Source: Patescibacteria group bacterium (lineage in GTDB: Bacteria; Patescibacteriota; Minisyncoccia; Phycocordibacterales; UBA9973). From it: a DNA stretch of 41,561 nt. This document shows, in pieces, positions 1 to 41,561 of this stretch. The translations under genes and the position numbers were made by a program. Location of the stretch: positions 1 through 41,561 of the forward strand of contig JBBUEH010000013.1 of NCBI GenBank assembly GCA_038078255.1. Direction: 5' to 3'. The notes under the pieces were generated by a model. It did not search any database and was not told the DNA's origin. It was given only the letters and a program-made list of their open reading frames with translations. The first letter of the stretch is position 1. The number at the start of each line of letters is the position of its first letter.

Positions 1-318
1 GCTGTAAAATTGATGACCGTACACGCATCCAAAGGATTAGAATTCAAATATGTTTTCATCACCGGACTGGAAGATGGGCTTTTCCCCCATGAAAGACAAA
101 ACGAAAAACGAGCGAACGAAGATGCTGAAGAAGAACGAAGACTTTTCTATGTCGCACTGACTCGGGCTAAAATAAAATTATTTTTATCCTTTGCAAATTT
201 TCGCACGATCTTTGGTTCACGCAACATAAATGCGCCATCAGAATTTATTACTGATATTCCAGCAGACTTGTTGGAGAAAGAAGGTGAGCAAGGTAAAATA
301 AAAACAATTTATATTTAA
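1..318 (+). CDS. UvrD/PcrA-type SF1 DNA helicase, C-terminal fragment (gene starts upstream of the window)
   Basis: Frame is open from nt 1. ...VHASKGLEFKYVFITG...RRLFYVALTRAK match SF1 helicase motifs V/VI. TAA at 316-318. Confidence 0.85.
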   Translation, partial: AVKLMTVHASKGLEFKYVFITGLEDGLFPHERQNEKRANEDAEEERRLFYVALTRAKIKLFLSFANFRTIFGSRNINAPSEFITDIPADLLEKEGEQGKIKTIYI

Positions 319-335
319 AAACTTCAAGAACATTT

Positions 336-1160
336 ATGAAAGCAAAAAAATCTTTAGGGCTAAAAATTAAAAATAATTTCGCCCGGGCCAAAAAGGCTTT
401 AGGGCAAAATTTTTTAAAATCTGAATTGGCGCTCCGAAAGATTGTGGAAACAGGAGAAATAAAAAAAGATGATGTAATTCTAGAAATAGGGCCAGGGAAG
501 GGAGCCTTAACATCCAAGCTTTTAGCTTTTAGCTGTCAGGTTATAGCTATCGAGAAAGATAGAGAACTGATAACATTGCTGAAAGAAAAATTCAAGAAAG
601 AAATTGAAGAAAAAAGATTAAATTTAATACATGGTGATATTTTGGATTTTGATATAACTCAAATCGTTAGGCAAGACCTAACGATTTATAAGATTATTGC
701 CAATATTCCTTACAACATTACCGGAGCAATTTTGAAAAAATTCCTGACAGAAAAAAATCAGCCAGAGAGCATGGTCTTGATGGTCCAACATGAGGTGGCA
801 AAAAGAATCATGGCTCAAGATAAAAAAGAAAGCATGCTCTCTCTTTCGGTCAAAGCTTATGGAGAGCCTAAAATGATCATGAAGGTTCCAGCCCGATATT
901 TCTCCCCAGCACCAAAGGTGGACTCGGCTATTATCGCTATCAGAAATATTTCTCGAGAATTATTCATCACCCTAGAATTCGAAAAAAAATTCTGGGAAAT
1001 AGTCAGGGCAGGCTTTGCTCACAAAAGAAAAAAGCTTTCGAGCAACTTAAAAAACACTATTTCATGTCAAGGGGAGTCCTTGACATTTTTGGGAAACAAG
1101 AGGGCGGAGAATTTAACACTGGAAGACTGGATATTGCTTACTAAAGAATGTTATAATTAA
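336..1160 (+). CDS. rsmA: 16S rRNA dimethyladenosine transferase RsmA/KsgA
   Basis: 274 aa. KKALGQNFL signature, SAM-binding LEIGPGKGALT, NIPYNIT motif. Confidence 0.9.
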   Translation: MKAKKSLGLKIKNNFARAKKALGQNFLKSELALRKIVETGEIKKDDVILEIGPGKGALTSKLLAFSCQVIAIEKDRELITLLKEKFKKEIEEKRLNLIHGDILDFDITQIVRQDLTIYKIIANIPYNITGAILKKFLTEKNQPESMVLMVQHEVAKRIMAQDKKESMLSLSVKAYGEPKMIMKVPARYFSPAPKVDSAIIAIRNISRELFITLEFEKKFWEIVRAGFAHKRKKLSSNLKNTISCQGESLTFLGNKRAENLTLEDWILLTKECYN

Positions 1161-1220
1161 CGCATAATTAAATTATTTTGGTTACAATATAAAAAGAGAA
1201 TACTTTTAATCACTTTAGCT

Positions 1221-2108
1221 GTGGTATTTGTTTTGGTCGTTTTTGTTTTAAAAAATAAAGACTCGTTGGGACTTGCTGGAAAAGAAAATGGTACAGAAGA
1301 AATGGGGTTAATTTATGGCAATGAAATACTAGAGAATTTAATAACTAGAGATACTGACCTAGATGGGGTGCTCGACTGGGAAGAAGGGTTGTGGGGGACA
1401 GATCCAACAAAAAAAGATACCAATGACGACGGAGTATTCGATGGTGTGGAAATAGCCAAACTGAAAACTGCGCAGGAAGATTATATCTTCGATGGAGAAT
1501 TGGGAGGAGATACCTCTGAAACAGGCGAATTGACGGAAACAGATAAATTCTCTAGGGAATTTTTCTCAACTGTGACAACGCTCAACCAAAGTGGAGTAAT
1601 AGATCAAGCCACGATGGACAAATTAGGCGAATCTTTAGCAGAGAAAATAAAAAATTCTGCGCCGAGAAAAATATTTCTACTTTCTGATCTAAAAATAATA
1701 GAAGATGGTAGTCTGCAAGCTATCAAAAATTATAATAATGCTTTGGATAATATTCGAAAAAAATACCCCGTTGAGACAAATGCTATGGACATACTGCAAA
1801 AATTCATTGTTGATGAAAATACCGTTGATGTCGCTGTATTATCAGAACTTGATCCAATCATCGAACAAACAGAAAAAATAGTAAATGAATTGGCAAAGAT
1901 GAGTATTCCGGAGTCTATTGCCCCGCTCCATCTCGACTTTTTAAATGGAATAGAAAGATTGGTGGAAAACTTAAATGATATCCAACTTTATGAGGTTGAT
2001 GTCATCTTAGCCTTGAGCGCCATCAGTCAATATGAAGAAAACATCACAACATTAGAATCAGCCAATAACGAACTGGTAAAGATCCTTCAGCAAAAATTGA
2101 GTAACTAA
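1221..2108 (+). CDS. Membrane-anchored hypothetical protein with thrombospondin-type-3-like Asp-rich (Ca-binding) repeats; first gene of the T4SS-like module
   Basis: GTG start, N-terminal hydrophobic helix. DTDLDGVLDWEE..GTDPTKKDTNDDGVFDG repeats. No other family recognised. Confidence 0.6.
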   Translation: MVFVLVVFVLKNKDSLGLAGKENGTEEMGLIYGNEILENLITRDTDLDGVLDWEEGLWGTDPTKKDTNDDGVFDGVEIAKLKTAQEDYIFDGELGGDTSETGELTETDKFSREFFSTVTTLNQSGVIDQATMDKLGESLAEKIKNSAPRKIFLLSDLKIIEDGSLQAIKNYNNALDNIRKKYPVETNAMDILQKFIVDENTVDVAVLSELDPIIEQTEKIVNELAKMSIPESIAPLHLDFLNGIERLVENLNDIQLYEVDVILALSAISQYEENITTLESANNELVKILQQKLSN

Positions 2109-2135
2109 GGAAAAAACAGTATAATTAAGTATAAA

Positions 2136-4835
2136 ATGAGCTTCAAAAATAAAACGAGTCAAAAAATAATTTCTGCTCTTCTAATTATTTTAATAATAGC
2201 GCCCGTTGCCATGTTTTCTGTACCCCAAAAAGCAGAAGCCTTTTGGTTCTCGACCTGGCTGACAGATGCAAGCACTACTACAACAGCAGTTACCACTGGA
2301 ACAGGCGCAACGGCGGAAGTTACACAGGTTGGCTTAAAAATAAAAGATGTTGCCAAAGAAATTTTAAGACAAATACTCATGACCGTCGCCAGAAGATTCT
2401 TACAGCAAATGACTAAAAGCACTATTAACTGGATTAATTCCGGCTTCCATGGAGCGCCGCTCTTCGTAGAAAATCCCAAATCTTTCTTCAGAGACATCGC
2501 TAAATATGAAATTAAAAATTTAATAGACTCCGTCGGTCGAGATCCGAAGAGATTCCCCTTCGGGAGGAACATGGCATTGGGCACAATCGCTGGCTTCAAG
2601 AGAACACTGGAGAACAATATGGAATACAGTCTAAGCAGAGTCATTGACGATCCTATCCTGCTCGAAAGATATCGAAGTGATTTCGATGTTGGAGGATGGA
2701 ATGGATTCTTAATCAATACGCAATATCCGCAAAATAATTATCTGGGATACCAGATGCTCTATACTGAGGAATTAGCAAGGAGACTTGAAGGCACGATCCA
2801 AAATAAAGCCCAAAAAGTAAATGAAGTTCTGGACCGAGGAATGGGCTTTTTGTCTCCGGAAACTTGTGCAGACAATAATGGGAATAATGCATACAATACA
2901 GTTCTTGCAAATCAATTTCAAAGACCAACCTATAAATCCCCAACCTTTGCGTTGCCTCCGGCTGTTTATGAATCAACTAGCGAAGTTGGTGACACTACTA
3001 CTGCCAGTGATACACTTTATCGTGGCGCTGAAACTCAAGAATCTATCAAAGCAAGAGAGGCTTATGCTAAAGATTGGCAAACAAGGGATGCAAATCTAAA
3101 AAAAGTCTGGGCAAGAAAAAATACTTGCGAGAATTTAGTTGCAACCACCCCCGGCTCTGTAGTAGCAAATCAAATAATGGGTGCGCTGGATTCAGGCAGA
3201 AAATTGGGTGAACTTGGCGCCGCTTTGGGTAATAGCATCTCTGCTATTTTTGATGCTTTATTAAACAAATTCTTGGGTGATGGACTAAATGCTCTTGCAA
3301 GCAAAGCAAATCCAGTAGTTCAAACGGACAACTGGGAGTATGATAAAGAGACTCTTGGTGGTCCAGCAGATGGAACTAATGTTCCTTGGGATTCTGGCCC
3401 GGACGAAGAAATTGTTTTGGATAAATTTGTAAAACAACTGGATGGCAAAACTACCATCACTGACAAGGATGGAGTGTTCGTTGACGAAAACATCGGGAAT
3501 AGTAGTGAAAAAACTATCATTATTACAGATATTATCGTGGATAAAGAGACTAATAAAGAAAGCGGGATTGAAACAAAATATGAGTTTGGAATACTGAATG
3601 AAACATTAGATCCTTCGAAACCTGAGCTTGATGTAAATACAGGAAAAGTAACTATCACTAAAGATGGAATTAAAAATGAAGGAACATATACCTTCTTCCC
3701 CGGCGATATAGAAAACACCAAGAAGGAACTTAAATTAATATCAAATGAAATTTCAGAAGATCCTGGAGTTACTGAAGTAATGGGAGAAATTTGGCCAAAA
3801 GCCCGAGACCTTGATATCTGCCAACCTGGCCCAGACCTGGGATGGAAAGAAAGAGTGATGAATGAGTTAAGTAGAAATAGTAAAAAACTCCAAGAAAAAC
3901 TAACCGATGATGATGGGAAAAAATCAGCTCAAGCTGATTTGGCTCTCAAGGAACTAAAATTTGCTGTAAACTTTTTCAAAGACTGGATAATTAACAACAT
4001 GATGAAGGGTCTCCCAAGATCTATGCTTTACATGGATGCCATAGATGAAATAGGGGAGTTGGCTCAACAAGCAGACGAACTAACCGACAAAAGACGAACA
4101 AAATCTCAAGCATTAGCAAGATTGCAAGCAATCAAGCTAAATCTAGATACTATTACCAGATTCAACTCAAATGGCAAGGTTCTCCAGCCAGAAAAAGAAT
4201 CCGTTGATGAAAAAATAATGATAACCTTAAGAAAACAATACAATGCAAACAAAATTGGAATTTCAAACAGCAATACGGTAGATGATATGAAAAATGAGCT
4301 AGCTATTGCAAAAGAAAAATTAGTAAACCTAAACAAGCTTGTAGCGGAATGTGAAGTAGCAAGAGAAGCAAATGGCTGGAGCCTGCCGGGTGGGCCACTC
4401 AGTGCGTATAGTGGCACTTCATCTTCTGGACAAGCTTTGTCCGATACGGAAAAAGGAATTTTCTGTGATGCGCCTATTAAGGGTGGATATACTCATGAAT
4501 CTTTTATACAAAGAAATACAGAAACTCATTCAGAAATACCATTAGTCAACGCAGAAGATGTGTTGAAGTGGCGTCGTTTTGGTTTTATCTTTGGGAACTT
4601 CACGGTTGATATAGAACTAAGTTGCAGTGTTATCTGGAAAGCCAATGTATTGGACTATAAGGGCAATCTACCCGGAACAACCAAACTAAAAGAGCCCTAT
4701 GTAGAGTTGCTAGATGACATAAGTGGCTTAGGTATTTGTAATGGTTACAATAATACTACTGGGGAAACAGTGACGGAATCAAATGTAACCCAAAGCGACT
4801 GTGGCACAGCAGGTGGAAGTTGGACTCCTTTTTAG
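2136..4835 (+). CDS. Large (899 aa) secreted/anchored hypothetical protein, Thr-rich linker, Cys-containing C-terminus
   Basis: Long uninterrupted ORF. N-terminal signal-anchor ...VPQKAEA, poly-Thr stretch. No family recognisable by eye. Confidence 0.7.
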   Translation: MSFKNKTSQKIISALLIILIIAPVAMFSVPQKAEAFWFSTWLTDASTTTTAVTTGTGATAEVTQVGLKIKDVAKEILRQILMTVARRFLQQMTKSTINWINSGFHGAPLFVENPKSFFRDIAKYEIKNLIDSVGRDPKRFPFGRNMALGTIAGFKRTLENNMEYSLSRVIDDPILLERYRSDFDVGGWNGFLINTQYPQNNYLGYQMLYTEELARRLEGTIQNKAQKVNEVLDRGMGFLSPETCADNNGNNAYNTVLANQFQRPTYKSPTFALPPAVYESTSEVGDTTTASDTLYRGAETQESIKAREAYAKDWQTRDANLKKVWARKNTCENLVATTPGSVVANQIMGALDSGRKLGELGAALGNSISAIFDALLNKFLGDGLNALASKANPVVQTDNWEYDKETLGGPADGTNVPWDSGPDEEIVLDKFVKQLDGKTTITDKDGVFVDENIGNSSEKTIIITDIIVDKETNKESGIETKYEFGILNETLDPSKPELDVNTGKVTITKDGIKNEGTYTFFPGDIENTKKELKLISNEISEDPGVTEVMGEIWPKARDLDICQPGPDLGWKERVMNELSRNSKKLQEKLTDDDGKKSAQADLALKELKFAVNFFKDWIINNMMKGLPRSMLYMDAIDEIGELAQQADELTDKRRTKSQALARLQAIKLNLDTITRFNSNGKVLQPEKESVDEKIMITLRKQYNANKIGISNSNTVDDMKNELAIAKEKLVNLNKLVAECEVAREANGWSLPGGPLSAYSGTSSSGQALSDTEKGIFCDAPIKGGYTHESFIQRNTETHSEIPLVNAEDVLKWRRFGFIFGNFTVDIELSCSVIWKANVLDYKGNLPGTTKLKEPYVELLDDISGLGICNGYNNTTGETVTESNVTQSDCGTAGGSWTPF

Positions 4836-4870
4836 TTTCGAAAAAGAAAGTTTGGAGAGTAGAAAACGAA

Positions 4871-6949
4871 ATGAGAAAATTAATTAAAAAAATAATTCCA
4901 TATTGCTTCATCCTCCTCATCCTCGCCGGACTTTTCGGTGCGGGGGAAGATGTGATGGCGCAAACACCTTCTTTTACAACACTAAACCCAGAACAAAAAG
5001 CTCGTTTTGATGGTCTTTATGCGACTTGCATGGAAAATCGTGGGTATGATGCAAGTGGTCCGAGTATTTGCGAAAGCCAAGCAATGAGAGTGATCTTGGG
5101 CACGGGATCACAGAATGACATCGGGGCAACAACAACAGCTACAACAACAGACGAGTCAGCATTCGACAGAGCAGTTACTAGTAAAATATGTGTACTCTCA
5201 GATTGGACTGGGGGTAGTATAGAAGGATGTATATTGCAATTTGTTTATTGGACCTTTTACACTCTTGGAGGTTGGTTGCTTGCTATTGCCGCTTCTTTGT
5301 TCAATTTTCTCATCATGATCACCCTAGGTAGCGCATTGTTAAAATCAAATTTCGTCTCTTCTGCCTGGGCAGTAGTCCGAGATCTTTCTAATCTTTTTTT
5401 CATTCTTGTTCTGCTTTACATAGCCATCAAGATGATTCTAGGATTGGGGGGGTCTGATGTAAAGAAAATGATCGTTCAGGTAATAATCATGGCCCTGCTT
5501 ATTAACTTTTCTATGTTTATGACTCACATTGTTATTGACACTTCCAATGTTCTTGCCTTAGTTTTCTACAATAAAGTCAATACCACTCCTAAAAAAGATA
5601 ACAAAGCACCGAATGCAGTAGCATCGCTTATTGATTATGCAACTGAAACAAAAGATATTGCCGGGGGTTTGACACAATCGTTTAATCCAGTATATAAGTT
5701 ACCTTCAGAATTCTTTACATCTGCCGTAATCATAAAAATACCAGGACGACCTCCGTTTAAAGAACCTATTTCAACTGGCATCTTGATCGGAATCACCGTG
5801 ATCGCTGGAGCGATTATGCTGTTCGCCGCTTATGCGCTTTTTATCTCAGCTTTAAGCTTTTTAGGCCGATTAATTGAACTTTTTATCTTAATCATCTTTT
5901 CTCCTTTCGCTTTTATGTCTCTGACTGTGCCGAAATTCGCAGGATTAGACTATTTAGGATGGGATGCGTGGCTAAAGCGCTTACTCAATGTGTCATTCAT
6001 GGCGCCAATCTTCATGTTCTTTTTGTATTTTATATTTTTATTGCTTGCAGATGGGGCAAGTATGTTTTCCGATTCGCTAAAAGGAGAAGGTGTGGTACAT
6101 ACACTTTTAGGTATTATGCTCCCGGCAATAGTAATTATGACTCTTCTCTTGAAAGCCACTGAATTCGCCAAGAAAGGTGGAGGAAAATTCGGAGAACTGG
6201 CAATCGGAGCAGGGAAACTAGTGGGTGGGCTTGCACTCGGAGCGGGGATAGGTGGAGCGGCGATGGCGGCAAGAACAACTATTGGTGGGGGTTTGGGTGG
6301 TCTAGCCAACAAAGTTGGCGCCAAGAGGCTTGGAGGTTATTTGCAGAGTAAAAGTTATGATGTACGCACAATACCGGGAGCTGGAAAACTTCTGGGTGCT
6401 ACAGGCCTAGCTGGAGGCGCTGGCGCCATAAAAACAAAAGAGGGTGGCTGGACACAGATGAAAAAAGAACAAGTGGAAAAAAGAATGAAGAGAGCAGACG
6501 AAACAATAAATAGAAAGACTTCTGGGAAAAAGAAAAAAGTGGAAGATGCACAAGCAGAACTAGATGAAAAAACACTTTTGGTAAAAGTAGACTTAGATGA
6601 AGCTAATAAAGCAATAGAAAAATGGAAAGGCGAATTAGCTGACGCACAAAGAGCAGGAGATGCAAGAGGAGTAACCAAAGCACAAATGGCTTTAGCACAA
6701 GCTAAAGACGACAAGACAAATCTACGAGCTAGAGCTGGTTTAGGGGTAGCTGAAAACAAAGTTCGCGATGCACAAAGAGATCTAGATACAGAAATTGGCA
6801 AAGTTGCTTCCGCTCAAGCGAATCGTGTAAAGAGTAGTTGGAGTAAAGCATGGGGACTATTTTCTAACCTGGGAGCATATAGTGTGGCAGGCGCAGACGA
6901 AGCTGCTAGAAATATAAGGAGGAGAGCAAAATTAGAAACAAAAACATAA
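4871..6949 (+). CDS. VirB6/TrbL-like polytopic membrane protein with Gly-rich and Lys/Ala-rich coiled-coil C-terminal tail
   Basis: ATG at 4871 follows GGAG and avoids the overlap of the 4820 start. Has a signal sequence, a Cys-containing periplasmic segment, a poly-Thr linker and at least 6 hydrophobic helices. The tail is GGGKFGELAIGAGKLVGGLALGAGIGG followed by a charged coiled coil. Confidence 0.6.
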   Translation: MRKLIKKIIPYCFILLILAGLFGAGEDVMAQTPSFTTLNPEQKARFDGLYATCMENRGYDASGPSICESQAMRVILGTGSQNDIGATTTATTTDESAFDRAVTSKICVLSDWTGGSIEGCILQFVYWTFYTLGGWLLAIAASLFNFLIMITLGSALLKSNFVSSAWAVVRDLSNLFFILVLLYIAIKMILGLGGSDVKKMIVQVIIMALLINFSMFMTHIVIDTSNVLALVFYNKVNTTPKKDNKAPNAVASLIDYATETKDIAGGLTQSFNPVYKLPSEFFTSAVIIKIPGRPPFKEPISTGILIGITVIAGAIMLFAAYALFISALSFLGRLIELFILIIFSPFAFMSLTVPKFAGLDYLGWDAWLKRLLNVSFMAPIFMFFLYFIFLLLADGASMFSDSLKGEGVVHTLLGIMLPAIVIMTLLLKATEFAKKGGGKFGELAIGAGKLVGGLALGAGIGGAAMAARTTIGGGLGGLANKVGAKRLGGYLQSKSYDVRTIPGAGKLLGATGLAGGAGAIKTKEGGWTQMKKEQVEKRMKRADETINRKTSGKKKKVEDAQAELDEKTLLVKVDLDEANKAIEKWKGELADAQRAGDARGVTKAQMALAQAKDDKTNLRARAGLGVAENKVRDAQRDLDTEIGKVASAQANRVKSSWSKAWGLFSNLGAYSVAGADEAARNIRRRAKLETKT

Positions 6950-6953
6950 ATAT

Positions 6954-7364
6954 ATGACCAATAAATTAAAACAAATAGCAATAGAAGAGATAAAAAAATT
7001 GCCAAAAGAAGCACAAGATATGATAAATTCTTTGGATTGGGGAAAAATTACGGAAGAAATTGGTAAAAAATATTTACTTTCAGAAAGTGAAATAAATGAT
7101 TTCCAAGTAGAAACTTTGTTGGTGTTGGTGGGTATTGAGAACGGAGATTTCTATGCGCAAAATATTGAAAATGAAGTCGGTACCAGCAAAGCTGAAGCAG
7201 AAAAAATTGCAAACGAAACACTAGAAAAAATATTCATTCCGATAAGTAATCTTCTGGAAGAAAATATTAAAAAAAATCTACCTAACAAAAATCCAAACCA
7301 CGAACAAAATGTTAATTTTATTCTTTCTGGCGGAGATTATTCAAGTTTTATAGAAGAAAAATAA
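6954..7364 (+). CDS. Hypothetical small protein, paralog of the next ORF
   Basis: 136 aa. Aligns by eye with 7366-7947 (LPKEAQDMINSLDW / LPTETINAINAVDW; ETLLVLVGI / ETELLLCGL; GTSKAEAEKIANE / GISKIAANELADE). Confidence 0.6.
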   Translation: MTNKLKQIAIEEIKKLPKEAQDMINSLDWGKITEEIGKKYLLSESEINDFQVETLLVLVGIENGDFYAQNIENEVGTSKAEAEKIANETLEKIFIPISNLLEENIKKNLPNKNPNHEQNVNFILSGGDYSSFIEEK

Positions 7365-7365
7365 C

Positions 7366-7947
7366 ATGAACGACACAGTAGATTTATTACAAATAAAAAT
7401 AGAGAAGGCAAGAAGGGAATTGCCCACAGAAACTATTAACGCCATCAATGCTGTTGACTGGAGGGAAGCTATCTTGGCGCTCCGAACGAAGAAGGGCTAC
7501 ACCTTCGAGCAATTAGGCGATCTGGAGCTTGAAACAGAATTGCTGTTATGTGGACTTTTAGCACCTGAGGATTACCCGAAGGAAATAGAAAAAAGAATGG
7601 GAATTTCTAAAATAGCCGCAAATGAACTGGCAGACGAAATGAATAATTCAGTATTCAAAAAAATCAGAGAAGAACTAATAAAGAATACGGAAAGAAAAAA
7701 AGTATTTCAAAAAAGACAAGAATCTCAAAAAGAAAACTCTATTTTTAGTTCCGCAGGGATTGAAATTGTCGGGGAAAAAGACATCCACCCGATGTTGCTG
7801 CAAAAATTATCCACCTCTGTTCAAACCCCAACAATAAAAACCACCCACACCCTCGAAAATATTACTCCAAAGATCGATGCCCCGATAAAACCAGCCCCTT
7901 CTTCTTATCCGCCCAAAGCAGACCCTTATCGTTTGTCACCAGAATAA
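7366..7947 (+). CDS. Hypothetical protein, paralog of the previous ORF with a Pro-rich C-terminal extension
   Basis: 193 aa. Starts 1 nt after the previous stop. Shared N-terminal domain, see 6954-7364. Confidence 0.6.
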   Translation: MNDTVDLLQIKIEKARRELPTETINAINAVDWREAILALRTKKGYTFEQLGDLELETELLLCGLLAPEDYPKEIEKRMGISKIAANELADEMNNSVFKKIREELIKNTERKKVFQKRQESQKENSIFSSAGIEIVGEKDIHPMLLQKLSTSVQTPTIKTTHTLENITPKIDAPIKPAPSSYPPKADPYRLSPE

Positions 7948-7952
7948 TATTT

Positions 7953-8387
7953 ATGCGATTCCAAGTTCCACAATTTTTAGAGATCGAGGACAAAATTTTC
8001 GGTCCGTTTACTTTCAAAGAGTTCGTCTACTTGGCGGGCGGAGCAGGTTTGTGTTTTGTACTTTATAAATTATTGGGTCTGACTATTGGGATTCTGCCGA
8101 TTTTAGCTGTAGCTGGAATCTCGCTGCTACTCACTTTCTATCGACCGAACGATAAACCTTTTATCAACATGGTTGAAGCGGGGTTGACTTATTTTATGCA
8201 AAGTAAACTTTATATTTGGAAAAGACGAGAAGGAAAAATAGATGACGGCAGAAAAAAAGCAGAAGCTCTGGAAGTAGAAAGAAAGAGAAAGCAGATAGAG
8301 GGTGGGGCAAAGTTGGGCGCTAATAAATTACGAGATCTGGCTTGGAGTTTGGATGTGCTAGATTTAAATAAACACCCAGAAAATTAA
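7953..8387 (+). CDS. PrgI-family (VirB3-like) small membrane protein
   Basis: MRFQVPQFLEIEDKIFGPFTFKEFVYL followed by two hydrophobic helices is the PrgI-type pattern. Lies directly upstream of VirB4-like genes. Confidence 0.6.
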   Translation: MRFQVPQFLEIEDKIFGPFTFKEFVYLAGGAGLCFVLYKLLGLTIGILPILAVAGISLLLTFYRPNDKPFINMVEAGLTYFMQSKLYIWKRREGKIDDGRKKAEALEVERKRKQIEGGAKLGANKLRDLAWSLDVLDLNKHPEN

Positions 8388-8394
8388 GAAAAAT

Positions 8395-9033
8395 ATGTCA
8401 TTAAATGCAAAATCAACTCAAGAGTTCGTGCCCATCAAGGAAATCCGTGATGGAATAATCGTCTTGAAAGACGATTCCTTGCGAGCGGTCGTGCTCGCCA
8501 ACTCGATCAACTTGTCTTTGAAATCATCCGATGAACAGAAAGCAACCATTCTGCAATTCCAAAATTTTCTGAATACCCTTGATTTCACTGCGCAGATTTC
8601 AATCCAATCGAGAAGACTGGACATTCGACCTTATCTCTTACTTTTAGAAGAGCGGATGAAAGCGCAGACGGAGCCCTTGCTTAAATTACAAACCAAAGAA
8701 TACATCGCCTTCATCAGAGATTTCACCGATTCGGTCAGCATCATGACGAAAAGTTTCTTCGTGGTGGTGCCTTATACCCATAATGTTTTTCAATCAAATT
8801 CCGGAATATTAGGTCGTTTGTTTGGTCGGAAAAGCAAAGAAGAGGCACGGGTAGAGAAACAAGAAGACTTCGAAGAAAAGAGGTCCCAGCTCGAGGAGAG
8901 GGTGGGTGTCGTTCAGCAGGGACTTGGTCGTTGTGGCATAAACTCAGCTCAACTTGGCACCGAAGAAGTAGTAGAAGTATTTTATAAAGTTTTTAACCCC
9001 GGAGAAGTGGAAGGAAAAATTAGGATAGAATAA
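8395..9033 (+). CDS. VirB4 N-terminal-domain-like protein (separate ORF)
   Basis: 212 aa. TQEFVPIKEIRDGIIVLKDDSLRAVVLANSINLSLKSSDEQ resembles the N-terminus of Gram-positive VirB4/TcpF/ConE-type ATPases. Stop at 9031-9033 lies 1 nt before the next ATG. Confidence 0.5.
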   Translation: MSLNAKSTQEFVPIKEIRDGIIVLKDDSLRAVVLANSINLSLKSSDEQKATILQFQNFLNTLDFTAQISIQSRRLDIRPYLLLLEERMKAQTEPLLKLQTKEYIAFIRDFTDSVSIMTKSFFVVVPYTHNVFQSNSGILGRLFGRKSKEEARVEKQEDFEEKRSQLEERVGVVQQGLGRCGINSAQLGTEEVVEVFYKVFNPGEVEGKIRIE

Positions 9034-9034
9034 T

Positions 9035-10900
9035 ATGATGGATTTTTTAAAAAAATTATTTGGAGGAAAAAACGCCAAGCTTGGTGGAGGAAGTTCAAAT
9101 TCCAGCCTCTTGGGAACTTCCATTCTGCCCATTTTGCCGGATCAAATTTACGAGAACGCCTCCTTCGAGCTTCAAGATATCATTGCGCCCTCTGCGCTTA
9201 AAATTGAATCGAAGTCTATTAGCCTAGGCGACAAAATCGCTCGCACTTTTTTCATTATCTCTTACCCCAGATTCTTGACGGACAATTGGTTTTCTCCGAT
9301 TATCAATCTAGATAAAATTTTTGACATTTCAATTTTTATTCATCCAATAGATACATCGCTCATCTTGCGACAATTTCAGAAAAAGGTGGCGGAAGTGCAA
9401 AGCCAGATCAATGTGCGAGAAGCCAAGGGTATGGTCCGAGATCCAATGCTGGACACTGCTTACCGAGATTTAGAAGGGTTGCGGGATAATTTAATTCAGG
9501 CGCAAGAAAAAATGTTCGATGTGGGTATTTACATCACCATTTATGCCGATAATGATTTGGAACTTTTCAAATTGGAAAATGAAATAAAATCAATGCTGGA
9601 GTCAAAACTAATCTATATTAAACCAGCGCTTTTCCAGCAAGAAGATGGTTTCAAAAGCGTCATCCCGATCAATACGGACCGTCTAAACATTCACCAAAAA
9701 TTAAACTCCGAGCCACTTTCCAGCGTTTTCCCGTTTATTTCTTTCGATTTAACTTCCGACCGTGGAATACTTTATGGAATCAATCGACATAATTCAAGTC
9801 TGGTGATTTTCGACAGATTTTCGCTTGAAAATTATAATTCTGTCACCTTTGCCAAGGCCGGTTCGGGTAAATCGTATGCCACCAAACTAGAAATTTTAAG
9901 ATCTCTGATGTTCGACATTGATGTTCTCGTTATCGACCCAGAAAGAGAATATGAATTCTTGGCAGAAGCGGTCGGTGGAAGATATTTTAATATTTCTCTC
10001 TCGAGCGACCATCACATGAACCCCTTTGACTTGCCGATTCCCCGAGAAGACGAAACAGCGGAAGATGTTCTCAGGTCAAATATTATAAATTTAGTCGGAC
10101 TTTTCCGGTTGATGCTCGGAGGACTCACGCCCGAAGAAGATTCGATGGTGGACAGAGCTATTTCAGAAACTTATGCCATCAAAGACATTACCCCAGAGTC
10201 AGACTTTTCGAACATTGACCCTCCGCTCCTTTCGGATTTCGAAATGGTCTTGGGAGGCATGGATGGAAGTGATTCTGTCGTGCAGAGATTAGCAAAATAC
10301 ACGAAAGGTTCCTGGGCCACATTTTTAAACAGACCCAGCAATGTGGATATCAATAAAAAATTTGTTGTTTTTTCTATTCGAGACATGGAAGACGAGTTGA
10401 AACCAGTGGCGATGTATATCATCATGCACTACATCTGGAATTCAATCAGGAAAAATTTAAAGAAAAGGTTATTGGTAGTGGACGAAGCCTGGTGGATGAT
10501 GAAGTCGGAAGACACTGCCTCTTTCCTTTATTCTATTGCCAAGCGAGGCAGAAAATATTATTTGGGTCTTTCCACCATCACTCAGGATGCGGGAGACTTT
10601 ATGAATTCGCCTTATGGCATACCAATCATCACCAACTCTTCTATCCAGCTTTTACTAAAACAATCTCCGACCACGATTGATGTTCTGCAAAAGACTTTCA
10701 ATCTTTCTGACGAAGAAAAGTATCTTCTGCTCGAATCCAATGTGGGAGAAGGAATATTCTTTGCCGGATTAAAGCATGTGGCGATAAAAATAATTGCTTC
10801 TTACACCGAAGATCAAATCATCACCTCCGACCCTTCGCAAATATTATCAAACCGCAAAGCTAAAGAAGAACACGAAAAAGAAGAGCTGGGCAGACAGTAG
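9035..10900 (+). CDS. VirB4/TraE-type T4SS ATPase
   Basis: 621 aa. Walker A KAGSGKSY, Walker B LLVVDEAW. IIAPS..GDKIARTFFIISYP N-domain pattern. Confidence 0.85.
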   Translation: MMDFLKKLFGGKNAKLGGGSSNSSLLGTSILPILPDQIYENASFELQDIIAPSALKIESKSISLGDKIARTFFIISYPRFLTDNWFSPIINLDKIFDISIFIHPIDTSLILRQFQKKVAEVQSQINVREAKGMVRDPMLDTAYRDLEGLRDNLIQAQEKMFDVGIYITIYADNDLELFKLENEIKSMLESKLIYIKPALFQQEDGFKSVIPINTDRLNIHQKLNSEPLSSVFPFISFDLTSDRGILYGINRHNSSLVIFDRFSLENYNSVTFAKAGSGKSYATKLEILRSLMFDIDVLVIDPEREYEFLAEAVGGRYFNISLSSDHHMNPFDLPIPREDETAEDVLRSNIINLVGLFRLMLGGLTPEEDSMVDRAISETYAIKDITPESDFSNIDPPLLSDFEMVLGGMDGSDSVVQRLAKYTKGSWATFLNRPSNVDINKKFVVFSIRDMEDELKPVAMYIIMHYIWNSIRKNLKKRLLVVDEAWWMMKSEDTASFLYSIAKRGRKYYLGLSTITQDAGDFMNSPYGIPIITNSSIQLLLKQSPTTIDVLQKTFNLSDEEKYLLLESNVGEGIFFAGLKHVAIKIIASYTEDQIITSDPSQILSNRKAKEEHEKEELGRQ

Positions 10901-10918
10901 ATATGATATAATTAAAAT

Positions 10919-11938
10919 ATGAAGTTTAGACTTTTATCATTATATTTAGTTGTGATCCTTTCAGTCTTTGGAATAATTTTCTCGTTCAGTTTAAATAAAA
11001 TCAGGGCGGCTTCTTCGAGTAGTGTCTTGGTCAACATTGCGCCAGAAAATCCAGCCCCACATGAAGATGTCACTATTGATTTAAGTAGTTATGCTAATAA
11101 TTTAGACAGTGTTTCGATTCTTTGGTCTTTAAATGGCAGAAATGTTTTGTCTGGAATCGGTAAAAAGTCATTTTCTCTTACCGCCCCCGCCGCCGGAGAG
11201 GAAGCCATTATTACAGCCAATATTTCTTTCCCCGATGGTAATTTAGAAAAAAGAATAATCATCCGACCTTCCGTGATGGTGCTCCTCTCCCAGGCGACAG
11301 ATTCTTTCGTTCCACCATTCTATAGAGGGAAAGCTATGCCCACAGCAGACAGTGAAATTAAGATTGTTGCAATGCCAGAGATTAGCGCCTTAGGCTCTCC
11401 AGAGAGCCTAAGGCGCTCTTTGGTTGATCCAAAAAACATGACTTATGCCTGGAAGAAAGATTATACCAACAATCAAGAAGCGTCGGGTTATGGTAAAAAT
11501 TTTTTCATTTATACGAATGATTATTTAGAAGATTCAAATACTGTCTCAGTAGTAGCCTCGACAGTAGATCAGAAATATTCTTCTGAAGCAAACATTGAGG
11601 TGGGGGTAGCGGAGCCGAAAATTGTTTTCTATAAAAATGACAATGCGCTTGGAACAATTTGGGAAAGAGCTCTCTCTGATTCATATCGAATGGAAAATGC
11701 AGATATGATTGTGGAAGCGGCGCCTTATTTCATTTCACCTAAAGAATTACTGCATCCCTACCTGATCTGGACTTGGTCTATTAATGACACTGCCGTGCCT
11801 GTGCCAGACTTCAAGAAAAATTTCATGCCTCTGCGAATACAAAGCGGAACTTCTGGAACGGCCAAGCTCCGACTGGTTATCGAAAACATGGACAAAATTT
11901 TCCAAACGATGAGCAAAGAGGTGAATATAGAATTTTAA
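10919..11938 (+). CDS. Secreted/anchored hypothetical protein (beta-rich)
   Basis: 339 aa with N-terminal signal-anchor. No family recognised. Contains an in-frame 34-nt palindrome. Confidence 0.6.
   Translation: MKFRLLSLYLVVILSVFGIIFSFSLNKIRAASSSSVLVNIAPENPAPHEDVTIDLSSYANNLDSVSILWSLNGRNVLSGIGKKSFSLTAPAAGEEAIITANISFPDGNLEKRIIIRPSVMVLLSQATDSFVPPFYRGKAMPTADSEIKIVAMPEISALGSPESLRRSLVDPKNMTYAWKKDYTNNQEASGYGKNFFIYTNDYLEDSNTVSVVASTVDQKYSSEANIEVGVAEPKIVFYKNDNALGTIWERALSDSYRMENADMIVEAAPYFISPKELLHPYLIWTWSINDTAVPVPDFKKNFMPLRIQSGTSGTAKLRLVIENMDKIFQTMSKEVNIEF
11384..11417. repeat. 34-nt palindrome (16-bp perfect arms, 2-nt centre) in-frame inside a CDS
   Basis: agcgccttaggctctc ca gagagcctaaggcgct, checked base by base. 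Encodes ..SALGSPESLRR.. Confidence 0.9.
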
Positions 11939-11942
11939 AACA

Positions 11943-12944
11943 ATGAAATTTTCAAAATACATTTTAATACTGATTGTACTGGTTGGACTTTTTGGTTCAA
12001 TAAATAAAGCTTACGCAGAAACATATGATGAATGCATATTGGGATATACTAAACAGGGAATACCTCGTGAAACGGCAAATAATTTTTGTCGTTTACCAGA
12101 CGCTCCACCAGCAACTCCCCCGGGTAGTTACAAACTTCTGGCTCCACTACCCGATATAACAACTTTCGACCCTGCGCCGAAAACCGGCGAAGATAATGTT
12201 CTGGGTGGGTATTTAAACCTAATGATTGGGTTACTTATCGGCATAGCCGCAGTCATGGCGGTGGTGATGATTGTGGTGGGCGGGATAGAGTACATGACCA
12301 GTGAATTGCCGGGAAATAAAGAACATGGCAAAGAGAGGATCAGGGATGCGATTTTCGGACTAATTTTAGCCCTCGGCTCCTGGGCGCTTTTGAATACAAT
12401 CAATCCTGATTTATTAAATACAAATATTAAAATAGAAACAGCGACTGTAAGTGTGGAGATGGCGGAACAATTAAAAATCTATTCGGGACAAGGAACATGT
12501 GAACCTATAACTACTGGTGTATGTAGCCCTGCGGCATTACAAAATGCTGGATTCACATCGGGAGAACAAGCTTCTTCTATATGCAATGGAGAGAGCAAAG
12601 GTAATGCAGCTGCGCAAAGTACAGTAGATAAATGTAGTGACGGTAAAGCCTTTTCTCATGGACTATTTCAAATAAATGTGATTGCGCACGCTAATGAAAT
12701 TCCAGGAGGCGTTTGTAGTGGAGTATTTCAAGTAAATGGAAGTGGGACACAGGGAACTTGCTTAAAAAAAAGTGGTAGTATTTGTATAGAATATGATTGT
12801 AGTGTTAAAGACCAAGCAAAATATCAATCTTGTATTGGTTATATTACAAATCCAACCAACAACATAACATACGCAAAAAATTTAAAAGCAGCTAGAAGCT
12901 GGACACAATGGGGTGCCTATAATTCATGTAGGAGTAAATTTTAA
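11943..12944 (+). CDS. T4SS pilin-like TM-hairpin protein fused to a Cys-rich SLT (VirB1-like lytic transglycosylase) domain
   Basis: Signal peptide, then LLIGIAAVMAVVMIVVGGIEYMTS...AIFGLILALGSWALLNTINP (pilin-like hairpin). The C-terminal domain carries the SLT motifs E-S (NGESKG), GLFQIN and AYN (WGAYNS). Confidence 0.65.
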   Translation: MKFSKYILILIVLVGLFGSINKAYAETYDECILGYTKQGIPRETANNFCRLPDAPPATPPGSYKLLAPLPDITTFDPAPKTGEDNVLGGYLNLMIGLLIGIAAVMAVVMIVVGGIEYMTSELPGNKEHGKERIRDAIFGLILALGSWALLNTINPDLLNTNIKIETATVSVEMAEQLKIYSGQGTCEPITTGVCSPAALQNAGFTSGEQASSICNGESKGNAAAQSTVDKCSDGKAFSHGLFQINVIAHANEIPGGVCSGVFQVNGSGTQGTCLKKSGSICIEYDCSVKDQAKYQSCIGYITNPTNNITYAKNLKAARSWTQWGAYNSCRSKF

Positions 12945-12949
12945 TTTTT

Positions 12950-14320
12950 ATGCAAAAAAGAAATTTTATACTTTTAATAATCGTCTTAGTTCTGGTAGTT
13001 ATTGGAGTTTTTGTGTTTTTATATTTCCAAAATGGAACAGAGGAAGAAAGTGAAGGCACAAATTTTATCGCCCGATTCAATCCCTTTGCCAGCAATAAGG
13101 GAACTCCTTCAGCCGGGAATCCACCTGTCGATGTATCCGGCTACGAACCCGGTCCGGAAGAAACAGAAAAGTTAAAATTAGTAAAAGTTTCCAGCATGCC
13201 CATTGCCGGATATACAATTTTTATCAAAGAAAGATTAAAAGAAATATCCTTGATTCCTCCCCTCCTTATGGAGGAGGGGGTTGGGGGTGGTGATAATTCT
13301 ACACCACCTCGCCCTTCGGGCACTCCTCCTCAGAAAGGAGGAGATAAAAAAAAGCCCACTCCGCCTCCCACAGAATTTATGCCCGCCTTACGCTATGTGG
13401 CAAAAGCGAACGGAAATATTTATCAATCATTTGTCGACAAAATAGAAGAGAGAAAGTTTTCAGGAACAATTATCCCGAAAGTATATGACGCATATTTCGG
13501 CAACAAAGGTGAGTCTGTGGTCATGCGCTATTTGAAAGGGGGAGGAGAAACAATAGAAACTTTCGTCGGCTCGTTGCCGAAAGAATACTTGGGTGGCGAT
13601 CTGGCTGAAGAAAACGAAATAAAAGGATCCTTCTTGCCGAACAATATCAAAGACCTTAGTGTCTCTCCAGACGGTTCAAAAATATTTTATTTATTTGAGA
13701 TTGGAAACAATATAGTAGGAACAACTTTAAACTTCTTAGATAACAAAAAAGTTCAAGTTTTTGATTCCCCTTTCACTGAATGGCTTTCGCAATGGGGGAA
13801 TGAAAAAACAATCCTCCTTTCGACTAAACCTTCTGGGAATGCCCCCGGCTATACATACAGTCTCGATCTAATCAAAAAGAATCTGCTGAAAGTCTTGGGT
13901 GAGATAAATGGGCTCACCACGCTTCTGAGTCCGGATGGAAAATTTATTATTTATACTGACAACAGCTTATTGCTTTCTGTCTTTTATGCAGACAGTCGGA
14001 ATTCAAACAGCTTGGGGATAGGAACTTTGCCAGAAAAATGTCTTTGGAATAAGACAAGCGAGGCTGTTTACTGCGCTGTGCCAAAATTTATTAATGCTGG
14101 CCTATATCCAGATATTTGGTATCAGGGAGAAGTGTCTTTCTCTGACCAGTTCTGGAAAATAGATATCCAAACTGGAAATGCTACCCTCCTCCTAGACCCT
14201 CTGACCGTTCCCGGTGGAGAAGAAATTGATGGAATAAAATTAGCCTTAGATAAAGACGAGGATTACTTATTTTTTGTAAATAAAAAAGATTCTTTTCTGT
14301 GGAAATTGGATTTGAAGTAG
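12950..14320 (+). CDS. Membrane-anchored protein with Pro-rich linker and PD40/TolB-like beta-propeller repeats
   Basis: N-terminal TM helix. SPDGSKIFY and SPDGKFIIY blade motifs. Carries the 92-nt repeat element in its linker. Confidence 0.6.
   Translation: MQKRNFILLIIVLVLVVIGVFVFLYFQNGTEEESEGTNFIARFNPFASNKGTPSAGNPPVDVSGYEPGPEETEKLKLVKVSSMPIAGYTIFIKERLKEISLIPPLLMEEGVGGGDNSTPPRPSGTPPQKGGDKKKPTPPPTEFMPALRYVAKANGNIYQSFVDKIEERKFSGTIIPKVYDAYFGNKGESVVMRYLKGGGETIETFVGSLPKEYLGGDLAEENEIKGSFLPNNIKDLSVSPDGSKIFYLFEIGNNIVGTTLNFLDNKKVQVFDSPFTEWLSQWGNEKTILLSTKPSGNAPGYTYSLDLIKKNLLKVLGEINGLTTLLSPDGKFIIYTDNSLLLSVFYADSRNSNSLGIGTLPEKCLWNKTSEAVYCAVPKFINAGLYPDIWYQGEVSFSDQFWKIDIQTGNATLLLDPLTVPGGEEIDGIKLALDKDEDYLFFVNKKDSFLWKLDLK
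13253..13344 (+). repeat. Multi-hairpin repeat element, copy A (in-frame inside a CDS)
   Basis: About 85-90% alignable by eye to the reverse complement of 23568-23672. Hairpins: cctcc-ttat-ggagg, ggtggtg-N9-caccacc, gccc-ttc-gggc, ctcctcc-N7-ggaggag. Confidence 0.8.
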
Positions 14321-14321
14321 C

Positions 14322-14365
14322 AACTTGGAGGTTCTTCCTCCACTTGGAGGAAGAACCTCCAAGTT
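14322..14365. terminator. Bidirectional palindromic terminator (20-bp perfect arms, 4-nt loop) between convergent genes
   Basis: aacttggaggttcttcctcc actt ggaggaagaacctccaagtt. Overlaps the jag stop codon by 2 nt. Its 5' 25 nt recur at 18983-19007. Confidence 0.75.
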
Positions 14366-14861
14366 AAATACCAATATACTTGATCACTACCCGCCGACTC
14401 GATCCAAAACCAACAGATTCAGTCTGAAGATCGGTAGAATCAGATAAAAATTCATGCACCACTCGGCGCTCGAAGGCAGACATCGGATCGACTTCTATGT
14501 TTGATTTGAAATACCTCGCTCGCTCAGACATCATATGGGCTACCGCTCGAATGTTTTCTACTCTTTTTTTCTGAAAACCATTAATGTCAATCAAGAAAGA
14601 TCCTGCTTCGCCCCCAATGACGGTCTTAGGGGAATCCCCTAAGACCGTCATTGGGGTTTTCCCCTCAACTATCCTTCGCACCAGGTGGTTCAAAGCATAA
14701 AGCGCCTCACCGTCTTGCGAAATAAAAAAATGTGGTTCGTTCACTTCAATAGAGTACCAAGTATTCCCCCCATTTTCTTCTGAAATGGTGATTTTTTCTA
14801 ACGATACTCCTGTCTTCGCAATTAATTCCTGGATTAAATTTTGTATTTGTTCTTTGTCCAT
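14364..14861 (-). CDS. jag: Jag/KhpB-like RNA-binding protein (KH + R3H)
   Basis: 165 aa. R3H-type ERRVVHEFL...SxG..P.RRVVI end. Conserved position downstream of yidC. Confidence 0.8.
   Translation of the reverse strand: MDKEQIQNLIQELIAKTGVSLEKITISEENGGNTWYSIEVNEPHFFISQDGEALYALNHLVRRIVEGKTPMTVLGDSPKTVIGGEAGSFLIDINGFQKKRVENIRAVAHMMSERARYFKSNIEVDPMSAFERRVVHEFLSDSTDLQTESVGFGSSRRVVIKYIGI
14612..14656. repeat. 45-nt perfect palindrome (22-bp arms, 1-nt centre) in-frame inside jag
   Basis: ccccaatgacggtcttagggga a tcccctaagaccgtcattgggg, every pair checked. Encodes ..PMTVLGDSPKTVIGG.. Confidence 0.95.
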
Positions 14862-14863
14862 AT

Positions 14864-15622
14864 CTATTTTCCGGTAATTAAAATTTTTACTTCTTCATCT
14901 AATACTTTTTTTTCTGTTTTACTCACATAAATCTGCTGACCCACAGTAAAGATATTACTCGTAATCCAATATAACGCAATTGCTCCAGAAATACTGTAAG
15001 CAATCCAAGTAACCACAAATGGGAAAATATATTTCATTTGCATATTCATACTTTTACTAAAACTTTCAGCAAAGGTGCCCGTCTTGGCGCCTGGAACACC
15101 AGAAACTGGTGGCTGAGGCATAAAGTGCGCTTGTAAATATTGAGATACCCCAGCCAAAACTGCCAAAATTAAACTTTTCTGACTCATATCCAGAATTCCT
15201 AAAAACATCATATTTAATTTTTCTGGAATGTGAATAAAAGAATAGAGCAACCCATTTTCAAAATTTATTCCCTTAAAGAAAACATAATAAAGAGCAAAAA
15301 TTATGGGAATTTGAATTAAAACCAAAAGACACCCGGAAAAAGGATTGGTTTTGTGTGTTTTATAAAGTTCAAAGGTAAGCTTGGCTTGTTCTTCTTTACT
15401 GACACCACTTTTTTTAATTTTTTCAAGCTCTGGAGCCAGCAGAGCCATGGCGGCCTGACTTTTGATGGACTTTTGAGAAAGAGGGAAGAGAATAATTTTG
15501 ACCAGAATAGTCAGAATAATCACTGCAAGACCAACATCTCCCCCAGGGATAACAGAAACTAAAAAAGCCAAGGCGTTGAGTAATGGCTTATATAAAAGTG
15601 TATTCCAAATAAATGAGAACAT
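14864..15622 (-). CDS. yidC: Membrane protein insertase YidC (short form)
   Basis: 252 aa, multi-TM. Conserved rnpA-yidD-yidC-jag order. Confidence 0.85.
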   Translation of the reverse strand: MFSFIWNTLLYKPLLNALAFLVSVIPGGDVGLAVIILTILVKIILFPLSQKSIKSQAAMALLAPELEKIKKSGVSKEEQAKLTFELYKTHKTNPFSGCLLVLIQIPIIFALYYVFFKGINFENGLLYSFIHIPEKLNMMFLGILDMSQKSLILAVLAGVSQYLQAHFMPQPPVSGVPGAKTGTFAESFSKSMNMQMKYIFPFVVTWIAYSISGAIALYWITSNIFTVGQQIYVSKTEKKVLDEEVKILITGK

Positions 15623-15667
15623 TCTCCCATCTTACCCCGAATTAAAGTTTTTAGCAAAAAGAATTAT

Positions 15668-15877
15668 TTAATTTAATGGATCAATGTGATTTTTCTGCCA
15701 CGGATGACAACGCAAAATACGAAAAAATCCTAAATAAATTCCTCGAGGGATGCCATATCTTTCTATTGCTTCTTTCATGTACTCCGAGCAAGATGGAAAA
15801 AAGACACATTTATTCCTAGGAGATAAAAATTTTTGGTAAAAACTAATTAATTTTATTGAGAATATTTTTAATTTCAT
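15668..15877 (-). CDS. yidD: Membrane protein insertion efficiency factor YidD
   Basis: The internal ATG at 15877 gives [20 protein letters not shown]...[19 protein letters not shown], the typical YidD sequence. The longer ORF start (15973) would overlap rnpA by 131 nt. Confidence 0.8.
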
Positions 15878-16169
15878 TTTCGATGATAGAAATATCGTCT
15901 TGATACTTCCTAAAAACAAAAGCGCCCACAAGCCCCGAAGGAAATTTCTGAATATATTTTCCCAAAACAGCATACCCCCGTCTTCTTAATAAATTTCTTT
16001 GCACCGCCAGCTTAGCGACACTTTTGGGCGCAATAAAAGAAATCTGTGGAACGGTGGAATTATTATTTAATATAAATTTAAAGGTGAGGCTGAAGGAAGT
16101 TAAAAATTTACCTGTTTTAAAGATTTTTTCTACTGCCTTTTTATCGGCTCTGTTTTTTTTAGGAAGCAT
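15843..16169 (-). CDS. rnpA: RNase P protein component
   Basis: 108 aa. Basic RNR-like motif [10 protein letters not shown]. Lies downstream of rpmH. Confidence 0.85.
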
Positions 16170-16180
16170 CTTAAACCAAA

Positions 16181-16315
16181 TTAAACACTGAGTTTTTTTC
16201 TACCTTTCTGTCGTCTGCGCAATAACACTTTGGAACCAGTTTTAGTTCTGGATCTAACTAGGAACCCATGTGCTCGGGCTCGTTTTCTCTTTTTGGGTTG
16301 ATATGTTTGAGACAT
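16181..16315 (-). CDS. rpmH: 50S ribosomal protein L34
   Basis: Not in the ORF track (44 aa). Hand translation gives [44 protein letters not shown], the L34 signature. Confidence 0.9.
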
Positions 16316-16321
16316 GGGATT

Positions 16322-16350
16322 AGTATATAATATTATCCACAGATTATCAA
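16322..16350 (-). promoter_or_regulatory. Putative rpmH promoter (TTGATA-17-TATACT) with a DnaA box in the spacer
   Basis: Minus strand reads TTGATAatctgtggataatattaTATACTaatcccATG. The -10 ends 6 nt before the ATG, which suggests a leaderless mRNA. Confidence 0.45.
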
Positions 16351-16352
16351 CA
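16333..16352 (+). promoter_or_regulatory. DnaA box TTATCCACA (perfect) followed by TTATCAACA variant; oriC-associated
   Basis: TTATCCACA at 16333-16341 and TTATCAACA at 16344-16352, in the rpmH-dnaA intergenic region. Confidence 0.7.
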
Positions 16353-16409
16353 TAGTTAGTAAGTTTTTACAATACCCCTAGTGCTAGAAATAGTATAGAA
16401 TGTGGAATC

Positions 16410-17753
16410 ATGGATACAAAACAGCTTTGGAAAAATTGTCTGGTTGAAATTGAGACAGGTATGTCGAAAGCGAATTTCAGCACTTGGTTCAAAAACACCT
16501 CTATTATCAAAGAAGATGCCGGCATCATTCATATTGGGGTGCCGAACGAATTTGTTCGTGACTGGCTGATGAATAAATACAACAAGCTCATTTCTAAAAC
16601 CATCGCCGACGCCTACGAGCACATGCGAGCAGTGGAGTACATTATTACCAAAGTAGAAAATACTACTGAGGGCACCCAAATAAAAAATGAATCCTATGTA
16701 AATAAAGAATTACCCTTAAAAGATCTTTATATAAACCCGGAAGATAATCTAAATCCTCGTTACCATTTCAATTCTTTCATCGTTGGATCTTTCAATGAGC
16801 TTGCTTATGCCGCTTCTCAAGCGATCATCGACAACCCCGGCACGAGATACAATCCCTTTTTCATTTATGGTGGGACGGGTCTCGGCAAGACTCACTTGAT
16901 CCAAGCCGTCGGAAATAAAATAAAAGAAAAATATCCAAATAAAAAAGCGCATTATATGACGCTCGAAAAATTTGCGACCGACTTTATCAGTTCTCTCCAG
17001 AGTAATAAAGCAAATTCTTTTAAAGAAAAATATCGCAAATATGACCTTTTAATTATCGACGATATCCAATTCATTGGTAAAATGGAAAAAATCCAAGAAG
17101 AACTTTTCCACACCTTTAACACTTTTTACGAAAATAACAAACAAATTATTTTCTCTTCCGACAAACATCCCAACTACATTCCGGAATTGGCCGATCGTTT
17201 GAAATCCCGTTTTGCCGCTGGGATGATTGTGGACATCTCTCCGCCCGAGTTTGAGTCTCGTCTGGCGATTTTAACAGTAAAATTGCAAGAGCTTGGTGTG
17301 GATTTAGACAAAGAAATAATTGAATATGTGGCTGGAGCCGTCGAGGGCAACATCCGAGAACTAGAAGGAAGTTTAAACATCATCGTCTGCCAATATCGAT
17401 TGAAAAATCGACCTCCTACTCTCGTCGAGGTAAAGAACCTATTGAAAAACAACATGAAGCCCAAGAAGAATATGGCCATCAAAGATGTTGTAAAAATAGT
17501 AAGTGAACATTATAAAATAGAAGAAGCCTCGATTTACGAAAAAACTAGAAAGAAAGAAATAGTCAAAGCCAGACAAGTGGTGATGTACTTATTAAGAGAA
17601 GACTTCAGTGTTTCCTATCCACTCATTGGACAAAAGCTGGGGGGGAAGGATCACACTACTGTCATCCACTCTTGCTTAAAGGTGAAAAACGACTTGAAAA
17701 ACGACCCGCAACTTTTACAAGAATTAGAACAAATTAGAATTATGTTTAAGTAA
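16410..17753 (+). CDS. dnaA: Chromosomal replication initiator DnaA
   Basis: 447 aa. Walker A GGTGLGKTHL, DDIQF, C-terminal DNA-binding ..GKDHTTVIHS. Confidence 0.95.
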   Translation: MDTKQLWKNCLVEIETGMSKANFSTWFKNTSIIKEDAGIIHIGVPNEFVRDWLMNKYNKLISKTIADAYEHMRAVEYIITKVENTTEGTQIKNESYVNKELPLKDLYINPEDNLNPRYHFNSFIVGSFNELAYAASQAIIDNPGTRYNPFFIYGGTGLGKTHLIQAVGNKIKEKYPNKKAHYMTLEKFATDFISSLQSNKANSFKEKYRKYDLLIIDDIQFIGKMEKIQEELFHTFNTFYENNKQIIFSSDKHPNYIPELADRLKSRFAAGMIVDISPPEFESRLAILTVKLQELGVDLDKEIIEYVAGAVEGNIRELEGSLNIIVCQYRLKNRPPTLVEVKNLLKNNMKPKKNMAIKDVVKIVSEHYKIEEASIYEKTRKKEIVKARQVVMYLLREDFSVSYPLIGQKLGGKDHTTVIHSCLKVKNDLKNDPQLLQELEQIRIMFK

Positions 17754-17770
17754 TTAAAAGTTATTAGACT

Positions 17771-17839
17771 TAAATTAAAAATAAAAAACACCAACAACCC
17801 GATAAATTAAAAATAAAAAAAGTTATCCACTTATCAACA
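17771..17839 (+). promoter_or_regulatory. Putative oriC unwinding region: 18-nt perfect AT-rich direct repeat x2 plus DnaA-box pair
   Basis: taaattaaaaataaaaaa at 17771-17788 and 17803-17820. TTATCCACT at 17823-17831 overlaps TTATCAACA at 17831-17839. Confidence 0.65.
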
Positions 17840-17882
17840 CCCTTAATAGTATTAATAAATTTAATATATAAAATATAAACAC

Positions 17883-18980
17883 ATGAAATTAGAATGCAAA
17901 GTAGAGGATATTAAAAATAAAATTTCTCAAATAGAAAGAATCACGGGTAAAAATTTAACCTTACCAATTTTAAATTCTATTTTATTAATCGCTTCTGGAA
18001 AATATTTGAAAATGAGGGCCACCAACTTAAGTCTTGGGATTGAAATAGAAATTCCAGCTAAAATAGAAAAAGAGGGGATGCTCGCTATTTCTGGTTCGGT
18101 GTTGAATAATATCTTTTCTAATATTTTTCAAAACGAGAATATCCATCTCGAAGACATTAACGGCAATCTGTTGATTGAAACAAAAAAAAGTAAAATAAAG
18201 TTAAAAGCTCAAATCAGCGACGACTTCCCAACGATCCCAAAAGTGGTGGGCACCATTTTTGAAATAGGAGCCAAGAAATTAATCGAAGGGATAAAATCAG
18301 TTTACTATAGCTCTTCAGTATCAGACATTAAACCTGAAATTTCAAGTGTTTTTATTTATACCAACGAAGATAATTTGGTGTTTGTCTCCACAGACTCTTT
18401 TAGGTTGGCGGAGAAAAAAATTAAAATAAAAGGGATCCCAGAAATCACCGGTCTGCTTCTCCCGTTTAAAAATGTCTCAGAAATTGTGAAAGTTTTTGGA
18501 GAGGTGGGAGGGGACATCAAGGTATGTTTTAATAAAAATCAAATTTCTTTTTCTTCAGAGGGAGTTTATCTGACTTCCAGAGTAATCGATGGGATTTTCC
18601 CAGATTATCGGCAGATTATTCCAAAGAATTCAGAAACCACCGCCACGGTATTGAAGCAGGATTTGCTCAATGCGCTAAAACTTTCAAATATTTTTTCGGA
18701 TAAATTTAATCAAGTAATTTTAAAAATCGCGCCAAAGGAAAAAGTTTTTGAGTTATCCTCTGCGAACAACGATATTGGAGAAAATAAAACATTTTTGGAT
18801 GCCGCTCTAACGGGGGAAGAAGTGGAACTTGGTTTTAATTATAAATATTTTCTAGATTGTTTCCAGTCGATAAGTACTGACAGCCTTGTGGTAAAATTAT
18901 CTGGTGTCGCTAGCCCGATAGTGGTATCGCCAGTTTCTGATTCCTCGTTTACTTATCTCATTATGCCGATGAATCGATAA
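17883..18980 (+). CDS. dnaN: DNA polymerase III beta sliding clamp
   Basis: 365 aa. Position after dnaA and typical three-domain length. C-terminal ..YLIMPM. Confidence 0.9.
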   Translation: MKLECKVEDIKNKISQIERITGKNLTLPILNSILLIASGKYLKMRATNLSLGIEIEIPAKIEKEGMLAISGSVLNNIFSNIFQNENIHLEDINGNLLIETKKSKIKLKAQISDDFPTIPKVVGTIFEIGAKKLIEGIKSVYYSSSVSDIKPEISSVFIYTNEDNLVFVSTDSFRLAEKKIKIKGIPEITGLLLPFKNVSEIVKVFGEVGGDIKVCFNKNQISFSSEGVYLTSRVIDGIFPDYRQIIPKNSETTATVLKQDLLNALKLSNIFSDKFNQVILKIAPKEKVFELSSANNDIGENKTFLDAALTGEEVELGFNYKYFLDCFQSISTDSLVVKLSGVASPIVVSPVSDSSFTYLIMPMNR

Positions 18981-18982
18981 TA

Positions 18983-19007
18983 AACTTGGAGGTTCTTCCT
19001 CCAAGTT
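18983..19007. terminator. Bidirectional hairpin terminator (10-bp stem), same sequence family as 14322-14365
   Basis: aacttggagg ttctt cctccaagtt. Overlaps the stop codon of the minus-strand PBP gene by 2 nt. Confidence 0.7.
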
Positions 19008-21540
19008 AGTTTACTACCTCAAATTTCAAACTCGTTTCATTGCTATTAGAAACACTATCATAACCAATTATTCTCAACTCATTTTCCGTCTGCAGATTTT
19101 CTAATTCAGAAGGGAGTAAAGAAAAAATAAAAGGAGCGTTAGAAGTTCCCAGATAAATGTTATTGATGAAAATATCAATTTTGGCAAGCGGGTATTGGCC
19201 AGAACTTGAAATTTTTAAATTTATTTTTTTATCTCGAGGATAAGTCGTTTCTTTATTTGGTTCAATAATTGAAATAATTGGTCTGGATGCTTCAGTGTGC
19301 ACATCATCTACTTCATTTGGTTTTTCTCCCAAAGTTGTTGTGCCATATCTTCCTCTATTTTGCGCCCACCAATTCTGAATGGGTATTTCCCAATGGCTAA
19401 ATTGCCAGTTCTTTTCAGGATTTTGGGGTGGAGTTCCCGGAATATCATCCCGGTCTATCCAAAAAAGAATGGAATGCACATTGGTCACTACTTTTTCTTC
19501 TAAAGTTTCCTTCGGAGTGAGTTCGGTGGCTAATTTGCCAGAAATTTTATCAATAAAAAAGTTTTCGTTTCCTTGCCAGAATCCACGCAAGGCAGGCTTG
19601 ACTGTTCGTGGATCAACTTCTAAATTTGGTTCTTCGAATTTTTCATCCGGTAAAATTTTCAATGCTTCATTTGTAAATTTATTCCAAATGGGTCCGGCAA
19701 GCGCCGCTCCACCCTTTTTCATCGGTTTGTTGTCATTATTGCCTGCCCAAACACCCACAACGACAGACGGAGTGTAGCCAATAGTCCAAGCATCTTTGTT
19801 GTTATTAGTCGTTCCGGTTTTTACGGCAACGGTTTTGTTGGGGATATAAAGCGTAGATCGTGCGCCGAAAGTCGGGATGCGGGATTTCTCATCACTTAAA
19901 ATATCCGAGATAGTTAAAGCCGTGTTTTTAGTTAAAACTTCTCGAGGTCTGGGCTGGAATTCTTCTAAAATTTTTCCACTCGCATCTTCAATTTTTAAAA
20001 TTCCAGTCTGCGGGTTTCTTGTCCCATTGTTAGCAAAAACTCCGTAAGCTGAAGTTAAATCAAGAAGCGACACCTCGCCCCCTCCGATGACCAGAGTCAG
20101 TCCGTATCGGCTAATGTCGCTGAGGGTGCTGATGCCCATGTCTTCTGCCACTCTTAAAGAATCAGAAAGTCCTGCCAAATAAAAAAGTTTTACCGCTGGA
20201 ATGTTAATTGATTGCGCCAAAGCATCTCGCAGACTGAGCGGGCCTCGAAACTTTCCATCATAATTATCCGGCATATAACAATCCTGCTGGTTGTGTCCCG
20301 GGAGCGCTTTTCCTGCCGCATTGCAGGTGCTTTGGAATTCTGTAGGAAGGTCGAAGAGTACTGTGTCAGGCGTAAATCCTTTACTAAAGGCTGTCGCATA
20401 AATAAATGGTTTGAAAGAAGACCCTGGTTGCCTGGAAGCGGTAGCGATGTTAAAGTTTCCGTCAATATTTTTATCAAAGTAATCTCGAGAACCTACCATG
20501 GTTAAAATTTGCCCTGTGGTGGGGTCTATTGCTACTAAGCCGGCATTTGTTCCGTTCCAATCTTTTTCATTTTTTAGAGCGCCTTCTTGAACAATTTGTT
20601 CTCCTTTTTCTTGGAGTTCATAATGGAGCGTGCTTGTCACTTTTAATCCACCCCTCTCGGCTGTTTCTGTGCCGTATTTTTCTTCTAAATAATCTTTAAT
20701 AAAGAAAACGAAATGAGGCGCTTTGATTCCAGTGGTTGTTTGCGGAACGAAAACAACTAATTCGCTCTTTGCTTTGTCGTGTTCTTCTTGGTTGATGAAA
20801 TTAAGTTCCAACATTCTAGAAAGGACGAGATTCTTCCTTGCTTCTAGTTTTTCTTTGTTTTTTCCGTAGGGAGAAAGTGAAGTTGGAGACTGGGGGATAG
20901 ATGCTAAATAAGCCGCTTCCGAGAGGGTCAAATCAATGGCGCTCTTGTTGAAATAAGTTTTACTTGCTTCTTCTATGCCGTAAACGGTCCCTCCGTAAGG
21001 AGCCTCGTTTAAATAATATTCTAGAATTTTTTCTTTTGGCATGGATCGGTCTATTTTGATGGCCAAAACCCATTCCTTTATTTTTCGAGTATAAGTTTTT
21101 TTCTGAGTCAAGAGAGTGTTTTTTACCAGTTGTTGAGTGATGGTTGAACCACCTTGGGTACGGCCCGTGCCGAGGAAATTCGACAACACCGCTCGAAGAA
21201 TAGAAGTGATCCTTATTCCGTTGTGGTTATAAAATTCAGAATCCTCGATGGCCACCGTGGCGTTCTTGATATTTATTCCCATATTTTCGAACGAGATGTC
21301 TGTTCTTTTAGTGTCTCGATGGATGTCGTAAAGTAGAATTTCGCCCGTGCGATCGTAAATTTTCGTAGAATTTTCTATTATCCTGTCTTCGAAGGAATGA
21401 AAGTCAGGAATTTTCATCGAAACAAGCCAGAGGATTACAAATCCGGTGAATAAAATAAAAATACTCACCCCCAACATTATTAAATTCCTAGCAAATCTAC
21501 TCTGCTTGCATTTTTTATACATATCATAAAATTTCTTCAT
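19006..21540 (-). CDS. Class A penicillin-binding protein (transglycosylase/transpeptidase) with C-terminal extension
   Basis: 844 aa. GT51 motifs EDSEFYNHNGI and RTQGGSTITQQL. TPase motifs SSFKP (SxxK) and KTGTT. Confidence 0.9.
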   Translation of the reverse strand: MKKFYDMYKKCKQSRFARNLIMLGVSIFILFTGFVILWLVSMKIPDFHSFEDRIIENSTKIYDRTGEILLYDIHRDTKRTDISFENMGINIKNATVAIEDSEFYNHNGIRITSILRAVLSNFLGTGRTQGGSTITQQLVKNTLLTQKKTYTRKIKEWVLAIKIDRSMPKEKILEYYLNEAPYGGTVYGIEEASKTYFNKSAIDLTLSEAAYLASIPQSPTSLSPYGKNKEKLEARKNLVLSRMLELNFINQEEHDKAKSELVVFVPQTTTGIKAPHFVFFIKDYLEEKYGTETAERGGLKVTSTLHYELQEKGEQIVQEGALKNEKDWNGTNAGLVAIDPTTGQILTMVGSRDYFDKNIDGNFNIATASRQPGSSFKPFIYATAFSKGFTPDTVLFDLPTEFQSTCNAAGKALPGHNQQDCYMPDNYDGKFRGPLSLRDALAQSINIPAVKLFYLAGLSDSLRVAEDMGISTLSDISRYGLTLVIGGGEVSLLDLTSAYGVFANNGTRNPQTGILKIEDASGKILEEFQPRPREVLTKNTALTISDILSDEKSRIPTFGARSTLYIPNKTVAVKTGTTNNNKDAWTIGYTPSVVVGVWAGNNDNKPMKKGGAALAGPIWNKFTNEALKILPDEKFEEPNLEVDPRTVKPALRGFWQGNENFFIDKISGKLATELTPKETLEEKVVTNVHSILFWIDRDDIPGTPPQNPEKNWQFSHWEIPIQNWWAQNRGRYGTTTLGEKPNEVDDVHTEASRPIISIIEPNKETTYPRDKKINLKISSSGQYPLAKIDIFINNIYLGTSNAPFIFSLLPSELENLQTENELRIIGYDSVSNSNETSLKFEVVN

Positions 21541-21560
21541 TCTCTAGATTATATCAGAAA

Positions 21561-22757
21561 ATGTGGTATCATTCGAGTATGAAAGTTGTTACAGATGAGA
21601 AAAAAATAGATGAAATTTTAACAAGGGGGGTAGAAGAGGTGATAGAGAAAGATCATCTAAAGAAAAAATTACTATCTGGTAAACAAGTCAGAGTTAAATT
21701 TGGGATTGACCCCACAATGCCCGACCTGCACTTGGGACATAGTGTGCCGTTACGAAAATTGCGTCAATTCCAAGATTTAGGGCACAAAGCCGTTCTTATT
21801 ATTGGTGATTACACTGCCATGATAGGTGATCCAACAGGTAGAACAGAAACTCGAAAAGTACTTACTGAAAAGGAAGTAAAAGTAAATATGAAAAAATATT
21901 TAAATCAAGCTGGAAAAATTCTAGACATAAAAAAAACAGAAGTAAGATACAATAGCGAATGGCTCGATAAGGGATTGGAAGTTATTCTTTCTTTAGCCCA
22001 GGCAGGCACTGTAAATCAGATGCTCAGACGGGCTGACTTTAGGCAAAGAATGGACAATGATTTAGATATAACTGTTTTAGAACTCATGTATCCTCTTATG
22101 CAGGGATATGATTCTGTGTCAGTGAAGGCGGATGTTGAGCTTGGTGGGACGGATCAGAAATTTAATCTATTAATGGGAAGAAAAGTGCAAAGACACTTCG
22201 ACCAACCAGAACAAGATGTGGTAACTTTTCCTTTACTGGAAGGCCTTGATGGAGTAAAAAAAATGAGTAAAAGTTTTGGGAACTATATTGCTTTAGATGA
22301 AAAACCAAAAGAAATGTTTGGGAAGATTATGTCTATACCGGACACTCTAATAAATAAATATATAAAATTATGCACGAATCTCTCTTTAGCAGAAATAGAT
22401 AATTCAAGAAAACAAAACCCTCGTGATCTCAAGATGAAACTTGCTCATGAAATTGTAAAAATTTGTCACGGGGAAGATGCCGCTCAAGAAGCCCAAGAGA
22501 ATTTCATTCACACTTTTCAGAAAAAAGAAATCCCCGAGACAATGCCGGAAATAAAATGCAAAATAGACGAGCTTCTAAGCGAGGTGTTGGTGAAAAATAA
22601 AATTCTATCTTCCAAGAGTGAATGGCGCAGGTTAGTGGGGGAGAAAGCGGTTCATGATTTAGTGAAGAATCAAAATATTCTAGAGGTCCATCTGAAAATT
22701 TCTACAGATTTGACTCTTCGAATAGGGAAAAAAAAGTTTGTCCGAATTCTAATTTAG
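21561..22757 (+). CDS. tyrS: Tyrosyl-tRNA synthetase
   Basis: HLGH and KMSKS class I motifs, C-terminal S4-like region. An alternative start at 21579 (MKVVTDE) is possible. Confidence 0.9.
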   Translation: MWYHSSMKVVTDEKKIDEILTRGVEEVIEKDHLKKKLLSGKQVRVKFGIDPTMPDLHLGHSVPLRKLRQFQDLGHKAVLIIGDYTAMIGDPTGRTETRKVLTEKEVKVNMKKYLNQAGKILDIKKTEVRYNSEWLDKGLEVILSLAQAGTVNQMLRRADFRQRMDNDLDITVLELMYPLMQGYDSVSVKADVELGGTDQKFNLLMGRKVQRHFDQPEQDVVTFPLLEGLDGVKKMSKSFGNYIALDEKPKEMFGKIMSIPDTLINKYIKLCTNLSLAEIDNSRKQNPRDLKMKLAHEIVKICHGEDAAQEAQENFIHTFQKKEIPETMPEIKCKIDELLSEVLVKNKILSSKSEWRRLVGEKAVHDLVKNQNILEVHLKISTDLTLRIGKKKFVRILI

Positions 22758-22774
22758 AGTTATCCACACTCTAA
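22754..22774 (+). promoter_or_regulatory. Hairpin (7-bp stem) containing a perfect DnaA box across its 5' arm and loop, just after tyrS
   Basis: ttagagt tatccac actctaa. TTATCCACA occupies 22760-22768. Confidence 0.5.
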
Positions 22775-22867
22775 GTCCTCTTGCTATTGCTAACTATTTT
22801 TTATTTTGCTACAAAGTAAGAAATTTGAGCATGGCTCAAAATTATTAACTAATTTCCAAATAAAAAT

Positions 22868-23002
22868 ATGAGTTATGATGAAGATGAAGTTGTAGATAGT
22901 GGTTTTAGAATAGGTGGCGATAGTGATGATGAATTAGAGATACCAGAGGGTATGCATGAAGACTTTGGACTCGACGAAGAAGATCCCGATAAAGATAGTT
23001 AG
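22868..23002 (+). CDS. Possible small, highly acidic protein (44 aa)
   Basis: Hand translation gives MSYDEDEVVDSGFRIGGDSDDELEIPEGMHEDFGLDEEDPDKDS. It fills an otherwise empty 260-nt gap. No homology claim. Confidence 0.35.
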   Translation: MSYDEDEVVDSGFRIGGDSDDELEIPEGMHEDFGLDEEDPDKDS

Positions 23003-23017
23003 AAAGATAGTTAAATT

Positions 23018-23539
23018 CTAAAATTTTAAATACGCAAAGGCAGTCAAGGCTGTGGCGATAGCGTCTAATTCGTCATCAGATTTTTTAAAACTATCAATAT
23101 CGACGAGTATTTTCACCATTTTATTTATCTGTGTTTTGTCCGCTCGACCGTAGCCCGTGGTGGCTACTTTTATTTGTAAGGGTGTTGCTTCAAAGATAGA
23201 AAGTCCCGCTTGTACTCCCTCATAAATCACCACTCCGCGCGCTTCTGCCACTCTCATAACTGTCTTCTGATTTGTATTTAAAAATAAAGTTTCTATTGCC
23301 AGTACTTCTGGTTTGTATTCTTTGATTACCCTCTTTACTTCTTCGCCGATTAGTTTCAACCGTTCGGAGAATTCCAATTTACTAGAAGTTTTAAAACATT
23401 CAGAAAAAATAACTTTCTCTTTTTTTTGTCCAGCATAGGAGTTTCCTATGATGTCATAGGAAACTCCTATGCTGGGTTTTTCTAACACTGCTATTCCCAG
23501 TCTTTCAAAACCTGGATCAATGCCTAGAATTTTTGTCAT
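23018..23539 (-). CDS. ruvC: Holliday junction resolvase RuvC
   Basis: 173 aa. ILGIDPG..LGIAVLE N-terminus, AIETLF, DELDAIATAL C-terminal catalytic region. Carries an insertion of about 15 aa encoded by a palindrome. Confidence 0.9.
   Translation of the reverse strand: MTKILGIDPGFERLGIAVLEKPSIGVSYDIIGNSYAGQKKEKVIFSECFKTSSKLEFSERLKLIGEEVKRVIKEYKPEVLAIETLFLNTNQKTVMRVAEARGVVIYEGVQAGLSIFEATPLQIKVATTGYGRADKTQINKMVKILVDIDSFKKSDDELDAIATALTAFAYLKF
23430..23475. repeat. 46-nt palindrome (22-bp perfect arms, 2-nt centre) in-frame inside ruvC
   Basis: ccagcataggagtttcctatga tg tcataggaaactcctatgctgg, pairs checked. Encodes ..PSIGVSYDIIGNSYAG.. between the first beta-strands of RuvC. Confidence 0.95.
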
Positions 23540-23567
23540 GATTTTATTTTACCATGATTTTATTTTA

Positions 23568-23672
23568 TCTCCTCCTTATGGAGGAGGAGTGCCCCCCGAC
23601 ATAGGTCGGGGGCGAAGTGGTGATTAAAGAATTACCACCCCCAACCCCTCCTTGATGAAGGAGGGGAGGAAT
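23568..23672 (-). repeat. Multi-hairpin repeat element, copy B (intergenic, inverted relative to copy A)
   Basis: Its reverse complement aligns with 13253-13344. Hairpins: ctcctcc-ttat-ggaggag, gcccccgac-atag-gtcgggggc, ggtggtg-N13-taccacc, cccctcc-N8-ggagggg. Confidence 0.8.
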
Positions 23673-23678
23673 GCAGGA

Positions 23679-23687
23679 TGTGGATAA
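23679..23687 (-). promoter_or_regulatory. Perfect DnaA box (TTATCCACA on minus strand)
   Basis: tgtggataa at 23679-23687. Confidence 0.5.
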
Positions 23688-23715
23688 CTCATTTGCATAG
23701 ATAGATAGATATATT

Positions 23716-23980
23716 CTTTAAAAAGAAGATACACCCCACAGATGATCGTGGGGGTGTCGTAGTACACAAGGAACAAACACCATGAGAACGTACATCAAGT
23801 ACACCAACGGCCCCGGCAACGACAACACCGGCGCCCCTGCTCAAGTCGAATCTGCCGTTATCGGCGTGACGGTAGGCAGTGTCAACGGGACTCCTGCGAA
23901 GCCTTTGCATATCGGCGGGTGATCGACGCTGGGGGACCACCACCCCGGCAAGAAAGAGGGCGCACCCGGACGGGGGCCCT
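23716..23980 (-). ncRNA. Candidate structured RNA of unknown class (GC-rich islet); alternative reading is a 46-aa ORF on the plus strand at 23782-23922
   Basis: GC is 119/180 (66%) over 23801-23980 against 41/120 (34%) over 24001-24120, by hand count. On the minus strand a TAGAAT -10 sits at 23982-23987. A terminator hairpin acacccccac-N8-gtggggtgt plus U-run sits at 23716-23757. Several GC hairpins are present. No RNase P, tmRNA or SRP signature was found by eye. Confidence 0.3.
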
Positions 23981-24149
23981 CATTCTAAACAGTTTGTTCT
24001 TTCTGTCTGAAGAAACTAGTGAGTTTAACTCACAAACCGATAGATGCAAATCTATCCAGTGTCATTTCTGAAAAATGATATATCTTTCTTGACCTCTTTG
24101 AATCTCTTTGATTCATCGAGGTTTTTGTCTTTTTAGAGTAATTTCTATA

Positions 24150-24176
24150 CTTCCGCTAGGAAAGACCTAGCGGAAG
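24150..24176 (-). terminator. Perfect 11-bp hairpin abutting the ruvB stop codon
   Basis: cttccgctagg aaaga cctagcggaag. No clear U-tract, so terminator function is uncertain. Confidence 0.4.
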
Positions 24177-25193
24177 CTAGAGCAATTTCTCTTGACCTTT
24201 TTTGAAGTCGAACCCCAAATGCTCGTACGCTTTCTTGGTTGCCACTCTGCCCCGGGCAGTGCGTTCTAGTAGCCCGAGTTGGATCAAATATGGCTCGATC
24301 ACTTCTTCTACTGTAGCTTCTTCTTCGGACATGGCGGCGCCGATTGTTTTTAATCCCACTGGCCCGCCGTGAAACTTTTCGATCAATATTTCTAGAAATT
24401 TTCTATCGGAAGAGTTGAGTCCAAGGTCGTCGATGGCCAGCATGTTGAGCGCATCTTTCACTGTTTTTTGATCTAGACTTTTTTTATGCACTTGTCCGAA
24501 GTCTCGAACTCTTTTCAAAAAATAATTTGCCGTCCGAGGAGTGAAACGGCTTCGTTTAGCGATTTCTTCTAGAGCTTTATTGTCTAATTTTGCTTTCAAA
24601 AGTTTGCTGGAGCGAGCTACTATTTCGGCGATTTCATTTTCTGAATAAAATTCTAAACGAAAAACTCCTCCAGAGAATCTTGAACGAAGGGGAGAGGAAA
24701 CAAGCGCAACTCGAGTCGTGGCCGCTATTAAAGTAAAGGGGGGTAAGTCGAGCTGGATAGTCCGAGCCGATGGACCCTTGCCGATGATGATGTCAAGAAC
24801 GCCAGATTCCATCGCTGGATAGAGAATTTCTTCCACCATTTTATTCAGTCGGTGAATTTCGTCGATAAAAAGAATATCACCGGGAGATAAGTTGGTCAGG
24901 ATAGACGCCAAGTCGCCCACCTTCTCAATAGCGGGGCCGGAAGTTATTTTCATCTGGCGGCCTGTTTCTTTGGCGATCAGATGGGCGAGGGTAGTTTTCC
25001 CTAGTCCTGGGGGTCCGTAAAAAAGAACATGTTCGGGAATGTGCCCTCTTTCCTCGGCGGCTTGAAGAAGGATGCGGATATTGTCTTTGATATGTTTCTG
25101 GCCAATATATTCATCCCAAGCCTGAGGACGCAAGGTTTGATCTAGGAAAGAGTCATCAGCCTTTTCAGTTTTCGGGGTTGACTTTTTATTCAT
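24177..25193 (-). CDS. ruvB: Holliday junction branch-migration ATPase RuvB
   Basis: 338 aa. Walker A GPPGLGKTT, Walker B FIDEIHRL, typical C-terminal winged helix. Confidence 0.95.
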   Translation of the reverse strand: MNKKSTPKTEKADDSFLDQTLRPQAWDEYIGQKHIKDNIRILLQAAEERGHIPEHVLFYGPPGLGKTTLAHLIAKETGRQMKITSGPAIEKVGDLASILTNLSPGDILFIDEIHRLNKMVEEILYPAMESGVLDIIIGKGPSARTIQLDLPPFTLIAATTRVALVSSPLRSRFSGGVFRLEFYSENEIAEIVARSSKLLKAKLDNKALEEIAKRSRFTPRTANYFLKRVRDFGQVHKKSLDQKTVKDALNMLAIDDLGLNSSDRKFLEILIEKFHGGPVGLKTIGAAMSEEEATVEEVIEPYLIQLGLLERTARGRVATKKAYEHLGFDFKKGQEKLL

Positions 25194-25222
25194 ATTATGC
25201 TATATTGTGAATGTTGGATATT

Positions 25223-25253
25223 TATCAACATGGTATCAACAGAGCTATCAACA
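25223..25253 (+). promoter_or_regulatory. Three direct TATCAACA repeats (11-12 nt phasing) upstream of ruvB
   Basis: TATCAACA at 25223-25230, 25234-25241 and 25246-25253. On the ruvB strand these read TGTTGATA x3; the proximal one can serve as a -35. Confidence 0.5.
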
Positions 25254-25312
25254 TTATAGCATTTGTTGTTCCTAGGATGTAGTAAAATAGATGTAGAGTT
25301 CTTTTAATGAAG

Positions 25313-25467
25313 GCATTAATCTCTAAGCAATCAGCCATCGGTTATATGATTTTGCATAGGACGCTCTGGTACTTTTATTAGTTCACTGGCGCTATCCTCT
25401 AATAATTCGTTACTCTTCTAGCTCAGCTGGAAAAGGATTGTTTAGAGATTAATGCTTTTTTGTTTTT
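25313..25467 (+). ncRNA. Candidate structured small RNA: 20-bp closing stem around about 103 nt, followed by a U-tract
   Basis: gcattaatctctaagcaatc (25313-25332) pairs with gattgtttagagattaatgc (25436-25455), one G-U pair. TTTTTTGTTTTT follows. TAAAAT at 25283-25288 is a possible -10. No plus-strand CDS upstream. Confidence 0.3.
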
Positions 25468-25487
25468 AAAAATTTTTCTAAAACTCC

Positions 25488-27218
25488 CTACTCCTCTTTT
25501 AAATCCACTACGCTCGCTACTTCTTCGAGAGAAGTTGTGCCATTTAGAATTTTTACGATACCGTCTTGGCGCATGGAAAGAATGCCTTGGGTCTTGGCCA
25601 CTTTTTTAATTTCTCGCTCTGAAGGATTATCCGGGATTATTTTCTCGATTGCTTCGTTAGTTTTGATTGCTTCGAAAATTCCTATTCGGCCGCTAAAGCC
25701 GGTGCTATTACATTTCTCGCAACCCGTTGCCTTAAAAATTTTGAAAGCTTCACCTTCTTTAATATTATATTTTTGCAGATATTTTGATAGGTCTTTACCT
25801 TCTTCTTTCATGCCATTCAAGATTTCATTTATGATTTTGGTTTCTTCTTCATTCGGCGTGTTTTCTACTTTACAAGAATTACACAGCTTGCGAACTAGCC
25901 GTTGGGCCATAGAGATGGACAATGCCGATACCATAATCTTTGGATTTACTCCGAGGTCAATCAGGCGGGGGATGACACCAGCGGCATTGTTGGTATGAAG
26001 TGTCGAGAAGACCATGTGGCCGGTCAAGGCGGACTGCACAGCTATCGAAGCGGTGTCGCTATCACGGATTTCTCCGACCATGATGACATCTGGATCTTGA
26101 CGCAAGGCTGAATGGAGTCCCTCGGAAAACGAGTATCCCTTCGCCAAGTTTATTTGTGTCTGAGTTATTCCGGGCAAGTGGTATTCTACTGGATCTTCAA
26201 TCGTAATGATGTTTATTTCGGTTGAATATATTTTTCGCAGAAATGCGTAGAGAGTTGTTGTTTTTCCAGACCCAGTTGGACCGGTAACTAAAATTAAACC
26301 ATTAGGTTTTACAATTTCATTTTTCACAATTTCAAAAAGGTAAGGCTCGATTCCCAACTCTTCGAAGTCCAGCTGGATGGATTTGGGGTCTAGGATACGC
26401 ATGACGATTGACTCGCCATAAGCGCCGGGGATAAGTGAAGTACGAATATTTATTTCTTCTTCTCCCTCAATAATATTAAAACGGCCATCTTGAGCGATTT
26501 TCGAACTTAATTTCATGCCAGAAAGAAGCTTAATGCGTGAATTAAGCAAGCGGTAAATGTCTAGACCAAAGAAATTTATATCCATTAGTACACCATCGAG
26601 ACGGAGTCGCAATCTTCCCCGATCCTTTTCCGGTTCAATATGGATGTCGGAAGCTTTGATGGCGATGGCTCCCGCCAAAATTATTTCAAGCAGACGGGAA
26701 ATTTTATGAATTTTATTTCCTTCCAATGCTTCGATGATCAGTTTTTCTATATCTTGGATGTGATTTATTTTCTTTGTTGTTTCTCGGAGAACTTCGAGAG
26801 ATATATCCAGTCCTCCGATTTTCGAACTTTCTGCCATCGAAATTTCTTTATACCTTTCCCAAACTTTATGCAAGCTCGCATTCGAAGCCATATAAAAGAC
26901 GGGGGTTAGATTTATTCTTTCGGCGATGTCTTTCAATGTTCCAAAAAGATTTTCCGATGGTGAGCGAACAGCGATGAAAATATTTTTACCAAAAAGCTTA
27001 AATGGCGCCACATTCATTTCCATGGCATCTTTCTCGGGTATCGCTCGGAGCGCTTCATTATCAATGCTGACTTGGTATAGATCAATATAAGGAAGTTTGT
27101 ATTTTGATTCTGCTAGACTCGCCACCAATTCTTCCTCCTCTTTTTTATACAAGTCTTCTAGTTGCTTCTTCTGTTTTTCATCATCAAAATTCGTCATGTT
27201 GTATGAATTGTAACACAT
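25488..27218 (-). CDS. PilB/GspE-family type IV pilus / T2SS assembly ATPase
   Basis: Walker A GPTGSGKTTT, Asp box GEIRD, His box TGHMVFSTLHTN, Cys4 motif CNSC..CEKC. The start may be the ATG at 27197. Confidence 0.9.
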   Translation of the reverse strand: MCYNSYNMTNFDDEKQKKQLEDLYKKEEEELVASLAESKYKLPYIDLYQVSIDNEALRAIPEKDAMEMNVAPFKLFGKNIFIAVRSPSENLFGTLKDIAERINLTPVFYMASNASLHKVWERYKEISMAESSKIGGLDISLEVLRETTKKINHIQDIEKLIIEALEGNKIHKISRLLEIILAGAIAIKASDIHIEPEKDRGRLRLRLDGVLMDINFFGLDIYRLLNSRIKLLSGMKLSSKIAQDGRFNIIEGEEEINIRTSLIPGAYGESIVMRILDPKSIQLDFEELGIEPYLFEIVKNEIVKPNGLILVTGPTGSGKTTTLYAFLRKIYSTEINIITIEDPVEYHLPGITQTQINLAKGYSFSEGLHSALRQDPDVIMVGEIRDSDTASIAVQSALTGHMVFSTLHTNNAAGVIPRLIDLGVNPKIMVSALSISMAQRLVRKLCNSCKVENTPNEEETKIINEILNGMKEEGKDLSKYLQKYNIKEGEAFKIFKATGCEKCNSTGFSGRIGIFEAIKTNEAIEKIIPDNPSEREIKKVAKTQGILSMRQDGIVKILNGTTSLEEVASVVDLKEE

Positions 27219-27237
27219 TAGTTATATAATTTACATA

Positions 27238-29634
27238 ATGCTTAAAGAGGATATGCAAAAGAATAAAATCTTAGTTTTGCTCGATGCGCACGCTATTATT
27301 CACCGGGCGTATCATGCTCTGCCTGAGTTTTTGTCTTCCAAGGGCGAGCCTACGGGGGCCTTGTATGGGCTAGCAAGCATGCTGATGAAGATAATCACTG
27401 ATTTAAAGCCGGACTATATTGTGGCTTGTTATGATTTGCCGGGGAAGACATTTCGCCATGTTGCTTATGATGCCTATAAGGCAGGCAGAGTAAAGGCTGA
27501 TGATGCTCTAATAATGCAATTAAAAAAATCTCGTCAAATTTTCGAAGCCTTCAATATTTCTATGTATGACAGCCCGGGCTTCGAAGCAGATGATGTGTTG
27601 GGGACGATTGTAGAGAAATATAAAAAAGATAAAAACATAAATATAATTATTGCTTCTGGTGACATGGACACCATGCAATTAGTGGATGATAAAAAAGTGC
27701 AAGTCTATACTTTGAAGAAAGGCATTAATGAAACAATTTTATACGATGAAGAAAAAGTGGTGGAAAGATTTGGTTTTAAGCCAAAACTTTTGCCAGACTA
27801 TAAAGGACTTCGGGGCGATCCATCGGATAATATTGTTGGGATCAAGGGTATCGGAGAAAAAACGGCAACCATTCTAATAACTACTTTTGGAACTATTGAA
27901 GAAATTTATAAGACAATAAAAAAAGACGAAGAATCTTTTAAAAAAGTGGGTATTAGTCCACGAATAATGGAGTTGATAAAAAATAATGAAGAAGAAGCCT
28001 TGTTTTCAAAAACCTTAGCGACTATCCAGACTGATGCGCCCCTTAACTTTTCTTTGCCTGCTCAGTCGTTTTGGGAAACGGCGGACTTAAAAAAGATAGA
28101 AAAAGTTTTTGTTTTATTTGAATTTCGGTCTTTGTTTACAAGGCTGAAAAGTTTTTTTGGTTTAACAGTAGTGCCTAAAGCACTGGAACCTAGTGCTTTA
28201 GGCGCTACGGGAATAGATCCGCAAAAGCTCCAGGAAGCGAGTATCGCTCTTTGGCTTATCAATTCCGACATCTCCAATCCACAACTTGATGATATTTTAT
28301 TATTTGCGAATACCAGTGACTTTACTTCAGCCTCTGAATATATTTTCAAAACACTTCAAGAAAAAAATTTAGAAAAAATCTACAATGAGATAGAACGGCC
28401 GATAATGAACATTGTTAAAGAGATGGAAGATTATGGAATTTTAATAAACAAAAAATATTTTGAAAAATTATCTGGAGAGTATCATGATGAGCTAAATAAG
28501 TTAACAAAAAAAATTTACAAAATGGCTGAAGTAGAATTTAACATTAATTCCCCGAAACAGTTGGGCGAAGTGCTTTTTGATAAAATGGGAATAAAATCTC
28601 CCAATAAAAAAACAGCCAAGAAAAATGCAAGTGGCGGGTTTTCTACTAAAGTTTCAGTCTTAGAAGAATTGGAAGAGGAAAATCCAATTATCAAAGAAAT
28701 AATGGCTTACCGAGAATTGCAAAAGTTGCTTTCTACTTATGTTGATGTTATTCCAAGCATGGCGGGTGTGGACGGTAGGCTTCACGCAAAGTTTTTACAA
28801 AATGCCACCACGACAGGCAGATTTTCTTCACAAGATCCAAATTTACAAAATTTACCGATCAAAACAGAACTAGGTAAAAGAATTCGAGGGGGATTTATTG
28901 CTCAGGAGGGGTCTAAACTTTGTGCTTTTGATTATAGTCAGATTGAATTGCGAGTAGCGGCGATGCTCTCGGGAGACAAGAAGATGACGCAGATTTTTCG
29001 CGATAAAAAGGATATTCATGCTGGAGTGGCGTCTTTTGTGTTTGGTGTACCGCTAGAAAAAGTGGATAGCGAAATGCGTCGCCAAGCAAAAGTGATAAAC
29101 TTTGGCATTATTTATGGCATGGGGGTTACAGCTTTGCGGAAAAATCTTGGTGGTACCAGAGAAGAAGCGCAAAAGTTTTATGATAATTATTTTAGTCAAT
29201 TTTCTGGAGTGCGAGATTATTTAGAAAAAGTCAAAGCTTTTACTCTAAAGAATTTTTACACAGAGACTTTATTTGGTCGCCGGAGAAATTTCCCCAATAT
29301 AAATTCCAGAATTCCATTTTTGAAAAACATGGCGGAACGAACCGCTACCAATGCGCCTATCCAAGGGACAGCTACGGCGGACATTATTAAGCTGGCGATA
29401 CGATATGCGGAGGAAGATTTGAGAAATATAAATTTGTTAGACAAAGTACATCTCGTACTTCAGATTCACGATGAACTGGTATATGAAATAGAAAAAGAGG
29501 TATTGGGAAAAGCCGAAAAGATAATAAAAAGTGCCATGGAGGGTGTCCTGGAGCGGTCGTATTTGCATTATAAAACCGATATTCCGCTTGAAGTACATTT
29601 TGGTTCGGGTGATAATTTCGGAGAAGTGAAGTAG
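27238..29634 (+). CDS. polA: DNA polymerase I
   Basis: 798 aa. 5' nuclease domain (GIKGIGEKTA H3TH). Pol motifs A DYSQIELR, B RRQAKVINFGIIYG, C QIHDE. Confidence 0.95.
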   Translation: MLKEDMQKNKILVLLDAHAIIHRAYHALPEFLSSKGEPTGALYGLASMLMKIITDLKPDYIVACYDLPGKTFRHVAYDAYKAGRVKADDALIMQLKKSRQIFEAFNISMYDSPGFEADDVLGTIVEKYKKDKNINIIIASGDMDTMQLVDDKKVQVYTLKKGINETILYDEEKVVERFGFKPKLLPDYKGLRGDPSDNIVGIKGIGEKTATILITTFGTIEEIYKTIKKDEESFKKVGISPRIMELIKNNEEEALFSKTLATIQTDAPLNFSLPAQSFWETADLKKIEKVFVLFEFRSLFTRLKSFFGLTVVPKALEPSALGATGIDPQKLQEASIALWLINSDISNPQLDDILLFANTSDFTSASEYIFKTLQEKNLEKIYNEIERPIMNIVKEMEDYGILINKKYFEKLSGEYHDELNKLTKKIYKMAEVEFNINSPKQLGEVLFDKMGIKSPNKKTAKKNASGGFSTKVSVLEELEEENPIIKEIMAYRELQKLLSTYVDVIPSMAGVDGRLHAKFLQNATTTGRFSSQDPNLQNLPIKTELGKRIRGGFIAQEGSKLCAFDYSQIELRVAAMLSGDKKMTQIFRDKKDIHAGVASFVFGVPLEKVDSEMRRQAKVINFGIIYGMGVTALRKNLGGTREEAQKFYDNYFSQFSGVRDYLEKVKAFTLKNFYTETLFGRRRNFPNINSRIPFLKNMAERTATNAPIQGTATADIIKLAIRYAEEDLRNINLLDKVHLVLQIHDELVYEIEKEVLGKAEKIIKSAMEGVLERSYLHYKTDIPLEVHFGSGDNFGEVK
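28173..28203. repeat. 31-nt inverted repeat (12-bp perfect arms, 7-nt spacer) in-frame in the polA inter-domain linker
   Basis: gcctaaagcact ggaacct agtgctttaggc. Encodes ..PKALEPSALG.. Confidence 0.85.
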
Positions 29635-29659
29635 GGTATTTGTGCTATAATAAAGAGAT

Positions 29660-30139
29660 ATGGATATCCAAAACATCAAGAAAAACAATCTCCCTCAAGA
29701 CAAAGTGCATAAGGTTTTGGCGCATTCGTACTCTTTTTATTTTATTTTGTTGCTTTTTGGAGTTGCCTTGGATCTTGTTTATCCAATTAGAGTTTTCAAT
29801 AATTCTTTCGCTTCATATTTTGGTTTTTTGTTTTTAGGGTTAGCTCCCTTGTTAATTATTTGGGCGCAGAAGACTGGGCGTGATTTAAAGAAAGTCGAAG
29901 AAAAAAAGGTGGAACATTTTTGTCGTGGGCCGTATTGTTATACTCGGATTCCTACGCAATGGGGGCTTTTCTTTTTAATCTTAGGATTTGGGATTATTGC
30001 GAATGCTTTTTTTGTAATTTTATTTACAGTTATTTCTTTTTTTATTTCTAAATTTGTATTTATGGACAAACACGACAGAATTCTCCTCGAGAAATACGGG
30101 GAGGCCTATGCAAAATACAAAAAATTAGTTAGATTCTAA
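29660..30139 (+). CDS. ICMT/phospholipid-methyltransferase-like small membrane protein
   Basis: 159 aa, 4 hydrophobic helices. GPYCYTRIPTQWG resembles the GPY..RHP.Y.G motif of the family. Confidence 0.5.
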   Translation: MDIQNIKKNNLPQDKVHKVLAHSYSFYFILLLFGVALDLVYPIRVFNNSFASYFGFLFLGLAPLLIIWAQKTGRDLKKVEEKKVEHFCRGPYCYTRIPTQWGLFFLILGFGIIANAFFVILFTVISFFISKFVFMDKHDRILLEKYGEAYAKYKKLVRF

Positions 30140-30142
30140 ATC

Positions 30143-30790
30143 ATGATTTATTTTTTCGGGGGTGATAATACAGAGCAGAAACTTGCCAGTTATGAAAAAT
30201 TCATAAAGGCTATACCGGTAAGTACCGAAACTTTTTTTATCAACAGAAATGACTTTGACAGAATTCAAATAGAGAGCTTATACTCTGGGGCTGGCCTTTT
30301 TTTTGCAAAATCAGCGGCAATATTTTCCAATATTTTTGAAAATGAAGAAACGCAAGACTTTGTTTTAGAGAAATTAGAACTTATGGGCCAGTCGGAGAAT
30401 GATTTTATTTTTTTAGAAGGGAAATTAAACAAGCCGATTCTAGATGCTTTCAAAAAAGCGAGAGCTGAACTCAATATCTTTGAGTTGCCTAAAGCAAAAA
30501 AAGAGAAATTCGATAATTTCTTAGTGGCAAATGCATTCGGGGCTAAAGACAAGTTAAATCTCTGGATTTATTTCAGGCAGGCGATGGACCTTGGAGTTGG
30601 GATGGAAGAGCTGGTTGGAGTGCTTTTTTGGAAAATAAAAGAAATGCTTCTGAAAAAAGACTTCCGTAAATTTTCCGAAGCGGAGTTAAAAAATTTTGCC
30701 TCTCGTCTTTCTTCCCTTTTACCAGAAGCTCGCCAAGCAGGCCGAGATGCCGAGTCAGCCTTCGAGCAGTTTTTACTTGAAGCTTTTTAG
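30143..30790 (+). CDS. Possible DNA polymerase III delta subunit (HolA-like, short form)
   Basis: 215 aa. Weak resemblance by eye only (N-terminal ..FFGGD.., C-terminal helical region LFWKIKEMLL). Confidence 0.4.
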   Translation: MIYFFGGDNTEQKLASYEKFIKAIPVSTETFFINRNDFDRIQIESLYSGAGLFFAKSAAIFSNIFENEETQDFVLEKLELMGQSENDFIFLEGKLNKPILDAFKKARAELNIFELPKAKKEKFDNFLVANAFGAKDKLNLWIYFRQAMDLGVGMEELVGVLFWKIKEMLLKKDFRKFSEAELKNFASRLSSLLPEARQAGRDAESAFEQFLLEAF

Positions 30791-30804
30791 GAATCTGTTA
30801 TGAT
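30777..30804 (+). promoter_or_regulatory. Putative tRNA-Lys promoter TTGAAG-16-TATGAT
   Basis: The -10 ends 9 nt before the mature tRNA 5' end. Confidence 0.45.
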
Positions 30805-30813
30805 CAAGTTTAT

Positions 30814-30886
30814 GCGCCCGTAGCTCAGTCGGTAGAGCAGATCCCTTTTAAGGATAAGGTCGTTGGTTCGATCCCAACCGGGCGCA
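30814..30886 (+). tRNA. tRNA-Lys (anticodon UUU)
   Basis: Hand-folded cloverleaf: acceptor gcgcccg/cgggcgc, D arm gctc-agtcggta-gagc, anticodon loop cTTTTaa, T arm gttgg-ttcgatc-ccaac. No encoded CCA. Confidence 0.9.
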
Positions 30887-31064
30887 CAGATTGTTTGATT
30901 CCATAACTTTTTTAGTTAGTTTTTTCTTAAGTCTATTTTCATAAGTACTTTTCATTGGATCTGGAAATTCTATTAAATGTACAGAGCCGAAAGTATTTTA
31001 TTATAATTAGTATTTTTACTAAATTGATTAGAGTTTCTTTTTGTGTCATACTCTCGAAATAAAA

Positions 31065-31904
31065 ATGGCAAATCCACTTTCCAAAAAAGACGCTGTTAAA
31101 TATCTCAGTCTTAACGAGAAAACCTTCGATAACTACTTTAAGAATGCGCATGAGTTTCCATGCATCGCGAGGATTGGCGCACGGGGCAGATTCTATTTCG
31201 ACGAAGAAGTACTTCGTAAATGGAAAGAAGGAGTGGCGTGGAGGACTGTCGAATTAACTAAAGATGATTACGCATTGTGTTTGGATTTTGCTCTCGCACA
31301 GCATTTCAGAAACTACGTTCAATCAGATTTCGGCACTGGACGACAGCGAGAATTTGGACAAAAAATAACAAACTGGGTCAAAGGACAACTGGGAGAAGTT
31401 GCTGTTAGAAAATTCTTTAAAAGAGAATTTGGTGTAGACGTTGACCTCGATTTTGATATTCGTGAACAAATTGTCTTACAAGACATTACAGGAATTAAGA
31501 ATAACGGAAAAATGAGGGTTCCTAAAATTGGGGTAGGAATAAAATCATCAAAACCTAAAAGTGCCTTCTTGGTACTTGGAGCAAATGAAATTAACATTAA
31601 AGGACGCAGGTCTGATATTTATATTTACTGCCGTCCAGACATTCCAGACGACCATTTACTTAGAATAGCAAAGGAAGAAATCAACGAAGTAGTAAAAGGC
31701 AGACCGCACTATTTAAAGTACAAAGATCTAATGCCTGAATTTACCAATATCTCCTGTGAAGTTGTGGGCTGGTGTCACTACACAGATTTAAGAGAAACAG
31801 ATAAAATTCCAGGACAGGATTTTGAAGGCACTAGATTCGTAAAAGAATCCGGCCTTTTAAGGAAATTAAAAGAAGACTGGCAAGAACTTATAAAGCAACT
31901 GTAG
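31065..31904 (+). CDS. Putative type II restriction endonuclease (PD-(D/E)xK-like) with N-terminal HTH_17/excisionase-type DNA-binding domain
   Basis: ATG at 31065 follows a TTGATT-17-CATACT promoter. The N-terminus LSKKDAVKYLSLNEKTFDNYF..GRFYFDEEVLRKWK is MerR/Xis-like. The core has GQLGEVAV, ..LQDITG.. and ..GVGIKSSK. The 3' end overlaps the convergent C5-MTase gene by 17 nt. Confidence 0.55.
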   Translation: MANPLSKKDAVKYLSLNEKTFDNYFKNAHEFPCIARIGARGRFYFDEEVLRKWKEGVAWRTVELTKDDYALCLDFALAQHFRNYVQSDFGTGRQREFGQKITNWVKGQLGEVAVRKFFKREFGVDVDLDFDIREQIVLQDITGIKNNGKMRVPKIGVGIKSSKPKSAFLVLGANEINIKGRRSDIYIYCRPDIPDDHLLRIAKEEINEVVKGRPHYLKYKDLMPEFTNISCEVVGWCHYTDLRETDKIPGQDFEGTRFVKESGLLRKLKEDWQELIKQL

Positions 31905-33033
31905 TTACAACTTTTGTTGAATCAAAGAGACTTGCTATCTCTTGAGCGTTATTTTCTCCATTAGTTAGTTTTGACTCTATGAATTCGTAGGGCGTACCTG
32001 CGAAAGTTTTTAACACAGCAGAAATAATTACTTGCGCTCCAAGGGGGGGGACCGCCATACCAATCTGCTTTCTAGCACTTTCTTTTGAACCCTCAAATAT
32101 GAAATTATCAGGAAAAGACTGTAATCTTGCACGTTCCCGATTTGTAAGTGCACGGTTTTCTGACCAGTGATAAACATGAGTTCCACCGCCACCGCTTCCA
32201 GTTATGGTGTACGAAGGTTTGTCAGGATGAAGTCTTTTATAAATCTGACTCATGCGTGCACCCTTTACGTTCAGTCTTAAGTGTTGAGGTATTCCTTCAT
32301 ACCAAGCATTTTCGCCAGCAGGAATATATTTTAAGCGCTCAACAACACCCGCAGACTGGTTAGTAAGTTCGTGATTAGACGCGTCTTTTGATATTTTCGG
32401 ATTTTCTATCGCCTTGCGCGCACTTACATAGTTATATTTTGTAGTTGGTGCCGGCACTTTGAATTTTAATCCGAGATCTTTTCTTATTCCAATAATCACA
32501 ATTCGGTGTCTCTGTTGAGGCACACCATATTCTTCAAATTTGTATAAATGTGGCGTAAGGACATAACCCTTTCCTGCAGAACCGAGGTCCTTCAAAATTT
32601 GCTTAAAAGCTTGTCCCCCGTTTGCACTCTGTAAACCACTAACATTTTCTGCAATAAACCACTTTGGATTATGTATATTTATTGCCCTAACTCCGTGAGA
32701 ATAAAGAGGTCCAAATTTACCATCGAAACCTTTTTGCTCGCCAACAATACTAAAGTCATTACAAGGGAAACCAAAAGCAAGTACATCAAACTTGGGTACT
32801 TTCCCGAAATCTATTTCTTTGACGTCCGCACAAACAACATTTTCTTCGTTCCCGTTGTGAATGTTTTGAGCGTATGTCTTACAAGTGTCGGCGTCATAGT
32901 CATTTGCCCAAACAGACTCTATCCCGTAAATTGTACTTTTATTTTCAGCAAAAGAATTAACGGCACCAAGAGCAAGTCCTCCTGGGCCGGAGAATAATTC
33001 TGCTAACTTAAATTTGATTTGTTTTTTCTTCAT
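31888..33033 (-). CDS. DNA (cytosine-5)-methyltransferase
   Basis: Motif I FSGPGG, IV FPCNDFS, VI AENV, VIII QQRHR, X GMAVPP. Confidence 0.9.
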   Translation of the reverse strand: MKKKQIKFKLAELFSGPGGLALGAVNSFAENKSTIYGIESVWANDYDADTCKTYAQNIHNGNEENVVCADVKEIDFGKVPKFDVLAFGFPCNDFSIVGEQKGFDGKFGPLYSHGVRAINIHNPKWFIAENVSGLQSANGGQAFKQILKDLGSAGKGYVLTPHLYKFEEYGVPQQRHRIVIIGIRKDLGLKFKVPAPTTKYNYVSARKAIENPKISKDASNHELTNQSAGVVERLKYIPAGENAWYEGIPQHLRLNVKGARMSQIYKRLHPDKPSYTITGSGGGGTHVYHWSENRALTNRERARLQSFPDNFIFEGSKESARKQIGMAVPPLGAQVIISAVLKTFAGTPYEFIESKLTNGENNAQEIASLFDSTKVVTTVAL

Positions 33034-33061
33034 GAATGTATGACTTTATTTTAACATGTTA

Positions 33062-33691
33062 TTAATTTATATTCTTTATAACGTCTACAACTTTGCCACT
33101 AACTTGATAATTATCTTCAGCGTGTACAAAAATTGGAAAATAATCCTGACTTGATTCAGATTGAAGGACTATGTGCTGGTTTTTTTTGTCGACAATGAAT
33201 TTTTTTACGTTTGCCATTCCATCAATAACAGAGACAACATATTCACCGGATTGGGGAGTCTTTTGTTCGGCGTCAACGATGACAAAATCTCCATCCTCAA
33301 TGGTTTTCCCTCCAACATTCGCCTTATTCATAGAATTACCTTCGGCGTGCAACGCAAAGACTTTTCTATTGGGTTGCATTATCTTTTTTGAAACCTTAAG
33401 GTATCCTTCTGCTCGCTCTTCTGCAAACACAGTCGCAGGGCCACAATTTGCAGACCCAAAAATTGGAATTGAAATAAACATACCAGAAACATCTGATTCT
33501 TTGTTAACCCTTTTTATAATCTTGTTTTTCTTATCTATTGAAACAAACCCCTTTCTCTCTAGTTGAGAGAGGTGATGTTTAATTTTCTGGGGGAACTTTT
33601 CTCCGATTAAAGAACCAATGTCTCTAAGGGTTAGTCCGCTTATGTTTTTTTCATTTAATAAACTTAGTAGTTTTTCTTGAACTAGATGCAT
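33062..33691 (-). CDS. LexA/CI-type repressor (winged HTH + S24 peptidase)
   Basis: N-terminal LexA-like wHTH (..IKHHLSQLERKGFV..). S24 motifs GNSM (Ser), GDFVIVD and VKKF (Lys). Lies 28 nt upstream of, and co-oriented with, the methyltransferase. Confidence 0.8.
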   Translation of the reverse strand: MHLVQEKLLSLLNEKNISGLTLRDIGSLIGEKFPQKIKHHLSQLERKGFVSIDKKNKIIKRVNKESDVSGMFISIPIFGSANCGPATVFAEERAEGYLKVSKKIMQPNRKVFALHAEGNSMNKANVGGKTIEDGDFVIVDAEQKTPQSGEYVVSVIDGMANVKKFIVDKKNQHIVLQSESSQDYFPIFVHAEDNYQVSGKVVDVIKNIN

Positions 33692-33710
33692 ATTTATATC
33701 ATACTCCTTT

Positions 33711-33771
33711 TGTCAACAGATATCAACAAGTTTTCCACATAGTTGACAGCTTGACAAGCCTTATGTATGCT
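33711..33771. promoter_or_regulatory. Divergent control region: four TCAACA/TGTTGA-type half sites and a TTGACA-17-TATGCT plus-strand promoter
   Basis: TGTCAACA 33711-18, TATCAACA 33721-28, GTTGACAG 33742-49, CTTGACAA 33750-57. -35 at 33743-48, -10 at 33766-71. Confidence 0.45.
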
Positions 33772-33957
33772 ACACTTACAACGAAAGACCACATTTTTAG
33801 TGGCTTTCCGGGCGTTTAAATTGAATTGGGAGATTACCTCCTCCAAATGCTCCGGTCGGTTTCTTCAAGAAGCTAGATATTTTAGAGCAAAGCGTCGAAT
33901 ACTTATACTCTATCATATATGACACCCGATTAACAACACAAGCGAAACTAAATAGTC

Positions 33958-34104
33958 ATGAGTGCAAACTCAAAAACAACCCTTCGTGGTCGTGATGCTG
34001 AAACTGGTGAATTCACTACTGTAGAGGAAGCACGACGTCATCCAAAGGATCGTGTCGTGGAAAGAGTTCCAAAACCTGGCTACGGGGACACAAAAGATAA
34101 ATAA
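33958..34104 (+). CDS. Small basic/acidic hypothetical protein (48 aa)
   Basis: Hand translation gives MSANSKTTLRGRDAETGEFTTVEEARRHPKDRVVERVPKPGYGDTKDK. Followed by a hairpin and terminator. Confidence 0.45.
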   Translation: MSANSKTTLRGRDAETGEFTTVEEARRHPKDRVVERVPKPGYGDTKDK

Positions 34105-34162
34105 TCTTAGGGCAACCTAAGATTATTATAAAAAACTGCCTAGAGGAAGGGGCGGTTTTTTT
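34103..34162 (+). terminator. 9-bp hairpin (aatcttagg gcaa cctaagatt) followed by a rho-independent-type terminator (aaaaactgcc N10 ggcggttttt)
   Basis: Stems checked by hand. T-run at 34156-34162. Confidence 0.6.
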
Positions 34163-34165
34163 ATT

Positions 34166-34220
34166 TAATCAATAAACTAAATATGTCCTTGTGTATCCTG
34201 TTTTTCTTTCTGCGTAGCCT
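34166..34220 (+). repeat. Direct repeat copy 1 (about 55 nt, about 85% identical to 34796-34850)
   Basis: taatcaataaactaaatatgtccttgtgtatcctgtttttctttctgcgtagcct versus taatcaataaactaaatctgtccctgtgtactctgttcgtctttctgcattgcct. Confidence 0.8.
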
Positions 34221-34288
34221 TAGTATTAAGTATTTAGGGTATAATAATTTCGTAACATAAGATCTTGTTACTTTCTACTATATATAAA

Positions 34289-34798
34289 ATGCTAGATTAT
34301 TTAGAACAATGGAATAGGCTAGAGAGATACTATAAAAAAGTTTTAGATCTGGAACTTAATGAGCAAAATTTAAGTAGCGACGAGTGTTTAGAGGAAATGT
34401 ATTTGTTCTTTGAAAACTGTTTTAAATTGAGAGATTGGGTAAGAAACTCTGAGTATGTTGGCAAGAAAGCAAAGACAGAAATAACAGAACTATTTGAAAA
34501 TGATAAAAACCTAAGTGTGTGTGCGGGCTTGGCAAACAGACGAAAGCACCTCAGGATTGATAGTAGAAAAAGATATGGTGATTCTAGTGTTGTAAGTCAT
34601 TCTGTTACGGTAATGGTGCCAGTTTTACGAATAGGAAGTAGTCGGCCCCAGACATCATCAATAACTAAGGCTAAATACAACTGGGGGCTGAAGTCTGGAG
34701 GGGAAAAGTTTGAATTGATTAGATTAGCTAAGCTGTGTATGGAAGAAATAAAAACATTTATGAGTGACCACAATCTTTTGAGTCAGGCTACAAAATAA
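34289..34798 (+). CDS. Hypothetical protein (169 aa), possibly HEPN-like; bracketed by direct repeats
   Basis: ATG at 34289. FFENCFKLRDWV ... CAGLANRRKHL is reminiscent of some HEPN/Abi families, but this is weak and by eye only. Confidence 0.55.
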   Translation: MLDYLEQWNRLERYYKKVLDLELNEQNLSSDECLEEMYLFFENCFKLRDWVRNSEYVGKKAKTEITELFENDKNLSVCAGLANRRKHLRIDSRKRYGDSSVVSHSVTVMVPVLRIGSSRPQTSSITKAKYNWGLKSGGEKFELIRLAKLCMEEIKTFMSDHNLLSQATK

Positions 34799-34850
34799 TC
34801 AATAAACTAAATCTGTCCCTGTGTACTCTGTTCGTCTTTCTGCATTGCCT
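34796..34850 (+). repeat. Direct repeat copy 2
   Basis: See 34166-34220. Overlaps the stop codon of the 34289-34798 ORF. Confidence 0.8.
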
Positions 34851-34963
34851 TGATGAATAGTAGCTTGTTGTATAAACTCTCCATATAGAAACGGTCGGAA
34901 AATATGGTTATAATTAAATCCTGTTCCCTGCACAAATAATTCTAAACATGCTAAAATATAGAC

Positions 34964-35086
34964 ATGTATCAAATAAATAAAACACTTATATATTTTCTTA
35001 TTTTAACAATTGTCGCTGGATTCTTCGCTTTTAGGATTATAGTAAAAGCATACAGCAATGCCTACGAGGGTTATTTAACTGAATAG
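34964..35086 (+). CDS. Possible 40-aa single-TM peptide
   Basis: MYQINKTLIYFLILTIVAGFFAFRIIVKAYSNAYEGYLTE. Lies downstream of repeat copy 2 and a TATAAT. Coding status unproven. Confidence 0.25.
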   Translation: MYQINKTLIYFLILTIVAGFFAFRIIVKAYSNAYEGYLTE

Positions 35087-35109
35087 ATATTTTAGGTTAA
35101 GATGTATCT

Positions 35110-35574
35110 ATGTCAAAAAACATCTTAATAATGCACAATATTCGAAGCGTGGAAAATGTCGGGGCGATGTTTCGTACGGCGGATGCAGTGGGAATAAATA
35201 AAATTTATTTGACGGGCTATACGGCTACGCCCCTTGATAGATTTGGTAGAAAGAGGGGAGACTTGGTAAAGTCTGCGCTCGGGGCAGAGGAATTCATAGA
35301 ATGGGAAGCTAAAAAAAGCCTGCCTGCCCTCATGCGTAGCTTGAAGCGGGGAAAGTTTTTAATTATTGGCATCGAGCAAGATAAAAACTCGATAGATTAC
35401 AGAAAAGTTAAATTAAAAAGTAAAAATGCTTTCATCGTCGGTACTGAGGTCACCGGAATTCCGAAAAATATTCTAAAACAATGCGATGTCATAGCCGAAA
35501 TCCCGATGCGTGGCAAAAAAGAATCCTTGAATGTTTCTGTGGCGCTTGGAGTTTTTCTCTTCAGGGTTTTATAG
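35110..35574 (+). CDS. SpoU/TrmH-family RNA 2'-O-methyltransferase
   Basis: 154 aa. NIRSVENVGAMFRTADAVG, IVGTEVTGIP, IPMRGKKESLNVSVALGVFLF. Confidence 0.85.
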   Translation: MSKNILIMHNIRSVENVGAMFRTADAVGINKIYLTGYTATPLDRFGRKRGDLVKSALGAEEFIEWEAKKSLPALMRSLKRGKFLIIGIEQDKNSIDYRKVKLKSKNAFIVGTEVTGIPKNILKQCDVIAEIPMRGKKESLNVSVALGVFLFRVL

Positions 35575-36420
35575 TTGGTGTAGGTCACAAAAATGCGCAC
35601 TTCGACCAGCTATTACTTTTCTTTTTATGATGCCCTTACAGTTCTTTTTTCTACATTTTTCACCAGTTCGCCGGTAGGCTTCGTGATGGAGTTGGAATTT
35701 TCCAGGCAATCCATGAATATTGCGATAATCCGAAGTGGAATCTCCACCGAAGTTTATGCCTTTGCGCAAAGTTTCTTTTAGGGCTTGGAAAATTAATTTT
35801 AATTCTTTTTCTTTGATGCTCGAAACTTTTCTCTTGGGATGCACTCCGGCCCGCCAGAGTATCTCGTCAGAATAGATGTTGCCAATACCAGCAAGGATGC
35901 TTTGGTCCATCAGGATTGTTTTTATCTTCCCATTTGGTTTTTGAAGAATTCGTGACTTTAAATTATTAATTATAAATTGTTTCTCGAGCGGCTCAGGGCC
36001 CAGGTTGTTCAGATGTTTTGTCTCGTGGGCGGTTTTCGTATTAAGCAGGGTGATCTTTCCGAATTTACGCATATCTGAAAGAATTAAATATTTTTTATTA
36101 GATAAAGTGAAAATTACATGAGCAAATTTAATTTTTGGATTTTCCCCGCAAAAAAGATATCCGGTCATTTTTAAATGCACTAAAATTGTTTTACCTCCAG
36201 AAATATTAATCAAGATATTTTTTGCCCTTCTCTCTATGGATAAAACTTTCCCCCCCAAGATCTCTTTTCTAAAAATTTTAAAATATTGAACATTTGCCAC
36301 ATTATCTCTCTGGCACTTGTCCTTGGTATTTAAATCTGTCCAAACATCTTTTATTACCAGACCTCTGATGGTTTTTTTCAGCCCTCGTACAGTTGTTTCT
36401 ACTTCTGGAAGTTCTGGCAT
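35569..36420 (-). CDS. mutM: Formamidopyrimidine-DNA glycosylase
   Basis: MPELPEVET N-terminus, H2TH region, C-terminal zinc-finger-like Cys cluster. Confidence 0.9.
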   Translation of the reverse strand: MPELPEVETTVRGLKKTIRGLVIKDVWTDLNTKDKCQRDNVANVQYFKIFRKEILGGKVLSIERRAKNILINISGGKTILVHLKMTGYLFCGENPKIKFAHVIFTLSNKKYLILSDMRKFGKITLLNTKTAHETKHLNNLGPEPLEKQFIINNLKSRILQKPNGKIKTILMDQSILAGIGNIYSDEILWRAGVHPKRKVSSIKEKELKLIFQALKETLRKGINFGGDSTSDYRNIHGLPGKFQLHHEAYRRTGEKCRKKNCKGIIKRKVIAGRSAHFCDLHQL

Positions 36421-36429
36421 ATTTTAATT

Positions 36430-37005
36430 TTATTTCCCTCCCAAGACTTTCAAGGCTTCGCGGATTTTTACATTGGTGTCTAAAGTTCCAGAAACTTTTT
36501 TCAACGCATCACGAGCTTCATGCTGGGAATAGCCGAGGGACTTCAATGCTTCTAGGGCGTCGAGTTCTCCCTGAAGAGATGCGCCTTCTTGTTCACCGCC
36601 TTCTTTGGTTATTTTATCTCGCAATTCGATGACAATCTTCTCTGCAGTTTTCCTGCCGATGCCAGAAATTTTCGTGAGATAGCTTGTGTCATTAGTGCGA
36701 ATGGCTTTTTTTAATGTTTCGATGGAAGTAACTCCCAGGATGACTAACGCCCCCTTCGGCCCAATGCCAGAAACACCGATGAGCATTTCAAAGAATTCCA
36801 ATTCTGGTTTCTCCAAGAATCCATATAAATCTAAAATATCTTCTCGCACATGCGTGTGAATGAAAAGAAAAATTTCCTCGTCGAGTTTTTTTATTTTTGT
36901 TAAAGTATCAGAGGATACATTTATTTTATATCCTACCCCACCCGTCTCGACCAGGATAAACTTCTCTGTCTTGAATATAATTTTTCCCCTAATGCTTCCG
37001 ATCAT
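36430..37005 (-). CDS. ruvA: Holliday junction DNA helicase subunit RuvA
   Basis: The start at 37005 gives MIGSIRGKII, the canonical RuvA N-terminus. HhH motifs GIGPKGA and ISGIGRKTAEKI. The ORF-track start at 37059 would abut rpsT. Confidence 0.9.
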   Translation of the reverse strand: MIGSIRGKIIFKTEKFILVETGGVGYKINVSSDTLTKIKKLDEEIFLFIHTHVREDILDLYGFLEKPELEFFEMLIGVSGIGPKGALVILGVTSIETLKKAIRTNDTSYLTKISGIGRKTAEKIVIELRDKITKEGGEQEGASLQGELDALEALKSLGYSQHEARDALKKVSGTLDTNVKIREALKVLGGK

Positions 37006-37059
37006 GATATAAATCATACCATATTTGTGTTTTCTTGTGTTTTCTGCTAAATTAAACAT

Positions 37060-37314
37060 ATGCCCATAACAAAGTCAGCTAAAAAAGCAGTTCGAGGATC
37101 TCTGCGCAAGAAAGCCTTTAATGACCAGAGAAAACGAGTGATGAAAGAAATGATCAAGAAAATGGAGAAATTATCTAAAACAGATAAGGCTGAAGCTCGC
37201 AAAATGCTGTCGAATGTTTATCAAGCGATAGATAAATCTGCGCAAAAGGGAGTGATTAAAAAGAATAATGCCGCTCGTAAGAAATCTCGTCTGTCTAAAT
37301 TGGTCAAAGAATAA
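37060..37314 (+). CDS. rpsT: 30S ribosomal protein S20
   Basis: MPITKSAKKAVRGSLRK.., 84 aa, basic. Confidence 0.9.
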   Translation: MPITKSAKKAVRGSLRKKAFNDQRKRVMKEMIKKMEKLSKTDKAEARKMLSNVYQAIDKSAQKGVIKKNNAARKKSRLSKLVKE

Positions 37315-37586
37315 TGAGTCACTTATTAGAATTTTATGGAACAGAGTGCCCGCACTGTGTGTGTATGCATGAGCTCGTGGAAAAGTTAGAAAAAGAAGAA
37401 GGTATTAAAGTTGAAAGTTTGGAAGTCTGGCACAATAAAGAAAACGAAAAGCGTCTCTTGGAATTGGATAAAGATTTCTGTGGTGGGGTACCCTTTTTCT
37501 ATAATACGAAAACTCACCAATGGATTTGCGGAGAGGATAGTTACGATCTTTTGAAAAGATGGGCGCTCGGAGGTAAAGGACATTAA
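37314..37586 (+). CDS. Thioredoxin/glutaredoxin-like small protein (CPHC)
   Basis: 90 aa. YGTECPHC active-site-like motif. Confidence 0.6.
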   Translation: MSHLLEFYGTECPHCVCMHELVEKLEKEEGIKVESLEVWHNKENEKRLLELDKDFCGGVPFFYNTKTHQWICGEDSYDLLKRWALGGKGH

Positions 37587-37589
37587 AAA

Positions 37590-37633
37590 AAACAAAAAAC
37601 ACCCCAAATAAAATTTTGAGGTGTTTTTTGTTT
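37590..37633. terminator. Bidirectional terminator (14-bp A/U-flanked stem) between convergent trx-like and csp genes
   Basis: aaacaaaaaacacc N16 ggtgttttttgttt. Confidence 0.7.
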
Positions 37634-37643
37634 GGGATAAATA

Positions 37644-37841
37644 TTATGCTCGTTGCACATTCACCGCATTCAATCCTTTTGGTGATTCAGCTGTTTCGAA
37701 AGAAACGGCATCACCTTCTTTGAGCTCGTCAAAGGTTACGCCCACCAGAGAATTACTATGAAAGAATAAATCCTTTGCAAGTCCTTCTGCTGTAATGAAG
37801 CCGAAACCATTTGGAGTCAATCGTTTTATTGTACCAGTCAT
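37644..37841 (-). CDS. Cold-shock domain protein
   Basis: 65 aa. GFGFI RNP1 motif. Has a long (about 140 nt) 5' untranslated region, typical for csp genes. Confidence 0.9.
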   Translation of the reverse strand: MTGTIKRLTPNGFGFITAEGLAKDLFFHSNSLVGVTFDELKEGDAVSFETAESPKGLNAVNVQRA

Positions 37842-37985
37842 TGATTTTTTTGATTATTTGTAAATTACAAAAGTGTTCTACGAAATCGACTCTTTTCTTT
37901 ATCCGTTCGAGTCAAGCCTTAACTAGACTCTCAGGATCTACGACCTACTTTGTGTTCATAATATATCATATTTAAAACTACTCTG

Positions 37986-39731
37986 TCAAGCCCCTGCTAT
38001 CGCCTTTGGTAGTGTTCCTGTAATGCTTCGTCCATACGCTATCTCTTTCATAATTGCTAAATCAGCCGGATTAAAAAAAACTTCTGTTACCAAAGAAAAA
38101 TCGTAGTTATTACCCTCCGTTTGTACCGGCAGTACTAATCGCAAACCATCCTGTTCAAACTCGATGCCAACACGATATCTCACAGTATCACTTTCATGAA
38201 GCCAGTAGGTCGGACCTTTTTGAATATCCCGGATTGTTTCTACAAACTCGTGAGGTCTGTTTTGCAATTCTAACAATCTATCTGTGATTTTGCTTGCGAC
38301 ATTTTTTTGAGGACTGTATTTATTAGGCTGTGTTGATGACCGCAGTTTTTTACTTTCTCTAGCTTCCACAAATGATTTAGATACAGATTTTGCGACACTG
38401 TATATACTCTTGTTTTCATCGTTTCTAGTGGCTTGTTCAGCTAGTGGCTTCTCTGACAGTACAAAACTTGTAAGCGCAGTAAGTGTCTCGGGCGTGTATC
38501 CGGCCTTCACATAGTGCTCGATTTGAGCCTGGTCTAATGTGTCGCCGGTGACAATGTCTTCAATGATATTTTTAATGGGGACAGTATCATGACCATATTG
38601 ATGGGGTAAGTCGAATTGTCGGACTATTCCTAGCTCCTCGCAAATTTTTTCTGCATCGACATTCGCCTTCGTAAGGTCCTGAAGTGTTCCTATCTGAAAA
38701 CCCGTCAACTCATATTCTTCAGCGATATCGGAAAGAAGCGCATGGTGTATCGTCCGTCCGTCCCGGTGCTCTAAAAAAGCGAAGAGATGCTTGAGAGGAT
38801 AGAATCCCCTGAATCCTTCATAGATGCCGATACGGTTGTCAAAGCCCGAGGCAAAGTGCAAATATGCCGGCTGTGCCTTCTCTAAAAATAACTCGCCGTC
38901 ATCTGTAACTGTACAGTCAAGATTTCTGTATATTTTCGCATCAGCTTCAAGATTAATAGTCTGAAGAGGATCTAAATAATATATGCCCCTGTAACTGTCG
39001 CCGAGGCTCGTATCCCAGTGCAGCATAGCACCAATAATATTTTCGAAGGAAAGCCCTTTTTTGATCTGACCCCATGCAATGTTTAATACTATCGCTTTTT
39101 TTTCGGCACTTGCTTTAATCTCTTGCCGTACCGTTTCTATGCTACCCTCGCTTGGTTTCTCATTCTCCCATGCTTTGTAGGCGTCTATGTATTTTTGTTT
39201 CTTATCTTCGCTAAGCGCCGATAACTCTTCATCCTTGAGGACTTTTGGTTTGTGTTCTTGCCACTCAGAAAAAATTTTTAAAAACTCTTCAAACTGTTTC
39301 CATACAGCTTTCGAGCCACCCATGATCTTGTCGATTGCATTATTTATTGCCATGCCTACTACATCAGGGTGCAAAGTGCGCATTAGCATTCGGTAGGATT
39401 TGTGGGCTTCTACAAAATCTCCATCGGGTACACCCAGTATTTGATATGGACTTTTGCCTCCTAGCTCATCGGGAACAAACAGCTGATCCGCTAGTAGTAG
39501 AGCTCCTTTACCTTCTTCAGCTAACATTTGGCGTTGACCGAACCACTCATCCGAAAATTGAGTAAATTTGGCGTTTCGATCTACCGTAGTTCTTTTTCGC
39601 TCTCTCTGTGCAAACTCTGGTATCTCTAGCTCGTTATATATAGTGCGCTTTGTTAGGATGTCCGAATATATGCCAGGCACCTCATTCGATTTAGATTCAT
39701 CTTGCAACTTTTTCGGCCATTGATCATACAT
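37986..39731 (-). CDS. Large J-domain-containing protein of unknown function
   Basis: 581 aa. SPYQILGVPDGDFVEAHKSYRMLMRTLHPD is a J-domain with the HPD motif at about aa 93-125. The remaining 450 aa or so have no recognisable family. Confidence 0.6.
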   Translation of the reverse strand: MYDQWPKKLQDESKSNEVPGIYSDILTKRTIYNELEIPEFAQRERKRTTVDRNAKFTQFSDEWFGQRQMLAEEGKGALLLADQLFVPDELGGKSPYQILGVPDGDFVEAHKSYRMLMRTLHPDVVGMAINNAIDKIMGGSKAVWKQFEEFLKIFSEWQEHKPKVLKDEELSALSEDKKQKYIDAYKAWENEKPSEGSIETVRQEIKASAEKKAIVLNIAWGQIKKGLSFENIIGAMLHWDTSLGDSYRGIYYLDPLQTINLEADAKIYRNLDCTVTDDGELFLEKAQPAYLHFASGFDNRIGIYEGFRGFYPLKHLFAFLEHRDGRTIHHALLSDIAEEYELTGFQIGTLQDLTKANVDAEKICEELGIVRQFDLPHQYGHDTVPIKNIIEDIVTGDTLDQAQIEHYVKAGYTPETLTALTSFVLSEKPLAEQATRNDENKSIYSVAKSVSKSFVEARESKKLRSSTQPNKYSPQKNVASKITDRLLELQNRPHEFVETIRDIQKGPTYWLHESDTVRYRVGIEFEQDGLRLVLPVQTEGNNYDFSLVTEVFFNPADLAIMKEIAYGRSITGTLPKAIAGA

Positions 39732-39740
39732 ACATACAGC

Positions 39741-40391
39741 TTAAAGCTTTTTATTTAAAGAATCAAGAAAAGTTTCCAATTCTTCTCCCCTAATTTCTCT
39801 TGTAGCGTTTGGTTTTAAGTTGCCGAGTTTTATATTCATAATTCTTTCTCGCTTTAGATCGGCGACTTCTTGGAAGAGCGCAGAGCACATTCGGCGGATT
39901 TGGTGTTTCTTGCCCTCGGTTAACACTATTCTAAAAGTATTTTCGTTTAGTATTTTAACACTACACTTTTTTGTCATATAGCCTTCGATGTTCACCCCCG
40001 CCTCCATTTTCTGTTTGAAATTTGAACGGAGTTTCTCTTTGGTTTTCACTAGGTATTCTTTTTCATGAACATATTTTGGGTTTAGTAGTTGATCAGTAAT
40101 GCGTCCGTCATTAGTAAGGATTAAAAGTCCATGAGAATTTTTATCAAGCCTACCTATGGAAAAAAGTTCTGCTTGGGGCGAGCTTGTTTCAATACCGGCG
40201 GGTTTATTGTAAGCGAAATAAACATATGCTTTAGGAGTATAGCCCCTTACTTCCACTTTATCTTTTTCATCCACCTTGCTACCGAGGAGCGCAAGCTTGC
40301 CATTAATAAAAACTTTTTTATTTTTTATTAATTCGTCTGCCCCTCGTCTGGTTGAGATTTTTTTCAGCGCCAGGTATTTATTTATTCGCAT
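39741..40391 (-). CDS. RsuA/RluB-family pseudouridine synthase
   Basis: N-terminal S4 domain (MRINKYLA..). Catalytic GRLDKNSHGLLILTNDG. Confidence 0.85.
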   Translation of the reverse strand: MRINKYLALKKISTRRGADELIKNKKVFINGKLALLGSKVDEKDKVEVRGYTPKAYVYFAYNKPAGIETSSPQAELFSIGRLDKNSHGLLILTNDGRITDQLLNPKYVHEKEYLVKTKEKLRSNFKQKMEAGVNIEGYMTKKCSVKILNENTFRIVLTEGKKHQIRRMCSALFQEVADLKRERIMNIKLGNLKPNATREIRGEELETFLDSLNKKL

Positions 40392-41421
40392 ATGGCTTTA
40401 CAAGCATGATTAGAATTAACACAAGAATGATCAAGATTGACCACTCGATGATATTTCCTGGGAAAAACGGACTTCCAACAAGAGCAGTGGCTCCGAGTGG
40501 CGCCACTAATTCGCTGGTTTTAACTTCAACAGGTTTTGTAGGGGGAACTTCTTGGATGACAGTTGTTCTGGTTTCGACAGGCTCTTCGATTATTATAACA
40601 GTGTTTGTATTGGCAAAATTTGCATTTGTTCTGAAACTTAAAATGGAGCCGATATTTCTAAAATAGGAATTTTCTGCCACGGCCCGGAAATAGTATGTGG
40701 TATTAAGCGAGAGGCCCGAAAGGGTGTGGACATGTCTCGTGGATGGAGAGGTTCCGAGGAACAGCGCCTCTGTTTTAGAGCCCAAGTTTTGAGTTCTACC
40801 CCATTCAAACCAAGATCTTGTAGGATTATTTATGGAAGTCAAAATTAGAGAATTTAACTCTGCGCTATTGCCTGCAATTTTGGAGGCGGGTTCTGTGATG
40901 GCTGTCGGAATGGTGGAATTTGTCGGTTGGTTGTAATACTGAGGGTCGTTGGGGTAATCATAATATGCATAGTTCGAATAATTTATATTGGGATAGTTGT
41001 AGTAATTATTATTTGAAGGAGCGGTTCTGAATGAAAAAATATTTCCATAATCAGTACCTTCAGAATTTCGTGCCACAGCCCGGAAATAATATATAGTGTT
41101 TTCACGCAAGTTGTCGAGATCAATATTGAAATTCTCATAGTCATCACCAGTGGATTTTCGGGGAGTGGTTTCGTTCATACTTCTGGTTGTGCCGTATTCA
41201 AACCAAGCACGAGTGGAGTCATTATTACCATCGACTGACCCATTAAGGGTTGCGTTGGCGCTAGTAATATAATTAGCATTTCTCGTGGTAACAGTTGGTT
41301 CGCTGGCTGCGTTGACGATGAGAGGGAAGAATCCCATAGCCCAAAAGACCATTAAAAATATAGATAAAATAATTTTTCGGCGGAAATTTATTTTTTCGTG
41401 AAACATATTTTTATTATACAC
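40378..41421 (-). CDS. Surface protein with two FN3-like repeats, Tyr/Asn-rich linker and C-terminal TM anchor
   Basis: Internal duplication: ATLNGSV..TRAWFEYGTT..YYFRAVARNS..FSFRT and AELNSLI..TRSWFEWGRT..YYFRAVAENS..LSFRT. N-terminal signal-anchor and C-terminal hydrophobic helix. Confidence 0.6.
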   Translation of the reverse strand: MYNKNMFHEKINFRRKIILSIFLMVFWAMGFFPLIVNAASEPTVTTRNANYITSANATLNGSVDGNNDSTRAWFEYGTTRSMNETTPRKSTGDDYENFNIDLDNLRENTIYYFRAVARNSEGTDYGNIFSFRTAPSNNNYYNYPNINYSNYAYYDYPNDPQYYNQPTNSTIPTAITEPASKIAGNSAELNSLILTSINNPTRSWFEWGRTQNLGSKTEALFLGTSPSTRHVHTLSGLSLNTTYYFRAVAENSYFRNIGSILSFRTNANFANTNTVIIIEEPVETRTTVIQEVPPTKPVEVKTSELVAPLGATALVGSPFFPGNIIEWSILIILVLILIMLVKPYANK

Positions 41422-41493
41422 CCTTTAACTTAGTTTGTCAACGCTTGGATTTTGAGTGAAAAACTGTTAACCTAAAATAGAGAAGAATACAAA

Positions 41494-41561
41494 GCCCTCA
41501 TAGTTTAATGGATAGAATGCGAGCTTGCGGAGTTTGCGATGTTGGTTCGATTCCAACTGAG
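41494..41561 (+). tRNA. tRNA, 3' end truncated by the window edge; anticodon reads GCG (Arg) in my fold
   Basis: Acceptor gccctca, D arm gttt-aatggata-gaat, anticodon arm cgagc-ttGCGga-gtttg (2 G-U pairs), T arm gttgg-ttcgatt-ccaac, then tgag at the window end. Confidence 0.65.

Follow-up and report, generated by a model that had tools for sequence, protein, structure and literature searches.

Is a T4SS-like gene cluster located next to a replication origin part of a conjugative element, or is it a fixed machine of the chromosome, and what would such a machine do? The locus lies in a 41.5-kb stretch of DNA (the window). For comparison we used 80 Paceibacteria species representatives; presence counts are given over 81 loci, and the comparison with DnaA covers 51 loci.

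Organization of the cluster beside the replication origin

ORF calling in the window placed 11 co-directional ORFs, all on the plus strand, at 1221–14320. An earlier note on this DNA had counted 13, a number reached only by adding the 3′ fragment of uvrD (10–318) and rsmA (336–1160). The ORF-to-ORF distances from rsmA on are 60, 27, −16, 4, 1, 5, 7, 1, 18, 4, and 5 nt; the range is −16 to 60 nt, including one overlap (1–60 nt in the earlier note). All 11 ORFs are intact. Together they encode a split VirB4, a PrgI/VirB3 protein, a candidate VirB6-position protein, a VirB2-like pilin with a lysozyme/SLT-like domain, and six accessory proteins. The cluster is preceded by rsmA and followed by jag-yidC-yidD-rnpA-rpmH, DnaA boxes, and dnaA-dnaN. 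Its proposed placement between rsmA and the jag-yidC-rnpA-rpmH/dnaA origin block is borne out by the positions of rpmH, the DnaA boxes, and dnaA.

1128–1157, plus strand: promoter-like site (TGGATA, 18 nt, TATAAT, extended −10 TG; consensus scan, 10 of 12 matches, pattern match only)
16181–17882: origin region (rpmH, dnaA, and DnaA boxes)
16181–16315, minus strand: rpmH
16333–16352: DnaA boxes between rpmH and dnaA (boxes at 16333 and 16344)
16410–17753, plus strand: dnaA
17823–17839: DnaA boxes in the dnaA–dnaN spacer (boxes at 17823 and 17831)

The promoter-like site is inside the 3′ end of rsmA, just upstream of the first ORF of the cluster. No break in composition or GC content was found at the edges of the cluster, and no tRNA borders it, the only tRNAs of the window being located at 30.8 and 41.5 kb. 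Among the other window ORFs of about 150 aa or more that were scanned, Pfam yielded no match to VirD4, relaxase, integrase, or plasmid replication proteins, in agreement with the earlier statement on the absence of these genes, and the hallmarks of an ICE or a conjugative plasmid (relaxase, T4CP, integrase, and att sites or tRNA boundaries) were not found within the window. The absence of a coupling protein applies to the window only; most Patescibacteria have such a VirD4-like gene at a distance, and the present genome may likewise carry one outside the window. For this reason, coupling-protein-dependent substrate translocation is a possible activity of the machine.

Core components of the secretion machinery

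The ORFs assigned to the core of the machine are as follows.

4820–6949, plus strand: candidate VirB6-position polytopic channel, 709 aa (g3; topology, position, and orthologue matches)
7953–8387, plus strand: PrgI/VirB3-like 2-TM protein, 144 aa (Pfam PrgI)
8395–9033, plus strand: TrsD-like ORF, VirB4 N-terminal domain as a protein of its own, 212 aa (profile matches below cut-off)
9035–10900, plus strand: VirB4 ATPase, C-terminal motor part, 621 aa (conju_CD1110, P-loop_TraG, AAA_10, and DUF87)
11943–12944, plus strand: VirB2-like pilin with a lysozyme/SLT-like domain, 333 aa (g10; T4SS_pilin, and SLT_3 below cut-off)

The ATPase scored 360 bits with NCBIfam conju_CD1110 (curated cut-off, 325) and matched Pfam P-loop_TraG at 6e-24. 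Its Walker A (AKAGSGKS, residue 273) and Walker B (LLVVDE, residue 479) motifs are both present, confirming the VirB4-type ATPase recognized previously. The identity of the protein to plasmid VirB4 proteins does not exceed 35%, monoderm CD1110-family proteins matching best (28–35%), and the match of the protein to CedB is confined to a 70-aa stretch around the P-loop. The TrsD-like ORF stops 1 nt ahead of virB4 and was found in 81 of 81 loci at 53–82% identity. It matched VirB4_plasma (residues 101–237, 4e-10), CD1110 (residues 2–104, 5e-5), and TrsD (1e-4) in NCBIfam, and has a precomputed PF26593 TraC-like match. These profile matches are consistent with the proposed separate VirB4 N-domain, with all NCBIfam scores below cut-off. 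The PrgI/VirB3-like 2-TM assignment was verified by a Pfam PrgI score of 30.1 bits (cut-off, 27) and a TM hairpin at residues 24–65; the protein is present in 77 of the 81 loci.

Assignment of the 709-aa protein is less direct. Its hydropathy indicates a signal/TM segment, a Cys-containing ectodomain, approximately seven TM helices, a Gly-rich segment, and a charged coiled-coil tail. The window protein itself had no match in Pfam or NCBIfam, a profile search of the PDB was negative, and hhalign against the CD1112 protein gave no significant result (probability 0.8%). Among its 32 orthologues, none matched TrbL, eight matched MMCAP2_0566 (8.5e-7), a conjugal transfer family, four matched Mbov_0396, and three matched the CD3337/EF1877 mobilome membrane family. 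The gene is upstream of those for PrgI and VirB4, the same place as that of the CD1112 VirB6-like gene in the clostridial plasmid pCDC3875. The suggestion of a VirB6/TrbL-like polytopic protein is thus compatible with the topology, the position, and the weak family-level orthologue matches; of the three HMM assignments put forward in the earlier note, VirB4 and PrgI are above the cut-offs and VirB6 has no match. We weakly assign the protein as a putative VirB6-position component from its topology, its position, and the matches of its orthologues to ICE membrane-protein families.

The pilin consists of a signal peptide, a short Cys-containing N-terminal segment, a pilin hairpin (approximately residues 85–155), and a Cys-rich lysozyme/SLT-like C-terminal domain. 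T4SS_pilin scored 36.4 bits (cut-off, 26.6) and also matched 35 of the 39 orthologues; further matches were to TrbC (6.5e-4) and the ICE_MMCAP2_0565 pilin-like family (1.5e-6). The C-terminal domain scored 18.8 bits with SLT_3 (cut-off, 27) and matched C-type lysozyme weakly (E 0.3). It carries NGES at 215, GLFQ at 240, and AYN at 325, in the order of the family-1 lytic transglycosylase pattern (E-S, GLMQ, AYN), and the E-S and GL[FW]Q elements are conserved in the three orthologues of the same hydrolase class. Of the proposed fusion of a pilin-like hairpin to an SLT (VirB1-like) hydrolase, the pilin part is accordingly above its cut-off, and the SLT part has its motifs in order with a score below cut-off. 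No other pilin-like ORF was found in the window.

Accessory and surface proteins

Six further ORFs encode the accessory proteins.

1221–2108, plus strand: membrane-anchored protein with TSP3-type (calcium-binding) repeats, 295 aa (g1; DxDxDG-type repeats in the sequence)
2136–4835, plus strand: protein with an N-terminal TM anchor and a large extracellular part, 899 aa (g2; one TM segment, residues 6–33)
6954–7364, plus strand: soluble helical protein, paralogue of g5, 136 aa (g4; BLASTP against g5)
7366–7947, plus strand: paralogue of g4 with a Pro-rich tail, 193 aa (g5; BLASTP against g4)
10919–11938, plus strand: protein with three predicted Ig-like beta-sandwich domains in tandem after an N-terminal TM helix, 339 aa (g9; AF2 and Foldseek)
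12950–14320, plus strand: N-terminal TM anchor, Pro-rich linker, and TolB-like beta-propeller, 456 aa (g11; TM residues 1–31)

The TSP3-repeat protein was correctly recognized from its visible DxDxDG-type repeats: TSP3_bac matched four of its orthologues (5.7e-9), and the protein itself weakly matched the CglD repeat region. The frame upstream of the annotated start reads KKRILLITLAVVFVLVVFVLK, a TM anchor fitting the N-termini of the orthologues, and a non-canonical start codon, ATA/ATT, near 1164–1167 is probably the true one. Synteny of this gene was seen in 35 loci. The 899-aa protein had no sequence match in Pfam, NCBIfam, or the PDB, and Foldseek against the PDB gave nothing at E<0.02. 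Its AF2 model (pLDDT 68 overall, above 90 for approximately residues 520–820) has a C-terminal half made of a long helical bundle and small beta domains; the N-terminal half shows sequence conservation. The two tandem paralogs were confirmed by BLASTP (29% identity over 127 aa, E 2e-5). In several relatives a single ORF of about 330 aa matches both, and the shorter one, g4, has no TM segment and no family match.

The 339-aa protein, previously described as beta-rich, can now be specified as three Ig-like domains on a membrane anchor. The AF2 model (pLDDT 89) matched NCAM Ig1-3, CD45 d1-d4, Hoc, and SiiE in a Foldseek search of the PDB, with E values of 1e-8 to 1e-6. The protein is present in 76 of the 81 loci. 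Its family (912 members) and that of the 899-aa protein (404 members) consist entirely of hypothetical proteins, and the source names given are Paceibacteria, Parcubacteria, or "bacterium". A VirB8/TcpC-like (NTF2-fold) identity was considered for the 339-aa protein and rejected; it has the TM helix, but three Ig-like beta-sandwiches make up its ectodomain. No VirB8-like protein was found in the cluster. The last ORF, reported as a PD40-propeller protein, matched PD40 weakly, and the propeller itself was supported by a profile match to TolB (7mx5, E 0.004). Among 39 of its orthologues, PG_binding_1 was found in five and PD40 in four; the protein is present in 69 of the 81 loci.

Conservation and vertical inheritance

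All related loci of sufficient length have the genes in the order rsmA–module–jag/yidC/rnpA–dnaA/dnaN, which answers positively the synteny check suggested by the earlier note. The divergence of VirB4 tracks those of DnaA and DnaN (Spearman rho 0.94–0.95), and the cluster is therefore considered to be vertically inherited. The fixed site in the loci long enough and the co-divergence with DnaA/DnaN are not those of a patchy, horizontally acquired distribution. Together with the literature, they uphold the view that the cluster is a fixed chromosomal machine and not a conjugative element.

VirB4 is 75–92% identical in the 80 species representatives, against no more than 35% for plasmid VirB4, figures that serve as a proxy for its membership in the monophyletic Patescibacteria clade. 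Its conservation exceeds that of DnaA in 51 of 51 loci; the median identities are 86% for VirB4, 79% for DnaA, and 30–46% for the surface proteins. This difference points to strong selection on the motor. The missing mobility genes would also fit a decaying ICE remnant without current function. However, the integrity of 11 out of 11 ORFs, the gene order conserved in loci long enough to show it, and a VirB4 that is 76–92% identical across those loci, exceeding DnaA in conservation, effectively refute that explanation, the probability of which we regard as next to nil.

Relation to known systems

The window contains a Patescibacteria-type T4SS. This reading is already in the literature, as are the lack of a relaxase and the dnaA/ksgA/rnpA/rpmH neighborhood. 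The same conclusion for Patescibacteria T4SSs is found in PMC10633639, PMC12102498, and PMC12857230 (Wang 2023; Quinonero-Coronel 2025; FEMS review 2025), and the window fits the Paceibacteria T4SS site near dnaA, dnaN, rnpA, rpmH, and ksgA (PMC12102498). Three observations were not found in Wang 2023, Quinonero-Coronel 2025, and the FEMS review: conservation of VirB4 above that of DnaA in 51 of 51 loci, the three Ig-like domains of the 339-aa protein, and the varying hydrolases borne by the pilin. The S. epibionticum cluster (SEML1_0006-0019) has the same parts, namely VirB4, TrsD, PrgI/VirB3, a VirB6-like protein, a VirB2-like pilin, and hydrolases by virB4; both clusters are chromosomal and lack a relaxase and a T4CP. 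Saccharibacteria possess an array of six short pilins, and their peptidase and lysozyme are encoded by genes of their own, whereas the window has one pilin, which is fused to the hydrolase. The class-specific proteins g1, g2, g9, and g11 of the window, which lack a family match, are unnamed in the available part of the text of the Saccharibacteria and survey papers.

Monoderm MPF-FATA modules (CD1110/CD1112/CD1115, pCDC3875, pCW3 Tcp, and pCF10 Prg) are collinear with the window in the VirB6-like protein, PrgI, VirB4, and the wall hydrolase. The order in C. botulinum pCDC3875 is VirB6-like, PrgI, an unnamed ORF, VirB4, an unnamed ORF, and the wall hydrolase; this module additionally encodes VirD4 and is typed MOBP. 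The monoderm modules belong to mobile elements with VirD4 and relaxase, which the window lacks; their VirB4 is undivided, at about 800 aa, whereas that of the window is split; and a pilin is not reported for them, in contrast to the window. The pilin hairpin, the polytopic protein (via its orthologues), and the VirB4 N-domain ORF also have families of the Mollicutes ICE T4SS (Mbov_0395 pilin-like, Mbov_0396 TM, Mbov_0397 VirB4, and MMCAP2_0565/0566) among their best NCBIfam matches, with all scores below the curated cut-offs. That system, however, is carried by a mobile ICE with transfer functions, and its pilin-like protein, of about 80 aa, has no fused domain. We conclude that the cluster is almost certainly a vertically inherited chromosomal derivative of monoderm MPF-FATA machinery, cut off from the DNA-processing genes.

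Descent from conjugative MPF-FATA machinery could also mean that conjugation or DNA exchange still operates, with the relaxase and T4CP encoded elsewhere or too divergent, or, as a variant, that the machine imports DNA in the manner of ComB or Ced. VirD4-like genes are indeed far from virB4 in most Patescibacteria genomes (2025 survey), and H. pylori ComB is a precedent for uptake; ComB and archaeal Ced are VirB4-based uptake machines without a relaxase, but their component sets differ from that of the window. We nevertheless consider such DNA transfer very unlikely: relaxases occur in only 103 of 3,035 genomes in a published survey, and the t4cp homologue of S. epibionticum is non-essential while the other T4SS genes are essential (2025 survey). 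In addition, the T4SS of this species, including the pilins, is essential for epibiotic growth, whereas comEC is dispensable (PMC10633639, PMC12857230), and its essentiality is thus not exerted via competence. Strict vertical inheritance at a fixed site likewise fits a cellular organelle, not a mobile element.

Possible function of the pilin-hydrolase and the surface proteins

The earlier proposal that a reduced, host-dependent organism may use the machine for host contact, uptake, or delivery is supported, the source being a Ca. Nomurabacteria/Paceibacteria member. A 2024 perspective called the role of the T4SS in Saccharibacteria "completely unknown". A cultivated patescibacterium (OT8 preprint) takes up host RNA and forms tubular connections to the host cytoplasm, not identified there as T4SS pili (bioRxiv 10.64898/2026.06.21.733656). 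In the mechanism that we propose, the motor would pull the pilin-hydrolase from the membrane and build from it, by polymerization, a surface pilus or tube. The tube would cross the cell's own wall and attack that of the host, and the TSP3-repeat protein, the 899-aa protein, the stalk of three Ig-like domains, and the TolB-like propeller would form a collar or adhesive interface around it. The structure would serve the epibiotic lifestyle, most likely as a conduit for the uptake of host material, although traffic may also run outward. The presence of VirB2, VirB3, VirB4, VirB6-like, and hydrolase components without a T4CP was counted in favor of this reading, and the Agrobacterium T-pilus is assembled without VirD4. 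We put forward the pilus, wall-attack, and uptake mechanism tentatively, at somewhat below even confidence; the whole statement, identity and mechanism together, we regard as evenly balanced.

The variation of the hydrolase also bears on this mechanism. In different Paceibacteria species the pilin hairpin carries VanY, NlpC/P60, YkuD, SLT_2, SLT_3-like, or amidase domains, or domains of several unrecognized classes. The class differs in 18 of 23 species pairs whose VirB4 proteins are at least 90% identical. Such interchangeable wall-hydrolase domains suggest that a pilus or tube bearing hydrolases is directed at cell walls. A bolder version, not found in the literature searched, would have the VirB2-like pilin carry swappable hydrolase "warheads", exchanged also between species with 90–95% identical VirB4, with which the tube drills the host wall; the class would then reflect the wall chemistry of the host and therefore mark host range. 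We regard this version as rather doubtful. Two points count against the pilus mechanism as a whole: the swapping could be a neutral exchange of one wall-opening enzyme for another, and the pilin, with its C-terminal domain of 180 aa, may be unable to polymerize and could be just an anchored VirB1-type hydrolase that opens the cell's own wall.

Another possibility is that the machine serves only surface assembly and adhesion: VirB4 would insert or extrude the pilin-hydrolase and help display the anchored proteins, the hydrolase would open the cell's own wall in the VirB1 role, and nothing would pass through. In Gram-positive conjugation, the wall of the donor itself is cut by a membrane-anchored hydrolase encoded next to VirB4 (PrgK, TcpG, and CwlT). 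This precedent, the large SLT protein in the same position in pCDC3875, and the five surface proteins that have a single-pass anchor and adhesin-like folds (Ig, TSP3, and beta-propeller) favor the possibility. However, the chemistry of a cell's own wall should be stable between species with 94% identical VirB4, but such species have hydrolases of different classes; mere display would hardly account for a motor whose conservation exceeds that of DnaA; and Type IV pili already provide adhesion in the phylum. We judge a pure surface role to be quite unlikely.

Alternatively, the machine may export toxins or host-manipulating effectors into the host, like the T4SSs of pathogens and the bacteria-killing T4SS of Xanthomonas. 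Protein export was raised by Wang 2023 and a 2024 PNAS perspective, some T4SSs, Ptl and Brucella VirB among them, need no T4CP for protein export (2025 survey), and bacteria-killing T4SSs typically deliver peptidoglycan hydrolase domains (PMC6536674). The likeness to the Xanthomonas-type system lies in such domains being aimed at a neighboring bacterium. That system, however, is a diderm MPF-T with free effectors delivered via VirD4/XVIPCD and with immunity proteins, none of which the window has. No candidate effector/immunity pairs were found in or beside the cluster, the hydrolase is fused to the pilin hairpin rather than being free cargo, and the window encodes no T4CP, making effector export unlikely in our estimation.

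Few envelope machines have been shown to be essential for epibiotic life in the very large and mostly uncultured Patescibacteria; the T4SS, on the evidence of S. epibionticum only, is among them. The window represents no new kind of system, but a clean and complete example from Paceibacteria. Its useful traits are a motor constrained more strongly than DnaA, fast-evolving surface parts, and a sole pilin fused to a hydrolase that varies among close relatives, and this pilin-hydrolase pattern may bear on how Patescibacteria reach into their hosts.

Components and layout of the module

Eleven ORFs (g1 to g11 in order), all co-directional, are found on the forward strand between positions 1221 and 14320. 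The gaps between successive ORFs are 27, -16, 4, 1, 5, 7, 1, 18, 4, and 5 nt, and 60 nt separate the end of rsmA from the first of them. The earlier note had counted thirteen co-directional ORFs, a number reached only when the uvrD 3' fragment (10-318) and rsmA (336-1160) are included. The G+C content of the module (0.39-0.41) is inside the range for the remainder of the window (0.34-0.44).

Features of the module and of the site preceding it
1128-1157: promoter-like site directly upstream of g1 (pattern match only)
1221-2108, +: g1, TSP3-type repeats; TSP3_bac in four orthologues
g2: 899 aa, TM-anchored; its family comprises 404 hypothetical proteins
4820-6949, +: g3, 709 aa; signal segment, approximately seven TM helices, and a charged tail
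7953-8387, +: PrgI, above the PrgI cut-off
8395-9033, +: TrsD-like (VirB4-N) ORF; similar to TrsD and to the N-terminal region of VirB4 models, with a TraC-like Pfam match
9035-10900, +: VirB4 ATPase; conju_CD1110 at 360 bits against a cut-off of 325 (NCBIfam); Pfam P-loop_TraG, AAA_10, and DUF87
11943-12944, +: g10, pilin; T4SS_pilin above cut-off at residues 97-153
g11: 456 aa, TM-anchored, TolB-like propeller

The VirB4 protein possesses both a Walker A motif (AKAGSGKS) and a Walker B motif (LLVVDE). The VirB4-type ATPase with Walker motifs, the separate VirB4-N-domain-like ORF, and the PrgI/VirB3-like protein, all of which had been named from the sequence alone, were thus recovered with the models listed. 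Judging from these matches, the ORFs at 8395-9033 and 9035-10900 are the two parts of a split VirB4. The only pilin-like ORF in the window, g10, had been described as a pilin hairpin fused to an SLT hydrolase. The pilin assignment held; the SLT assignment stands as a below-cut-off match of the Cys-rich C-terminal domain to SLT_3, together with the lytic-transglycosylase motifs E-S, GLFQ, and AYN in that order.

The frame open upstream of the GTG codon of g1 (1221) encodes KKRILLITLAVVFVLVVFVLK, a TM anchor resembling those of the orthologues, and contains no ATG, GTG, or TTG start codon within 1161-1221. The true start of g1 is probably a non-canonical codon upstream of 1221, which would restore the TM anchor, and this codon is likely to be ATA or ATT near 1164-1167.

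The membrane protein in the VirB6 position

The earlier note had assigned g3 as a VirB6/TrbL-like polytopic protein. The topology and the position agree with this assignment, the latter being the same place upstream of PrgI and VirB4 as that of the clostridial plasmid CD1112 VirB6-like gene. The homology was rejected, since all direct tests were negative: no VirB6 or TrbL model of Pfam/NCBIfam matched the window protein, 32 orthologues gave no TrbL match in Pfam, the PDB profile search was negative, no TrbL domain was among the matches listed in a family-profile database search, and hhalign against the clostridial CD1112 protein was negative. Some g3 orthologues weakly matched NCBIfam families of mycoplasma/Firmicutes ICE membrane proteins (8/32, 4/32, and 3/32; best E 8.5e-7). 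Mycoplasma ICE families were among the best NCBIfam matches of three components (g3, the ORF at 8395-9033, and g10); the families matched were the pilin-like Mbov_0395/MMCAP2_0565, the membrane protein Mbov_0396/MMCAP2_0566, and the VirB4 Mbov_0397. Because these families match three components, a pilin-like hairpin may already have been present in a monoderm branch of MPF-FATA instead of having been borrowed from diderm systems.

Mobility genes and genomic neighbourhood

Among the other window ORFs of approximately 150 aa or more that were scanned, Pfam gave no match for VirD4, relaxase, integrase, or replication initiator, in agreement with the claim that the window contains no VirD4, relaxase, integrase, or plasmid replication gene. 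These ORFs are mostly housekeeping, with a few lacking a Pfam match; among them are ruvABC, polA, a pilB-like ATPase gene, a C5 methylase gene, a lexA-like gene, fpg, rpsT, tyrS, the PBP1 gene, dnaA, and dnaN. No tRNA flanks the module in the 41.5-kb window. The reading of the module as an ICE was rejected on the lack of a tRNA, an integrase, a relaxase, and a break in composition within the window. That the machine transfers DNA with distant partners is, in our estimation, quite improbable.

The gene order and the DnaA boxes confirmed that the module is embedded between rsmA and the jag-yidC-rnpA-rpmH/dnaA block. Downstream of the module, jag, yidC, yidD, rnpA, and rpmH lie on the minus strand, and DnaA boxes are present in both the rpmH-dnaA and the dnaA-dnaN spacers. 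GC skew was rejected as an origin marker; the skew tracks the coding strand in the window and does not switch at dnaA. Provided that oriC lies at the DnaA boxes next to dnaA, transcription of the 13-kb operon runs towards the origin and head-on to the leftward replication fork. The orientation of the operon relative to the dnaA region (16316-17882) is kept in the relatives.

Several other loci of the window were inspected. The ORFs of yidD and rnpA as called (15668-16169, -) overlap by 131 nt; since the YidD domain begins at residue 38, the yidD start is probably an internal Met and the overlap an ORF-calling artefact. A 581-aa ORF (37986-39731, -) was rejected as a hidden coupling protein, for it lacks a Walker A motif and resembles a J-domain protein (no Pfam match; J-domain-like HPD motif). 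A PilB-like type II/IV secretion ATPase is encoded at 25488-27218 (-), with no pilus genes recognised adjacent to it, and a C5 cytosine methylase gene adjoins that of a LexA-like S24 repressor at 31888-33691 (-).

Conservation and inheritance

A search with VirB4 found 80 species-representative genomes (75-92% identity) labelled Nomurabacteria, Paceibacterota, Parcubacteria, and related names. The order rsmA - g1 - g2 - g3 - (g4/g5) - PrgI - TrsD - VirB4 - g9 - g10 - g11, followed by jag - yidC - yidD - rnpA - dnaA - dnaN - PBP1, was observed in every related locus long enough to reveal it, with g10 displaced in three loci. This conservation of the chromosomal cluster excludes its reading as an ICE remnant. 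Across the loci, the identity of VirB4 correlates with that of DnaA and DnaN (rho 0.94-0.95), which indicates that the cluster is inherited vertically. The conservation is graded, as measured by tblastn best-segment identities: VirB4 (9035-10900) is more conserved than DnaA (16410-17753) in 51 of the 51 related loci (medians 86% versus 79%), and median identities for the operon's surface proteins are 30-46%.

Accessory proteins

Structures were predicted with AF2 for two proteins, g2 and g9. The C-terminal half of g2, a helical bundle, is the only part modelled with confidence, and Foldseek gave no significant structural neighbour for the model (generic helical bundles only, E>=0.02); neither the per-member Pfam scan nor the PDB profile search was informative on the fold. 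The source names of the g2 family, where given, are Paceibacteria, Parcubacteria, or plain 'bacterium'. The 339-aa beta-rich protein g9, which the earlier note could not place, was modelled as three Ig-like domains preceded by a TM helix (AF2 pLDDT 89 and Foldseek), and an identity with VirB8 was rejected in the absence of an NTF2 fold. The g9 coding sequence contains, at 11384-11417, a G+C-rich inverted repeat with perfect 15-bp arms (34 nt in all). It is the site of a 7-residue loop insertion nearly missing from 74 aligned homologues, one of which occupies a single column; it occurs once in the window and was thus rejected as a dispersed repeat.

The two tandem paralogues proposed earlier, g4 and g5, are soluble and 29% identical (E 2e-5). 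In several relatives (L013, L014, L036, and others), a single ORF of ~330 aa corresponds to both (6954-7947), and hence the gene was split or fused during evolution. PG_binding_1 domains were found in 5 of 39 orthologues of the propeller protein g11.

Exchange of hydrolase domains on the pilin

The pilin hairpin is retained in 35 of 39 syntenic g10 orthologues, and the parts fused to it differ. The C-terminal domains include NlpC/P60 (7), VanY (6), SLT_2 (3), Amidase_5 (3), YkuD (2), SLT_3 (2), and others, and the N-terminal ectodomains also vary, with Ig, TIG, and filamin types among them. The C-terminal domains of 44 orthologues fell into 16 classes, some of them unknown, with no BLASTP link between classes. 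The domains are swapped even between close relatives: among 23 species pairs whose VirB4 proteins share at least 90% identity, 18 have hydrolase domains of different classes, for example NlpC/P60 versus YkuD at 94.5% VirB4 identity. No description of this variation was found in the Patescibacteria literature searched. A role confined to display or to remodelling of the cell's own wall appears unlikely to us.

Relation to the published system and possible function

The window cluster is the published Patescibacteria T4SS. Epibiotic growth of S. epibionticum requires its T4SS cluster (locus tags 0006-0019), which contains pilins and no recognisable coupling or relaxase proteins (Wang et al. 2023, PMC10633639). 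A survey of 3,035 genomes found that VirB4 forms a monophyletic clade within MPF-FATA, that TrsD, PrgI/VirB3, VirB6, and VirB2-like pilins are encoded close to virB4, that just 103 of the genomes have relaxases, and that in Paceibacteria and Microgenomatia the neighbouring genes are dnaA, dnaN, rnpA, ksgA, and rpmH (Quinonero-Coronel et al. 2025, PMC12102498). A 2024 perspective called the role of the T4SS in Saccharibacteria 'completely unknown', and a 2026 preprint describes a cultivated patescibacterium that is linked to its host by tubes and takes up host RNA (bioRxiv 10.64898/2026.06.21.733656). The conserved site and order bear out the interpretation of the module as a fixed chromosomal machine rather than a conjugative element; since the system had already been published, this interpretation was right and not new.

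Assembly of the Agrobacterium pilus requires a component set like that of the window cluster, without the T4CP. Protein export by the machine is conceivable and in our judgement rather unlikely. We instead favour pilus-like assembly, in which the pilin-hydrolase would be pulled from the membrane by the split VirB4 acting together with PrgI and the polytopic protein, and would then be assembled into a filament or tube outside the cell. A wall-spanning or adhesive surround may be formed by the anchored proteins, namely the Ig, propeller, TSP3, and 899-aa ones. Such a filament or tube would serve host contact, and probably uptake.

Follow-up and report, generated by a model that had tools for sequence, protein, structure and literature searches.

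The window (the whole 41,561-nt stretch of DNA analysed here, from a CPR bacterium) carries two copies of a four-hairpin element, one inside an open reading frame and the other between genes:

12950-14320, + strand: host gene of copy A, whose 456-aa product combines an N-terminal TM helix with a seven-bladed beta-propeller
13254-13345, + strand: copy A of the four-hairpin element (covariance model R1, 98.6 bits, E 2e-20, model positions 1-96; nhmmer E 2e-25)
23018-23539, - strand: ruvC, downstream of copy B (Pfam RuvC E 4e-35)
23567-23671, - strand: copy B of the four-hairpin element (covariance model R1, 86.8 bits, E 1.2e-17; nhmmer E 6e-21)

The 456-aa gene closes a T4SS-like module (PrgI, TraG-type ATPase, pilin), adjoining jag-yidC-rnpA-dnaA, and synteny backs this genomic setting. 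Copy A is translated in-frame within ORF 12950-14320 as IPPLLMEEGVGGGDNSTPPRPSGTPPQKGGD, at about residues 102-132, confirming the read-through claimed in an earlier note on this DNA. That note had placed the segment in the Pro-rich linker of a PD40-propeller protein. The propeller holds up, being confidently modelled by AF2 and matching WD40/propeller folds in Foldseek, but the PD40 label corresponds to a sub-threshold Pfam match, and the actual site is no simple Pro-rich tail: in the AF2 model the insert (residues 101-131) has pLDDT < 50 and forms a low-confidence loop between strands 85-96 and 141-151, a predicted surface loop or linker position compatible with the fold. In other host proteins the insert splits Pfam domains or falls at linker positions.

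The covariance model and nhmmer place both copies within 1 nt of the positions first reported, and bear out that they are inverted relative to each other (A on +, B on -). Identity had been put by eye at 85-90% with small indels; the similarity is real, but the measured figure is 78% (72/92 aligned positions) with 13 gap columns, most of which arise because the third hairpin (H3) is longer in copy B. Weaker similarity reaches outward to 13244-13353 and 23559-23683. The copies are GC-rich, as had been claimed (0.58 and 0.56 in A and B vs 0.386 for the window), and each does fold into four consecutive hairpins, from either strand, with z = -4.8 to -6.0 vs shuffles. Element density is low (2 copies in 41.5 kb). 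The GC skew of the window gives no clear origin signal. The hairpins are as follows:

13256-13280, + strand: H1 of copy A, CCTCCCCTCCTT / loop / AGGAGGAGGGGG, pyrimidine arm first, purine arm with AGGAGG (RNAfold MFE structure)
13284-13310, + strand: H2 of copy A, GGGGGTGGT ... ACCACCTC, apical loop variable, one conserved G-T wobble
13311-13321, + strand: H3 of copy A, GCCC-TTC-GGGC, short
13323-13343, + strand: H4 of copy A, CTCCTCCT / CAGAA / AGGAGGAG (RNAfold)
23645-23666, - strand: H1 of copy B
23615-23640, - strand: H2 of copy B
23593-23612, - strand: H3 of copy B (8 bp, longer than in A)
23569-23589, - strand: H4 of copy B

Across the family the element is about 90-105 nt long, with H1 = CTCCCCTCCTT-loop-AAGGAGGGG, H2 = GGGGGTGGTRATT...AATYACCACCTC, H3 = a small hairpin GCCC...GGGC, and H4 = CTCCTCCTC-loop-AAGGAGGAG. 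The consensus of 42 copies starts with (T)TAG-CTCCCC and ends with GGAGGAGA-RAA. Terminal inverted repeats are present but imperfect, (A)ATTTTAGCTCCCCTCCTT... vs ...AAGGAGGAGAGAAATT, and since its two halves are imperfect inverted repeats of each other, the element resembles an inverted REP doublet (REPIN/BIME-like). Stems are conserved and loops variable, the arms of H1 being nearly invariant in the 42 copies, and H3 differs in length among copies in frame-preserving steps. It is stem sequence that is kept, not merely pairing; the compensatory substitutions that the earlier note had suggested looking for exist, as paired T-A to C-G changes in H3 and H4 that separate subfamilies and, in a few cases, mark individual copies (L072:638 in H4, L059:590 in H3). 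Rfam 15, searched at gathering score, finds two tRNAs in the window and no family for the element; a permissive search of 13200-13400 gave only matches far below threshold, and twelve related loci gave none.

Pattern, profile (nhmmer), and covariance-model (R1) searches located the complete element in 35 metagenome contigs and 2 CPR genomes. The copy count that had been called for comes to 46 full copies in the sampled related DNA, on low-GC CPR contigs (nhmmer and covariance model). Small single contigs hold up to 3-4 copies (L059, L048), and sister copies sharing a contig are 96%, 92%, and 89% identical, which ranks them in the top 4% among all pairs; copying within a genome does produce new copies. 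Twenty-two of the 46 are intragenic, in-frame in unrelated genes of at least 10 protein families, and 24 are intergenic. The unrelated housekeeping hosts include TopA, UvrA, TsaD, MnmA, PolA, a racemase, TGT, FtsK, and LigA, a UvrB fragment also bears the element, and the host genes are enriched for DNA replication/repair functions. Intergenic copies lie in both orientations relative to transcription; intragenic copies lie in one (22:0) and are read in one frame, PLLxEEGVGGG...GTPPQKGGE. Stop codons explain this bias only partly, and are weakened as its sole cause by the one open reverse frame found in about 8 of 20 intergenic copies (~40%). A doubled peptide profile passed only 3 matches among 5.8 billion sequences, because a match of 31 residues cannot reach significance in so large a set, which leaves this profile unfit for counting host proteins. 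BLASTN of copy B against plasmid and phage collections found no match, possibly owing to the low-complexity filter.

In close relatives the same junctions and loops are filled, empty, or occupied by different element families, so that presence/absence polymorphism is seen at three orthologous sites. Specifically, i) the loop of the 456-aa protein is empty in L084 (KERLKDKGTEF), carries the same element in L085, and carries other families in L082 and L083, and among 120 orthologues the distribution is patchy: 11 carry type A, at least 9 changes are counted, and decayed remnants are included; ii) many orthologues have an empty TGT loop, and among proteins 87-91% identical this loop takes at least six different inserts; and iii) at the MreC-TGT junction, TAA directly abuts ATG with nothing between in L113, this element is present in L048, and a single variant module in L115. 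The orthologue comparison proposed for the 456-aa protein therefore yields both some proteins without the segment (L084) and others in which a different hairpin element or a remnant takes its place; wherever the peptide is shared, the underlying DNA is shared too. Insertion makes no target-site duplication, a feature for which the earlier note had also suggested a search: no 3-9 nt k-mer is repeated across the ends above background (42 copies, all offsets), and none distinguishes the empty (L113) from the filled (L048, L115) MreC-TGT junctions.

Copy B is intergenic, lying upstream of ruvC in the 637-nt ruvB-ruvC spacer. Nine public contigs of this strain, which comes from the Hainich groundwater time series, have no gene call in that spacer. 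Its H4 purine arm AAGGAGGAGA is upstream of the ruvC ATG, and a 16-nt tandem duplication (23531-23562) intervenes between arm and ATG, leaving this Shine-Dalgarno (SD)-like arm 27 nt from the start codon.

The H1 + GGGGGTGG core and the overall architecture are also found in Proteobacteria, Bacteroidota, Chloroflexota, and some viral contigs, the core being almost identical between phyla. Single H1 + TTGGGGGTGG units are found, as are tandem arrays of them with a 36-41 nt period (as in Thiomargarita) and inverted pairs (doublets in sphingomonads). No transposase is encoded in the window, no RAYT gene in about 0.65 Mb of flanking DNA, and no parent IS with matching ends in the sampled loci; nor is any transposase flanked by inverted modules. 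The two ORFs that modules do bracket, TsaD and a TerB-like gene, were rejected as candidate transposases, being housekeeping genes. The sole nearby transposase is an IS110-family gene beside, not bounded by, an element (L083); IS110/IS1111 elements often target REPs.

We conclude that the segment in the 456-aa gene is probably a copy of a non-autonomous, REP/RPE-like palindromic repeat family, about 90-105 nt long, of Paceibacteria/Nomurabacteria (CPR). On the best reading the family is new for CPR bacteria, and the earlier remark that such an element is undescribed for this kind of genome agrees with a full-text literature search, which found no paper combining CPR with REP, REPIN, or MITE; motif strings retrieved nothing relevant. 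A trans-acting enzyme recognising the hairpins would copy or move the element, probably acting on single-stranded or cruciform DNA by analogy with RAYT and IS200/IS605 Y1 transposases, and insertions would survive only where harmless. Between genes, either terminal purine arm (AAGGAGG) could act as a ribosome-binding site for the next gene; inside genes, survival would require the one stop-free orientation and frame, which encodes a Gly/Pro-rich peptide of some 31 residues, and a site where this peptide falls in a domain linker or surface loop. Copy A would then be a survivor in a disordered loop of the propeller protein, and copy B an intergenic copy before ruvC.

Other explanations deserve to be weighed against this one. 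Two low-complexity purine/pyrimidine-rich stretches might resemble one another by chance, as biased composition and the C/T and G/A runs would encourage, but we give this almost no credence: each of two 14-nt cores has exactly two occurrences in the window, a number of matches never reached in 100 dinucleotide shuffles per core, the nhmmer and covariance-model E-values run from 1e-17 to 1e-25, and dozens of full-length copies elsewhere keep an identical hairpin order. It is also very improbable that the segment is a peptide module, a Gly/Pro-rich linker motif under protein-level selection, of which the intergenic copy would be a pseudogenised fragment. The PLLxEEGVGGG...GTPPQKGGE peptide does recur in many proteins, but at four orthologous sites synonymous third positions are identical in 355/377 cases (0.94) within the element vs 1560/3096 (0.50) in flanking codons, and it is therefore the DNA, not the peptide, that is kept. 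Moreover, the reading frame across the middle of the peptide differs from copy to copy although the DNA does not, 24 of the 46 full copies are intergenic and in both orientations, the peptide is predicted to be disordered, and orthologues manage without it. Unlikely, though with more to recommend it, is a cis-regulatory role in which intergenic copies such as copy B gate downstream translation as a thermometer or riboregulator, the SD-like arm (AAGGAGG) pairing with an anti-SD-like arm (CCTCC), and coding copies are accidental. At least 8 intergenic copies have a start codon 7-11 nt from a terminal GGAGG arm, in either orientation (for example the L048 copies at 1745 and 7775, and the L057/L062/L076/L078 group), AAGGAGGAGA precedes ruvC in copy B, and since the empty MreC-TGT junction of L113 has no spacer, an element inserted there would supply the only strong SD. 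Half of the copies nevertheless lie inside ORFs, other intergenic copies lie just past stop codons or between convergent genes, there is no Rfam family, and in copy B the 16-nt duplication has shifted the SD arm away from the ATG; SD use of the terminal arm is at most a secondary use of an inserted element.

A reading that we consider improbable is that the element is a host-selected nucleic-acid signal (a protein binding or processing site, a DNA-uptake-type signal, or an RNA stability element) kept because the cell needs it where it is, coding regions included. It would account for the synonymous-site excess at the four orthologous sites, for stems conserved in sequence beyond pairing, for an H1 + GGGGGTGG core near-identical across phyla and in viral contigs too, and for hosts enriched in DNA replication/repair genes, a bias also seen in intragenic REPs (PMC3733652). 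Against it stand the fast turnover of sites, the same loop or junction being empty or filled with unrelated families in close relatives; the decayed remnants; the low density in the window; the intergenic copies in both orientations relative to transcription; and, for a species-specific uptake signal, the sharing across phyla. At orthologous sites the stems are conserved well beyond the neutral level, which counts against the repeat-family reading, being unlike decaying selfish DNA, and may point to function; the stems could stay nearly constant because they are still being recognised, because active copies homogenise or replace the others, or because they serve a function for the host.

More tentatively, and as a possibility that we would not favor at present, the CPR repeat may be one of an ancient class of hairpin modules, constrained in sequence and spread across phyla, with the core CCTCCCCTCCTT-loop-AAGGAGGGG-TT-GGGGGTGG, in CPR, Gamma- and Alphaproteobacteria, Bacteroidota, Chloroflexota, Nitrospirota, and phage-like contigs. 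Such modules would be maintained even in essential genes, and would not be decaying junk, because widespread machinery still recognises them; candidates would be a phage-carried hairpin-specific transposase or nuclease, or a host DNA- or RNA-binding factor. If so, new loops and linkers in CPR core proteins would to a large extent come from this class.

CPR/Patescibacteria genomes are deemed streamlined, yet this repeat and several sister families add 20-50 residues to core enzymes (TopA, PolA, LigA, UvrA, FtsK, TGT, TsaD, MnmA) and also fill gene junctions. The element accounts for hypervariable loops in CPR protein alignments, and its effects on annotation include spurious small ORFs, split Pfam domains, and inflated protein lengths; its copies are natural strain-tracking markers in groundwater metagenomes. 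As a family of selfish palindromes it would be a second, independent case, beside Rickettsia, of such sequences creating protein. Two features lie beyond current REP/MITE models: near-invariant stems amid saturated neighbouring synonymous sites, and a core module common to several phyla and phage-like contigs.

Among known systems, readings as a CRISPR, a tRNA-derived sequence, a terminator, or a peptide motif were rejected, given the lack of spacers and T-runs, the separate terminators found after some copies, and the conserved synonymous sites. The DUS/USS of Neisseria and Pasteurellaceae are lineage-specific sequences of 9-12 nt, present about once per kb, which lie inside coding regions in tolerated frames, are often paired as post-gene hairpins, and are over-represented in genome-maintenance genes; neisserial and Haemophilus uptake sequences show the same replication/repair gene bias as the hosts of the CPR element. 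The CPR element likewise is a nucleotide motif kept in coding regions in a tolerated frame, but it is about 95 nt long, occurs about once per 10-20 kb (extrapolated from fragments), and has a cross-phylum core.

The earlier note had read a structured repeat that is both non-coding and part of ORFs as MITE/RPE-like. The RPE-like half of that reading stands; strict MITE membership does not. Like MITEs (Correia/NEMIS, ERIC, Coxiella QMITE, Geobacter Chunjie; PMC10969869), the element is small, non-coding alone, bounded by imperfect terminal inverted repeats, and polymorphic for insertion, and it sits in operons and ORFs without destroying them, as Chunjie inserts into an operon without disruption (PMC10969869). 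Unlike MITEs, it has no target-site duplication in 42 copies or in the empty/filled pair and no parent IS with matching ends in the sampled loci, and with neither duplication nor cognate transposase found, "RPE/REP-like" fits better than "MITE".

The likeness to REP/BIME/REPIN sequences is closer. Short (20-40 nt) imperfect palindromes occur in many copies, singly, clustered, and as inverted doublets, the unit here being an imperfect palindrome of about 35 nt (H1 + G-rich tail) and the CPR element itself doublet-like; there is no target-site duplication; an IS110-family transposase adjoins one element; and intragenic copies in TopA, PolA, LigA, UvrA, UvrB, and FtsK share the replication/repair bias of intragenic REPs (Di Nocera et al. 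2013, PMC3733652). Indeed, intragenic REPs and RPEs are known in many species, often in replication/repair genes (PMC3733652; PMC10969869). The CPR element differs in that about half of its sampled full copies are intragenic, in having no RAYT in the 0.65 Mb of flanking DNA, and in the absence from its 42-copy consensus of the GTAG/CGTC tag by which REP families are defined (PMC3733652), a paper whose text and supplements do not contain the CPR motif. Given no tag and no target-site duplication, membership fails for classical REPs as well as for MITEs.

Another parallel is with Rickettsia RPE-1 to RPE-10 (Ogata et al. 2000), as far as these are described in the summaries of PMC10969869 and PMC3733652: palindromic repeats, about 100-150 bp long, of a host-dependent bacterium with a small genome, found both between genes and in-frame in many unrelated housekeeping genes, encoding a hydrophilic segment that sits in a loop, and, in those summaries as for the CPR element, with no transposase or target-site duplication known. 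The CPR family, too, is one and the same repeat both intergenic and in-frame in unrelated ORFs, with one translatable frame. By their descriptions the RPEs are set apart from it in belonging to Rickettsiales rather than a CPR lineage; the CPR element is further distinguished by four C/T-G/A hairpins built on GGAGG/CCTCC, by stems almost invariant at orthologous sites, and by a core module common to several phyla. Since its host is a CPR bacterium, the element would be an analogue of the RPEs, not a member.

One element is present twice, the copies inverted relative to one another, where the earlier note had placed its repeat.

13254-13345, plus strand: copy A, by nhmmer and covariance model R1 of the element
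23567-23671, minus strand: copy B, by nhmmer and covariance model R1

Copy A is translated as IPPLLMEEGVGGGDNSTPPRPSGTPPQKGGD within ORF 12950-14320, and copy B occupies the 637-nt ruvB-ruvC spacer (23540-24176), for which nine public contigs from this strain call no gene; the repeat is indeed read in-frame in one place and non-coding in the other. Each copy, and not only A as claimed, can form four consecutive hairpins (H1 to H4), on either strand (z = -4.8 to -6.0 vs shuffles), and each is a GC-rich island (GC 0.58 for A and 0.56 for B vs 0.386 for the window). Two 14-nt cores occur exactly twice apiece in the window, a number never reached in 100 dinucleotide shuffles per core. A and B are not close kin: 72/92 aligned positions are identical (78%; 69% counting gaps), and the 13 gap columns are mostly due to a longer H3 in copy B. 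The spacer around copy B is unusually long for this genome and contains an 84-aa ORF (23689-23943) with neither Pfam match nor gene record; a 16-nt tandem duplication at 23531-23562 (TAAAATAAAATCATG-) takes in the ruvC start codon and shifts the Shine-Dalgarno-like arm of copy B farther from the ruvC ATG.

Copy counting, proposed earlier as a check, gave many copies beyond these two: i) a pattern search for H2 to H4 returned 35 metagenome contigs, every one low-GC and CPR-like; ii) a pattern of H1 and its G-run found the full element in two further CPR genomes (L023 and L032); and iii) nhmmer and R1 together found 46 full-length copies, with up to 3-4 on small contigs. The consensus reads (T)TAG-CTCCCCTCCTT-loop-AGGAGGGGG-TT-GGGGGTGGTRATT-loop-AATYACCACCTC-GCCC-loop-GGGC-A-CTCCTCCTC-loop-AAGGAGGAGA, with stems near-invariant in sequence, loops variable in sequence and length, and two halves that are imperfect inverted repeats of each other. 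Rfam gave no match for the element: the window contains just two tRNAs, permissive hits on 13200-13400 fall far short of threshold, and twelve related loci returned none.

Nearly half of the copies (22/46) lie inside long ORFs, all 22 in the orientation of the gene and in the same reading frame at the 5′ end (PLLxEEGVGGG); at the 3′ end most share one frame (GTPPQKGGE), and the mid-element frame differs among copies, its shifts being offset by changes in loop and H3 length whose total is a multiple of three. The genes hosting them encode unrelated housekeeping proteins (DNA topoisomerase I, UvrA, TsaD, MnmA, DNA polymerase I, a Glu/Asp racemase-like protein, TGT, FtsK, and NAD-dependent DNA ligase), and a UvrB fragment carries the insert too. 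Stop codons interrupt both alternative forward frames and most of the reverse ones; because about 8/20 intergenic copies (a rough calculation) have one open reverse frame, stops account only partly for the 22:0 orientation bias. Intergenic copies take either orientation relative to adjacent genes and typically span the entire spacer, from 1-12 nt past the stop codon to 7-11 nt before the next start, with the terminal purine arm (AAGGAGG) in a Shine-Dalgarno-like placement. We rejected the idea that the element is itself a terminator because separate terminator-like hairpins come after some of these copies.

By the names of homologues and by public records, the window is chromosomal DNA of Nomurabacteria/Paceibacteria (Parcubacteria, CPR) from Hainich groundwater, and its gene order, kept in relatives, runs from a T4SS-like module (PrgI, TraG-type ATPase, pilin) through the 456-aa protein that hosts copy A to jag, yidC, rnpA, dnaA, dnaN, a PBP, tyrS, ruvC, and ruvB. 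In the AlphaFold2 model of the 456-aa protein (mean pLDDT 77), an N-terminal TM helix leads into a beta-propeller; the protein's Foldseek matches are seven-bladed WD40-type propellers, and its Pfam PD40 match is sub-threshold. In this model the element-encoded residues 101-131 (pLDDT below 50) make up a loop linking strand 85-96 to strand 141-151. Elsewhere in the window, a C-5 cytosine DNA methylase gene adjoins a LexA/S24-like repressor gene (31888-33691, minus strand), and a 56-nt direct repeat, 86% identical (34166-34221 and 34796-34851), lies on either side of ORF 34265-34798 (177 aa, no Pfam match), which may together be a small cassette or duplication.

The element is maintained at the nucleotide level rather than as a peptide. 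At four orthologous coding sites (456-aa protein, TopA, TsaD, and MnmA), synonymous third positions in the flanks have reached saturation (0.45-0.59 identical; pooled 1560/3096 = 0.50), whereas those inside the element are 0.94 identical (355/377; p < 0.005 in every pairwise comparison); it is therefore the nucleotide sequence that is kept. The compensatory substitutions for which the earlier note had suggested looking were found: H3 and H4 stems differ between subfamilies by paired T-A to C-G substitutions, and single copies on two other contigs carry compensated changes (L072:638 in H4, L059:590 in H3), so that pairing matters. Maintenance may reflect selection acting copy by copy, active copies that replace or convert the others, or a factor that recognises the element; a hint of replacement comes from the TopA site common to contigs L052, L071, L079, and L064, where L064 has a different subfamily variant.

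Sites are polymorphic among relatives, and the element has been copied recently within genomes. Among the relatives compared at the DNA level, the loop of the 456-aa protein is empty in L084 (KERLKDKGTEF), holds the CPR element in L085, and holds other multi-hairpin elements of the same plan in L082 and L083. Among 120 orthologues, by indicative counts, the main type occurs in 11 (at least 9 changes on a crude neighbor-joining tree), a second type (NPTPTLPLSGEG...PPAKGGSGGL) in 20, and a third in 8, and some have decayed remnants; orthologues without the segment, another proposed check, exist. Many orthologues (403 aa) have nothing in the TGT loop EEHxKL...ALFGIVQG, which holds at least 6 insert families in proteins that share 87-91% identity with the L048 protein. 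The MreC-TGT junction has five states across five related genomes: zero spacer (TAA|ATG) in L113, the CPR element in L048, a single variant module in L115, an unrelated 105-nt element with 11-nt inverted ends in L114, and another composite element in L112. Both the junction and the TGT loop are hot spots, where several families of hairpin elements occur. Sister copies on the same contig are 96% (L048), 92% (L072), and 89% (L047) identical, values within the highest 4% of pairwise identities overall. The search for target-site duplications was negative in 42 copies scanned and at the empty/filled MreC-TGT junction.

We thus have a multi-copy palindromic element with one translatable frame and nucleotide-level constraint, sitting in disordered loops as well as at junctions between genes. 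A hairpin-recognising enzyme would mobilise it in trans, like RAYT and IS200/IS605 enzymes, and purifying selection would filter insertions down to harmless sites. No candidate for such an enzyme was found in ~0.65 Mb of sampled DNA; only two ORFs are bracketed by modules, and both were rejected as transposases, being TsaD and a TerB-like protein. In the spacer that follows the 454-aa orthologue on contig L083 (3030-4230), a variant hairpin element has an IS110-family transposase gene as its direct neighbor; this gene may belong to an IS that targeted the repeat. IS110/IS1111 elements have a habit of inserting into REPs; the L083 neighbor fits that habit, which does not account for mobilisation.

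Long palindromes, perfect or near-perfect, with arms of 16-22 nt, each unique in the DNA examined, also lie in-frame in four other genes of the window.

11384-11417: in ORF 10919-11938
14612-14656: in the jag/R3H gene
23430-23475: in ruvC
28168-28208: in polA

Relatives have different inserts in the same Jag and RuvC loops, and the PolA site is the linker that bears the four-hairpin element in L049 PolA; palindromic inserts in protein loops seem general in this lineage. A hairpin motif, AACTTGGAGG...CCTCCAAGTT, likewise GGAGG/CCTCC-based, stands between convergent genes after the 456-aa gene (14322-14365) and after dnaN (18983-19007); it may serve as a terminator in both directions or represent one more small repeat.

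The core of the element, H1 plus GGGGGTGG, matches 45 genome loci by exact pattern, including Thiomargarita (tandem arrays), low-GC Gammaproteobacteria, Prevotella and Bacteroidales, Chloroflexia, sphingomonads (inverted doublets), Nitrospirota, Nitrospinota, and a Geobacter relative, and the covariance model gives full-length alignments (positions 1-96) to elements of Gammaproteobacteria, Balneolaceae, sphingomonads, and Permianibacter (E 1e-7 to 1e-11). The CPR element thus belongs, as one branch, to a wider superfamily of REP-like kind, which would have spread horizontally. A relaxed core pattern matched 17 viral contigs, with five copies in one of 9.6 kb (L095); pattern searches found no complete CPR element in viral contigs. 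In these phage-like contigs (L095-L111; GC 0.44-0.63), a further complementary arm often precedes the purine arm of the H1 and G-run module and would permit alternative hairpins. Thiomargarita has another, unrelated palindromic repeat (AGATTTGACAACTTTTCGAAAGTTGTCAAATCTAAAA; L001, 5780-5880 and 7340-7390) beside its H1-module arrays, and in a Saccharibacteria contig (L009, 4029-4064) a single H1 and G-run module lies, apparently in-frame, just upstream of coding sequence for ...GIHIADVSHYV, which by eye looks RNase R/II-like.

The proposal of a structured, mobile-looking repeat both coding and non-coding is supported, and we found no paper joining CPR terms with REP, REPIN, or MITE terms, in agreement with the earlier note's remark on novelty for this kind of genome. 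What makes the element interesting is how extensively it has inserted in-frame into core CPR proteins, together with its unexplained sequence constraint and a core shared across phyla. MITEs have a target-site duplication and GTAG/CGTC REPs a defining tag (PMC3733652); the CPR element lacks the former, and the latter was not found in its consensus. It behaves like a Rickettsia palindromic element (RPE) or REP doublet, while apparently standing outside any described family, and its nearest analogues are the RPEs and the intragenic REPs; for the latter a bias toward replication and repair host genes has been noted (Di Nocera et al. 2013; PMC3733652), and the CPR element shows it too.

Follow-up and report, generated by a model that had tools for sequence, protein, structure and literature searches.

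A perfect palindrome in the jag gene of a Patescibacteria genome, probably a member of a dispersed family of ultra-short palindromic elements

The gene jag in a 41,561-nt stretch of DNA from a Patescibacteria group bacterium (GCA_038078255.1, JBBUEH010000013.1:1-41561; hereafter the window) carries a perfect palindrome of 45 nt in its reading frame. We consider it probable that this palindrome is one copy of a dispersed, REPIN/RPE-like selfish palindromic family, tolerated in permissive loops and kept palindromic. The hosts of the family are Candidatus Nomurabacteria/Paceibacteria (CPR) genomes, and the copies are very short and normally perfect. They sit in short intergenic spacers as well as in-frame in loops and linkers of conserved proteins.

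The palindrome in the jag linker

The palindrome, CCCCAATGACGGTCTTAGGGGA-A-TCCCCTAAGACCGTCATTGGGG, consists of two arms of 22 nt around one central base (22+1+22) and contains no mismatch (Table 1). Its 45 nt correspond to 15 codons, which encode the peptide PMTVLGDSPKTVIGG, residues 70-84 of Jag. On re-reading the DNA, the coordinates, arm lengths, codon count and peptide given by an earlier sequence-only reading were all found to be correct. Both arms are translated, and the frame used by jag places the third codon positions of one arm opposite those of the other. The single-stranded 45-nt element was calculated to fold with -43.5 kcal/mol as RNA (z -6.9) and with -26.9 kcal/mol as DNA (z -9.3); no shuffle was as stable in either case.

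The R3H Pfam match covers Jag residues 103-161, and the gene order is rnpA-yidD-yidC-jag, adjoining dnaA-dnaN. In an AlphaFold2 model of Jag, calculated with 34 orthologues as input, the N-terminal KH-like and the R3H domains were both confident, and the only segment with a pLDDT below 50 comprised residues 70-86, matching the palindrome-encoded peptide. The peptide is predicted to be a disordered linker between the KH and R3H domains, which is where the sequence-only reading had placed it.

The frequency of hairpins was compared with that in 100 dinucleotide-preserving shuffles of the window. Nine non-overlapping perfect hairpins with an arm of at least 10 were found in the window and 0.70 +/- 0.79 in the shuffles, a frequency approx. 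13 times the shuffled expectation, and the longest arm was 22 in the window compared to a maximum of 13 over all shuffles. This ruled out a chance origin of the jag palindrome. Eleven contigs, taken from independent assemblies (ENA, NCBI and Logan) of several samples, encoded the Jag protein of the window, and the element DNA was 100% identical across those contigs that were fetched, which ruled out an assembly artefact. From the shuffles and the identical sequence in independent assemblies we concluded that the jag palindrome is real. Four Logan contigs stop at window position 14337, within the palindrome that follows jag. An N-gap in the locus L082 was also considered as a sign of an artefact and turned out to be merely scaffolding.

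When the proteins of 34 Jag orthologues (67-88% identical) were aligned, no gaps were needed in either domain, and the linker was hypervariable in length. Some orthologues have no extra linker segment (e.g. P0030, P0038, P0094 and P0104), P0013 and P0099 have half of it ('TVL' and 'SDL', respectively), and many others carry related peptides such as PKTVIGDSPMTVF, PKSDLGDSPKSDL and HMSDLWDSHKSDMW. The jag element is a presence/absence indel relative to its orthologues.

For the DNA level we fetched 80 jag loci from one-genome-per-species contigs; the nearest protein and locus matches were MAGs of Candidatus Nomurabacteria, Paceibacterota and Patescibacteria. The related Jag peptides were found to be palindrome-encoded as well, mostly by perfect palindromes, with arms of 21-24 nt in L004, L005, L007, L024, L027, L042 and L079. 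One more jag copy (L095) was added by a metagenome scan for the core pattern of the element, and decayed palindromes were present in L001, L002, L009 (one G.T) and L014. Unrelated palindrome families fill the jag linker in different genomes: a class B palindrome, CCCCTCTCCTTGNCAAGGAGAGGGG, encoding PLLxKERG, in L015, L017, L020, L034, L043 and L071, and a class E-like palindrome in L058. The suggestion that the 15 residues are an indel among Jag orthologues was borne out, many of which lack them, some have half of them and others have a different palindrome. Orthologues with similar residues had palindromic DNA as well, mostly perfect, so that the refuting condition set by the sequence-only reading, the same residues without palindromic DNA, did not refute it.

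Palindrome families in loops and spacers

Table 1. Palindromes and hairpins of the window and the jag host gene. Positions are counted from the first letter of the window.
Feature	Position	Strand	Context
Class A element, double ('D') form, arms 14612-14633 and 14635-14656, central base 14634	14612..14656	-	In jag
jag (khpB-like, 165 aa), host gene	14364..14861	-	R3H Pfam match and synteny; element in inter-domain linker
Class E palindrome, D form, 21+2+21	14322..14365	.	Spacer between convergent 456-aa ORF and jag
Class E single-hairpin ('S') form, 10+5+10	18983..19007	.	Between convergent dnaN and PBP gene
Class D palindrome, 22+2+22, unit CATAGGAGTTTCCTATG	23430..23475	-	In-frame in ruvC, encodes PSIGVSYDIIGNSYAG, beta-hairpin loop
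Class C palindrome, 16+2+16	11384..11417	+	In-frame in 339-aa ORF, T4SS-like cluster
Class C-like palindrome, 12+7+12	28173..28203	+	In-frame in polA, between 5'-3' exonuclease domains and polymerase domain
Class F hairpin, core TTAGG-CAAGA-CCTAA	661..687	+	In-frame in ksgA, variable surface loop
TAGG-loop-CCTA hairpin, 11+5+11	24150..24176	.	Directly 3' of ruvB stop codon
TAGG-loop-CCTA hairpin, 12+4+12	34100..34127	.	Gap between ORF ending 33691 and ORF starting 34265
Class B hairpin CCCCTCCTTGATGAAGGAGGGG, 9+4+9	23645..23666	.	No long ORF over it
Imperfect class B-like hairpin (CCCCTCC..GGAGGGG)	13256..13281	+	Pro/Gly-rich segment of 456-aa ORF
Further palindrome	1064-1086		

The palindromes of the window sort into sequence families, classes A-F, which do not align with each other. 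Several of them had been grouped by the sequence-only reading as one set with (C/T)TAGG...CCTA(A/G) cores. The palindromes it named do exist, but they do not form one family, and TAGG is missing in classes B and E; the list was also incomplete, lacking those at 661-687, 1064-1086, 14322-14365, 18983-19007 and 23645-23666. TAGG was present in the arms of 23 hairpins compared to 2.9 expected, an enrichment, and in most cases it lay beside the loop, 3 nt from the loop-side end of the perfect arm. Five of the nine window hairpins with an arm of at least 10, the jag copy included, are intragenic and in-frame in coding sequences. The class E double form next to jag occupies the entire spacer to the 456-aa ORF, and its end supplies the 'AA' of the jag TAA stop codon.

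Class A elements are centred on GGGGAWTCCCC, and their arms are in turn quasi-hairpins of the approximate form CCCCAAGTC-G-GACTTAGGGG. The unit is a hairpin of approx. 20 nt with the consensus CCCCnAnGTCGGACTTAGGGG, two inverted units being joined at GGGGA-W-TCCCC. Since each arm is a quasi-hairpin, the element can be described as two inverted hairpins of approx. 20 nt, and two folds are thus open to it, one long hairpin or two small ones. In jag, class A was found in the window, in L095 and in the seven loci with arms of 21-24 nt named above. Outside jag it was found in-frame in rnpA of L021, as a loop insertion of 13 aa that none of 44 other orthologues has, and at seven or more intergenic or intercistronic sites (L065, two in L089, three in L091, and L093). 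Among the metagenome matches to the core pattern GNCTTAGGGGAWTCCCCTAAGNC, 4 of 8 were class A at sites other than jag. The loci L089 and L091 are ribosomal-protein operons, and perfect palindromes were present in most of the intercistronic spacers examined there (L14-L24, both sides of a 104-aa ORF between L2 and L4, S8-L6, L6-L18, and upstream of S8); the three class A copies of L091 lie within 11.7 kb.

The other palindrome families of the window likewise recur in other genomes and genes. Copies of class B were found in intergenic DNA and in jag, and orthologues of three ORFs (456, 193 and 136 aa) carry it too; the hairpins in the orthologues of the 456-aa ORF are perfect. Class C comprises the types GCCTAAAGC and AGCGCCTTAGGC, and class F is TAGGCAAGACCTA. 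Class D was found in L019 as well as in the window, in both cases in one and the same loop of RuvC. Class E, AACTTGGAGGTTCTTCCTCCAAGTT, occurs twice between convergent genes in the window and in-frame in both rnpA and jag of L058. Some palindromes were nested, with one sitting in the loop of another (L034 compared to L001).

Several of the coding sites were found to be insertion hot spots. At a turn of RuvC with the consensus LEKNKGDKKEKV, the window and L019 carry a palindrome-encoded insertion of 12-15 aa. The ruvC element is an insertion relative to most of 54 orthologues, the copy in L019 being orthologous; solved RuvC structures, including PDB 7w8d, have a gap at the insertion point, and more than ten other genomes have other insertions at the same turn. 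Loops in RnpA and in ORF10919 are hot spots of the same kind, and the palindrome in the 339-aa ORF amounts to an insertion of approx. 6 aa compared to 30 orthologues. The same hot spots host different palindrome families in different genomes. Despite the in-frame elements the Jag, RuvC and RnpA reading frames stay open and the conserved residues are kept. The ksgA hairpin was rejected as an insertion, as the alignment to solved KsgA gave only a variable loop and no net insertion, nor was there one relative to KsgA of B. subtilis.

We also considered whether the element belonged to other known kinds of sequence. Only two tRNAs reached the gathering score in an Rfam scan of the window, so that no known structured RNA family was matched. 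The jag copy lies within a coding sequence and is not followed by a run of T (the coding strand goes on with GCGAAGC), so that it is not an intrinsic terminator; these genomes do have canonical terminators, of the type AAAAACACCCC...GGGGTGTTTTT, at other places. A phage origin was rejected, IMG/VR having given 0 matches to the core pattern of class A. A DNA uptake sequence was set aside by reasoning, because no one short motif is conserved in a high number of copies.

Maintenance of the arms and descent of the copies

Sixteen double forms of class A, 13 from jag and 3 intergenic, were aligned. In this alignment 20 of 49 columns are invariant, and with the copies folded as the long hairpin 99.4% of the 336 stem cells are in standard pairs. 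Changes on both sides were found at 10 of 21 pairs (53 cells), which was reached in 0 of 500 shuffles, and shifting the partner by one column reduced the pairing to about 50%. The alternative two-hairpin fold was 81% paired, with covariation, and was also above its controls. Many of the compensated changes are A-T to T-A flips, and some are nonsynonymous: where the window has GTC and ACC (V and T), L095 has GAC and TCC (D and S). Over all loci, hairpins with at least 14 paired positions were perfect in 44 cases and had 1-3 mismatches in 13. The arms co-vary to keep their complementarity, even at the cost of amino-acid changes.

In four genome pairs the flanking jag DNA was 68-82% identical, with 33-62% of the third positions differing, and the elements differed at 2-5 of approx. 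43 core positions compared. Third-position differences within the element were observed at 8 of 60 positions compared to 27.8 expected (p = 6e-8), and among the differing sites in the element eight were compensated and three uncompensated. The nucleotides of the element are more conserved than the synonymous sites of its host gene. The sequence-only reading had proposed a palindromic element, recently inserted or actively maintained and analogous in principle to RPEs. The compensated changes and the in-frame copies in loops support an actively maintained, RPE-analogous element, but recent insertion is too simple, as the flanks are only 68-82% identical between the lineages that share it.

The conservation above the synonymous sites of the flanks, the strong covariation, the 20 invariant columns and the very stable RNA fold would also fit a functional nucleic-acid hairpin under purifying selection, the repeats being regulatory modules of the host. 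Such a hairpin may be a signal for mRNA stability or processing, a pause site between the Jag domains, or a site for a dimeric or hairpin-binding protein, and it may be compatible with a mobile origin through exaptation. The copies in ribosomal-operon spacers and between convergent genes point in the same direction, because REP-like hairpins act on mRNA at such places (PMC3733652). However, many orthologues are hairpin-free at the jag site, unrelated families substitute for the element in others, a conspecific strain has replaced it (L081, see below), and no Rfam family matched. Furthermore, there was no wobble excess in the sense strand of the coding copies, G.U being found 3 times and A.C 6 times (small numbers), and A-T to T-A flips cannot proceed via a wobble intermediate. 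On balance we consider a functional hairpin a serious but rather unlikely explanation.

The descent of the copies was followed in neighbour-joining trees made from few proteins, and in the tree of DnaA and YidC the class A jag carriers were scattered. L004 and L027 lie apart in this tree and share a distinctive variant, CCACATGTC(G/A)GACTTGTGGGA, that is 95% identical between them while the flanking jag DNA is 68% identical; the similarity ends abruptly, exactly at the ends of the palindrome. The sister genomes L007/L009 and L001/L005, on the other hand, have the element in common, and the changes in their copies are either compensated or a sign of decay. Vertical descent and repeated arrival both seem to occur. 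The co-evolution of the arms in place in L007/L009 is also expected from a functional hairpin under selection and counts against the selfish reading.

In the conspecific strain L081 the jag DNA to either side was identical (99% for all jag DNA beyond the delimited linker), and a linker of approx. 95 nt was replaced by other hairpins. As this patch is larger than the element, it looks like recombination rather than excision. In the strain L084, 12 SNPs were clustered in 64 nt of the PBP gene. The cluster was considered as a local inversion or palindrome effect, which was rejected; it looks like a short recombination patch with no link to a hairpin. Taken together, the linker patch and the SNP cluster indicated that short-patch recombination between lineages is active here. 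Two single forms could be related to double forms by deletion. The jag copy of L065, CCCCTATGTCAGACATAGGGG, equals the intergenic double form of the same locus minus 24 nt between internal direct repeats, and window 18983-19007 equals window 14322-14365 minus 19 nt between two CCTCCA direct repeats. Since both deletions span internal direct repeats, the single forms look like slippage derivatives of the double forms.

Repeated arrival would not be needed if each palindrome had been made in situ by template switching during replication, and been kept perfect in the same way, in a lineage that tolerates hairpins. The binary pattern of 44 perfect and 13 imperfect hairpins, the compensated transversions and nonsynonymous compensations, the arms of L007/L009 and the nested palindromes would all agree with such a non-mobile origin. 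So would the top density of perfect inverted repeats, reported for related CPR phyla in a genome survey across the tree of life (PMC13155455), and the template-switch mechanism discussed for hairworm mitochondria (PMC6649704). Against it stands that the same sequences, 20-45 nt long, are found again at sites that are not orthologous and in different genes (class A in jag, rnpA and ribosomal spacers, class E in intergenic DNA, rnpA and jag), that similarity stops exactly at the ends of the element in flanks of 68% identity, and that the carriers are scattered in the tree. We consider an origin in situ decidedly improbable. Template switching may nevertheless be the process that keeps the arms identical, even without such an origin.

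A functional linker motif selected at the protein level, with the DNA symmetry incidental, is very improbable: the peptides PKSDLGDSPKSDL and PKTVIGDSPMTVF do recur in many orthologues, but the changes preserve pairing and not chemistry (V to D together with T to S between the window and L095), conservation is highest at synonymous positions, disorder is predicted for the segment, many orthologues lack it, and the same DNA is found in non-coding spacers. That chance or an assembly or amplification artefact made the jag palindrome has next to no probability, for although De Bruijn assemblers mis-handle palindromes and four Logan contigs end at 14337, no arm in the shuffles exceeded 13, independent assemblies and samples gave an identical sequence, and related perfect palindromes were found at the same site in approx. 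ten other genomes from other studies.

Relation to known repeats and proposed origin

A mobility enzyme was searched for in several ways. By Pfam no transposase or HUH enzyme was found among the ORFs of the window. None was found in 1.41 Mb of related loci either, which is far short of a whole genome. The 20 ORFs scanned in the palindrome-rich loci L089 and L091 (10 per locus) contained no transposase; 18 matched housekeeping Pfam families and 2 had no match. A tblastn search of the 1.41 Mb with TnpA of IS200 and IS608 (Y1; a weak test) gave nothing below E = 0.6. No consistent flanking direct repeat indicating a target-site duplication was detected at 24 copies. Terminal GTAG/CGTC tags were not found either; the ends are CCCC/GGGG, AACTT/AAGTT and similar, and CGTC is internal and occurs in the window copy only. 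The loci compared showed neither a transposition event nor a polymorphism of empty and filled sites delimited exactly by the ends of the element.

REPINs consist of two inverted REPs that form a hairpin, with compensatory changes and an alternative 'clover' fold (PMC3116915). REPs have been reported from spaces between ORFs, unidirectional as well as convergent, a stop codon can be contributed by a REP end, and dimers within replication and repair genes have been described; CPR are not among the REP hosts given there (PMC3733652). In their build and their genomic habits the elements described here match REP/REPIN elements. Class A is likewise composed of two inverted short palindromes that can form a long hairpin or a two-hairpin fold, its unit of approx. 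20 nt matches the short (20-40 bp) palindromic unit of a dispersed family, and a genome holds several such families. Stem changes that compensate each other and singlets resembling remnants of doublets are also shared, as are sites between unidirectional or convergent genes, an end that supplies a stop codon and occasional in-frame copies. In contrast to REPINs, however, the arms are normally perfect and not imperfect, the spacer is only 0-2 nt, and TAGG, where present, lies beside the loop and is not a terminal GTAG/CGTC tag. A gene for a RAYT, the IS200/IS605-type Y1 transposase that mobilises REPs and is usually flanked by them, was not found here in 1.41 Mb. REPs are furthermore extragenic, with intragenic ones as documented exceptions (PMC3733652), whereas five of the nine window hairpins are intragenic. 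With the terminal tag absent and the enzyme not found, membership in the REPIN/RAYT system is not established.

RPEs are found in-frame in conserved protein genes of a bacterium with a reduced genome, where they encode surface peptides and the function of the protein is kept, and also in intergenic DNA (PMC2229807; PMC3733652). The in-frame insertion into conserved ORFs with an intact host protein is common to both. RPEs are, however, 105-146 bp long, imperfect and specific for Rickettsia, while the elements described here are 25-50 bp long, mostly perfect and found in CPR, and are thus set apart by description. RPEs have also been reported to lose the identity of their repeats over time (PMC6649704), whereas here perfection is kept by compensated changes. 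MITEs (Correia/NEMIS, ERIC, RUP) are small non-autonomous repeats with long stem-loops that are sometimes fused in-frame (PMC2229807). They are approx. 100-200 bp long and have terminal inverted repeats, an internal region and usually a duplication of TA or another target site; in our case the entire element is the inverted repeat, with 0-2 nt between the arms and no duplication at 24 copies. By their size and structure the elements belong neither to RPEs nor to MITEs.

In mitochondria of Nematomorpha, perfect inverted repeats lie in translated genes, are either perfect or absent, and have been gained and lost between species; arm conversion or template switching was proposed for their upkeep (PMC6649704). 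The perfect arms, the binary pattern (44 perfect, 13 imperfect) and the coding capacity of both arms are similar. The Nematomorpha arms, however, encode conserved parts of proteins and reach up to 284 bp, and dispersed families are not described, whereas the elements here are short loop indels absent from most orthologues and form families common to several loci and genomes. What differs from the known REPINs and RPEs is the combination of ultra-short, normally perfect and often in-frame copies with a CPR host.

For the probable case of a selfish, dispersed family, we propose the following sequence of events. The DNA would be copied to new sites and would survive in coding sequences only in the single stop-free frame, as TAA or TAG interrupts both remaining frames of the class A consensus, and only where a Pro/Gly/Ser/Asp-rich peptide is harmless. 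Slippage between internal direct repeats would give rise to single-hairpin forms from double forms. The identity of the arms would be restored at the DNA level, one arm templating the other; fold-back or template-switch synthesis, either with each copying event or during replication, is a candidate process, and selection at the RNA level would be less likely than such templating. Short-patch recombination could in addition have moved linker variants between lineages. It is conceivable, though we hold it to be unlikely, that these are self-perfecting coding palindromes, i.e. ultra-short mobile DNA without a dedicated transposase, in which fold-back or template switching resets each copy to perfect and the loss of hairpin-processing nucleases in CPR permits the colonisation of loops, which would explain the Paceibacteria-type density of inverted repeats.

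In a survey of 118,019 genomes, the highest densities of perfect inverted repeats are given for two related CPR phyla, Campbellbacteria and Kaiserbacteria (PMC13155455). Our literature search returned no account of such elements in CPR genomes and no explanation of this density. Whether the palindromes are kept by selection on the hairpin, by arm-to-arm conversion or by the turnover of mobile copies is now a testable question. The elements break short-read assemblies, and the indel hot spots they create confound the alignment and phylogeny of the CPR markers RuvC, RnpA and Jag. Jag is a housekeeping protein, and in the copy within its gene the constraint on DNA symmetry overrides synonymous drift as well as the identity of the amino acids. 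REPIN-like palindromes between cistrons and in-frame in essential genes are a suggested explanation of the high inverted-repeat density in the tiny, gene-dense genomes of CPR bacteria.

Intergenic palindromes, terminators and assembly breaks

The gap between two convergent stop codons at the end of jag was wholly taken up by a 44-nt perfect palindrome, which also supplied part of the jag TAA stop. Position 14337, inside this palindrome, was the shared end point of four contigs from the Logan short-read assemblies. We concluded from this common stop that palindromic elements break assemblies. In two ribosomal-protein operons (contigs L089 and L091), a perfect palindrome of 30–51 nt was found in most of the intercistronic spacers examined: between the genes for ribosomal proteins L14 and L24, S8 and L6, and L6 and L18, upstream of S8, and in both spacers flanking a 104-aa ORF between L2 and L4. 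The palindromes at orthologous spacers differed between the two operons. Canonical bidirectional intrinsic terminators (AAAAACACCCC...GGGGTGTTTTT) were present in the window and in many of the L001-L080 loci, and the T-less palindromes are therefore a distinct class.

Coordinates of the features described (window unless another contig or locus is named)
Feature	Contig or locus	Position
Palindrome between convergent stop codons	window	14322-14365
Ribosomal-operon palindromes	L089	5316-12174
Ribosomal-operon palindromes	L091	829-1332 and 11468-11518
Bidirectional intrinsic terminators	window	37590-37633
Bidirectional intrinsic terminators	many of L001-L080	~1500-2100
ksgA hairpins	window	661-687 and 1064-1086
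CCTCC...GGAGG hairpins, 456-aa ORF	window	13256-13344
Hairpin with putative nested palindrome	L034	13960-14005
Simpler hairpin	L001	5858-5884
Region compared around jag linker	L081 / window	1-1025 / 14263-14908
Clustered differences, PBP gene	window (vs L084)	19474-19537
T4SS/conjugation-like cluster	window	2136-14320
LexA-like and methyltransferase genes	window	31888-33691
RuvC (beta-hairpin turn)	window, with orthologues in L001-L080	23018-23539

Hairpins within coding sequence

The ksgA gene carried two in-frame perfect hairpins. The one at 661-687 lay in a variable loop and gave no net insertion compared with solved KsgA structures, thus some coding hairpins here are not simple indels. Two imperfect CCTCC...GGAGG hairpins were found in the Pro/Gly-rich low-complexity part of a 456-aa ORF, whose orthologues contained perfect class B hairpins; the low complexity may partly represent decayed palindromic elements. 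When two of the related jag loci were compared, the simpler hairpin of L001 appeared in L034 to hold another inserted palindrome in its loop (CAGATAGAGC...GCTCTATCTG), which suggests nested insertion or stepwise growth of palindromes.

Strain differences and neighbouring genes

The low-coverage contig L081, from the aquifer that also yielded the window, was identical to the window on both flanks of the jag linker. The ~95-nt linker itself was a different one, with other hairpins, and upstream an unrelated gene stood in place of yidC; L081 comes from a recombinant strain or else is a chimera. Strain L084 showed 99.84% identity to the window across 13.6 kb. Twelve of its 22 differences were packed into 64 nt of the PBP gene with only three amino-acid changes, apparently a short patch gained by recombination with a diverged relative.

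Directly adjoining the rnpA-yidC-jag/dnaA-dnaN region was a T4SS/conjugation-like cluster; of the 80 related loci, many share its synteny. Its Pfam matches, recorded on identical genes in L082/L083, were TraG-type P-loop, TraC-like, PrgI-like and T4SS-pilin; several large ORFs of the cluster had no Pfam match. Elsewhere, a LexA-like (S24 peptidase) gene adjoined a C-5 cytosine DNA methyltransferase gene, for which a restriction enzyme was not evident. The palindrome cores include CCTAGG/CTTAGG types.

Insertions in the RuvC turn

The beta-hairpin turn of RuvC (consensus LEKNKGDKKEKV) was an insertion hot spot, with different insertions of 4–15 aa in more than 10 genomes, several of them encoded by palindromes. 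CPR alignments of RuvC, RnpA and Jag will be distorted by such insertions.

What the first reader, a model, noticed from the sequence alone, without database searches (positions are those of the whole stretch)
23430..23475. 46-nt palindrome encoding a 15-aa insertion in RuvC
Perfect 22-bp arms sit inside ruvC. The encoded SIGVSYDIIGNSYAG lies where canonical RuvC proteins have a short beta-hairpin turn after the first catalytic Asp strand, so it looks like an insertion. It is the same size class (45-46 nt) as the jag palindrome but has a different sequence. This suggests a mechanism that generates or tolerates hairpin insertions, rather than one repeat family copying itself.
Basis: partly seen in the sequence, partly recalled or inferred. 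Interest (0 to 1): 0.65.

Follow-up and report, generated by a model that had tools for sequence, protein, structure and literature searches.

The report
REP hairpin doublet inside ruvC
The 46-base palindrome in ruvC is two back-to-back inverted copies of a short mobile hairpin repeat (a REP element moved by a RAYT-type transposase) that landed in frame in a tolerant surface loop of the enzyme; this is a known kind of event, seen here for the first time in an ultra-small groundwater bacterium of the Candidate Phyla Radiation (CPR).

Summary
A perfect 22+2+22 palindrome lies at 23430-23475 inside ruvC (minus strand). It encodes PSIGVSYDIIGNSYAG in the turn between strands 2 and 3 of RuvC, where most relatives have about 9 residues.

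Each arm carries the 17-mer CATAGGAGTTTCCTATG, itself a 7-bp hairpin. This is the core of a about 21-nt repeat unit (TACATAGGA-GTT-TCCTATGTA). In low-GC Patescibacteria metagenome contigs the unit occurs as single copies and as inverted doublets, several per contig.

Inverted copies also flank a 211-213 aa HUH/Y1 transposase gene (Pfam Y1_Tnp; best NCBIfam match REP-associated tyrosine transposase). That gene sits between recR and rplU in at least 10 loci. So this is a REP/REPIN-RAYT-type repeat family, not a one-off hairpin.

About a quarter of the copies lie deep inside long ORFs, almost always read as I-G-V/N-S-Y.

The ruvC doublet is shared by three lineages. Its stems are identical even at synonymous sites, while the rest of ruvC is 45-64% identical at third codon positions. 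The same RuvC turn carries unrelated hairpin inserts in other Nomurabacteria.

No RAYT gene lies in the window. Intragenic REP dimers in repair genes were described in 2013, so this is a new member of a known kind.

The parts
23430..23475 (.). 46-nt perfect palindrome (22+2+22), an inverted doublet of a REP-like hairpin unit (REPIN-like)
23434..23450 (+). REP core copy 1, CATAGGAGTTTCCTATG. It is itself a hairpin: CATAGGA-GTT-TCCTATG
   Evidence: The same 17-mer is the core of the dispersed family
23455..23471 (-). REP core copy 2, the same 17-mer on the minus strand (on the plus strand its loop reads AAC)
23451..23454 (.). 4-nt spacer between the two cores. On the ruvC sense strand it reads ACAT here, CTGT in a 99% identical strain, and ACTC in two more distant lineages
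23429..23476 (-). ruvC codons 22-37 (PSIGVSYDIIGNSYAG), the inserted peptide in the turn between strands 2 and 3
23018..23539 (-). ruvC coding sequence (173 aa), host gene of the insertion
661..687 (.). Second hairpin family (..TAGG-CAAGA-CCTA..), here inside the rsmA/ksgA-like gene. The same core occurs in L111, L124, L151 and L079 (doublets), in the ruvB of L201, and in the RuvC turn of L006/L023
24150..24176 (.). Variant of the second family (CTAGG-AAAGA-CCTAG), directly after the ruvB stop codon
14322..14365 (.). Third hairpin family as an inverted doublet (unit AACTTGGAGG-TTCTT-CCTCCA), between convergent genes. A single unit is at 18983-19007. In the source metagenomes it appears as high-depth short unitigs
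14612..14656 (.). The jag palindrome (22+1+22), an inverted doublet of an imperfect hairpin unit of about 21 nt, in the Jag linker. It has the same build as the ruvC palindrome but belongs to a different family

Best explanation
The palindrome is a REPIN-like inverted doublet of a short REP-type hairpin repeat, with unit about TACATAGGA-GTT-TCCTATGTA (21 nt).

Repeats of this kind are non-autonomous. They are thought to be moved as single-stranded hairpins by a REP-associated tyrosine (HUH/Y1) transposase, RAYT. The RAYT gene is itself flanked by inverted copies of its own repeat.

In an ancestor of the window's organism and two sister lineages, a doublet of about 42 nt entered ruvC in the codons of the turn between strands 2 and 3.

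Three things let the gene stay open and functional, so the insert was inherited vertically:
- The unit is a multiple of three bases.
- The reading phase gives I-G-V-S-Y ... I-G-N-S-Y with no stop codon.
- The turn is a surface loop.

Later, the two arms were extended to 21-22 perfect base pairs and the spacer changed quickly. This probably happened by hairpin-templated (quasipalindrome) correction.

Shown: the identity of the arms with the repeat family; the family's association with the transposase gene; the shared insertion in three lineages; the loop position.

Inferred: mobilisation by the transposase; the single ancestral insertion; the templated correction.
For: 1. Each arm contains the exact 17-mer CATAGGAGTTTCCTATG.

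The raw count could be near chance for so large a collection, so the context is what counts:
- In contigs with GC below 46%, 44 of 103 unique copies have the flanks TA..TA, so the stem extends to 9 bp.
- Many copies are inverted doublets with 0-8 nt spacers (L093, L095, L106, L110, L111, L144, L155, L167).
- Several contigs carry 3-4 copies.

3. Inverted copies 670-730 bp apart flank a 211-213 aa gene.
- It scores Pfam Y1_Tnp at 35 bits against a cut-off of 23.
- Its best NCBIfam match is REP-associated tyrosine transposase.
- It has an HUH motif (PNHFH) and a YSYIHLNP tyrosine motif.
- Its best match among solved structures is E. coli TnpA-REP, 4ER8.
- At least 17 of the loci found by the 17-mer carry this gene.
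- It lies between recR and rplU in at least 10 loci.
- The family is very large in Nomurabacteria and Paceibacterota, and one member is named RayT by JGI.

4. More distant transposase homologues (about 50% and 35% identity) are flanked by different hairpins: L027, L053 and L058 right upstream of ruvC, and L201. This is the transposase/repeat co-variation expected of REP-RAYT pairs.

5. 27 of 103 copies lie deep inside ORFs of at least 200 aa. 24 of them are read as IG[VN]SY against 3 in the other open phase. That is roughly 14 independent events against 1.

6. The ruvC doublet is shared by the window, L201 and L204. All 10 stem codons are identical in every pair, while third positions elsewhere in ruvC are 45-64% identical.

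7. A presence/absence case between near relatives shows that such hairpins enter genes in frame: L201 ruvB has a 15-nt family-B hairpin ('SVRQD') that the window's ruvB lacks.

8. High-depth 36-40 nt unitigs of the doublet occur in the source metagenomes.

9. Intragenic REP dimers in repair genes are documented elsewhere (PMC3733652).
Against: - No RAYT gene and no other copy of this family lies in the 41.5-kb window. So it is not shown that this genome has the cognate transposase or many copies.
- The closest relative's contig (L201) has a RAYT-like gene 7 kb from ruvC, but that gene is flanked by a different hairpin.
- The unit lacks the GTAG or CGTC tag of classical REPs.
- The transposase scores below NCBIfam's curated RAYT cut-off (41 against 80 bits), and the 4ER8 match is weak (E = 0.08).
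- An old, fixed copy of a selfish repeat should decay. Complete conservation of the stems in three lineages is not explained by mobility alone.
- No empty site in a sister lineage pins down the exact insertion borders.
Confidence: 0.8

Rival explanations
1. De novo hairpin generation. Replication template switching or inverted duplication created the palindrome on the spot from local sequence, without any repeat family.
For: - In the window and its 99% strain L205 the arms are 3 bp longer on the outside than in L201 and L204, together with a 3-nt insertion (CCAGC..GCTGG against CTAGC..GCGAA). The window alone has one further inner pair.
- The 4-nt spacer differs at 3 of 4 positions between 99% identical strains.
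- The loops of other inserts are flipped between lineages (caaga in L006 against tcttg in L023).
- The jag palindrome stays perfect in the window and in L207 despite 4 paired differences.
These points show that a symmetry-maintaining process acts on the palindromes.
Against: - The 17-nt core of each arm is identical to a repeat found in unrelated genes, in intergenic DNA, and flanking a transposase gene.
- Template switching cannot produce the same 17-mer at dozens of unrelated sites.
- No local source sequence exists in ruvC of relatives that lack the insert.
So template switching can explain the polishing of the arms but not their origin.
Confidence: 0.05
2. Host-selected structural element. 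The hairpin, as DNA cruciform or mRNA stem-loop, is kept because it does something for the cell, such as tuning ruvC expression or marking sites for a DNA transaction. The link to the transposase would then be secondary.
For: - All synonymous sites of the 10 stem codons are conserved in three lineages, against 45-64% third-position identity elsewhere in ruvC.
- The exact 17-mer also persists at orthologous coding sites of other genes whose flanks have diverged: L083/L103/L147/L198, L107/L135/L165 and L091/L137/L168.
- The RNA fold is very strong (-39 kcal/mol, z = -11.5).
Against: - Most Nomurabacteria RuvC genes have no insert or unrelated ones, so no ruvC-specific function is needed.
- The other orthologous sets were found by exact 17-mer match, so they are biased towards conserved copies.
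- The window holds only one doublet in 41.5 kb, too sparse for an uptake-signal or chromosome-organising role.
- No test of function was possible.
Confidence: 0.1
3. Protein-level adaptation. The extra IGVSY-D-x-IGNSY peptide lengthens the beta hairpin of RuvC for a functional reason, and the DNA symmetry is a by-product.
For: - There is a strong reading-phase bias of intragenic copies towards I-G-V/N-S-Y.
- The model shows a small beta bridge within the insert (res 27-28 and 34-35).
Against: - The same peptide unit is inserted in many unrelated proteins.
- The insert is modelled with low confidence.
- Other lineages carry unrelated peptides or none at the same site.
- Synonymous sites are conserved too, which selection on the protein does not explain.
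The phase bias is better read as a filter for harmless peptides.
Confidence: 0.04
4. Assembly or amplification artefact (an inverted chimera).
For: None found.
Against: - Identical sequence occurs in contigs of independent runs from three studies.
- The same insert occurs in independent NCBI, ENA and Logan assemblies of relatives.
- The reading frame is preserved.
Confidence: 0.01

Closest known systems
REP / REPIN - RAYT systems (E. coli, Pseudomonas, Stenotrophomonas; Nunvar 2010, Bertels & Rainey 2011 PMC3116915, Ton-Hoang 2012, Messing 2012 PDB 4ER8)
   Same: - A short hairpin repeat occurs as single copies and as inverted doublets.
- Copies are dispersed.
- A Y1/HUH transposase gene is flanked by inverted copies of its own repeat.
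- That gene sits at a conserved chromosomal position.
- Different transposase variants go with different hairpins.
   Different: - There is no GTAG or CGTC tag.
- The unit is AT-rich and only about 21 nt long.
- Doublets are tight (0-8 nt spacer), not tens of bases apart.
- The transposase is longer (about 211 aa) and scores below NCBIfam's RAYT cut-off.
- About a quarter of the copies are inside genes.
- The hosts are Patescibacteria (CPR). The paper library holds no paper that mentions RAYT together with these taxa.
Intragenic REPs (Di Nocera et al. 2013, PMC3733652)
   Same: - REP dimers are inserted in frame in genes, and many of those genes act in DNA replication and repair.
- More than half of those inserts are dimers or groups that encode 20-30 aa.
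- The inserts are judged to be tolerated rather than functional.
   Different: - Those are GTAG- or CGTC-tagged, GC-rich REPs of Proteobacteria, Opitutus and others.
- Here the family is different, the phylum is different, and a single reading phase dominates.
- RuvC did not appear among the genes named in the passages I read.
Rickettsia palindromic elements (RPE; Ogata et al. 2000, as cited in PMC3733652)
   Same: Palindromic repeats are inserted in frame into housekeeping genes of a reduced genome, in surface-exposed parts of the proteins.
   Different: - From my own knowledge, most RPE families are about 100-150 bp.
- There is no sequence relation.
- No flanked transposase gene is known for them.
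IS200/IS605 insertion sequences and their palindrome-associated derivatives
   Same: - The transposase has the same fold family (Pfam Y1_Tnp).
- It recognises subterminal hairpins on single-stranded DNA.
   Different: - Here the transposase gene sits at one conserved locus (recR-rplU).
- It has no tnpB partner in the loci seen.
- The repeat that spreads is the bare hairpin, not the gene.
Quasipalindrome template-switch mutation (Ripley 1982; Lovett laboratory)
   Same: It explains how imperfect inverted repeats become perfect and how loops or spacers flip. This fits the outer arm extension seen in the window and its 99% strain, the spacer changes, and the co-varying jag arms.
   Different: It is a mutational process acting on an existing inverted repeat. 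It does not explain the origin or spread of the unit.

Membership tests
REP/REPIN-RAYT system | Short (about 20-40 nt) palindromic unit able to form a stem-loop | tested here: met
   The consensus is aTA-CATAGGA-GTT-TCCTATG-TAt, with a 7-9 bp stem and a 3-nt loop. There is no conservation beyond +/-3 nt.
REP/REPIN-RAYT system | Many dispersed copies within one genome | tested here: inconclusive
   Several contigs of related organisms carry 3-4 copies. One 80-kb contig appears under L095, L103 and L154, and there are also L182, L183 and L187. High-depth unitigs occur in the source metagenomes. The window itself holds only this one doublet in 41.5 kb, and the whole genome was not available.
REP/REPIN-RAYT system | Inverted doublets (REPIN) as a common arrangement | tested here: met
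   Doublets with 0-8 nt spacers occur in L093, L095, L106, L110, L111, L144, L155, L167, L138, L139 and L183, and in ruvC of the window, L201, L204 and L205.
REP/REPIN-RAYT system | A Y1/HUH transposase (RAYT) gene flanked by inverted copies of the repeat | tested here: met
   Met in related contigs only. L094, L195, L196, L185, L183, L111 and others carry a 211-213 aa gene flanked within about 25 nt by inverted units. It scores Pfam Y1_Tnp at 35 bits against a cut-off of 23. No such gene lies in the window.
REP/REPIN-RAYT system | The transposase belongs to the RAYT subfamily rather than IS200 TnpA | tested here: inconclusive
   The best NCBIfam match is NF047646, REP-associated tyrosine transposase, but at 41 bits against a cut-off of 80. 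The best solved structure by profile is 4ER8 TnpA-REP, at E = 0.08, just ahead of ISDra2 TnpA. The YxYIHxNP tyrosine motif aligns with YIYINP of 4ER8. JGI names one member RayT.
REP/REPIN-RAYT system | Transposase gene at a conserved locus, vertically inherited and typically single copy | tested here: inconclusive
   The gene lies between recR and rplU in at least 10 loci whose flanking genes are 67-87% identical. Copy number per genome could not be tested.
REP/REPIN-RAYT system | Conserved GTAG (or CGTC) tetranucleotide at one end of the unit | tested here: not met
   The unit reads TACATAGGA..; the stem holds ATAG, not GTAG, and there is no CGTC. The feature is as defined in PMC3733652.
REP/REPIN-RAYT system | Extragenic location | tested here: not met
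   This copy is inside ruvC. 27 of 103 unique copies lie deep inside ORFs of at least 200 aa. Intragenic REPs are, however, documented exceptions.
REP/REPIN-RAYT system | The transposase binds and cleaves the single-stranded repeat | not testable with these tools
   This needs biochemistry.
RuvC Holliday-junction resolvase (host gene) | RuvC fold and conserved acidic catalytic residues | tested here: met
   PF02075 is precomputed on all homologues. D8, E67/E83 and D155/D156 are invariant or nearly so in alignment A1. Which of these are the catalytic residues was not mapped onto a solved structure. The model has pLDDT 88 and TM 0.8-0.9 to 7XHJ, 4EP4 and 1HJR.
Rickettsia palindromic elements (RPE) | Repeat families of Rickettsia, most about 100-150 bp, inserted in frame | tested here: not met
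   The unit here is 21 nt (42-46 nt as a doublet) and the host is a patescibacterium. Only the in-frame, surface-loop behaviour is shared. The RPE size is from my own knowledge; the RPE description is in PMC3733652.

The most novel reading that the evidence does not exclude
In these streamlined CPR genomes, the REP-type hairpins inside genes may not be passive passengers. Their stems are held at the nucleotide level across species, and the two arms of a doublet co-evolve. This would mean one of two things. Either there is a host-level function for the hairpin-transposase pair, for example as structured DNA or RNA sites. Or an active homogenising process operates, such as transposase-dependent or hairpin-templated conversion. 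In either case the system would act as a regular source of short beta-hairpin insertions in the surface loops of housekeeping proteins, with RuvC and Jag as recurrent acceptor sites.
Probability: 0.2. Interest if true: 0.7.

Novelty: new member of a known kind. Interest (0 to 1): 0.5.

Why it matters
- It turns an odd palindrome into a recognisable object: a REP doublet in a gene.
- It shows that REP/RAYT-type repeat systems, studied almost only in Proteobacteria, are widespread in Nomurabacteria and Paceibacterota, where little intergenic space is left.
- There the hairpins often sit inside genes in one tolerated reading phase. This explains part of the loop-length variation of CPR proteins and warns annotators and structure modellers about such inserts.
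- The complete conservation of the stems at orthologous sites bears on an open question: are REP-RAYT systems selfish, domesticated or useful?

Tried and rejected
- **Rfam.** A scan of the window at gathering thresholds found only two tRNAs. A permissive scan of 23500-24200 gave only a meaningless miRNA-like hit on the GC-rich hairpins.
- **RAYT in the window.** tblastn with both RAYT variants found nothing. recR and rplU, the usual neighbours of the RAYT gene, are also absent, so whether this genome has the transposase stays open.
- **PDB search.** A single-sequence search with the transposase gave nothing useful. Only the profile search reached 4ER8, and weakly.
- **Raw hit count.** I considered using the number of 17-mer hits as evidence and rejected it. 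For a collection of 241 million records the chance expectation may be of the same order. The 21 hits in high-GC contigs look like unrelated or chance matches; several share one conserved upstream region with unrelated flanks.
- **Uptake-signal-like role.** Rejected because the family is too sparse in the window (one site in 41.5 kb).
- **Other window palindromes.** blastn-short of the palindromes at 11384, 14612, 28173 and 34100 against the 1.2 Mb of held loci found no relatives. Their family status is therefore open, except for jag, which was resolved through protein homologues.

Full report
**1. The observation**

The window carries a perfect inverted repeat at 23430-23475. The arms are CCAGCATAGGAGTTTCCTATGA and TCATAGGAAACTCCTATGCTGG, 22 nt each, with 2 nt between them.

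In 100 first-order Markov simulations of the window, no perfect arm exceeded 14 nt. On average 0.83 hairpins had arms of at least 10 nt, against 9 observed.

The palindrome lies in the 173-aa ORF 23018..23539 on the minus strand. All strong homologues of this ORF are RuvC (PF02075) of Candidatus Nomurabacteria and Paceibacterota, that is, Patescibacteria/CPR.

Read on the sense strand it encodes residues 22-37, PSIGVSYDIIGNSYAG.

Contigs from independent groundwater metagenome runs of 2019, 2021 and 2025 reproduce the region without a single difference. It is therefore not an assembly artefact.

**2. It is an insertion in a surface turn that is a hot spot**

In an alignment of 41 RuvC proteins the rest of the protein is about 80% conserved. 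The stretch between 'LEK' and 'KE.VIFS' varies from 0 to about 28 residues.

Across 80 genome loci and 120 database proteins, the commonest state is 9 residues (KNKGDKKEK) and the shortest is 6.

An AlphaFold model (pLDDT 88, pTM 0.85) places residues 21-40 between strand 13-20 and strand 41-50, with pLDDT about 55. The model superposes on solved RuvC structures at TM 0.8-0.9.

Other lineages carry unrelated inserts at the same place, and several are perfect DNA hairpins:
- ACCCCGTCGTTCGCGAACGACGGGGT in L017, and the same with a paired T>C / A>G change in L062.
- CCCCTGAGG-caaga-CCTCAGGGG in L006, and the same stem with the loop flipped (tcttg) in L023.
- ACGGAGGC-aac-GCCTCCGT in L066.
- Two short hairpins in L004.

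**3. The arms are copies of a dispersed repeat**

Each arm is itself a small hairpin, CATAGGA-GTT-TCCTATG.

The raw number is not evidence, because chance could give a similar order of magnitude in so large a collection. The 21 hits in high-GC contigs look like unrelated or chance matches; several share one conserved upstream region with unrelated flanks.

The context in the 103 unique low-GC copies is decisive:
- 44 have TA on both sides, which extends the stem. Conservation stops 3 nt outside the core, so the unit is about TACATAGGA-GTT-TCCTATGTA, 21 nt.
- Many are inverted doublets with 0-8 nt spacers.
- Several contigs hold three or four copies.
- In the source metagenomes the doublet appears as 36-40 nt unitigs at two to four times the depth of the window's contig.

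**4. The repeat flanks a RAYT-type transposase gene**

Inverted copies 670-730 bp apart enclose a 211-213 aa gene.
- It matches Pfam Y1_Tnp above the gathering score.
- Its best NCBIfam match is the REP-associated tyrosine transposase, though below the curated cut-off.
- It has an HUH motif (PNHFH) and a YSYIHLNP tyrosine motif.
- As a profile, its best solved relative is E. coli TnpA-REP (4ER8), weakly at E = 0.08.
- At least 17 of the loci found by the 17-mer carry the gene.
- In at least 10 loci it lies between recR and rplU, whose products are only 67-87% identical between loci. This is the pattern of a vertically inherited gene at one locus.
- The family has thousands of members in Patescibacteria.

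Homologues at about 50% identity sit directly upstream of ruvC in L027, L053 and L058. They are flanked by other hairpins: TACCAAGGG-ttc-CCCTTGGTA, and ATGTCAAGGTT-c-AACCTTGACAT.

The window's closest relative (L201, syntenic, 70-77% DNA identity) has a 35% identical homologue flanked by TGAGAGTCTAAAGCYCTCAC.

Transposase and hairpin therefore co-vary, as in REP-RAYT pairs.

The window itself has no such gene.

**5. Behaviour inside genes**

27 of the 103 copies lie at least 20 codons inside ORFs of at least 200 aa. 24 of them are read as I-G-V/N-S-Y. Three are in the other open phase, and two of those three are second halves of 2-nt-spaced doublets. After orthologous sets are merged, this is about 14 independent events against 1.

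A 21-nt unit keeps the downstream frame. One of its three phases has a stop codon (TAG). Of the two open phases, selection evidently favours one.

A clean presence/absence case exists for a second hairpin family (..TAGG-CAAGA-CCTA..). L201 ruvB has a 15-nt in-frame insert, 'SVRQD', which the window's ruvB lacks.

In-frame REP dimers in replication and repair genes were described for other phyla in 2013 (PMC3733652). I found no paper that links RAYT with CPR taxa.

**6. History of the ruvC copy**

The doublet is present at the same site in the window, in a 99% identical strain (L205), in L201 (82% protein identity) and in L204 (76%).

All ten stem codons are identical in every pair. Third positions elsewhere in ruvC are 49%, 45% and 64% identical.

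The outermost pair is G-C in the window and L201 and A-T in L204, a paired difference.

Relative to L201 and L204, the window and L205 have three more outer pairs together with a 3-nt insertion. The window alone has one more inner pair.

The 4-nt spacer reads ACAT in the window, CTGT in L205 and ACTC in L201 and L204. So it differs at three of four positions between 99% identical strains.

I read this as a single old insertion, followed by hairpin-templated polishing and fast change at the centre. The polishing is an inference with modest support.

The full conservation of the stems is not explained by mobility and remains open. It could reflect selection or homogenisation.

**7. The jag palindrome**

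It is a doublet of an imperfect hairpin unit of about 21 nt, placed in the variable Jag linker.

Many Nomurabacteria Jag proteins encode matching palindromic peptides there. They occur in both arrangements (PMTVFGDSPKTVIG and PKTVIGDSPMTVFG), and there are also other families (HRSDLGESPRSDLW).

L207 has a perfect 22+1+22 palindrome at the same site. It differs from the window's at four positions per arm, and all the differences are paired.

The common 45-46 nt size therefore reflects a common build: two units of about 21-22 nt plus a short spacer. No transposase link or high copy number was seen for this family.

**8. Verdict**

The palindrome is real and is an insertion in a RuvC surface turn. 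It is best explained as a REPIN-like doublet of a REP-type repeat tied to a RAYT-type transposase in related genomes (confidence 0.8).

It fails two textbook REP features: the GTAG tag and the extragenic location. The transposase is not shown in this genome. I therefore file it as working like a REP/REPIN, and as a new member of the known class of intragenic REP insertions.

It is kept as a plausible secondary process.

Noticed in passing
window 23540-24176 (ruvB-ruvC spacer): The spacer is 637 nt here but 76 nt in the syntenic relative L201, and it ranges from 0 to 2585 nt across 80 Nomurabacteria loci. It is often GC-enriched, and in L027, L053 and L058 it holds a RAYT-type gene. It looks like a landing zone for mobile DNA.
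   Followed up: partly
window 23567-23672: A GC-rich element of about 105 nt made of three hairpins: CTCCTCC..GGAGGAG, CGCCCCCGAC..GTCGGGGGCG and CCCCTCCTT..AAGGAGGGG. Homologues at 78-84% identity occur in L079 (1605-1709), L006 (2889-2982) and L014 (reverse strand). Partial matches with unrelated flanks occur in the source metagenomes. It is probably another small mobile element. There is no Rfam family for it.
   Followed up: partly
window 23740-23990: A segment of roughly 60% GC (estimated by eye from the sequence) in a 38% GC genome. It holds a 46-aa ORF (23782..23922, plus strand: MRTYIKYTNGPGNDNTGAPAQVESAVIGVTVGSVNGTPAKPLHIGG). It has no homologue in the 1.2 Mb of loci held and is present in independent metagenome contigs. 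Its origin and function are unknown.
   Followed up: partly
window 14612-14656 (jag) and L207 (jag gene 301-795), L208, L209: The Jag linker is a second recurrent acceptor site. Many lineages carry palindromic doublets there, in both arrangements. The window and L207 each keep perfect 22-nt arms despite four paired differences, which suggests that the two arms evolve in concert.
   Followed up: partly
window 661-687, 24150-24176; L201 9627-9645; L006/L023 3059-3081; L079 3781-3817; L124, L151: A second hairpin family has a conserved loop and closing pairs (..TAGG-CAAGA-CCTA..) but variable outer stems. It is found in the rsmA/ksgA-like gene of the window, after the ruvB stop codon, inside the ruvB of L201, in the RuvC turn of L006 and L023 (loop flipped between them), and as doublets elsewhere.
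   Followed up: partly
window 14322-14365 and 18983-19007: A third family (AACTTGGAGG-TTCTT-CCTCCAAGTT) lies between convergent genes, once as a doublet and once as a single unit. It gives very high-depth short unitigs in the source metagenomes, and related hairpins (ACTTGGnGG..CCnCCAAGT) occur in L092, L104, L130, L144 and L181. These copies may double as bidirectional terminators.
   Followed up: partly
window 11384-11417, 28173-28203, 34100-34127: Three further perfect hairpins (arms 16, 12 and 12 nt). They lie in an unannotated 339-aa ORF, in the variable linker of polA, and in an intergenic region. No relatives were found in the held loci, so their family status is unknown.
   Followed up: partly
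L085 around 646; L095 1481-1516; L155 700-735: Other proteins carry doublets of the same unit in frame. One is an MnmA-like protein, judged by its sequence motif, with 'YIGVSYVLVNTQETPMY' (L085). Doublets with a 2-nt spacer are read as IGVSYV-HRKLLC.
   Followed up: no

What the first reader, a model, noticed from the sequence alone, without database searches (positions are those of the whole stretch)
23716..23985. 66% GC islet between ruvC and ruvB: an unclassified structured RNA or a foreign mini-gene
By hand count, 119 of 180 nt are G/C over 23801-23980, against 41 of 120 in the adjacent spacer. There are two competing readings.

(a) A minus-strand RNA of about 265 nt. A TAGAAT -10 lies at 23982-23987, with a TTCAGA-like -35 about 18 nt upstream. 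Several GC hairpins are present (gagggc..gccctc, gggg-uggugg u-cccc, ggcgccgg..ccggggcc). A clean terminator, acacccccac-N8-gtggggtgt, followed by a U-rich tract, lies at 23716-23757. I could not find RNase P (GAGGAAAGUCC), tmRNA (tRNA-like ends) or SRP (GGAA..AGCA helix 8) signatures.

(b) A plus-strand 46-codon ORF at 23782-23922, MRTYIKYTNGPGNDNTGAPAQVESAVIGVTVGSVNGTPAKPLHIGG. It has AAGGA 10 nt upstream and a third-position GC of 33/46, against about 53% at positions 1 and 2. That is the periodicity of a high-GC coding sequence and is completely unlike host codon usage.

Either reading is unusual for this genome.
Basis: partly seen in the sequence, partly recalled or inferred. Interest (0 to 1): 0.62.

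Follow-up and report, generated by a model that had tools for sequence, protein, structure and literature searches.

The report
Switchable small gene beside ruvC
The GC-rich patch between the DNA-repair genes ruvB and ruvC of this ultra-small groundwater bacterium is most likely a tiny stand-alone gene for an orphan 46-residue peptide, read from the plus strand, and its promoter contains a short DNA repeat whose length differs between samples, so it may switch on and off.

Summary
23801-23980 is 66% GC, the highest 180-nt value in a 38.6% GC window, and it is not an assembly error.

No Rfam family, tRNA or tmRNA matches. The peptide has no relatives among 1.84 billion proteins. Phage and plasmid collections hold no similar DNA.

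About a quarter of related Nomurabacteria carry, in the same ruvB-ruvC gap and antisense to ruvB, a unit with these parts:
- a DnaA box fixed next to a -35 element;
- a promoter spacer that is often a simple repeat;
- a 5' leader helix with covariation and G-U pairs that fit only this strand;
- an ATG at a constant place;
- a fast-evolving ORF of 3 to about 50 codons with C-rich third positions;
- GC hairpins.

The window has the same parts on its plus strand and shares a 35-nt box/-35 block with locus L127. It does not match the main family's leader model.

Its spacer is (ATAG)3, 13 nt. One low-coverage contig of the same strain differs only by a fourth ATAG, giving 17 nt.

Reading (b), a plus-strand ORF, is favoured, but "foreign" is not. 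Reading (a), a minus-strand RNA, is not supported. Function is unknown and no RNA data exist.

The parts
23679..23687 (.). DnaA-box 9-mer. It reads TGTGGATAA on the plus strand and TTATCCACA on the minus strand, and ends 5 nt before the -35-like hexamer.
   Evidence: Sequence. It is part of a 35-nt block (23680-23714) that is 97% identical in L127, whose RuvC is only 68% identical. A box with at most 1 mismatch lies next to the -35 in 15 of 23 slot units, against a background of 0.5 per kb. The inverted box-N4/5-TTGYNT arrangement recurs in 14 loci. The window encodes DnaA with its C-terminal DNA-binding domain.
23693..23717 (+). Candidate promoter: -35-like TTGCAT (23693-23698), an (ATAG)3 repeat (23697-23708), and -10-like TATTCT (23712-23717). 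The spacer is only 13 nt.
   Evidence: Sequence. L127 has TTGCAT-(ATAG)4-17 nt-TAAATT, and L145 has TTGCAT-17 nt-TAATAT without a repeat. Contig L164 of the same strain has one extra ATAG and no other difference over 663 nt, which gives 17 nt. The simple scan finds no plus-strand promoter at 9 of 12 matches or better.
23728..23758 (+). 5' leader hairpin, GAUAC.ACCCCAC-N8-GUGGGGGUGUC. On the minus strand its core is a terminator-like hairpin followed by a U-run (23753-23716).
   Evidence: Fold gives -19.0 kcal/mol, z = -2.8. The terminator scan flags it on the minus strand. The leader covariance model places its best local match here (23726-23787, plus strand), but at 11.6 bits and E = 2.7 it is not significant.
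23768..23772 (+). Shine-Dalgarno-like AAGGA, 9 nt upstream of the ATG.
   Evidence: Sequence. Only 2 of 34 long ORFs in the window have any such motif, against 13 of 23 slot ORFs (Fisher p = 3e-5).
23782..23922 (+). 46-codon ORF plus TGA stop, encoding MRTYIKYTNGPGNDNTGAPAQVESAVIGVTVGSVNGTPAKPLHIGG.
   Evidence: ORF list. GC1/2/3 is 0.54/0.52/0.72, against a mean window-gene GC3 of 0.37 (maximum 0.46). Third positions: C 23, G 9, T 9, A 4 over the 45 codons after the ATG. Two-fold pyrimidine-ending codons are C-ending in 10 of 12 cases, against 0.15-0.54 in 34 genes. The only real match in 1.84 billion proteins is the peptide itself. No Pfam family matches. AlphaFold2 on the single sequence gives pLDDT 54.7 and no secondary structure.
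23928..23986 (+). Two GC-rich hairpins just after the stop codon, at 23928-23949 and 23951-23986.
   Evidence: The plus strand folds at -36.0 kcal/mol (z = -4.1, 0 of 200 shuffles as good). The minus strand gives -30.4 (z = -1.5). A GC hairpin after the stop codon is a constant feature of the units in relatives.
24091..24135 (+). Terminator-like hairpin (24091-24123) followed by UUUUUGUCUUUUU, on the plus strand only. It lies 42 nt before the 3' end of ruvB.
   Evidence: Fold gives -15.7 kcal/mol, z = -3.4. The U-run follows the stem only on the plus strand.
23982..24011 (-).
   Evidence: Found by the scan at 9 of 12 matches, but the count of such sites in the region is at chance level. A transcript from it would start inside the GC hairpin.

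Best explanation
The islet is the body of a small, independently transcribed plus-strand unit in the variable gap between ruvB and ruvC. The unit converges on ruvB.

Its parts, in order:
1. a DnaA box touching a -35-like TTGCAT;
2. a promoter spacer made of an (ATAG)n repeat;
3. a leader of about 55 nt that begins with a stable hairpin;
4. an SD-like AAGGA;
5. a 46-codon ORF with C-rich third codon positions;
6. two GC hairpins;
7. about 100 nt further on, a hairpin with a U-run just before the ruvB stop codon.

Shown: the GC richness comes partly from the hairpins and partly from the ORF's third codon positions. Inferred: the product is a short, fast-evolving orphan peptide, and its mRNA hairpins may also act at the RNA level.

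Shown: units with the same parts list occupy the same slot in many Nomurabacteria.

Inferred: expression is set by the promoter spacing. The window's allele, (ATAG)3 with 13 nt, is predicted to be poorly active. A (ATAG)4 variant with 17 nt, seen once in the same strain, matches the spacing in relatives. The unit would therefore work like a repeat-controlled, phase-variable gene, possibly under DnaA control.

What the peptide does is not known.
For: Strand and structure in the window:
- The plus strand folds better than shuffles (z = -3.14) and the minus strand does not (z = -1.26).
- The 3' hairpins and a hairpin with a U-run favour the plus strand.

Coding signal:
- Window ORF GC3 is 0.72, against 0.37 (maximum 0.46) for 34 genes.
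- C-ending two-fold codons are 10 of 12, against 0.15-0.54.
- In 21 of 23 slot ORFs, GC3 is the highest of the three positions (binomial p = 1e-8). Pooled third positions are C 509, G 246, T 121, A 77.
- SD-like motifs occur in 13 of 23 slot ORFs, against 2 of 34 ordinary genes, many of which have a -10-like box just before the start codon and look leaderless.
- Gly-Ala-His is kept with synonymous changes in four relatives (GGC GCC CAT, GGC GCT CAC). N-terminal similarity is seen in pairs of peptides.

Family:
- 21 loci share a promoter and leader found only in this spacer and only antisense to ruvB.
- The leader helix is 81% paired, against 42-58% when the partner strand is slid. It shows U-A to C-G covariation and many U-G pairs that would be A-C mismatches on the other strand.
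- A DnaA box sits at a fixed distance from the -35.

Link to the window:
- Same slot, strand and order of parts.
- A 35-nt box/-35 block shared with L127. The same box/-35 with 17-nt spacing occurs in L127 and L145.

Repeat variation:
- L164 differs from the window by one ATAG unit and nothing else.
- The L090 allele has (TA)7, against (TA)6 in a contig of another run.
- Promoters with a (TA)n repeat have 14, 16, 18 or 20-nt spacers. Eight of nine promoters without a repeat have 16-17 nt.
Against: - No RNA-seq run holds the stretch, so transcription, strand and ends are all inferred.
- The window has no plus-strand promoter by the consensus scan. Even the 17-nt variant matches only 7 of 12 consensus positions.
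- The (ATAG)4 variant rests on one contig of 1.7x coverage. Twelve Logan runs and three other contigs all show (ATAG)3. Three or four repeat units is short for fast slippage.
- The window does not match the family's promoter/leader HMM (E = 5.9) or the leader-helix covariance model (11.6 bits, E = 2.7).
- The peptide is similar to no other slot peptide.
- Periodicity in the window ORF alone is weak (Fisher p = 0.04). An ORF of 46 codons is expected by chance in 65% GC sequence.
- Several relatives have only 3-9 codons (MNHK in L127, MHRYLA in L013), which argues that the peptide is not always the functional product.
- I picked the relatives' ORFs by their position after the leader, so some selection bias is possible.
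- The closest relative, L038, has no such unit.
Confidence: 0.6

Rival explanations
1. The unit is a plus-strand regulatory or structural RNA. The short ORF matters only because it is translated, as with a leader peptide or ribosome loading, or it is incidental. The GC-rich hairpins are the functional part. For example, the RNA could control read-through antisense transcription into ruvB, or it could act in trans.
For: - ORF length in the slot ranges from 3 to about 54 codons, and peptide sequences are not alignable, while the promoter, leader helix, start codon and GC hairpins persist.
- In L010 most of the GC-rich stretch is leader and 3' hairpin rather than ORF.
- The window's plus-strand fold is better than shuffles.
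- The unit converges on ruvB, and no sense gene lies downstream.
Against: - Strong three-base periodicity with C-rich third positions in 21 of 23 ORFs.
- Synonymous variation over conserved Gly-Ala-His.
- SD enrichment.
- Some slot genes encode 110-163-residue exported proteins.
- No covariation can be tested in the core, because the cores do not align.
Confidence: 0.2
2. The window's copy is a silent or decaying allele of the slot gene. The promoter has lost correct spacing, the ORF is an orphan, and the GC-rich DNA has no present function.
For: - A 13-nt spacer and no consensus plus-strand promoter.
- GC3 of 0.72 is lower than the 0.9 or more of some relatives.
- No match to the family leader models.
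- The closest relative, L038, lacks the unit, and 30 of 122 loci have ruvB and ruvC almost abutting, so the unit is dispensable.
Against: - The 35-nt box/-35 block is 97% identical to L127 although RuvC is only 68% identical, which points to constraint.
- The ORF, SD and hairpins are intact.
- The sequence is identical across samples from several wells and studies.
- A 17-nt variant exists.
Confidence: 0.12
3. The functional product is a minus-strand RNA. It is either the first reader's sRNA of about 265 nt or a long structured 3' UTR of ruvB that ends at the terminator 23753-23716.
For: - Two minus-strand promoter-like sites and a canonical hairpin with a U-run at 23753-23716. This is the first such terminator downstream of ruvB.
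Against: - The promoter matches are at chance level, and one would start transcription inside a hairpin.
- The minus-strand fold is not better than shuffles.
- No Rfam match.
- In relatives the conserved signals and the G-U-rich helix fit only the opposite strand.
- The ruvB-sense terminator is not conserved in relatives.
Confidence: 0.05
4. The islet is recently imported foreign DNA from a GC-rich donor, or an assembly chimera.
For: Composition and codon use unlike the host. Absent from the closest relative, L038.
Against: - Contiguous in independent assemblies from several studies.
- No homologue in 1.84 billion proteins, 50,697 phage records or 72,556 plasmid records.
- The same slot carries GC-rich units with conserved AT-rich native promoters in many species.
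Confidence: 0.03

Closest known systems
Phase-variable promoters with a simple repeat between -35 and -10, such as Haemophilus influenzae hifA/hifB (TA)9-11 (PMC2651432). From my own knowledge, the poly(A) tracts of Mycoplasma vlp promoters and the porA/opc promoters of Neisseria are further examples.
   Same: - A short tandem repeat fills the promoter spacer.
- Spacer length changes in whole repeat units between species: 14, 16, 18 and 20 nt.
- In two cases it changes within one strain's population, +ATAG in the window strain and -TA in L090.
- The 16-17 nt state matches promoters without a repeat.
   Different: - No expression data exist.
- The tracts are short: 3-4 ATAG units or 4-8 TA units.
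- The gene controlled is a tiny orphan ORF rather than a known surface structure.
- A DnaA box is attached to the -35.
- The organism is a free-living-community CPR bacterium, not a host-adapted pathogen.
Phage 'morons' and single-gene orphan islets, meaning autonomous promoter-ORF-terminator units of deviant composition (from my own knowledge).
   Same: A self-contained unit with its own promoter, ribosome-binding site, ORF and hairpins. It sits between housekeeping genes, its composition is unlike the host's, and it is absent from some close relatives.
   Different: - No phage or plasmid relatives.
- The unit sits in one orthologous slot with a vertically conserved promoter and leader.
- GC richness persists across species.
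Bacillus subtilis sda, a small checkpoint protein whose promoter is controlled through DnaA boxes (from my own knowledge; not tested here).
   Same: A consensus DnaA box is coupled to the promoter of a very small ORF, 46 codons here, near DNA-replication and repair genes.
   Different: - No sequence similarity was detected or expected.
- There is a single box rather than a cluster.
- DnaA binding is untested.
- The peptide is not conserved between species.
Dual-function small RNAs that also encode a peptide, such as RNAIII/hld and SR1/SR1P (from my own knowledge).
   Same: A short, highly structured transcript that carries a small ORF. The conserved RNA helices flank a poorly conserved coding part.
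   Different: No target, no trans-acting seed and no expression data are known. No Rfam family matches.
Type I toxin-antitoxin loci, such as the tisB/istR-1 and hok/sok types (from my own knowledge).
   Same: A small ORF with a structured 5' leader and stable hairpins, near DNA-repair genes, with possible overlapping antisense transcription.
   Different: The window peptide has no membrane-spanning hydrophobic stretch. No convincing antisense promoter is present. Only a few relatives (L026, L034) encode hydrophobic peptides.

Membership tests
Any described RNA family (Rfam 15: RNase P, SRP, 6S, tmRNA, riboswitches and others) | Covariance-model score at or above the family's gathering threshold | tested here: not met
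   The only hits in the window at gathering score are two tRNAs elsewhere. Over 23400-24300 on both strands at E <= 10, nothing overlaps the GC core 23782-23986. No hits in 16 related loci that carry islets.
tmRNA | tRNA-like domain plus a tag reading frame, as detected by ARAGORN | tested here: not met
   ARAGORN finds only tRNA-Lys and tRNA-Arg in the window.
Nomurabacteria ruvB-ruvC slot unit (defined here) | Lies between ruvB (or yebC) and ruvC, on the strand antisense to them | tested here: met
   The window ORF is on the plus strand, and ruvB and ruvC are on the minus strand. Of 122 distinct related loci, 18 carry the forward-box unit and 14 the inverted-box unit.
Nomurabacteria ruvB-ruvC slot unit (defined here) | DnaA box (TTATCCACA) at a fixed distance from the -35 hexamer | tested here: met
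   The window has a perfect box ending 5 nt before TTGCAT, in the inverted orientation shared with L127, L145, L011, L013, L034 and others. The main family has the box in the forward orientation at -16/-17.
Nomurabacteria ruvB-ruvC slot unit (defined here) | Match to the promoter/leader profile (TTGACA-(TA)n-TATCAT, CAGYTCTTTG box) | tested here: not met
   The best nhmmer match in the whole window falls at the expected place (23696-23723, plus strand), but at 2.2 bits and E = 5.9.
Nomurabacteria ruvB-ruvC slot unit (defined here) | Leader helix (5' box paired with GAGGAACUG, enclosing a hairpin) before the start codon | tested here: inconclusive
   Covariance model R1 places 23726-23787 (plus strand) eighth in the window, at 11.6 bits and E = 2.7. 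The window has a simple 5' hairpin instead.
Nomurabacteria ruvB-ruvC slot unit (defined here) | ATG about 85-125 nt after the box, an ORF with GC3 above GC1 and GC2, and a GC hairpin after the stop codon | tested here: met
   The box-to-ATG distance is 99 nt, against 85-124 nt in six relatives. GC is 0.54/0.52/0.72. Hairpins lie at 23928-23986.
Repeat-spaced phase-variable promoter (hifA/hifB type) | A simple sequence repeat between the -35 and -10 elements | tested here: met
   (ATAG)3 lies at 23697-23708, between TTGCAT and TATTCT. Ten relatives have (TA)4-8 in the same position. The promoter elements themselves are predicted, not mapped.
Repeat-spaced phase-variable promoter (hifA/hifB type) | Repeat-number polymorphism within one strain's population | tested here: inconclusive
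   L164 (1.7x coverage) has (ATAG)4 and is otherwise identical over 663 nt. All other contigs have (ATAG)3. For L090, (TA)7 compares with (TA)6 in one contig of depth 2.1. No raw reads were available.
Repeat-spaced phase-variable promoter (hifA/hifB type) | On/off expression that follows repeat number and switches reversibly | not testable with these tools
   No RNA run holds the stretch, and the organism is uncultured.
DnaA-regulated promoter | DnaA binds the box and changes transcription | not testable with these tools
   Only the consensus box, its fixed position and a dnaA gene with its DNA-binding domain are shown.
Type I toxin-antitoxin | A small hydrophobic membrane peptide plus an overlapping antisense RNA with its own promoter | tested here: not met
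   The peptide sequence has no hydrophobic stretch long enough to span a membrane. The minus-strand promoter-like sites are at chance level.
RiPP precursor peptide | Neighbouring modification, protease or export genes, and a conserved leader with a variable core | tested here: not met
   The neighbours are PBP1, TyrRS, RuvC, RuvB and a PilB-type ATPase. Only the first few residues (MK..H) recur in relatives.
Recently transferred foreign islet or phage moron | Detectable relatives in a donor lineage, phage or plasmid | tested here: not met
   HMMER against 1.84 billion proteins finds the peptide itself plus one chance match to a repeat protein. blastn finds nothing in phages or plasmids.

The most novel reading that the evidence does not exclude
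The ruvB-ruvC slot unit may be a contingency locus of CPR bacteria. Three observed features would define it:
- a promoter whose -35/-10 spacing is set by a slippage-prone repeat, (TA)n or (ATAG)n;
- a DnaA box fused to that promoter;
- a hypervariable micro-ORF whose third codon positions are held C-rich, in genomes whose other genes look AT-rich and leaderless.

If real, this would be the first phase-variable gene described in Patescibacteria. It would link a stochastic on/off switch to replication status through DnaA. Because the unit converges on ruvB, it might also affect Holliday-junction resolution genes through antisense transcription.
Probability: 0.22. Interest if true: 0.75.

Novelty: new variant of a known kind. 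Interest (0 to 1): 0.55.

Why it matters
Ultra-small CPR bacteria are thought to live attached to other cells, yet almost nothing is known about how they vary or regulate their few accessory genes.

This locus shows a small gene with a distinctive set of features, repeated across many species at one chromosomal slot:
- its own classical -35/-10 promoter, in a genome whose genes mostly look leaderless;
- a DnaA box welded to that promoter;
- a simple repeat in the promoter spacer that differs in length between samples;
- a leader helix with covariation;
- an ORF that changes almost completely between species while keeping C-rich third codon positions.

If the repeat does switch the gene, CPR bacteria use the same bet-hedging device as host-adapted pathogens and mycoplasmas. 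Hundreds of similar GC-rich small-gene islets in these genomes would then deserve the same look.

If it does not, the finding is still a clean example of an unannotated orphan small gene that could easily be mistaken for a structured RNA.

Tried and rejected
- Known RNA families: Rfam at gathering score on the whole window, and at E <= 10 on 23400-24300, gave nothing on the islet. ARAGORN found no tmRNA.
- Homologues of the core: blastn, tblastn and tblastx against 160 related loci gave only chance-level hits. The repeated tblastx hits to the antisense of ruvB use a query frame with stop codons and vanish against the window's own ruvB. No phage or plasmid DNA match.
- Peptide search: HMMER against 1.84 billion proteins found only the peptide itself and a 12-repeat cadherin-like protein that matches ITITVGDVN by chance. 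No Pfam hit for the window peptide or nine slot peptides.
- DGR template/variable repeat: rejected. No second copy at 80-85% identity in any run.
- Covariation in the GC core: impossible, because the cores of different species do not align.
- Population variation in the ORF: all contigs are from the same strain at 99.4-100% identity.
- RNA-seq: no run available.
- TGA read-through: TGA is a normal stop in 3 of 34 genes.
- AlphaFold2 on the single peptide: pLDDT 54.7, uninformative.
- Leader covariance model on the window: not significant.
- Repeat variation in L029: the 2-nt difference found lies in a T-run elsewhere, not in the promoter repeat.
I therefore could not scan the rest of the genome for other such units, for a 16S anti-SD sequence, or for second copies.
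Full report
**Observation**

23801-23980 holds 119 G/C in 180 nt (0.661). The best 180-nt window, 23802-23981 at 0.667, is the highest in the 41,561-nt window (mean 0.386, sd 0.055). GC drops to 0.29-0.40 on both sides.

The ORF 23782-23922, its peptide, the AAGGA 9 nt upstream, the minus-strand TTCAGA-N18-TAGAAT and the hairpin with a U-run at 23753-23716 are all present. Third-position GC is 33 of 46, against 0.54 and 0.52 at positions 1 and 2.

The islet is not a chimera. Logan contigs from runs of at least three studies cross it and both flanks without a difference, for example a 2,648-nt and a 3,746-nt contig. ENA and Logan contigs from other Hainich groundwater samples match at 99.4-100%.

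**Context**

All the neighbouring genes named here except tyrS are on the minus strand: a PilB-type ATPase, ruvB (25193-24177), a 637-nt gap, ruvC (23539-23018) and PBP1; tyrS (21561-22757) is on the plus strand. dnaA lies 6 kb away. Relatives found with RuvB and RuvC are Nomurabacteria/Paceibacteria, which belong to the Candidate Phyla Radiation (CPR).

Ordinary genes of the window have a mean GC3 of 0.37 (maximum 0.46). Only 2 of 34 have an SD-like motif. Many have a TATAAT-like box a few nucleotides before the start codon (within the 15 nt examined), so they look leaderless.

**What it is not**

- No Rfam family matches the islet on either strand, even at E <= 10. There is no tmRNA.
- The peptide has no relative among 1.84 billion representative proteins. 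It finds only itself and a chance match to a 12-fold repeat protein. It has no Pfam family.
- The DNA has no match in phage or plasmid collections.
- blastn, tblastn and tblastx against 160 related loci give nothing above chance.

**The slot in relatives**

ruvB followed by ruvC is conserved, but the gap ranges from 3 nt to 3.3 kb. Among 122 distinct loci:
- 30 have the two genes almost abutting;
- 44 have yebC between them;
- 24 have a GC peak at least 0.2 above the locus mean.

The GC cores of different species do not align with each other, but their flanks do.

An iterated nhmmer profile finds a promoter and leader in 21 loci. It occurs once per locus, only in this gap and only antisense to ruvB. 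Its parts are:
- TTATCCACA starting 16-17 nt before the -35. With the inverted-box units (the window and L127) included, 15 of 23 units have the box with at most one mismatch, against a background of 0.5 per kb.
- TTGACA.
- A spacer that is often (TA)n.
- TATCAT.
- A box CAGYTCTTTG that pairs with GAGGAACUG about 45 nt downstream.
- An ATG, usually followed by AAR, at a constant place.

The helix is 81% paired, against 42-58% when the 3' strand is slid. Six pairs change on both sides, for example C-G in 5 sequences, U-A in 4 and U-G in 2 at one pair. Three pairs are mostly U-G, which would be A-C on the other strand. The structured RNA is therefore the one read antisense to ruvB.

**Coding signal in the slot**

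- The ORFs that follow range from 3 to 54 codons. Three loci carry 110-163-residue proteins with a signal-like N-terminus.
- In 21 of 23, GC3 is the highest position (binomial p = 1e-8; median excess 0.34). Pooled third positions are C 509, G 246, T 121, A 77.
- SD-like motifs precede 13 of 23, against 2 of 34 ordinary genes (p = 3e-5).
- Four relatives keep Gly-Ala-His with synonymous changes. Pairs share N-termini such as MKTHTGAH/MKPHIGAH and MKPNWHI..NTANGH/MKTKRHI..NTATGH.

So the longer ORFs behave as coding sequence. The 3-9-codon versions (L127 MNHK, L013 MHRYLA, L086, L118) show that a long peptide is not always kept.

**The window's unit**

On the plus strand the same parts occur in the same order:
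1. TGTGGATAA (23679-23687).
2. TTGCAT (23693-23698).
3. (ATAG)3 (23697-23708).
4. TATTCT (23712-23717).
5. A 5' hairpin at 23728-23758 (-19 kcal/mol, z = -2.8).
6. AAGGA.
7. The ORF.
8. Two GC hairpins at 23928-23986. The plus strand gives -36.0 kcal/mol (z = -4.1), against -30.4 (z = -1.5) on the minus strand.
9. A hairpin with UUUUUGUCUUUUU at 24091-24135, which reads as a terminator only on the plus strand.

The whole 296-nt stretch folds better than shuffles on the plus strand (z = -3.14) and not on the minus strand (z = -1.26).

The block 23680-23714 is 97% identical to L127, whose RuvC is 68% identical. L127 and L145 have the same inverted box and TTGCAT with a 17-nt spacer. A leader helix (by eye, in L127), an SD and an ATG follow. 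Fourteen loci show this inverted-box arrangement. One of them, L137, also carries the main family's leader box.

The window does not reach significance with the main family's HMM (E = 5.9) or leader covariance model (E = 2.7), although both place their local best at the expected spot. I therefore call it a positional and architectural relative of the inverted-box subtype, not a proven member of the main family.

**The promoter repeat**

The window's spacer is 13 nt, which is too short for a sigma-70-type promoter. The consensus scan finds no plus-strand promoter.

Contig L164 (Hainich well H51, 1.7x coverage) is identical to the window over 663 nt except for one extra ATAG. That restores the 17 nt seen in L127 and L145. 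Twelve Logan runs and three other contigs have (ATAG)3.

In the main family, promoters with (TA)n have spacers of 14, 16, 18 or 20 nt. Eight of nine promoters without a repeat have 16-17 nt. The deposited L090 has (TA)7, and a contig from another run has (TA)6 with no other difference.

This is the layout of repeat-spaced phase-variable promoters such as hifA/hifB of Haemophilus influenzae (PMC2651432). I found no paper on phase variation in CPR bacteria. The evidence is suggestive only: two single low-depth contigs, short tracts and no expression data.

**Mechanism proposed**

Shown:
- the composition and the ORF;
- hairpins that favour the plus strand;
- the conserved slot architecture;
- the box-promoter coupling;
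- repeat-length differences.

Inferred:
- A plus-strand transcript runs from about 23725 to 23986 or 24135.
- The 46-residue peptide is translated.
- The 13-nt allele is weakly expressed and the 17-nt allele is active.
- DnaA modulates the promoter.
- The minus-strand hairpin with a U-run at 23753-23716 may simply terminate ruvB read-through.

Why third positions stay C-rich in an AT-rich genome is unexplained. Translational selection in a strongly expressed gene, or selection for a stable mRNA, are possibilities that I could not test.

**Earlier notes of this scan**

Earlier notes describe similar GC-rich, SD-led small genes in other Nomurabacteria. I used them as leads only. The SD scarcity, the GC3 excess and the DnaA-box position were measured here.

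**Limits**

- No RNA-seq exists for this stretch.
- AlphaFold2 on the single peptide was uninformative.
- I picked the relatives' ORFs by their position after the leader, which may bias the periodicity count slightly.

Noticed in passing
window, whole (34 ORFs of 150 aa or more): Most genes have a TATAAT-like box a few nucleotides before the start codon, within the 15 nt examined (for example TCTGATATAATCTAG-ATG and GTGCTATAATAAAGA-ATG). Only 2 of 34 have an SD-like motif, so the genome appears to rely largely on leaderless mRNAs.
   Followed up: partly
window 23540-23562 and the equivalent site in L010, L011, L013, L021, L030, L038, L080: ruvC has a conserved extended -10 (TGnTAAAAT) about 5-10 nt before its ATG. 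ruvC therefore has its own promoter and need not depend on transcription through the gap.
   Followed up: partly
window 23568-23672: A multi-hairpin GC-rich repeat next to the islet recurs in the same gap of L033, L010, L046, L083 and L127 at 78-86% identity, in either orientation.
   Followed up: partly
window 23430-23475: A perfect 46-nt palindrome lies in frame inside ruvC. The closest relative, L038, has a similar extra segment in RuvC (EKPSIGVSYDSIGNSYAK).
   Followed up: no
L001, L026, L033, L034, L043, L067, L127 and about 40 other loci: A 180-residue YebC/TACO1-family gene sits between ruvB and ruvC in 44 of 122 relatives but is missing from the window's gap. The small unit can lie on either side of it.
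   Followed up: partly
L033/L082/L084/L085 and L091, ruvB-ruvC gap, antisense strand: Here the slot carries 110-163-residue proteins with a signal-like N-terminus and GC3 of 0.87-0.88, with no Pfam match. L082 differs from L033 by an in-frame 39-nt insertion.
   Followed up: partly
L011/L115, gap positions about 130-195: Seven tandem copies of a 9-nt unit (GAGATCCTG) lie inside the slot ORF and are read as (RIS)n.
   Followed up: no
L029 4657-4662: All four public runs that hold this locus have two fewer T in a T-run than the deposited genome. This suggests an assembly error or a frameshift polymorphism in the 284-codon reading frame there.
   Followed up: no
L081 1096-1200 (minus strand), downstream of ruvC: A second leader-like helix (ACACAGCUUUUC ... 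GAAAAGCUGUGU) is followed by ATGAAG, at E = 0.16 with the leader model. Another small-ORF unit may lie outside the ruvB-ruvC gap.
   Followed up: no
window 22868-23002 (plus strand): A 44-codon, very acidic ORF (MSYDEDEVVDSGF...DPDKDS) lies between tyrS and the 3' end of ruvC. It is called as a gene in an ENA contig and has no Pfam match.
   Followed up: no
window 24075-24102 (minus strand): TTCAAA-N16-TATCAT uses the same -10 hexamer as the relatives' slot promoter, but on the opposite strand, between the plus-strand terminator and the islet.
   Followed up: no
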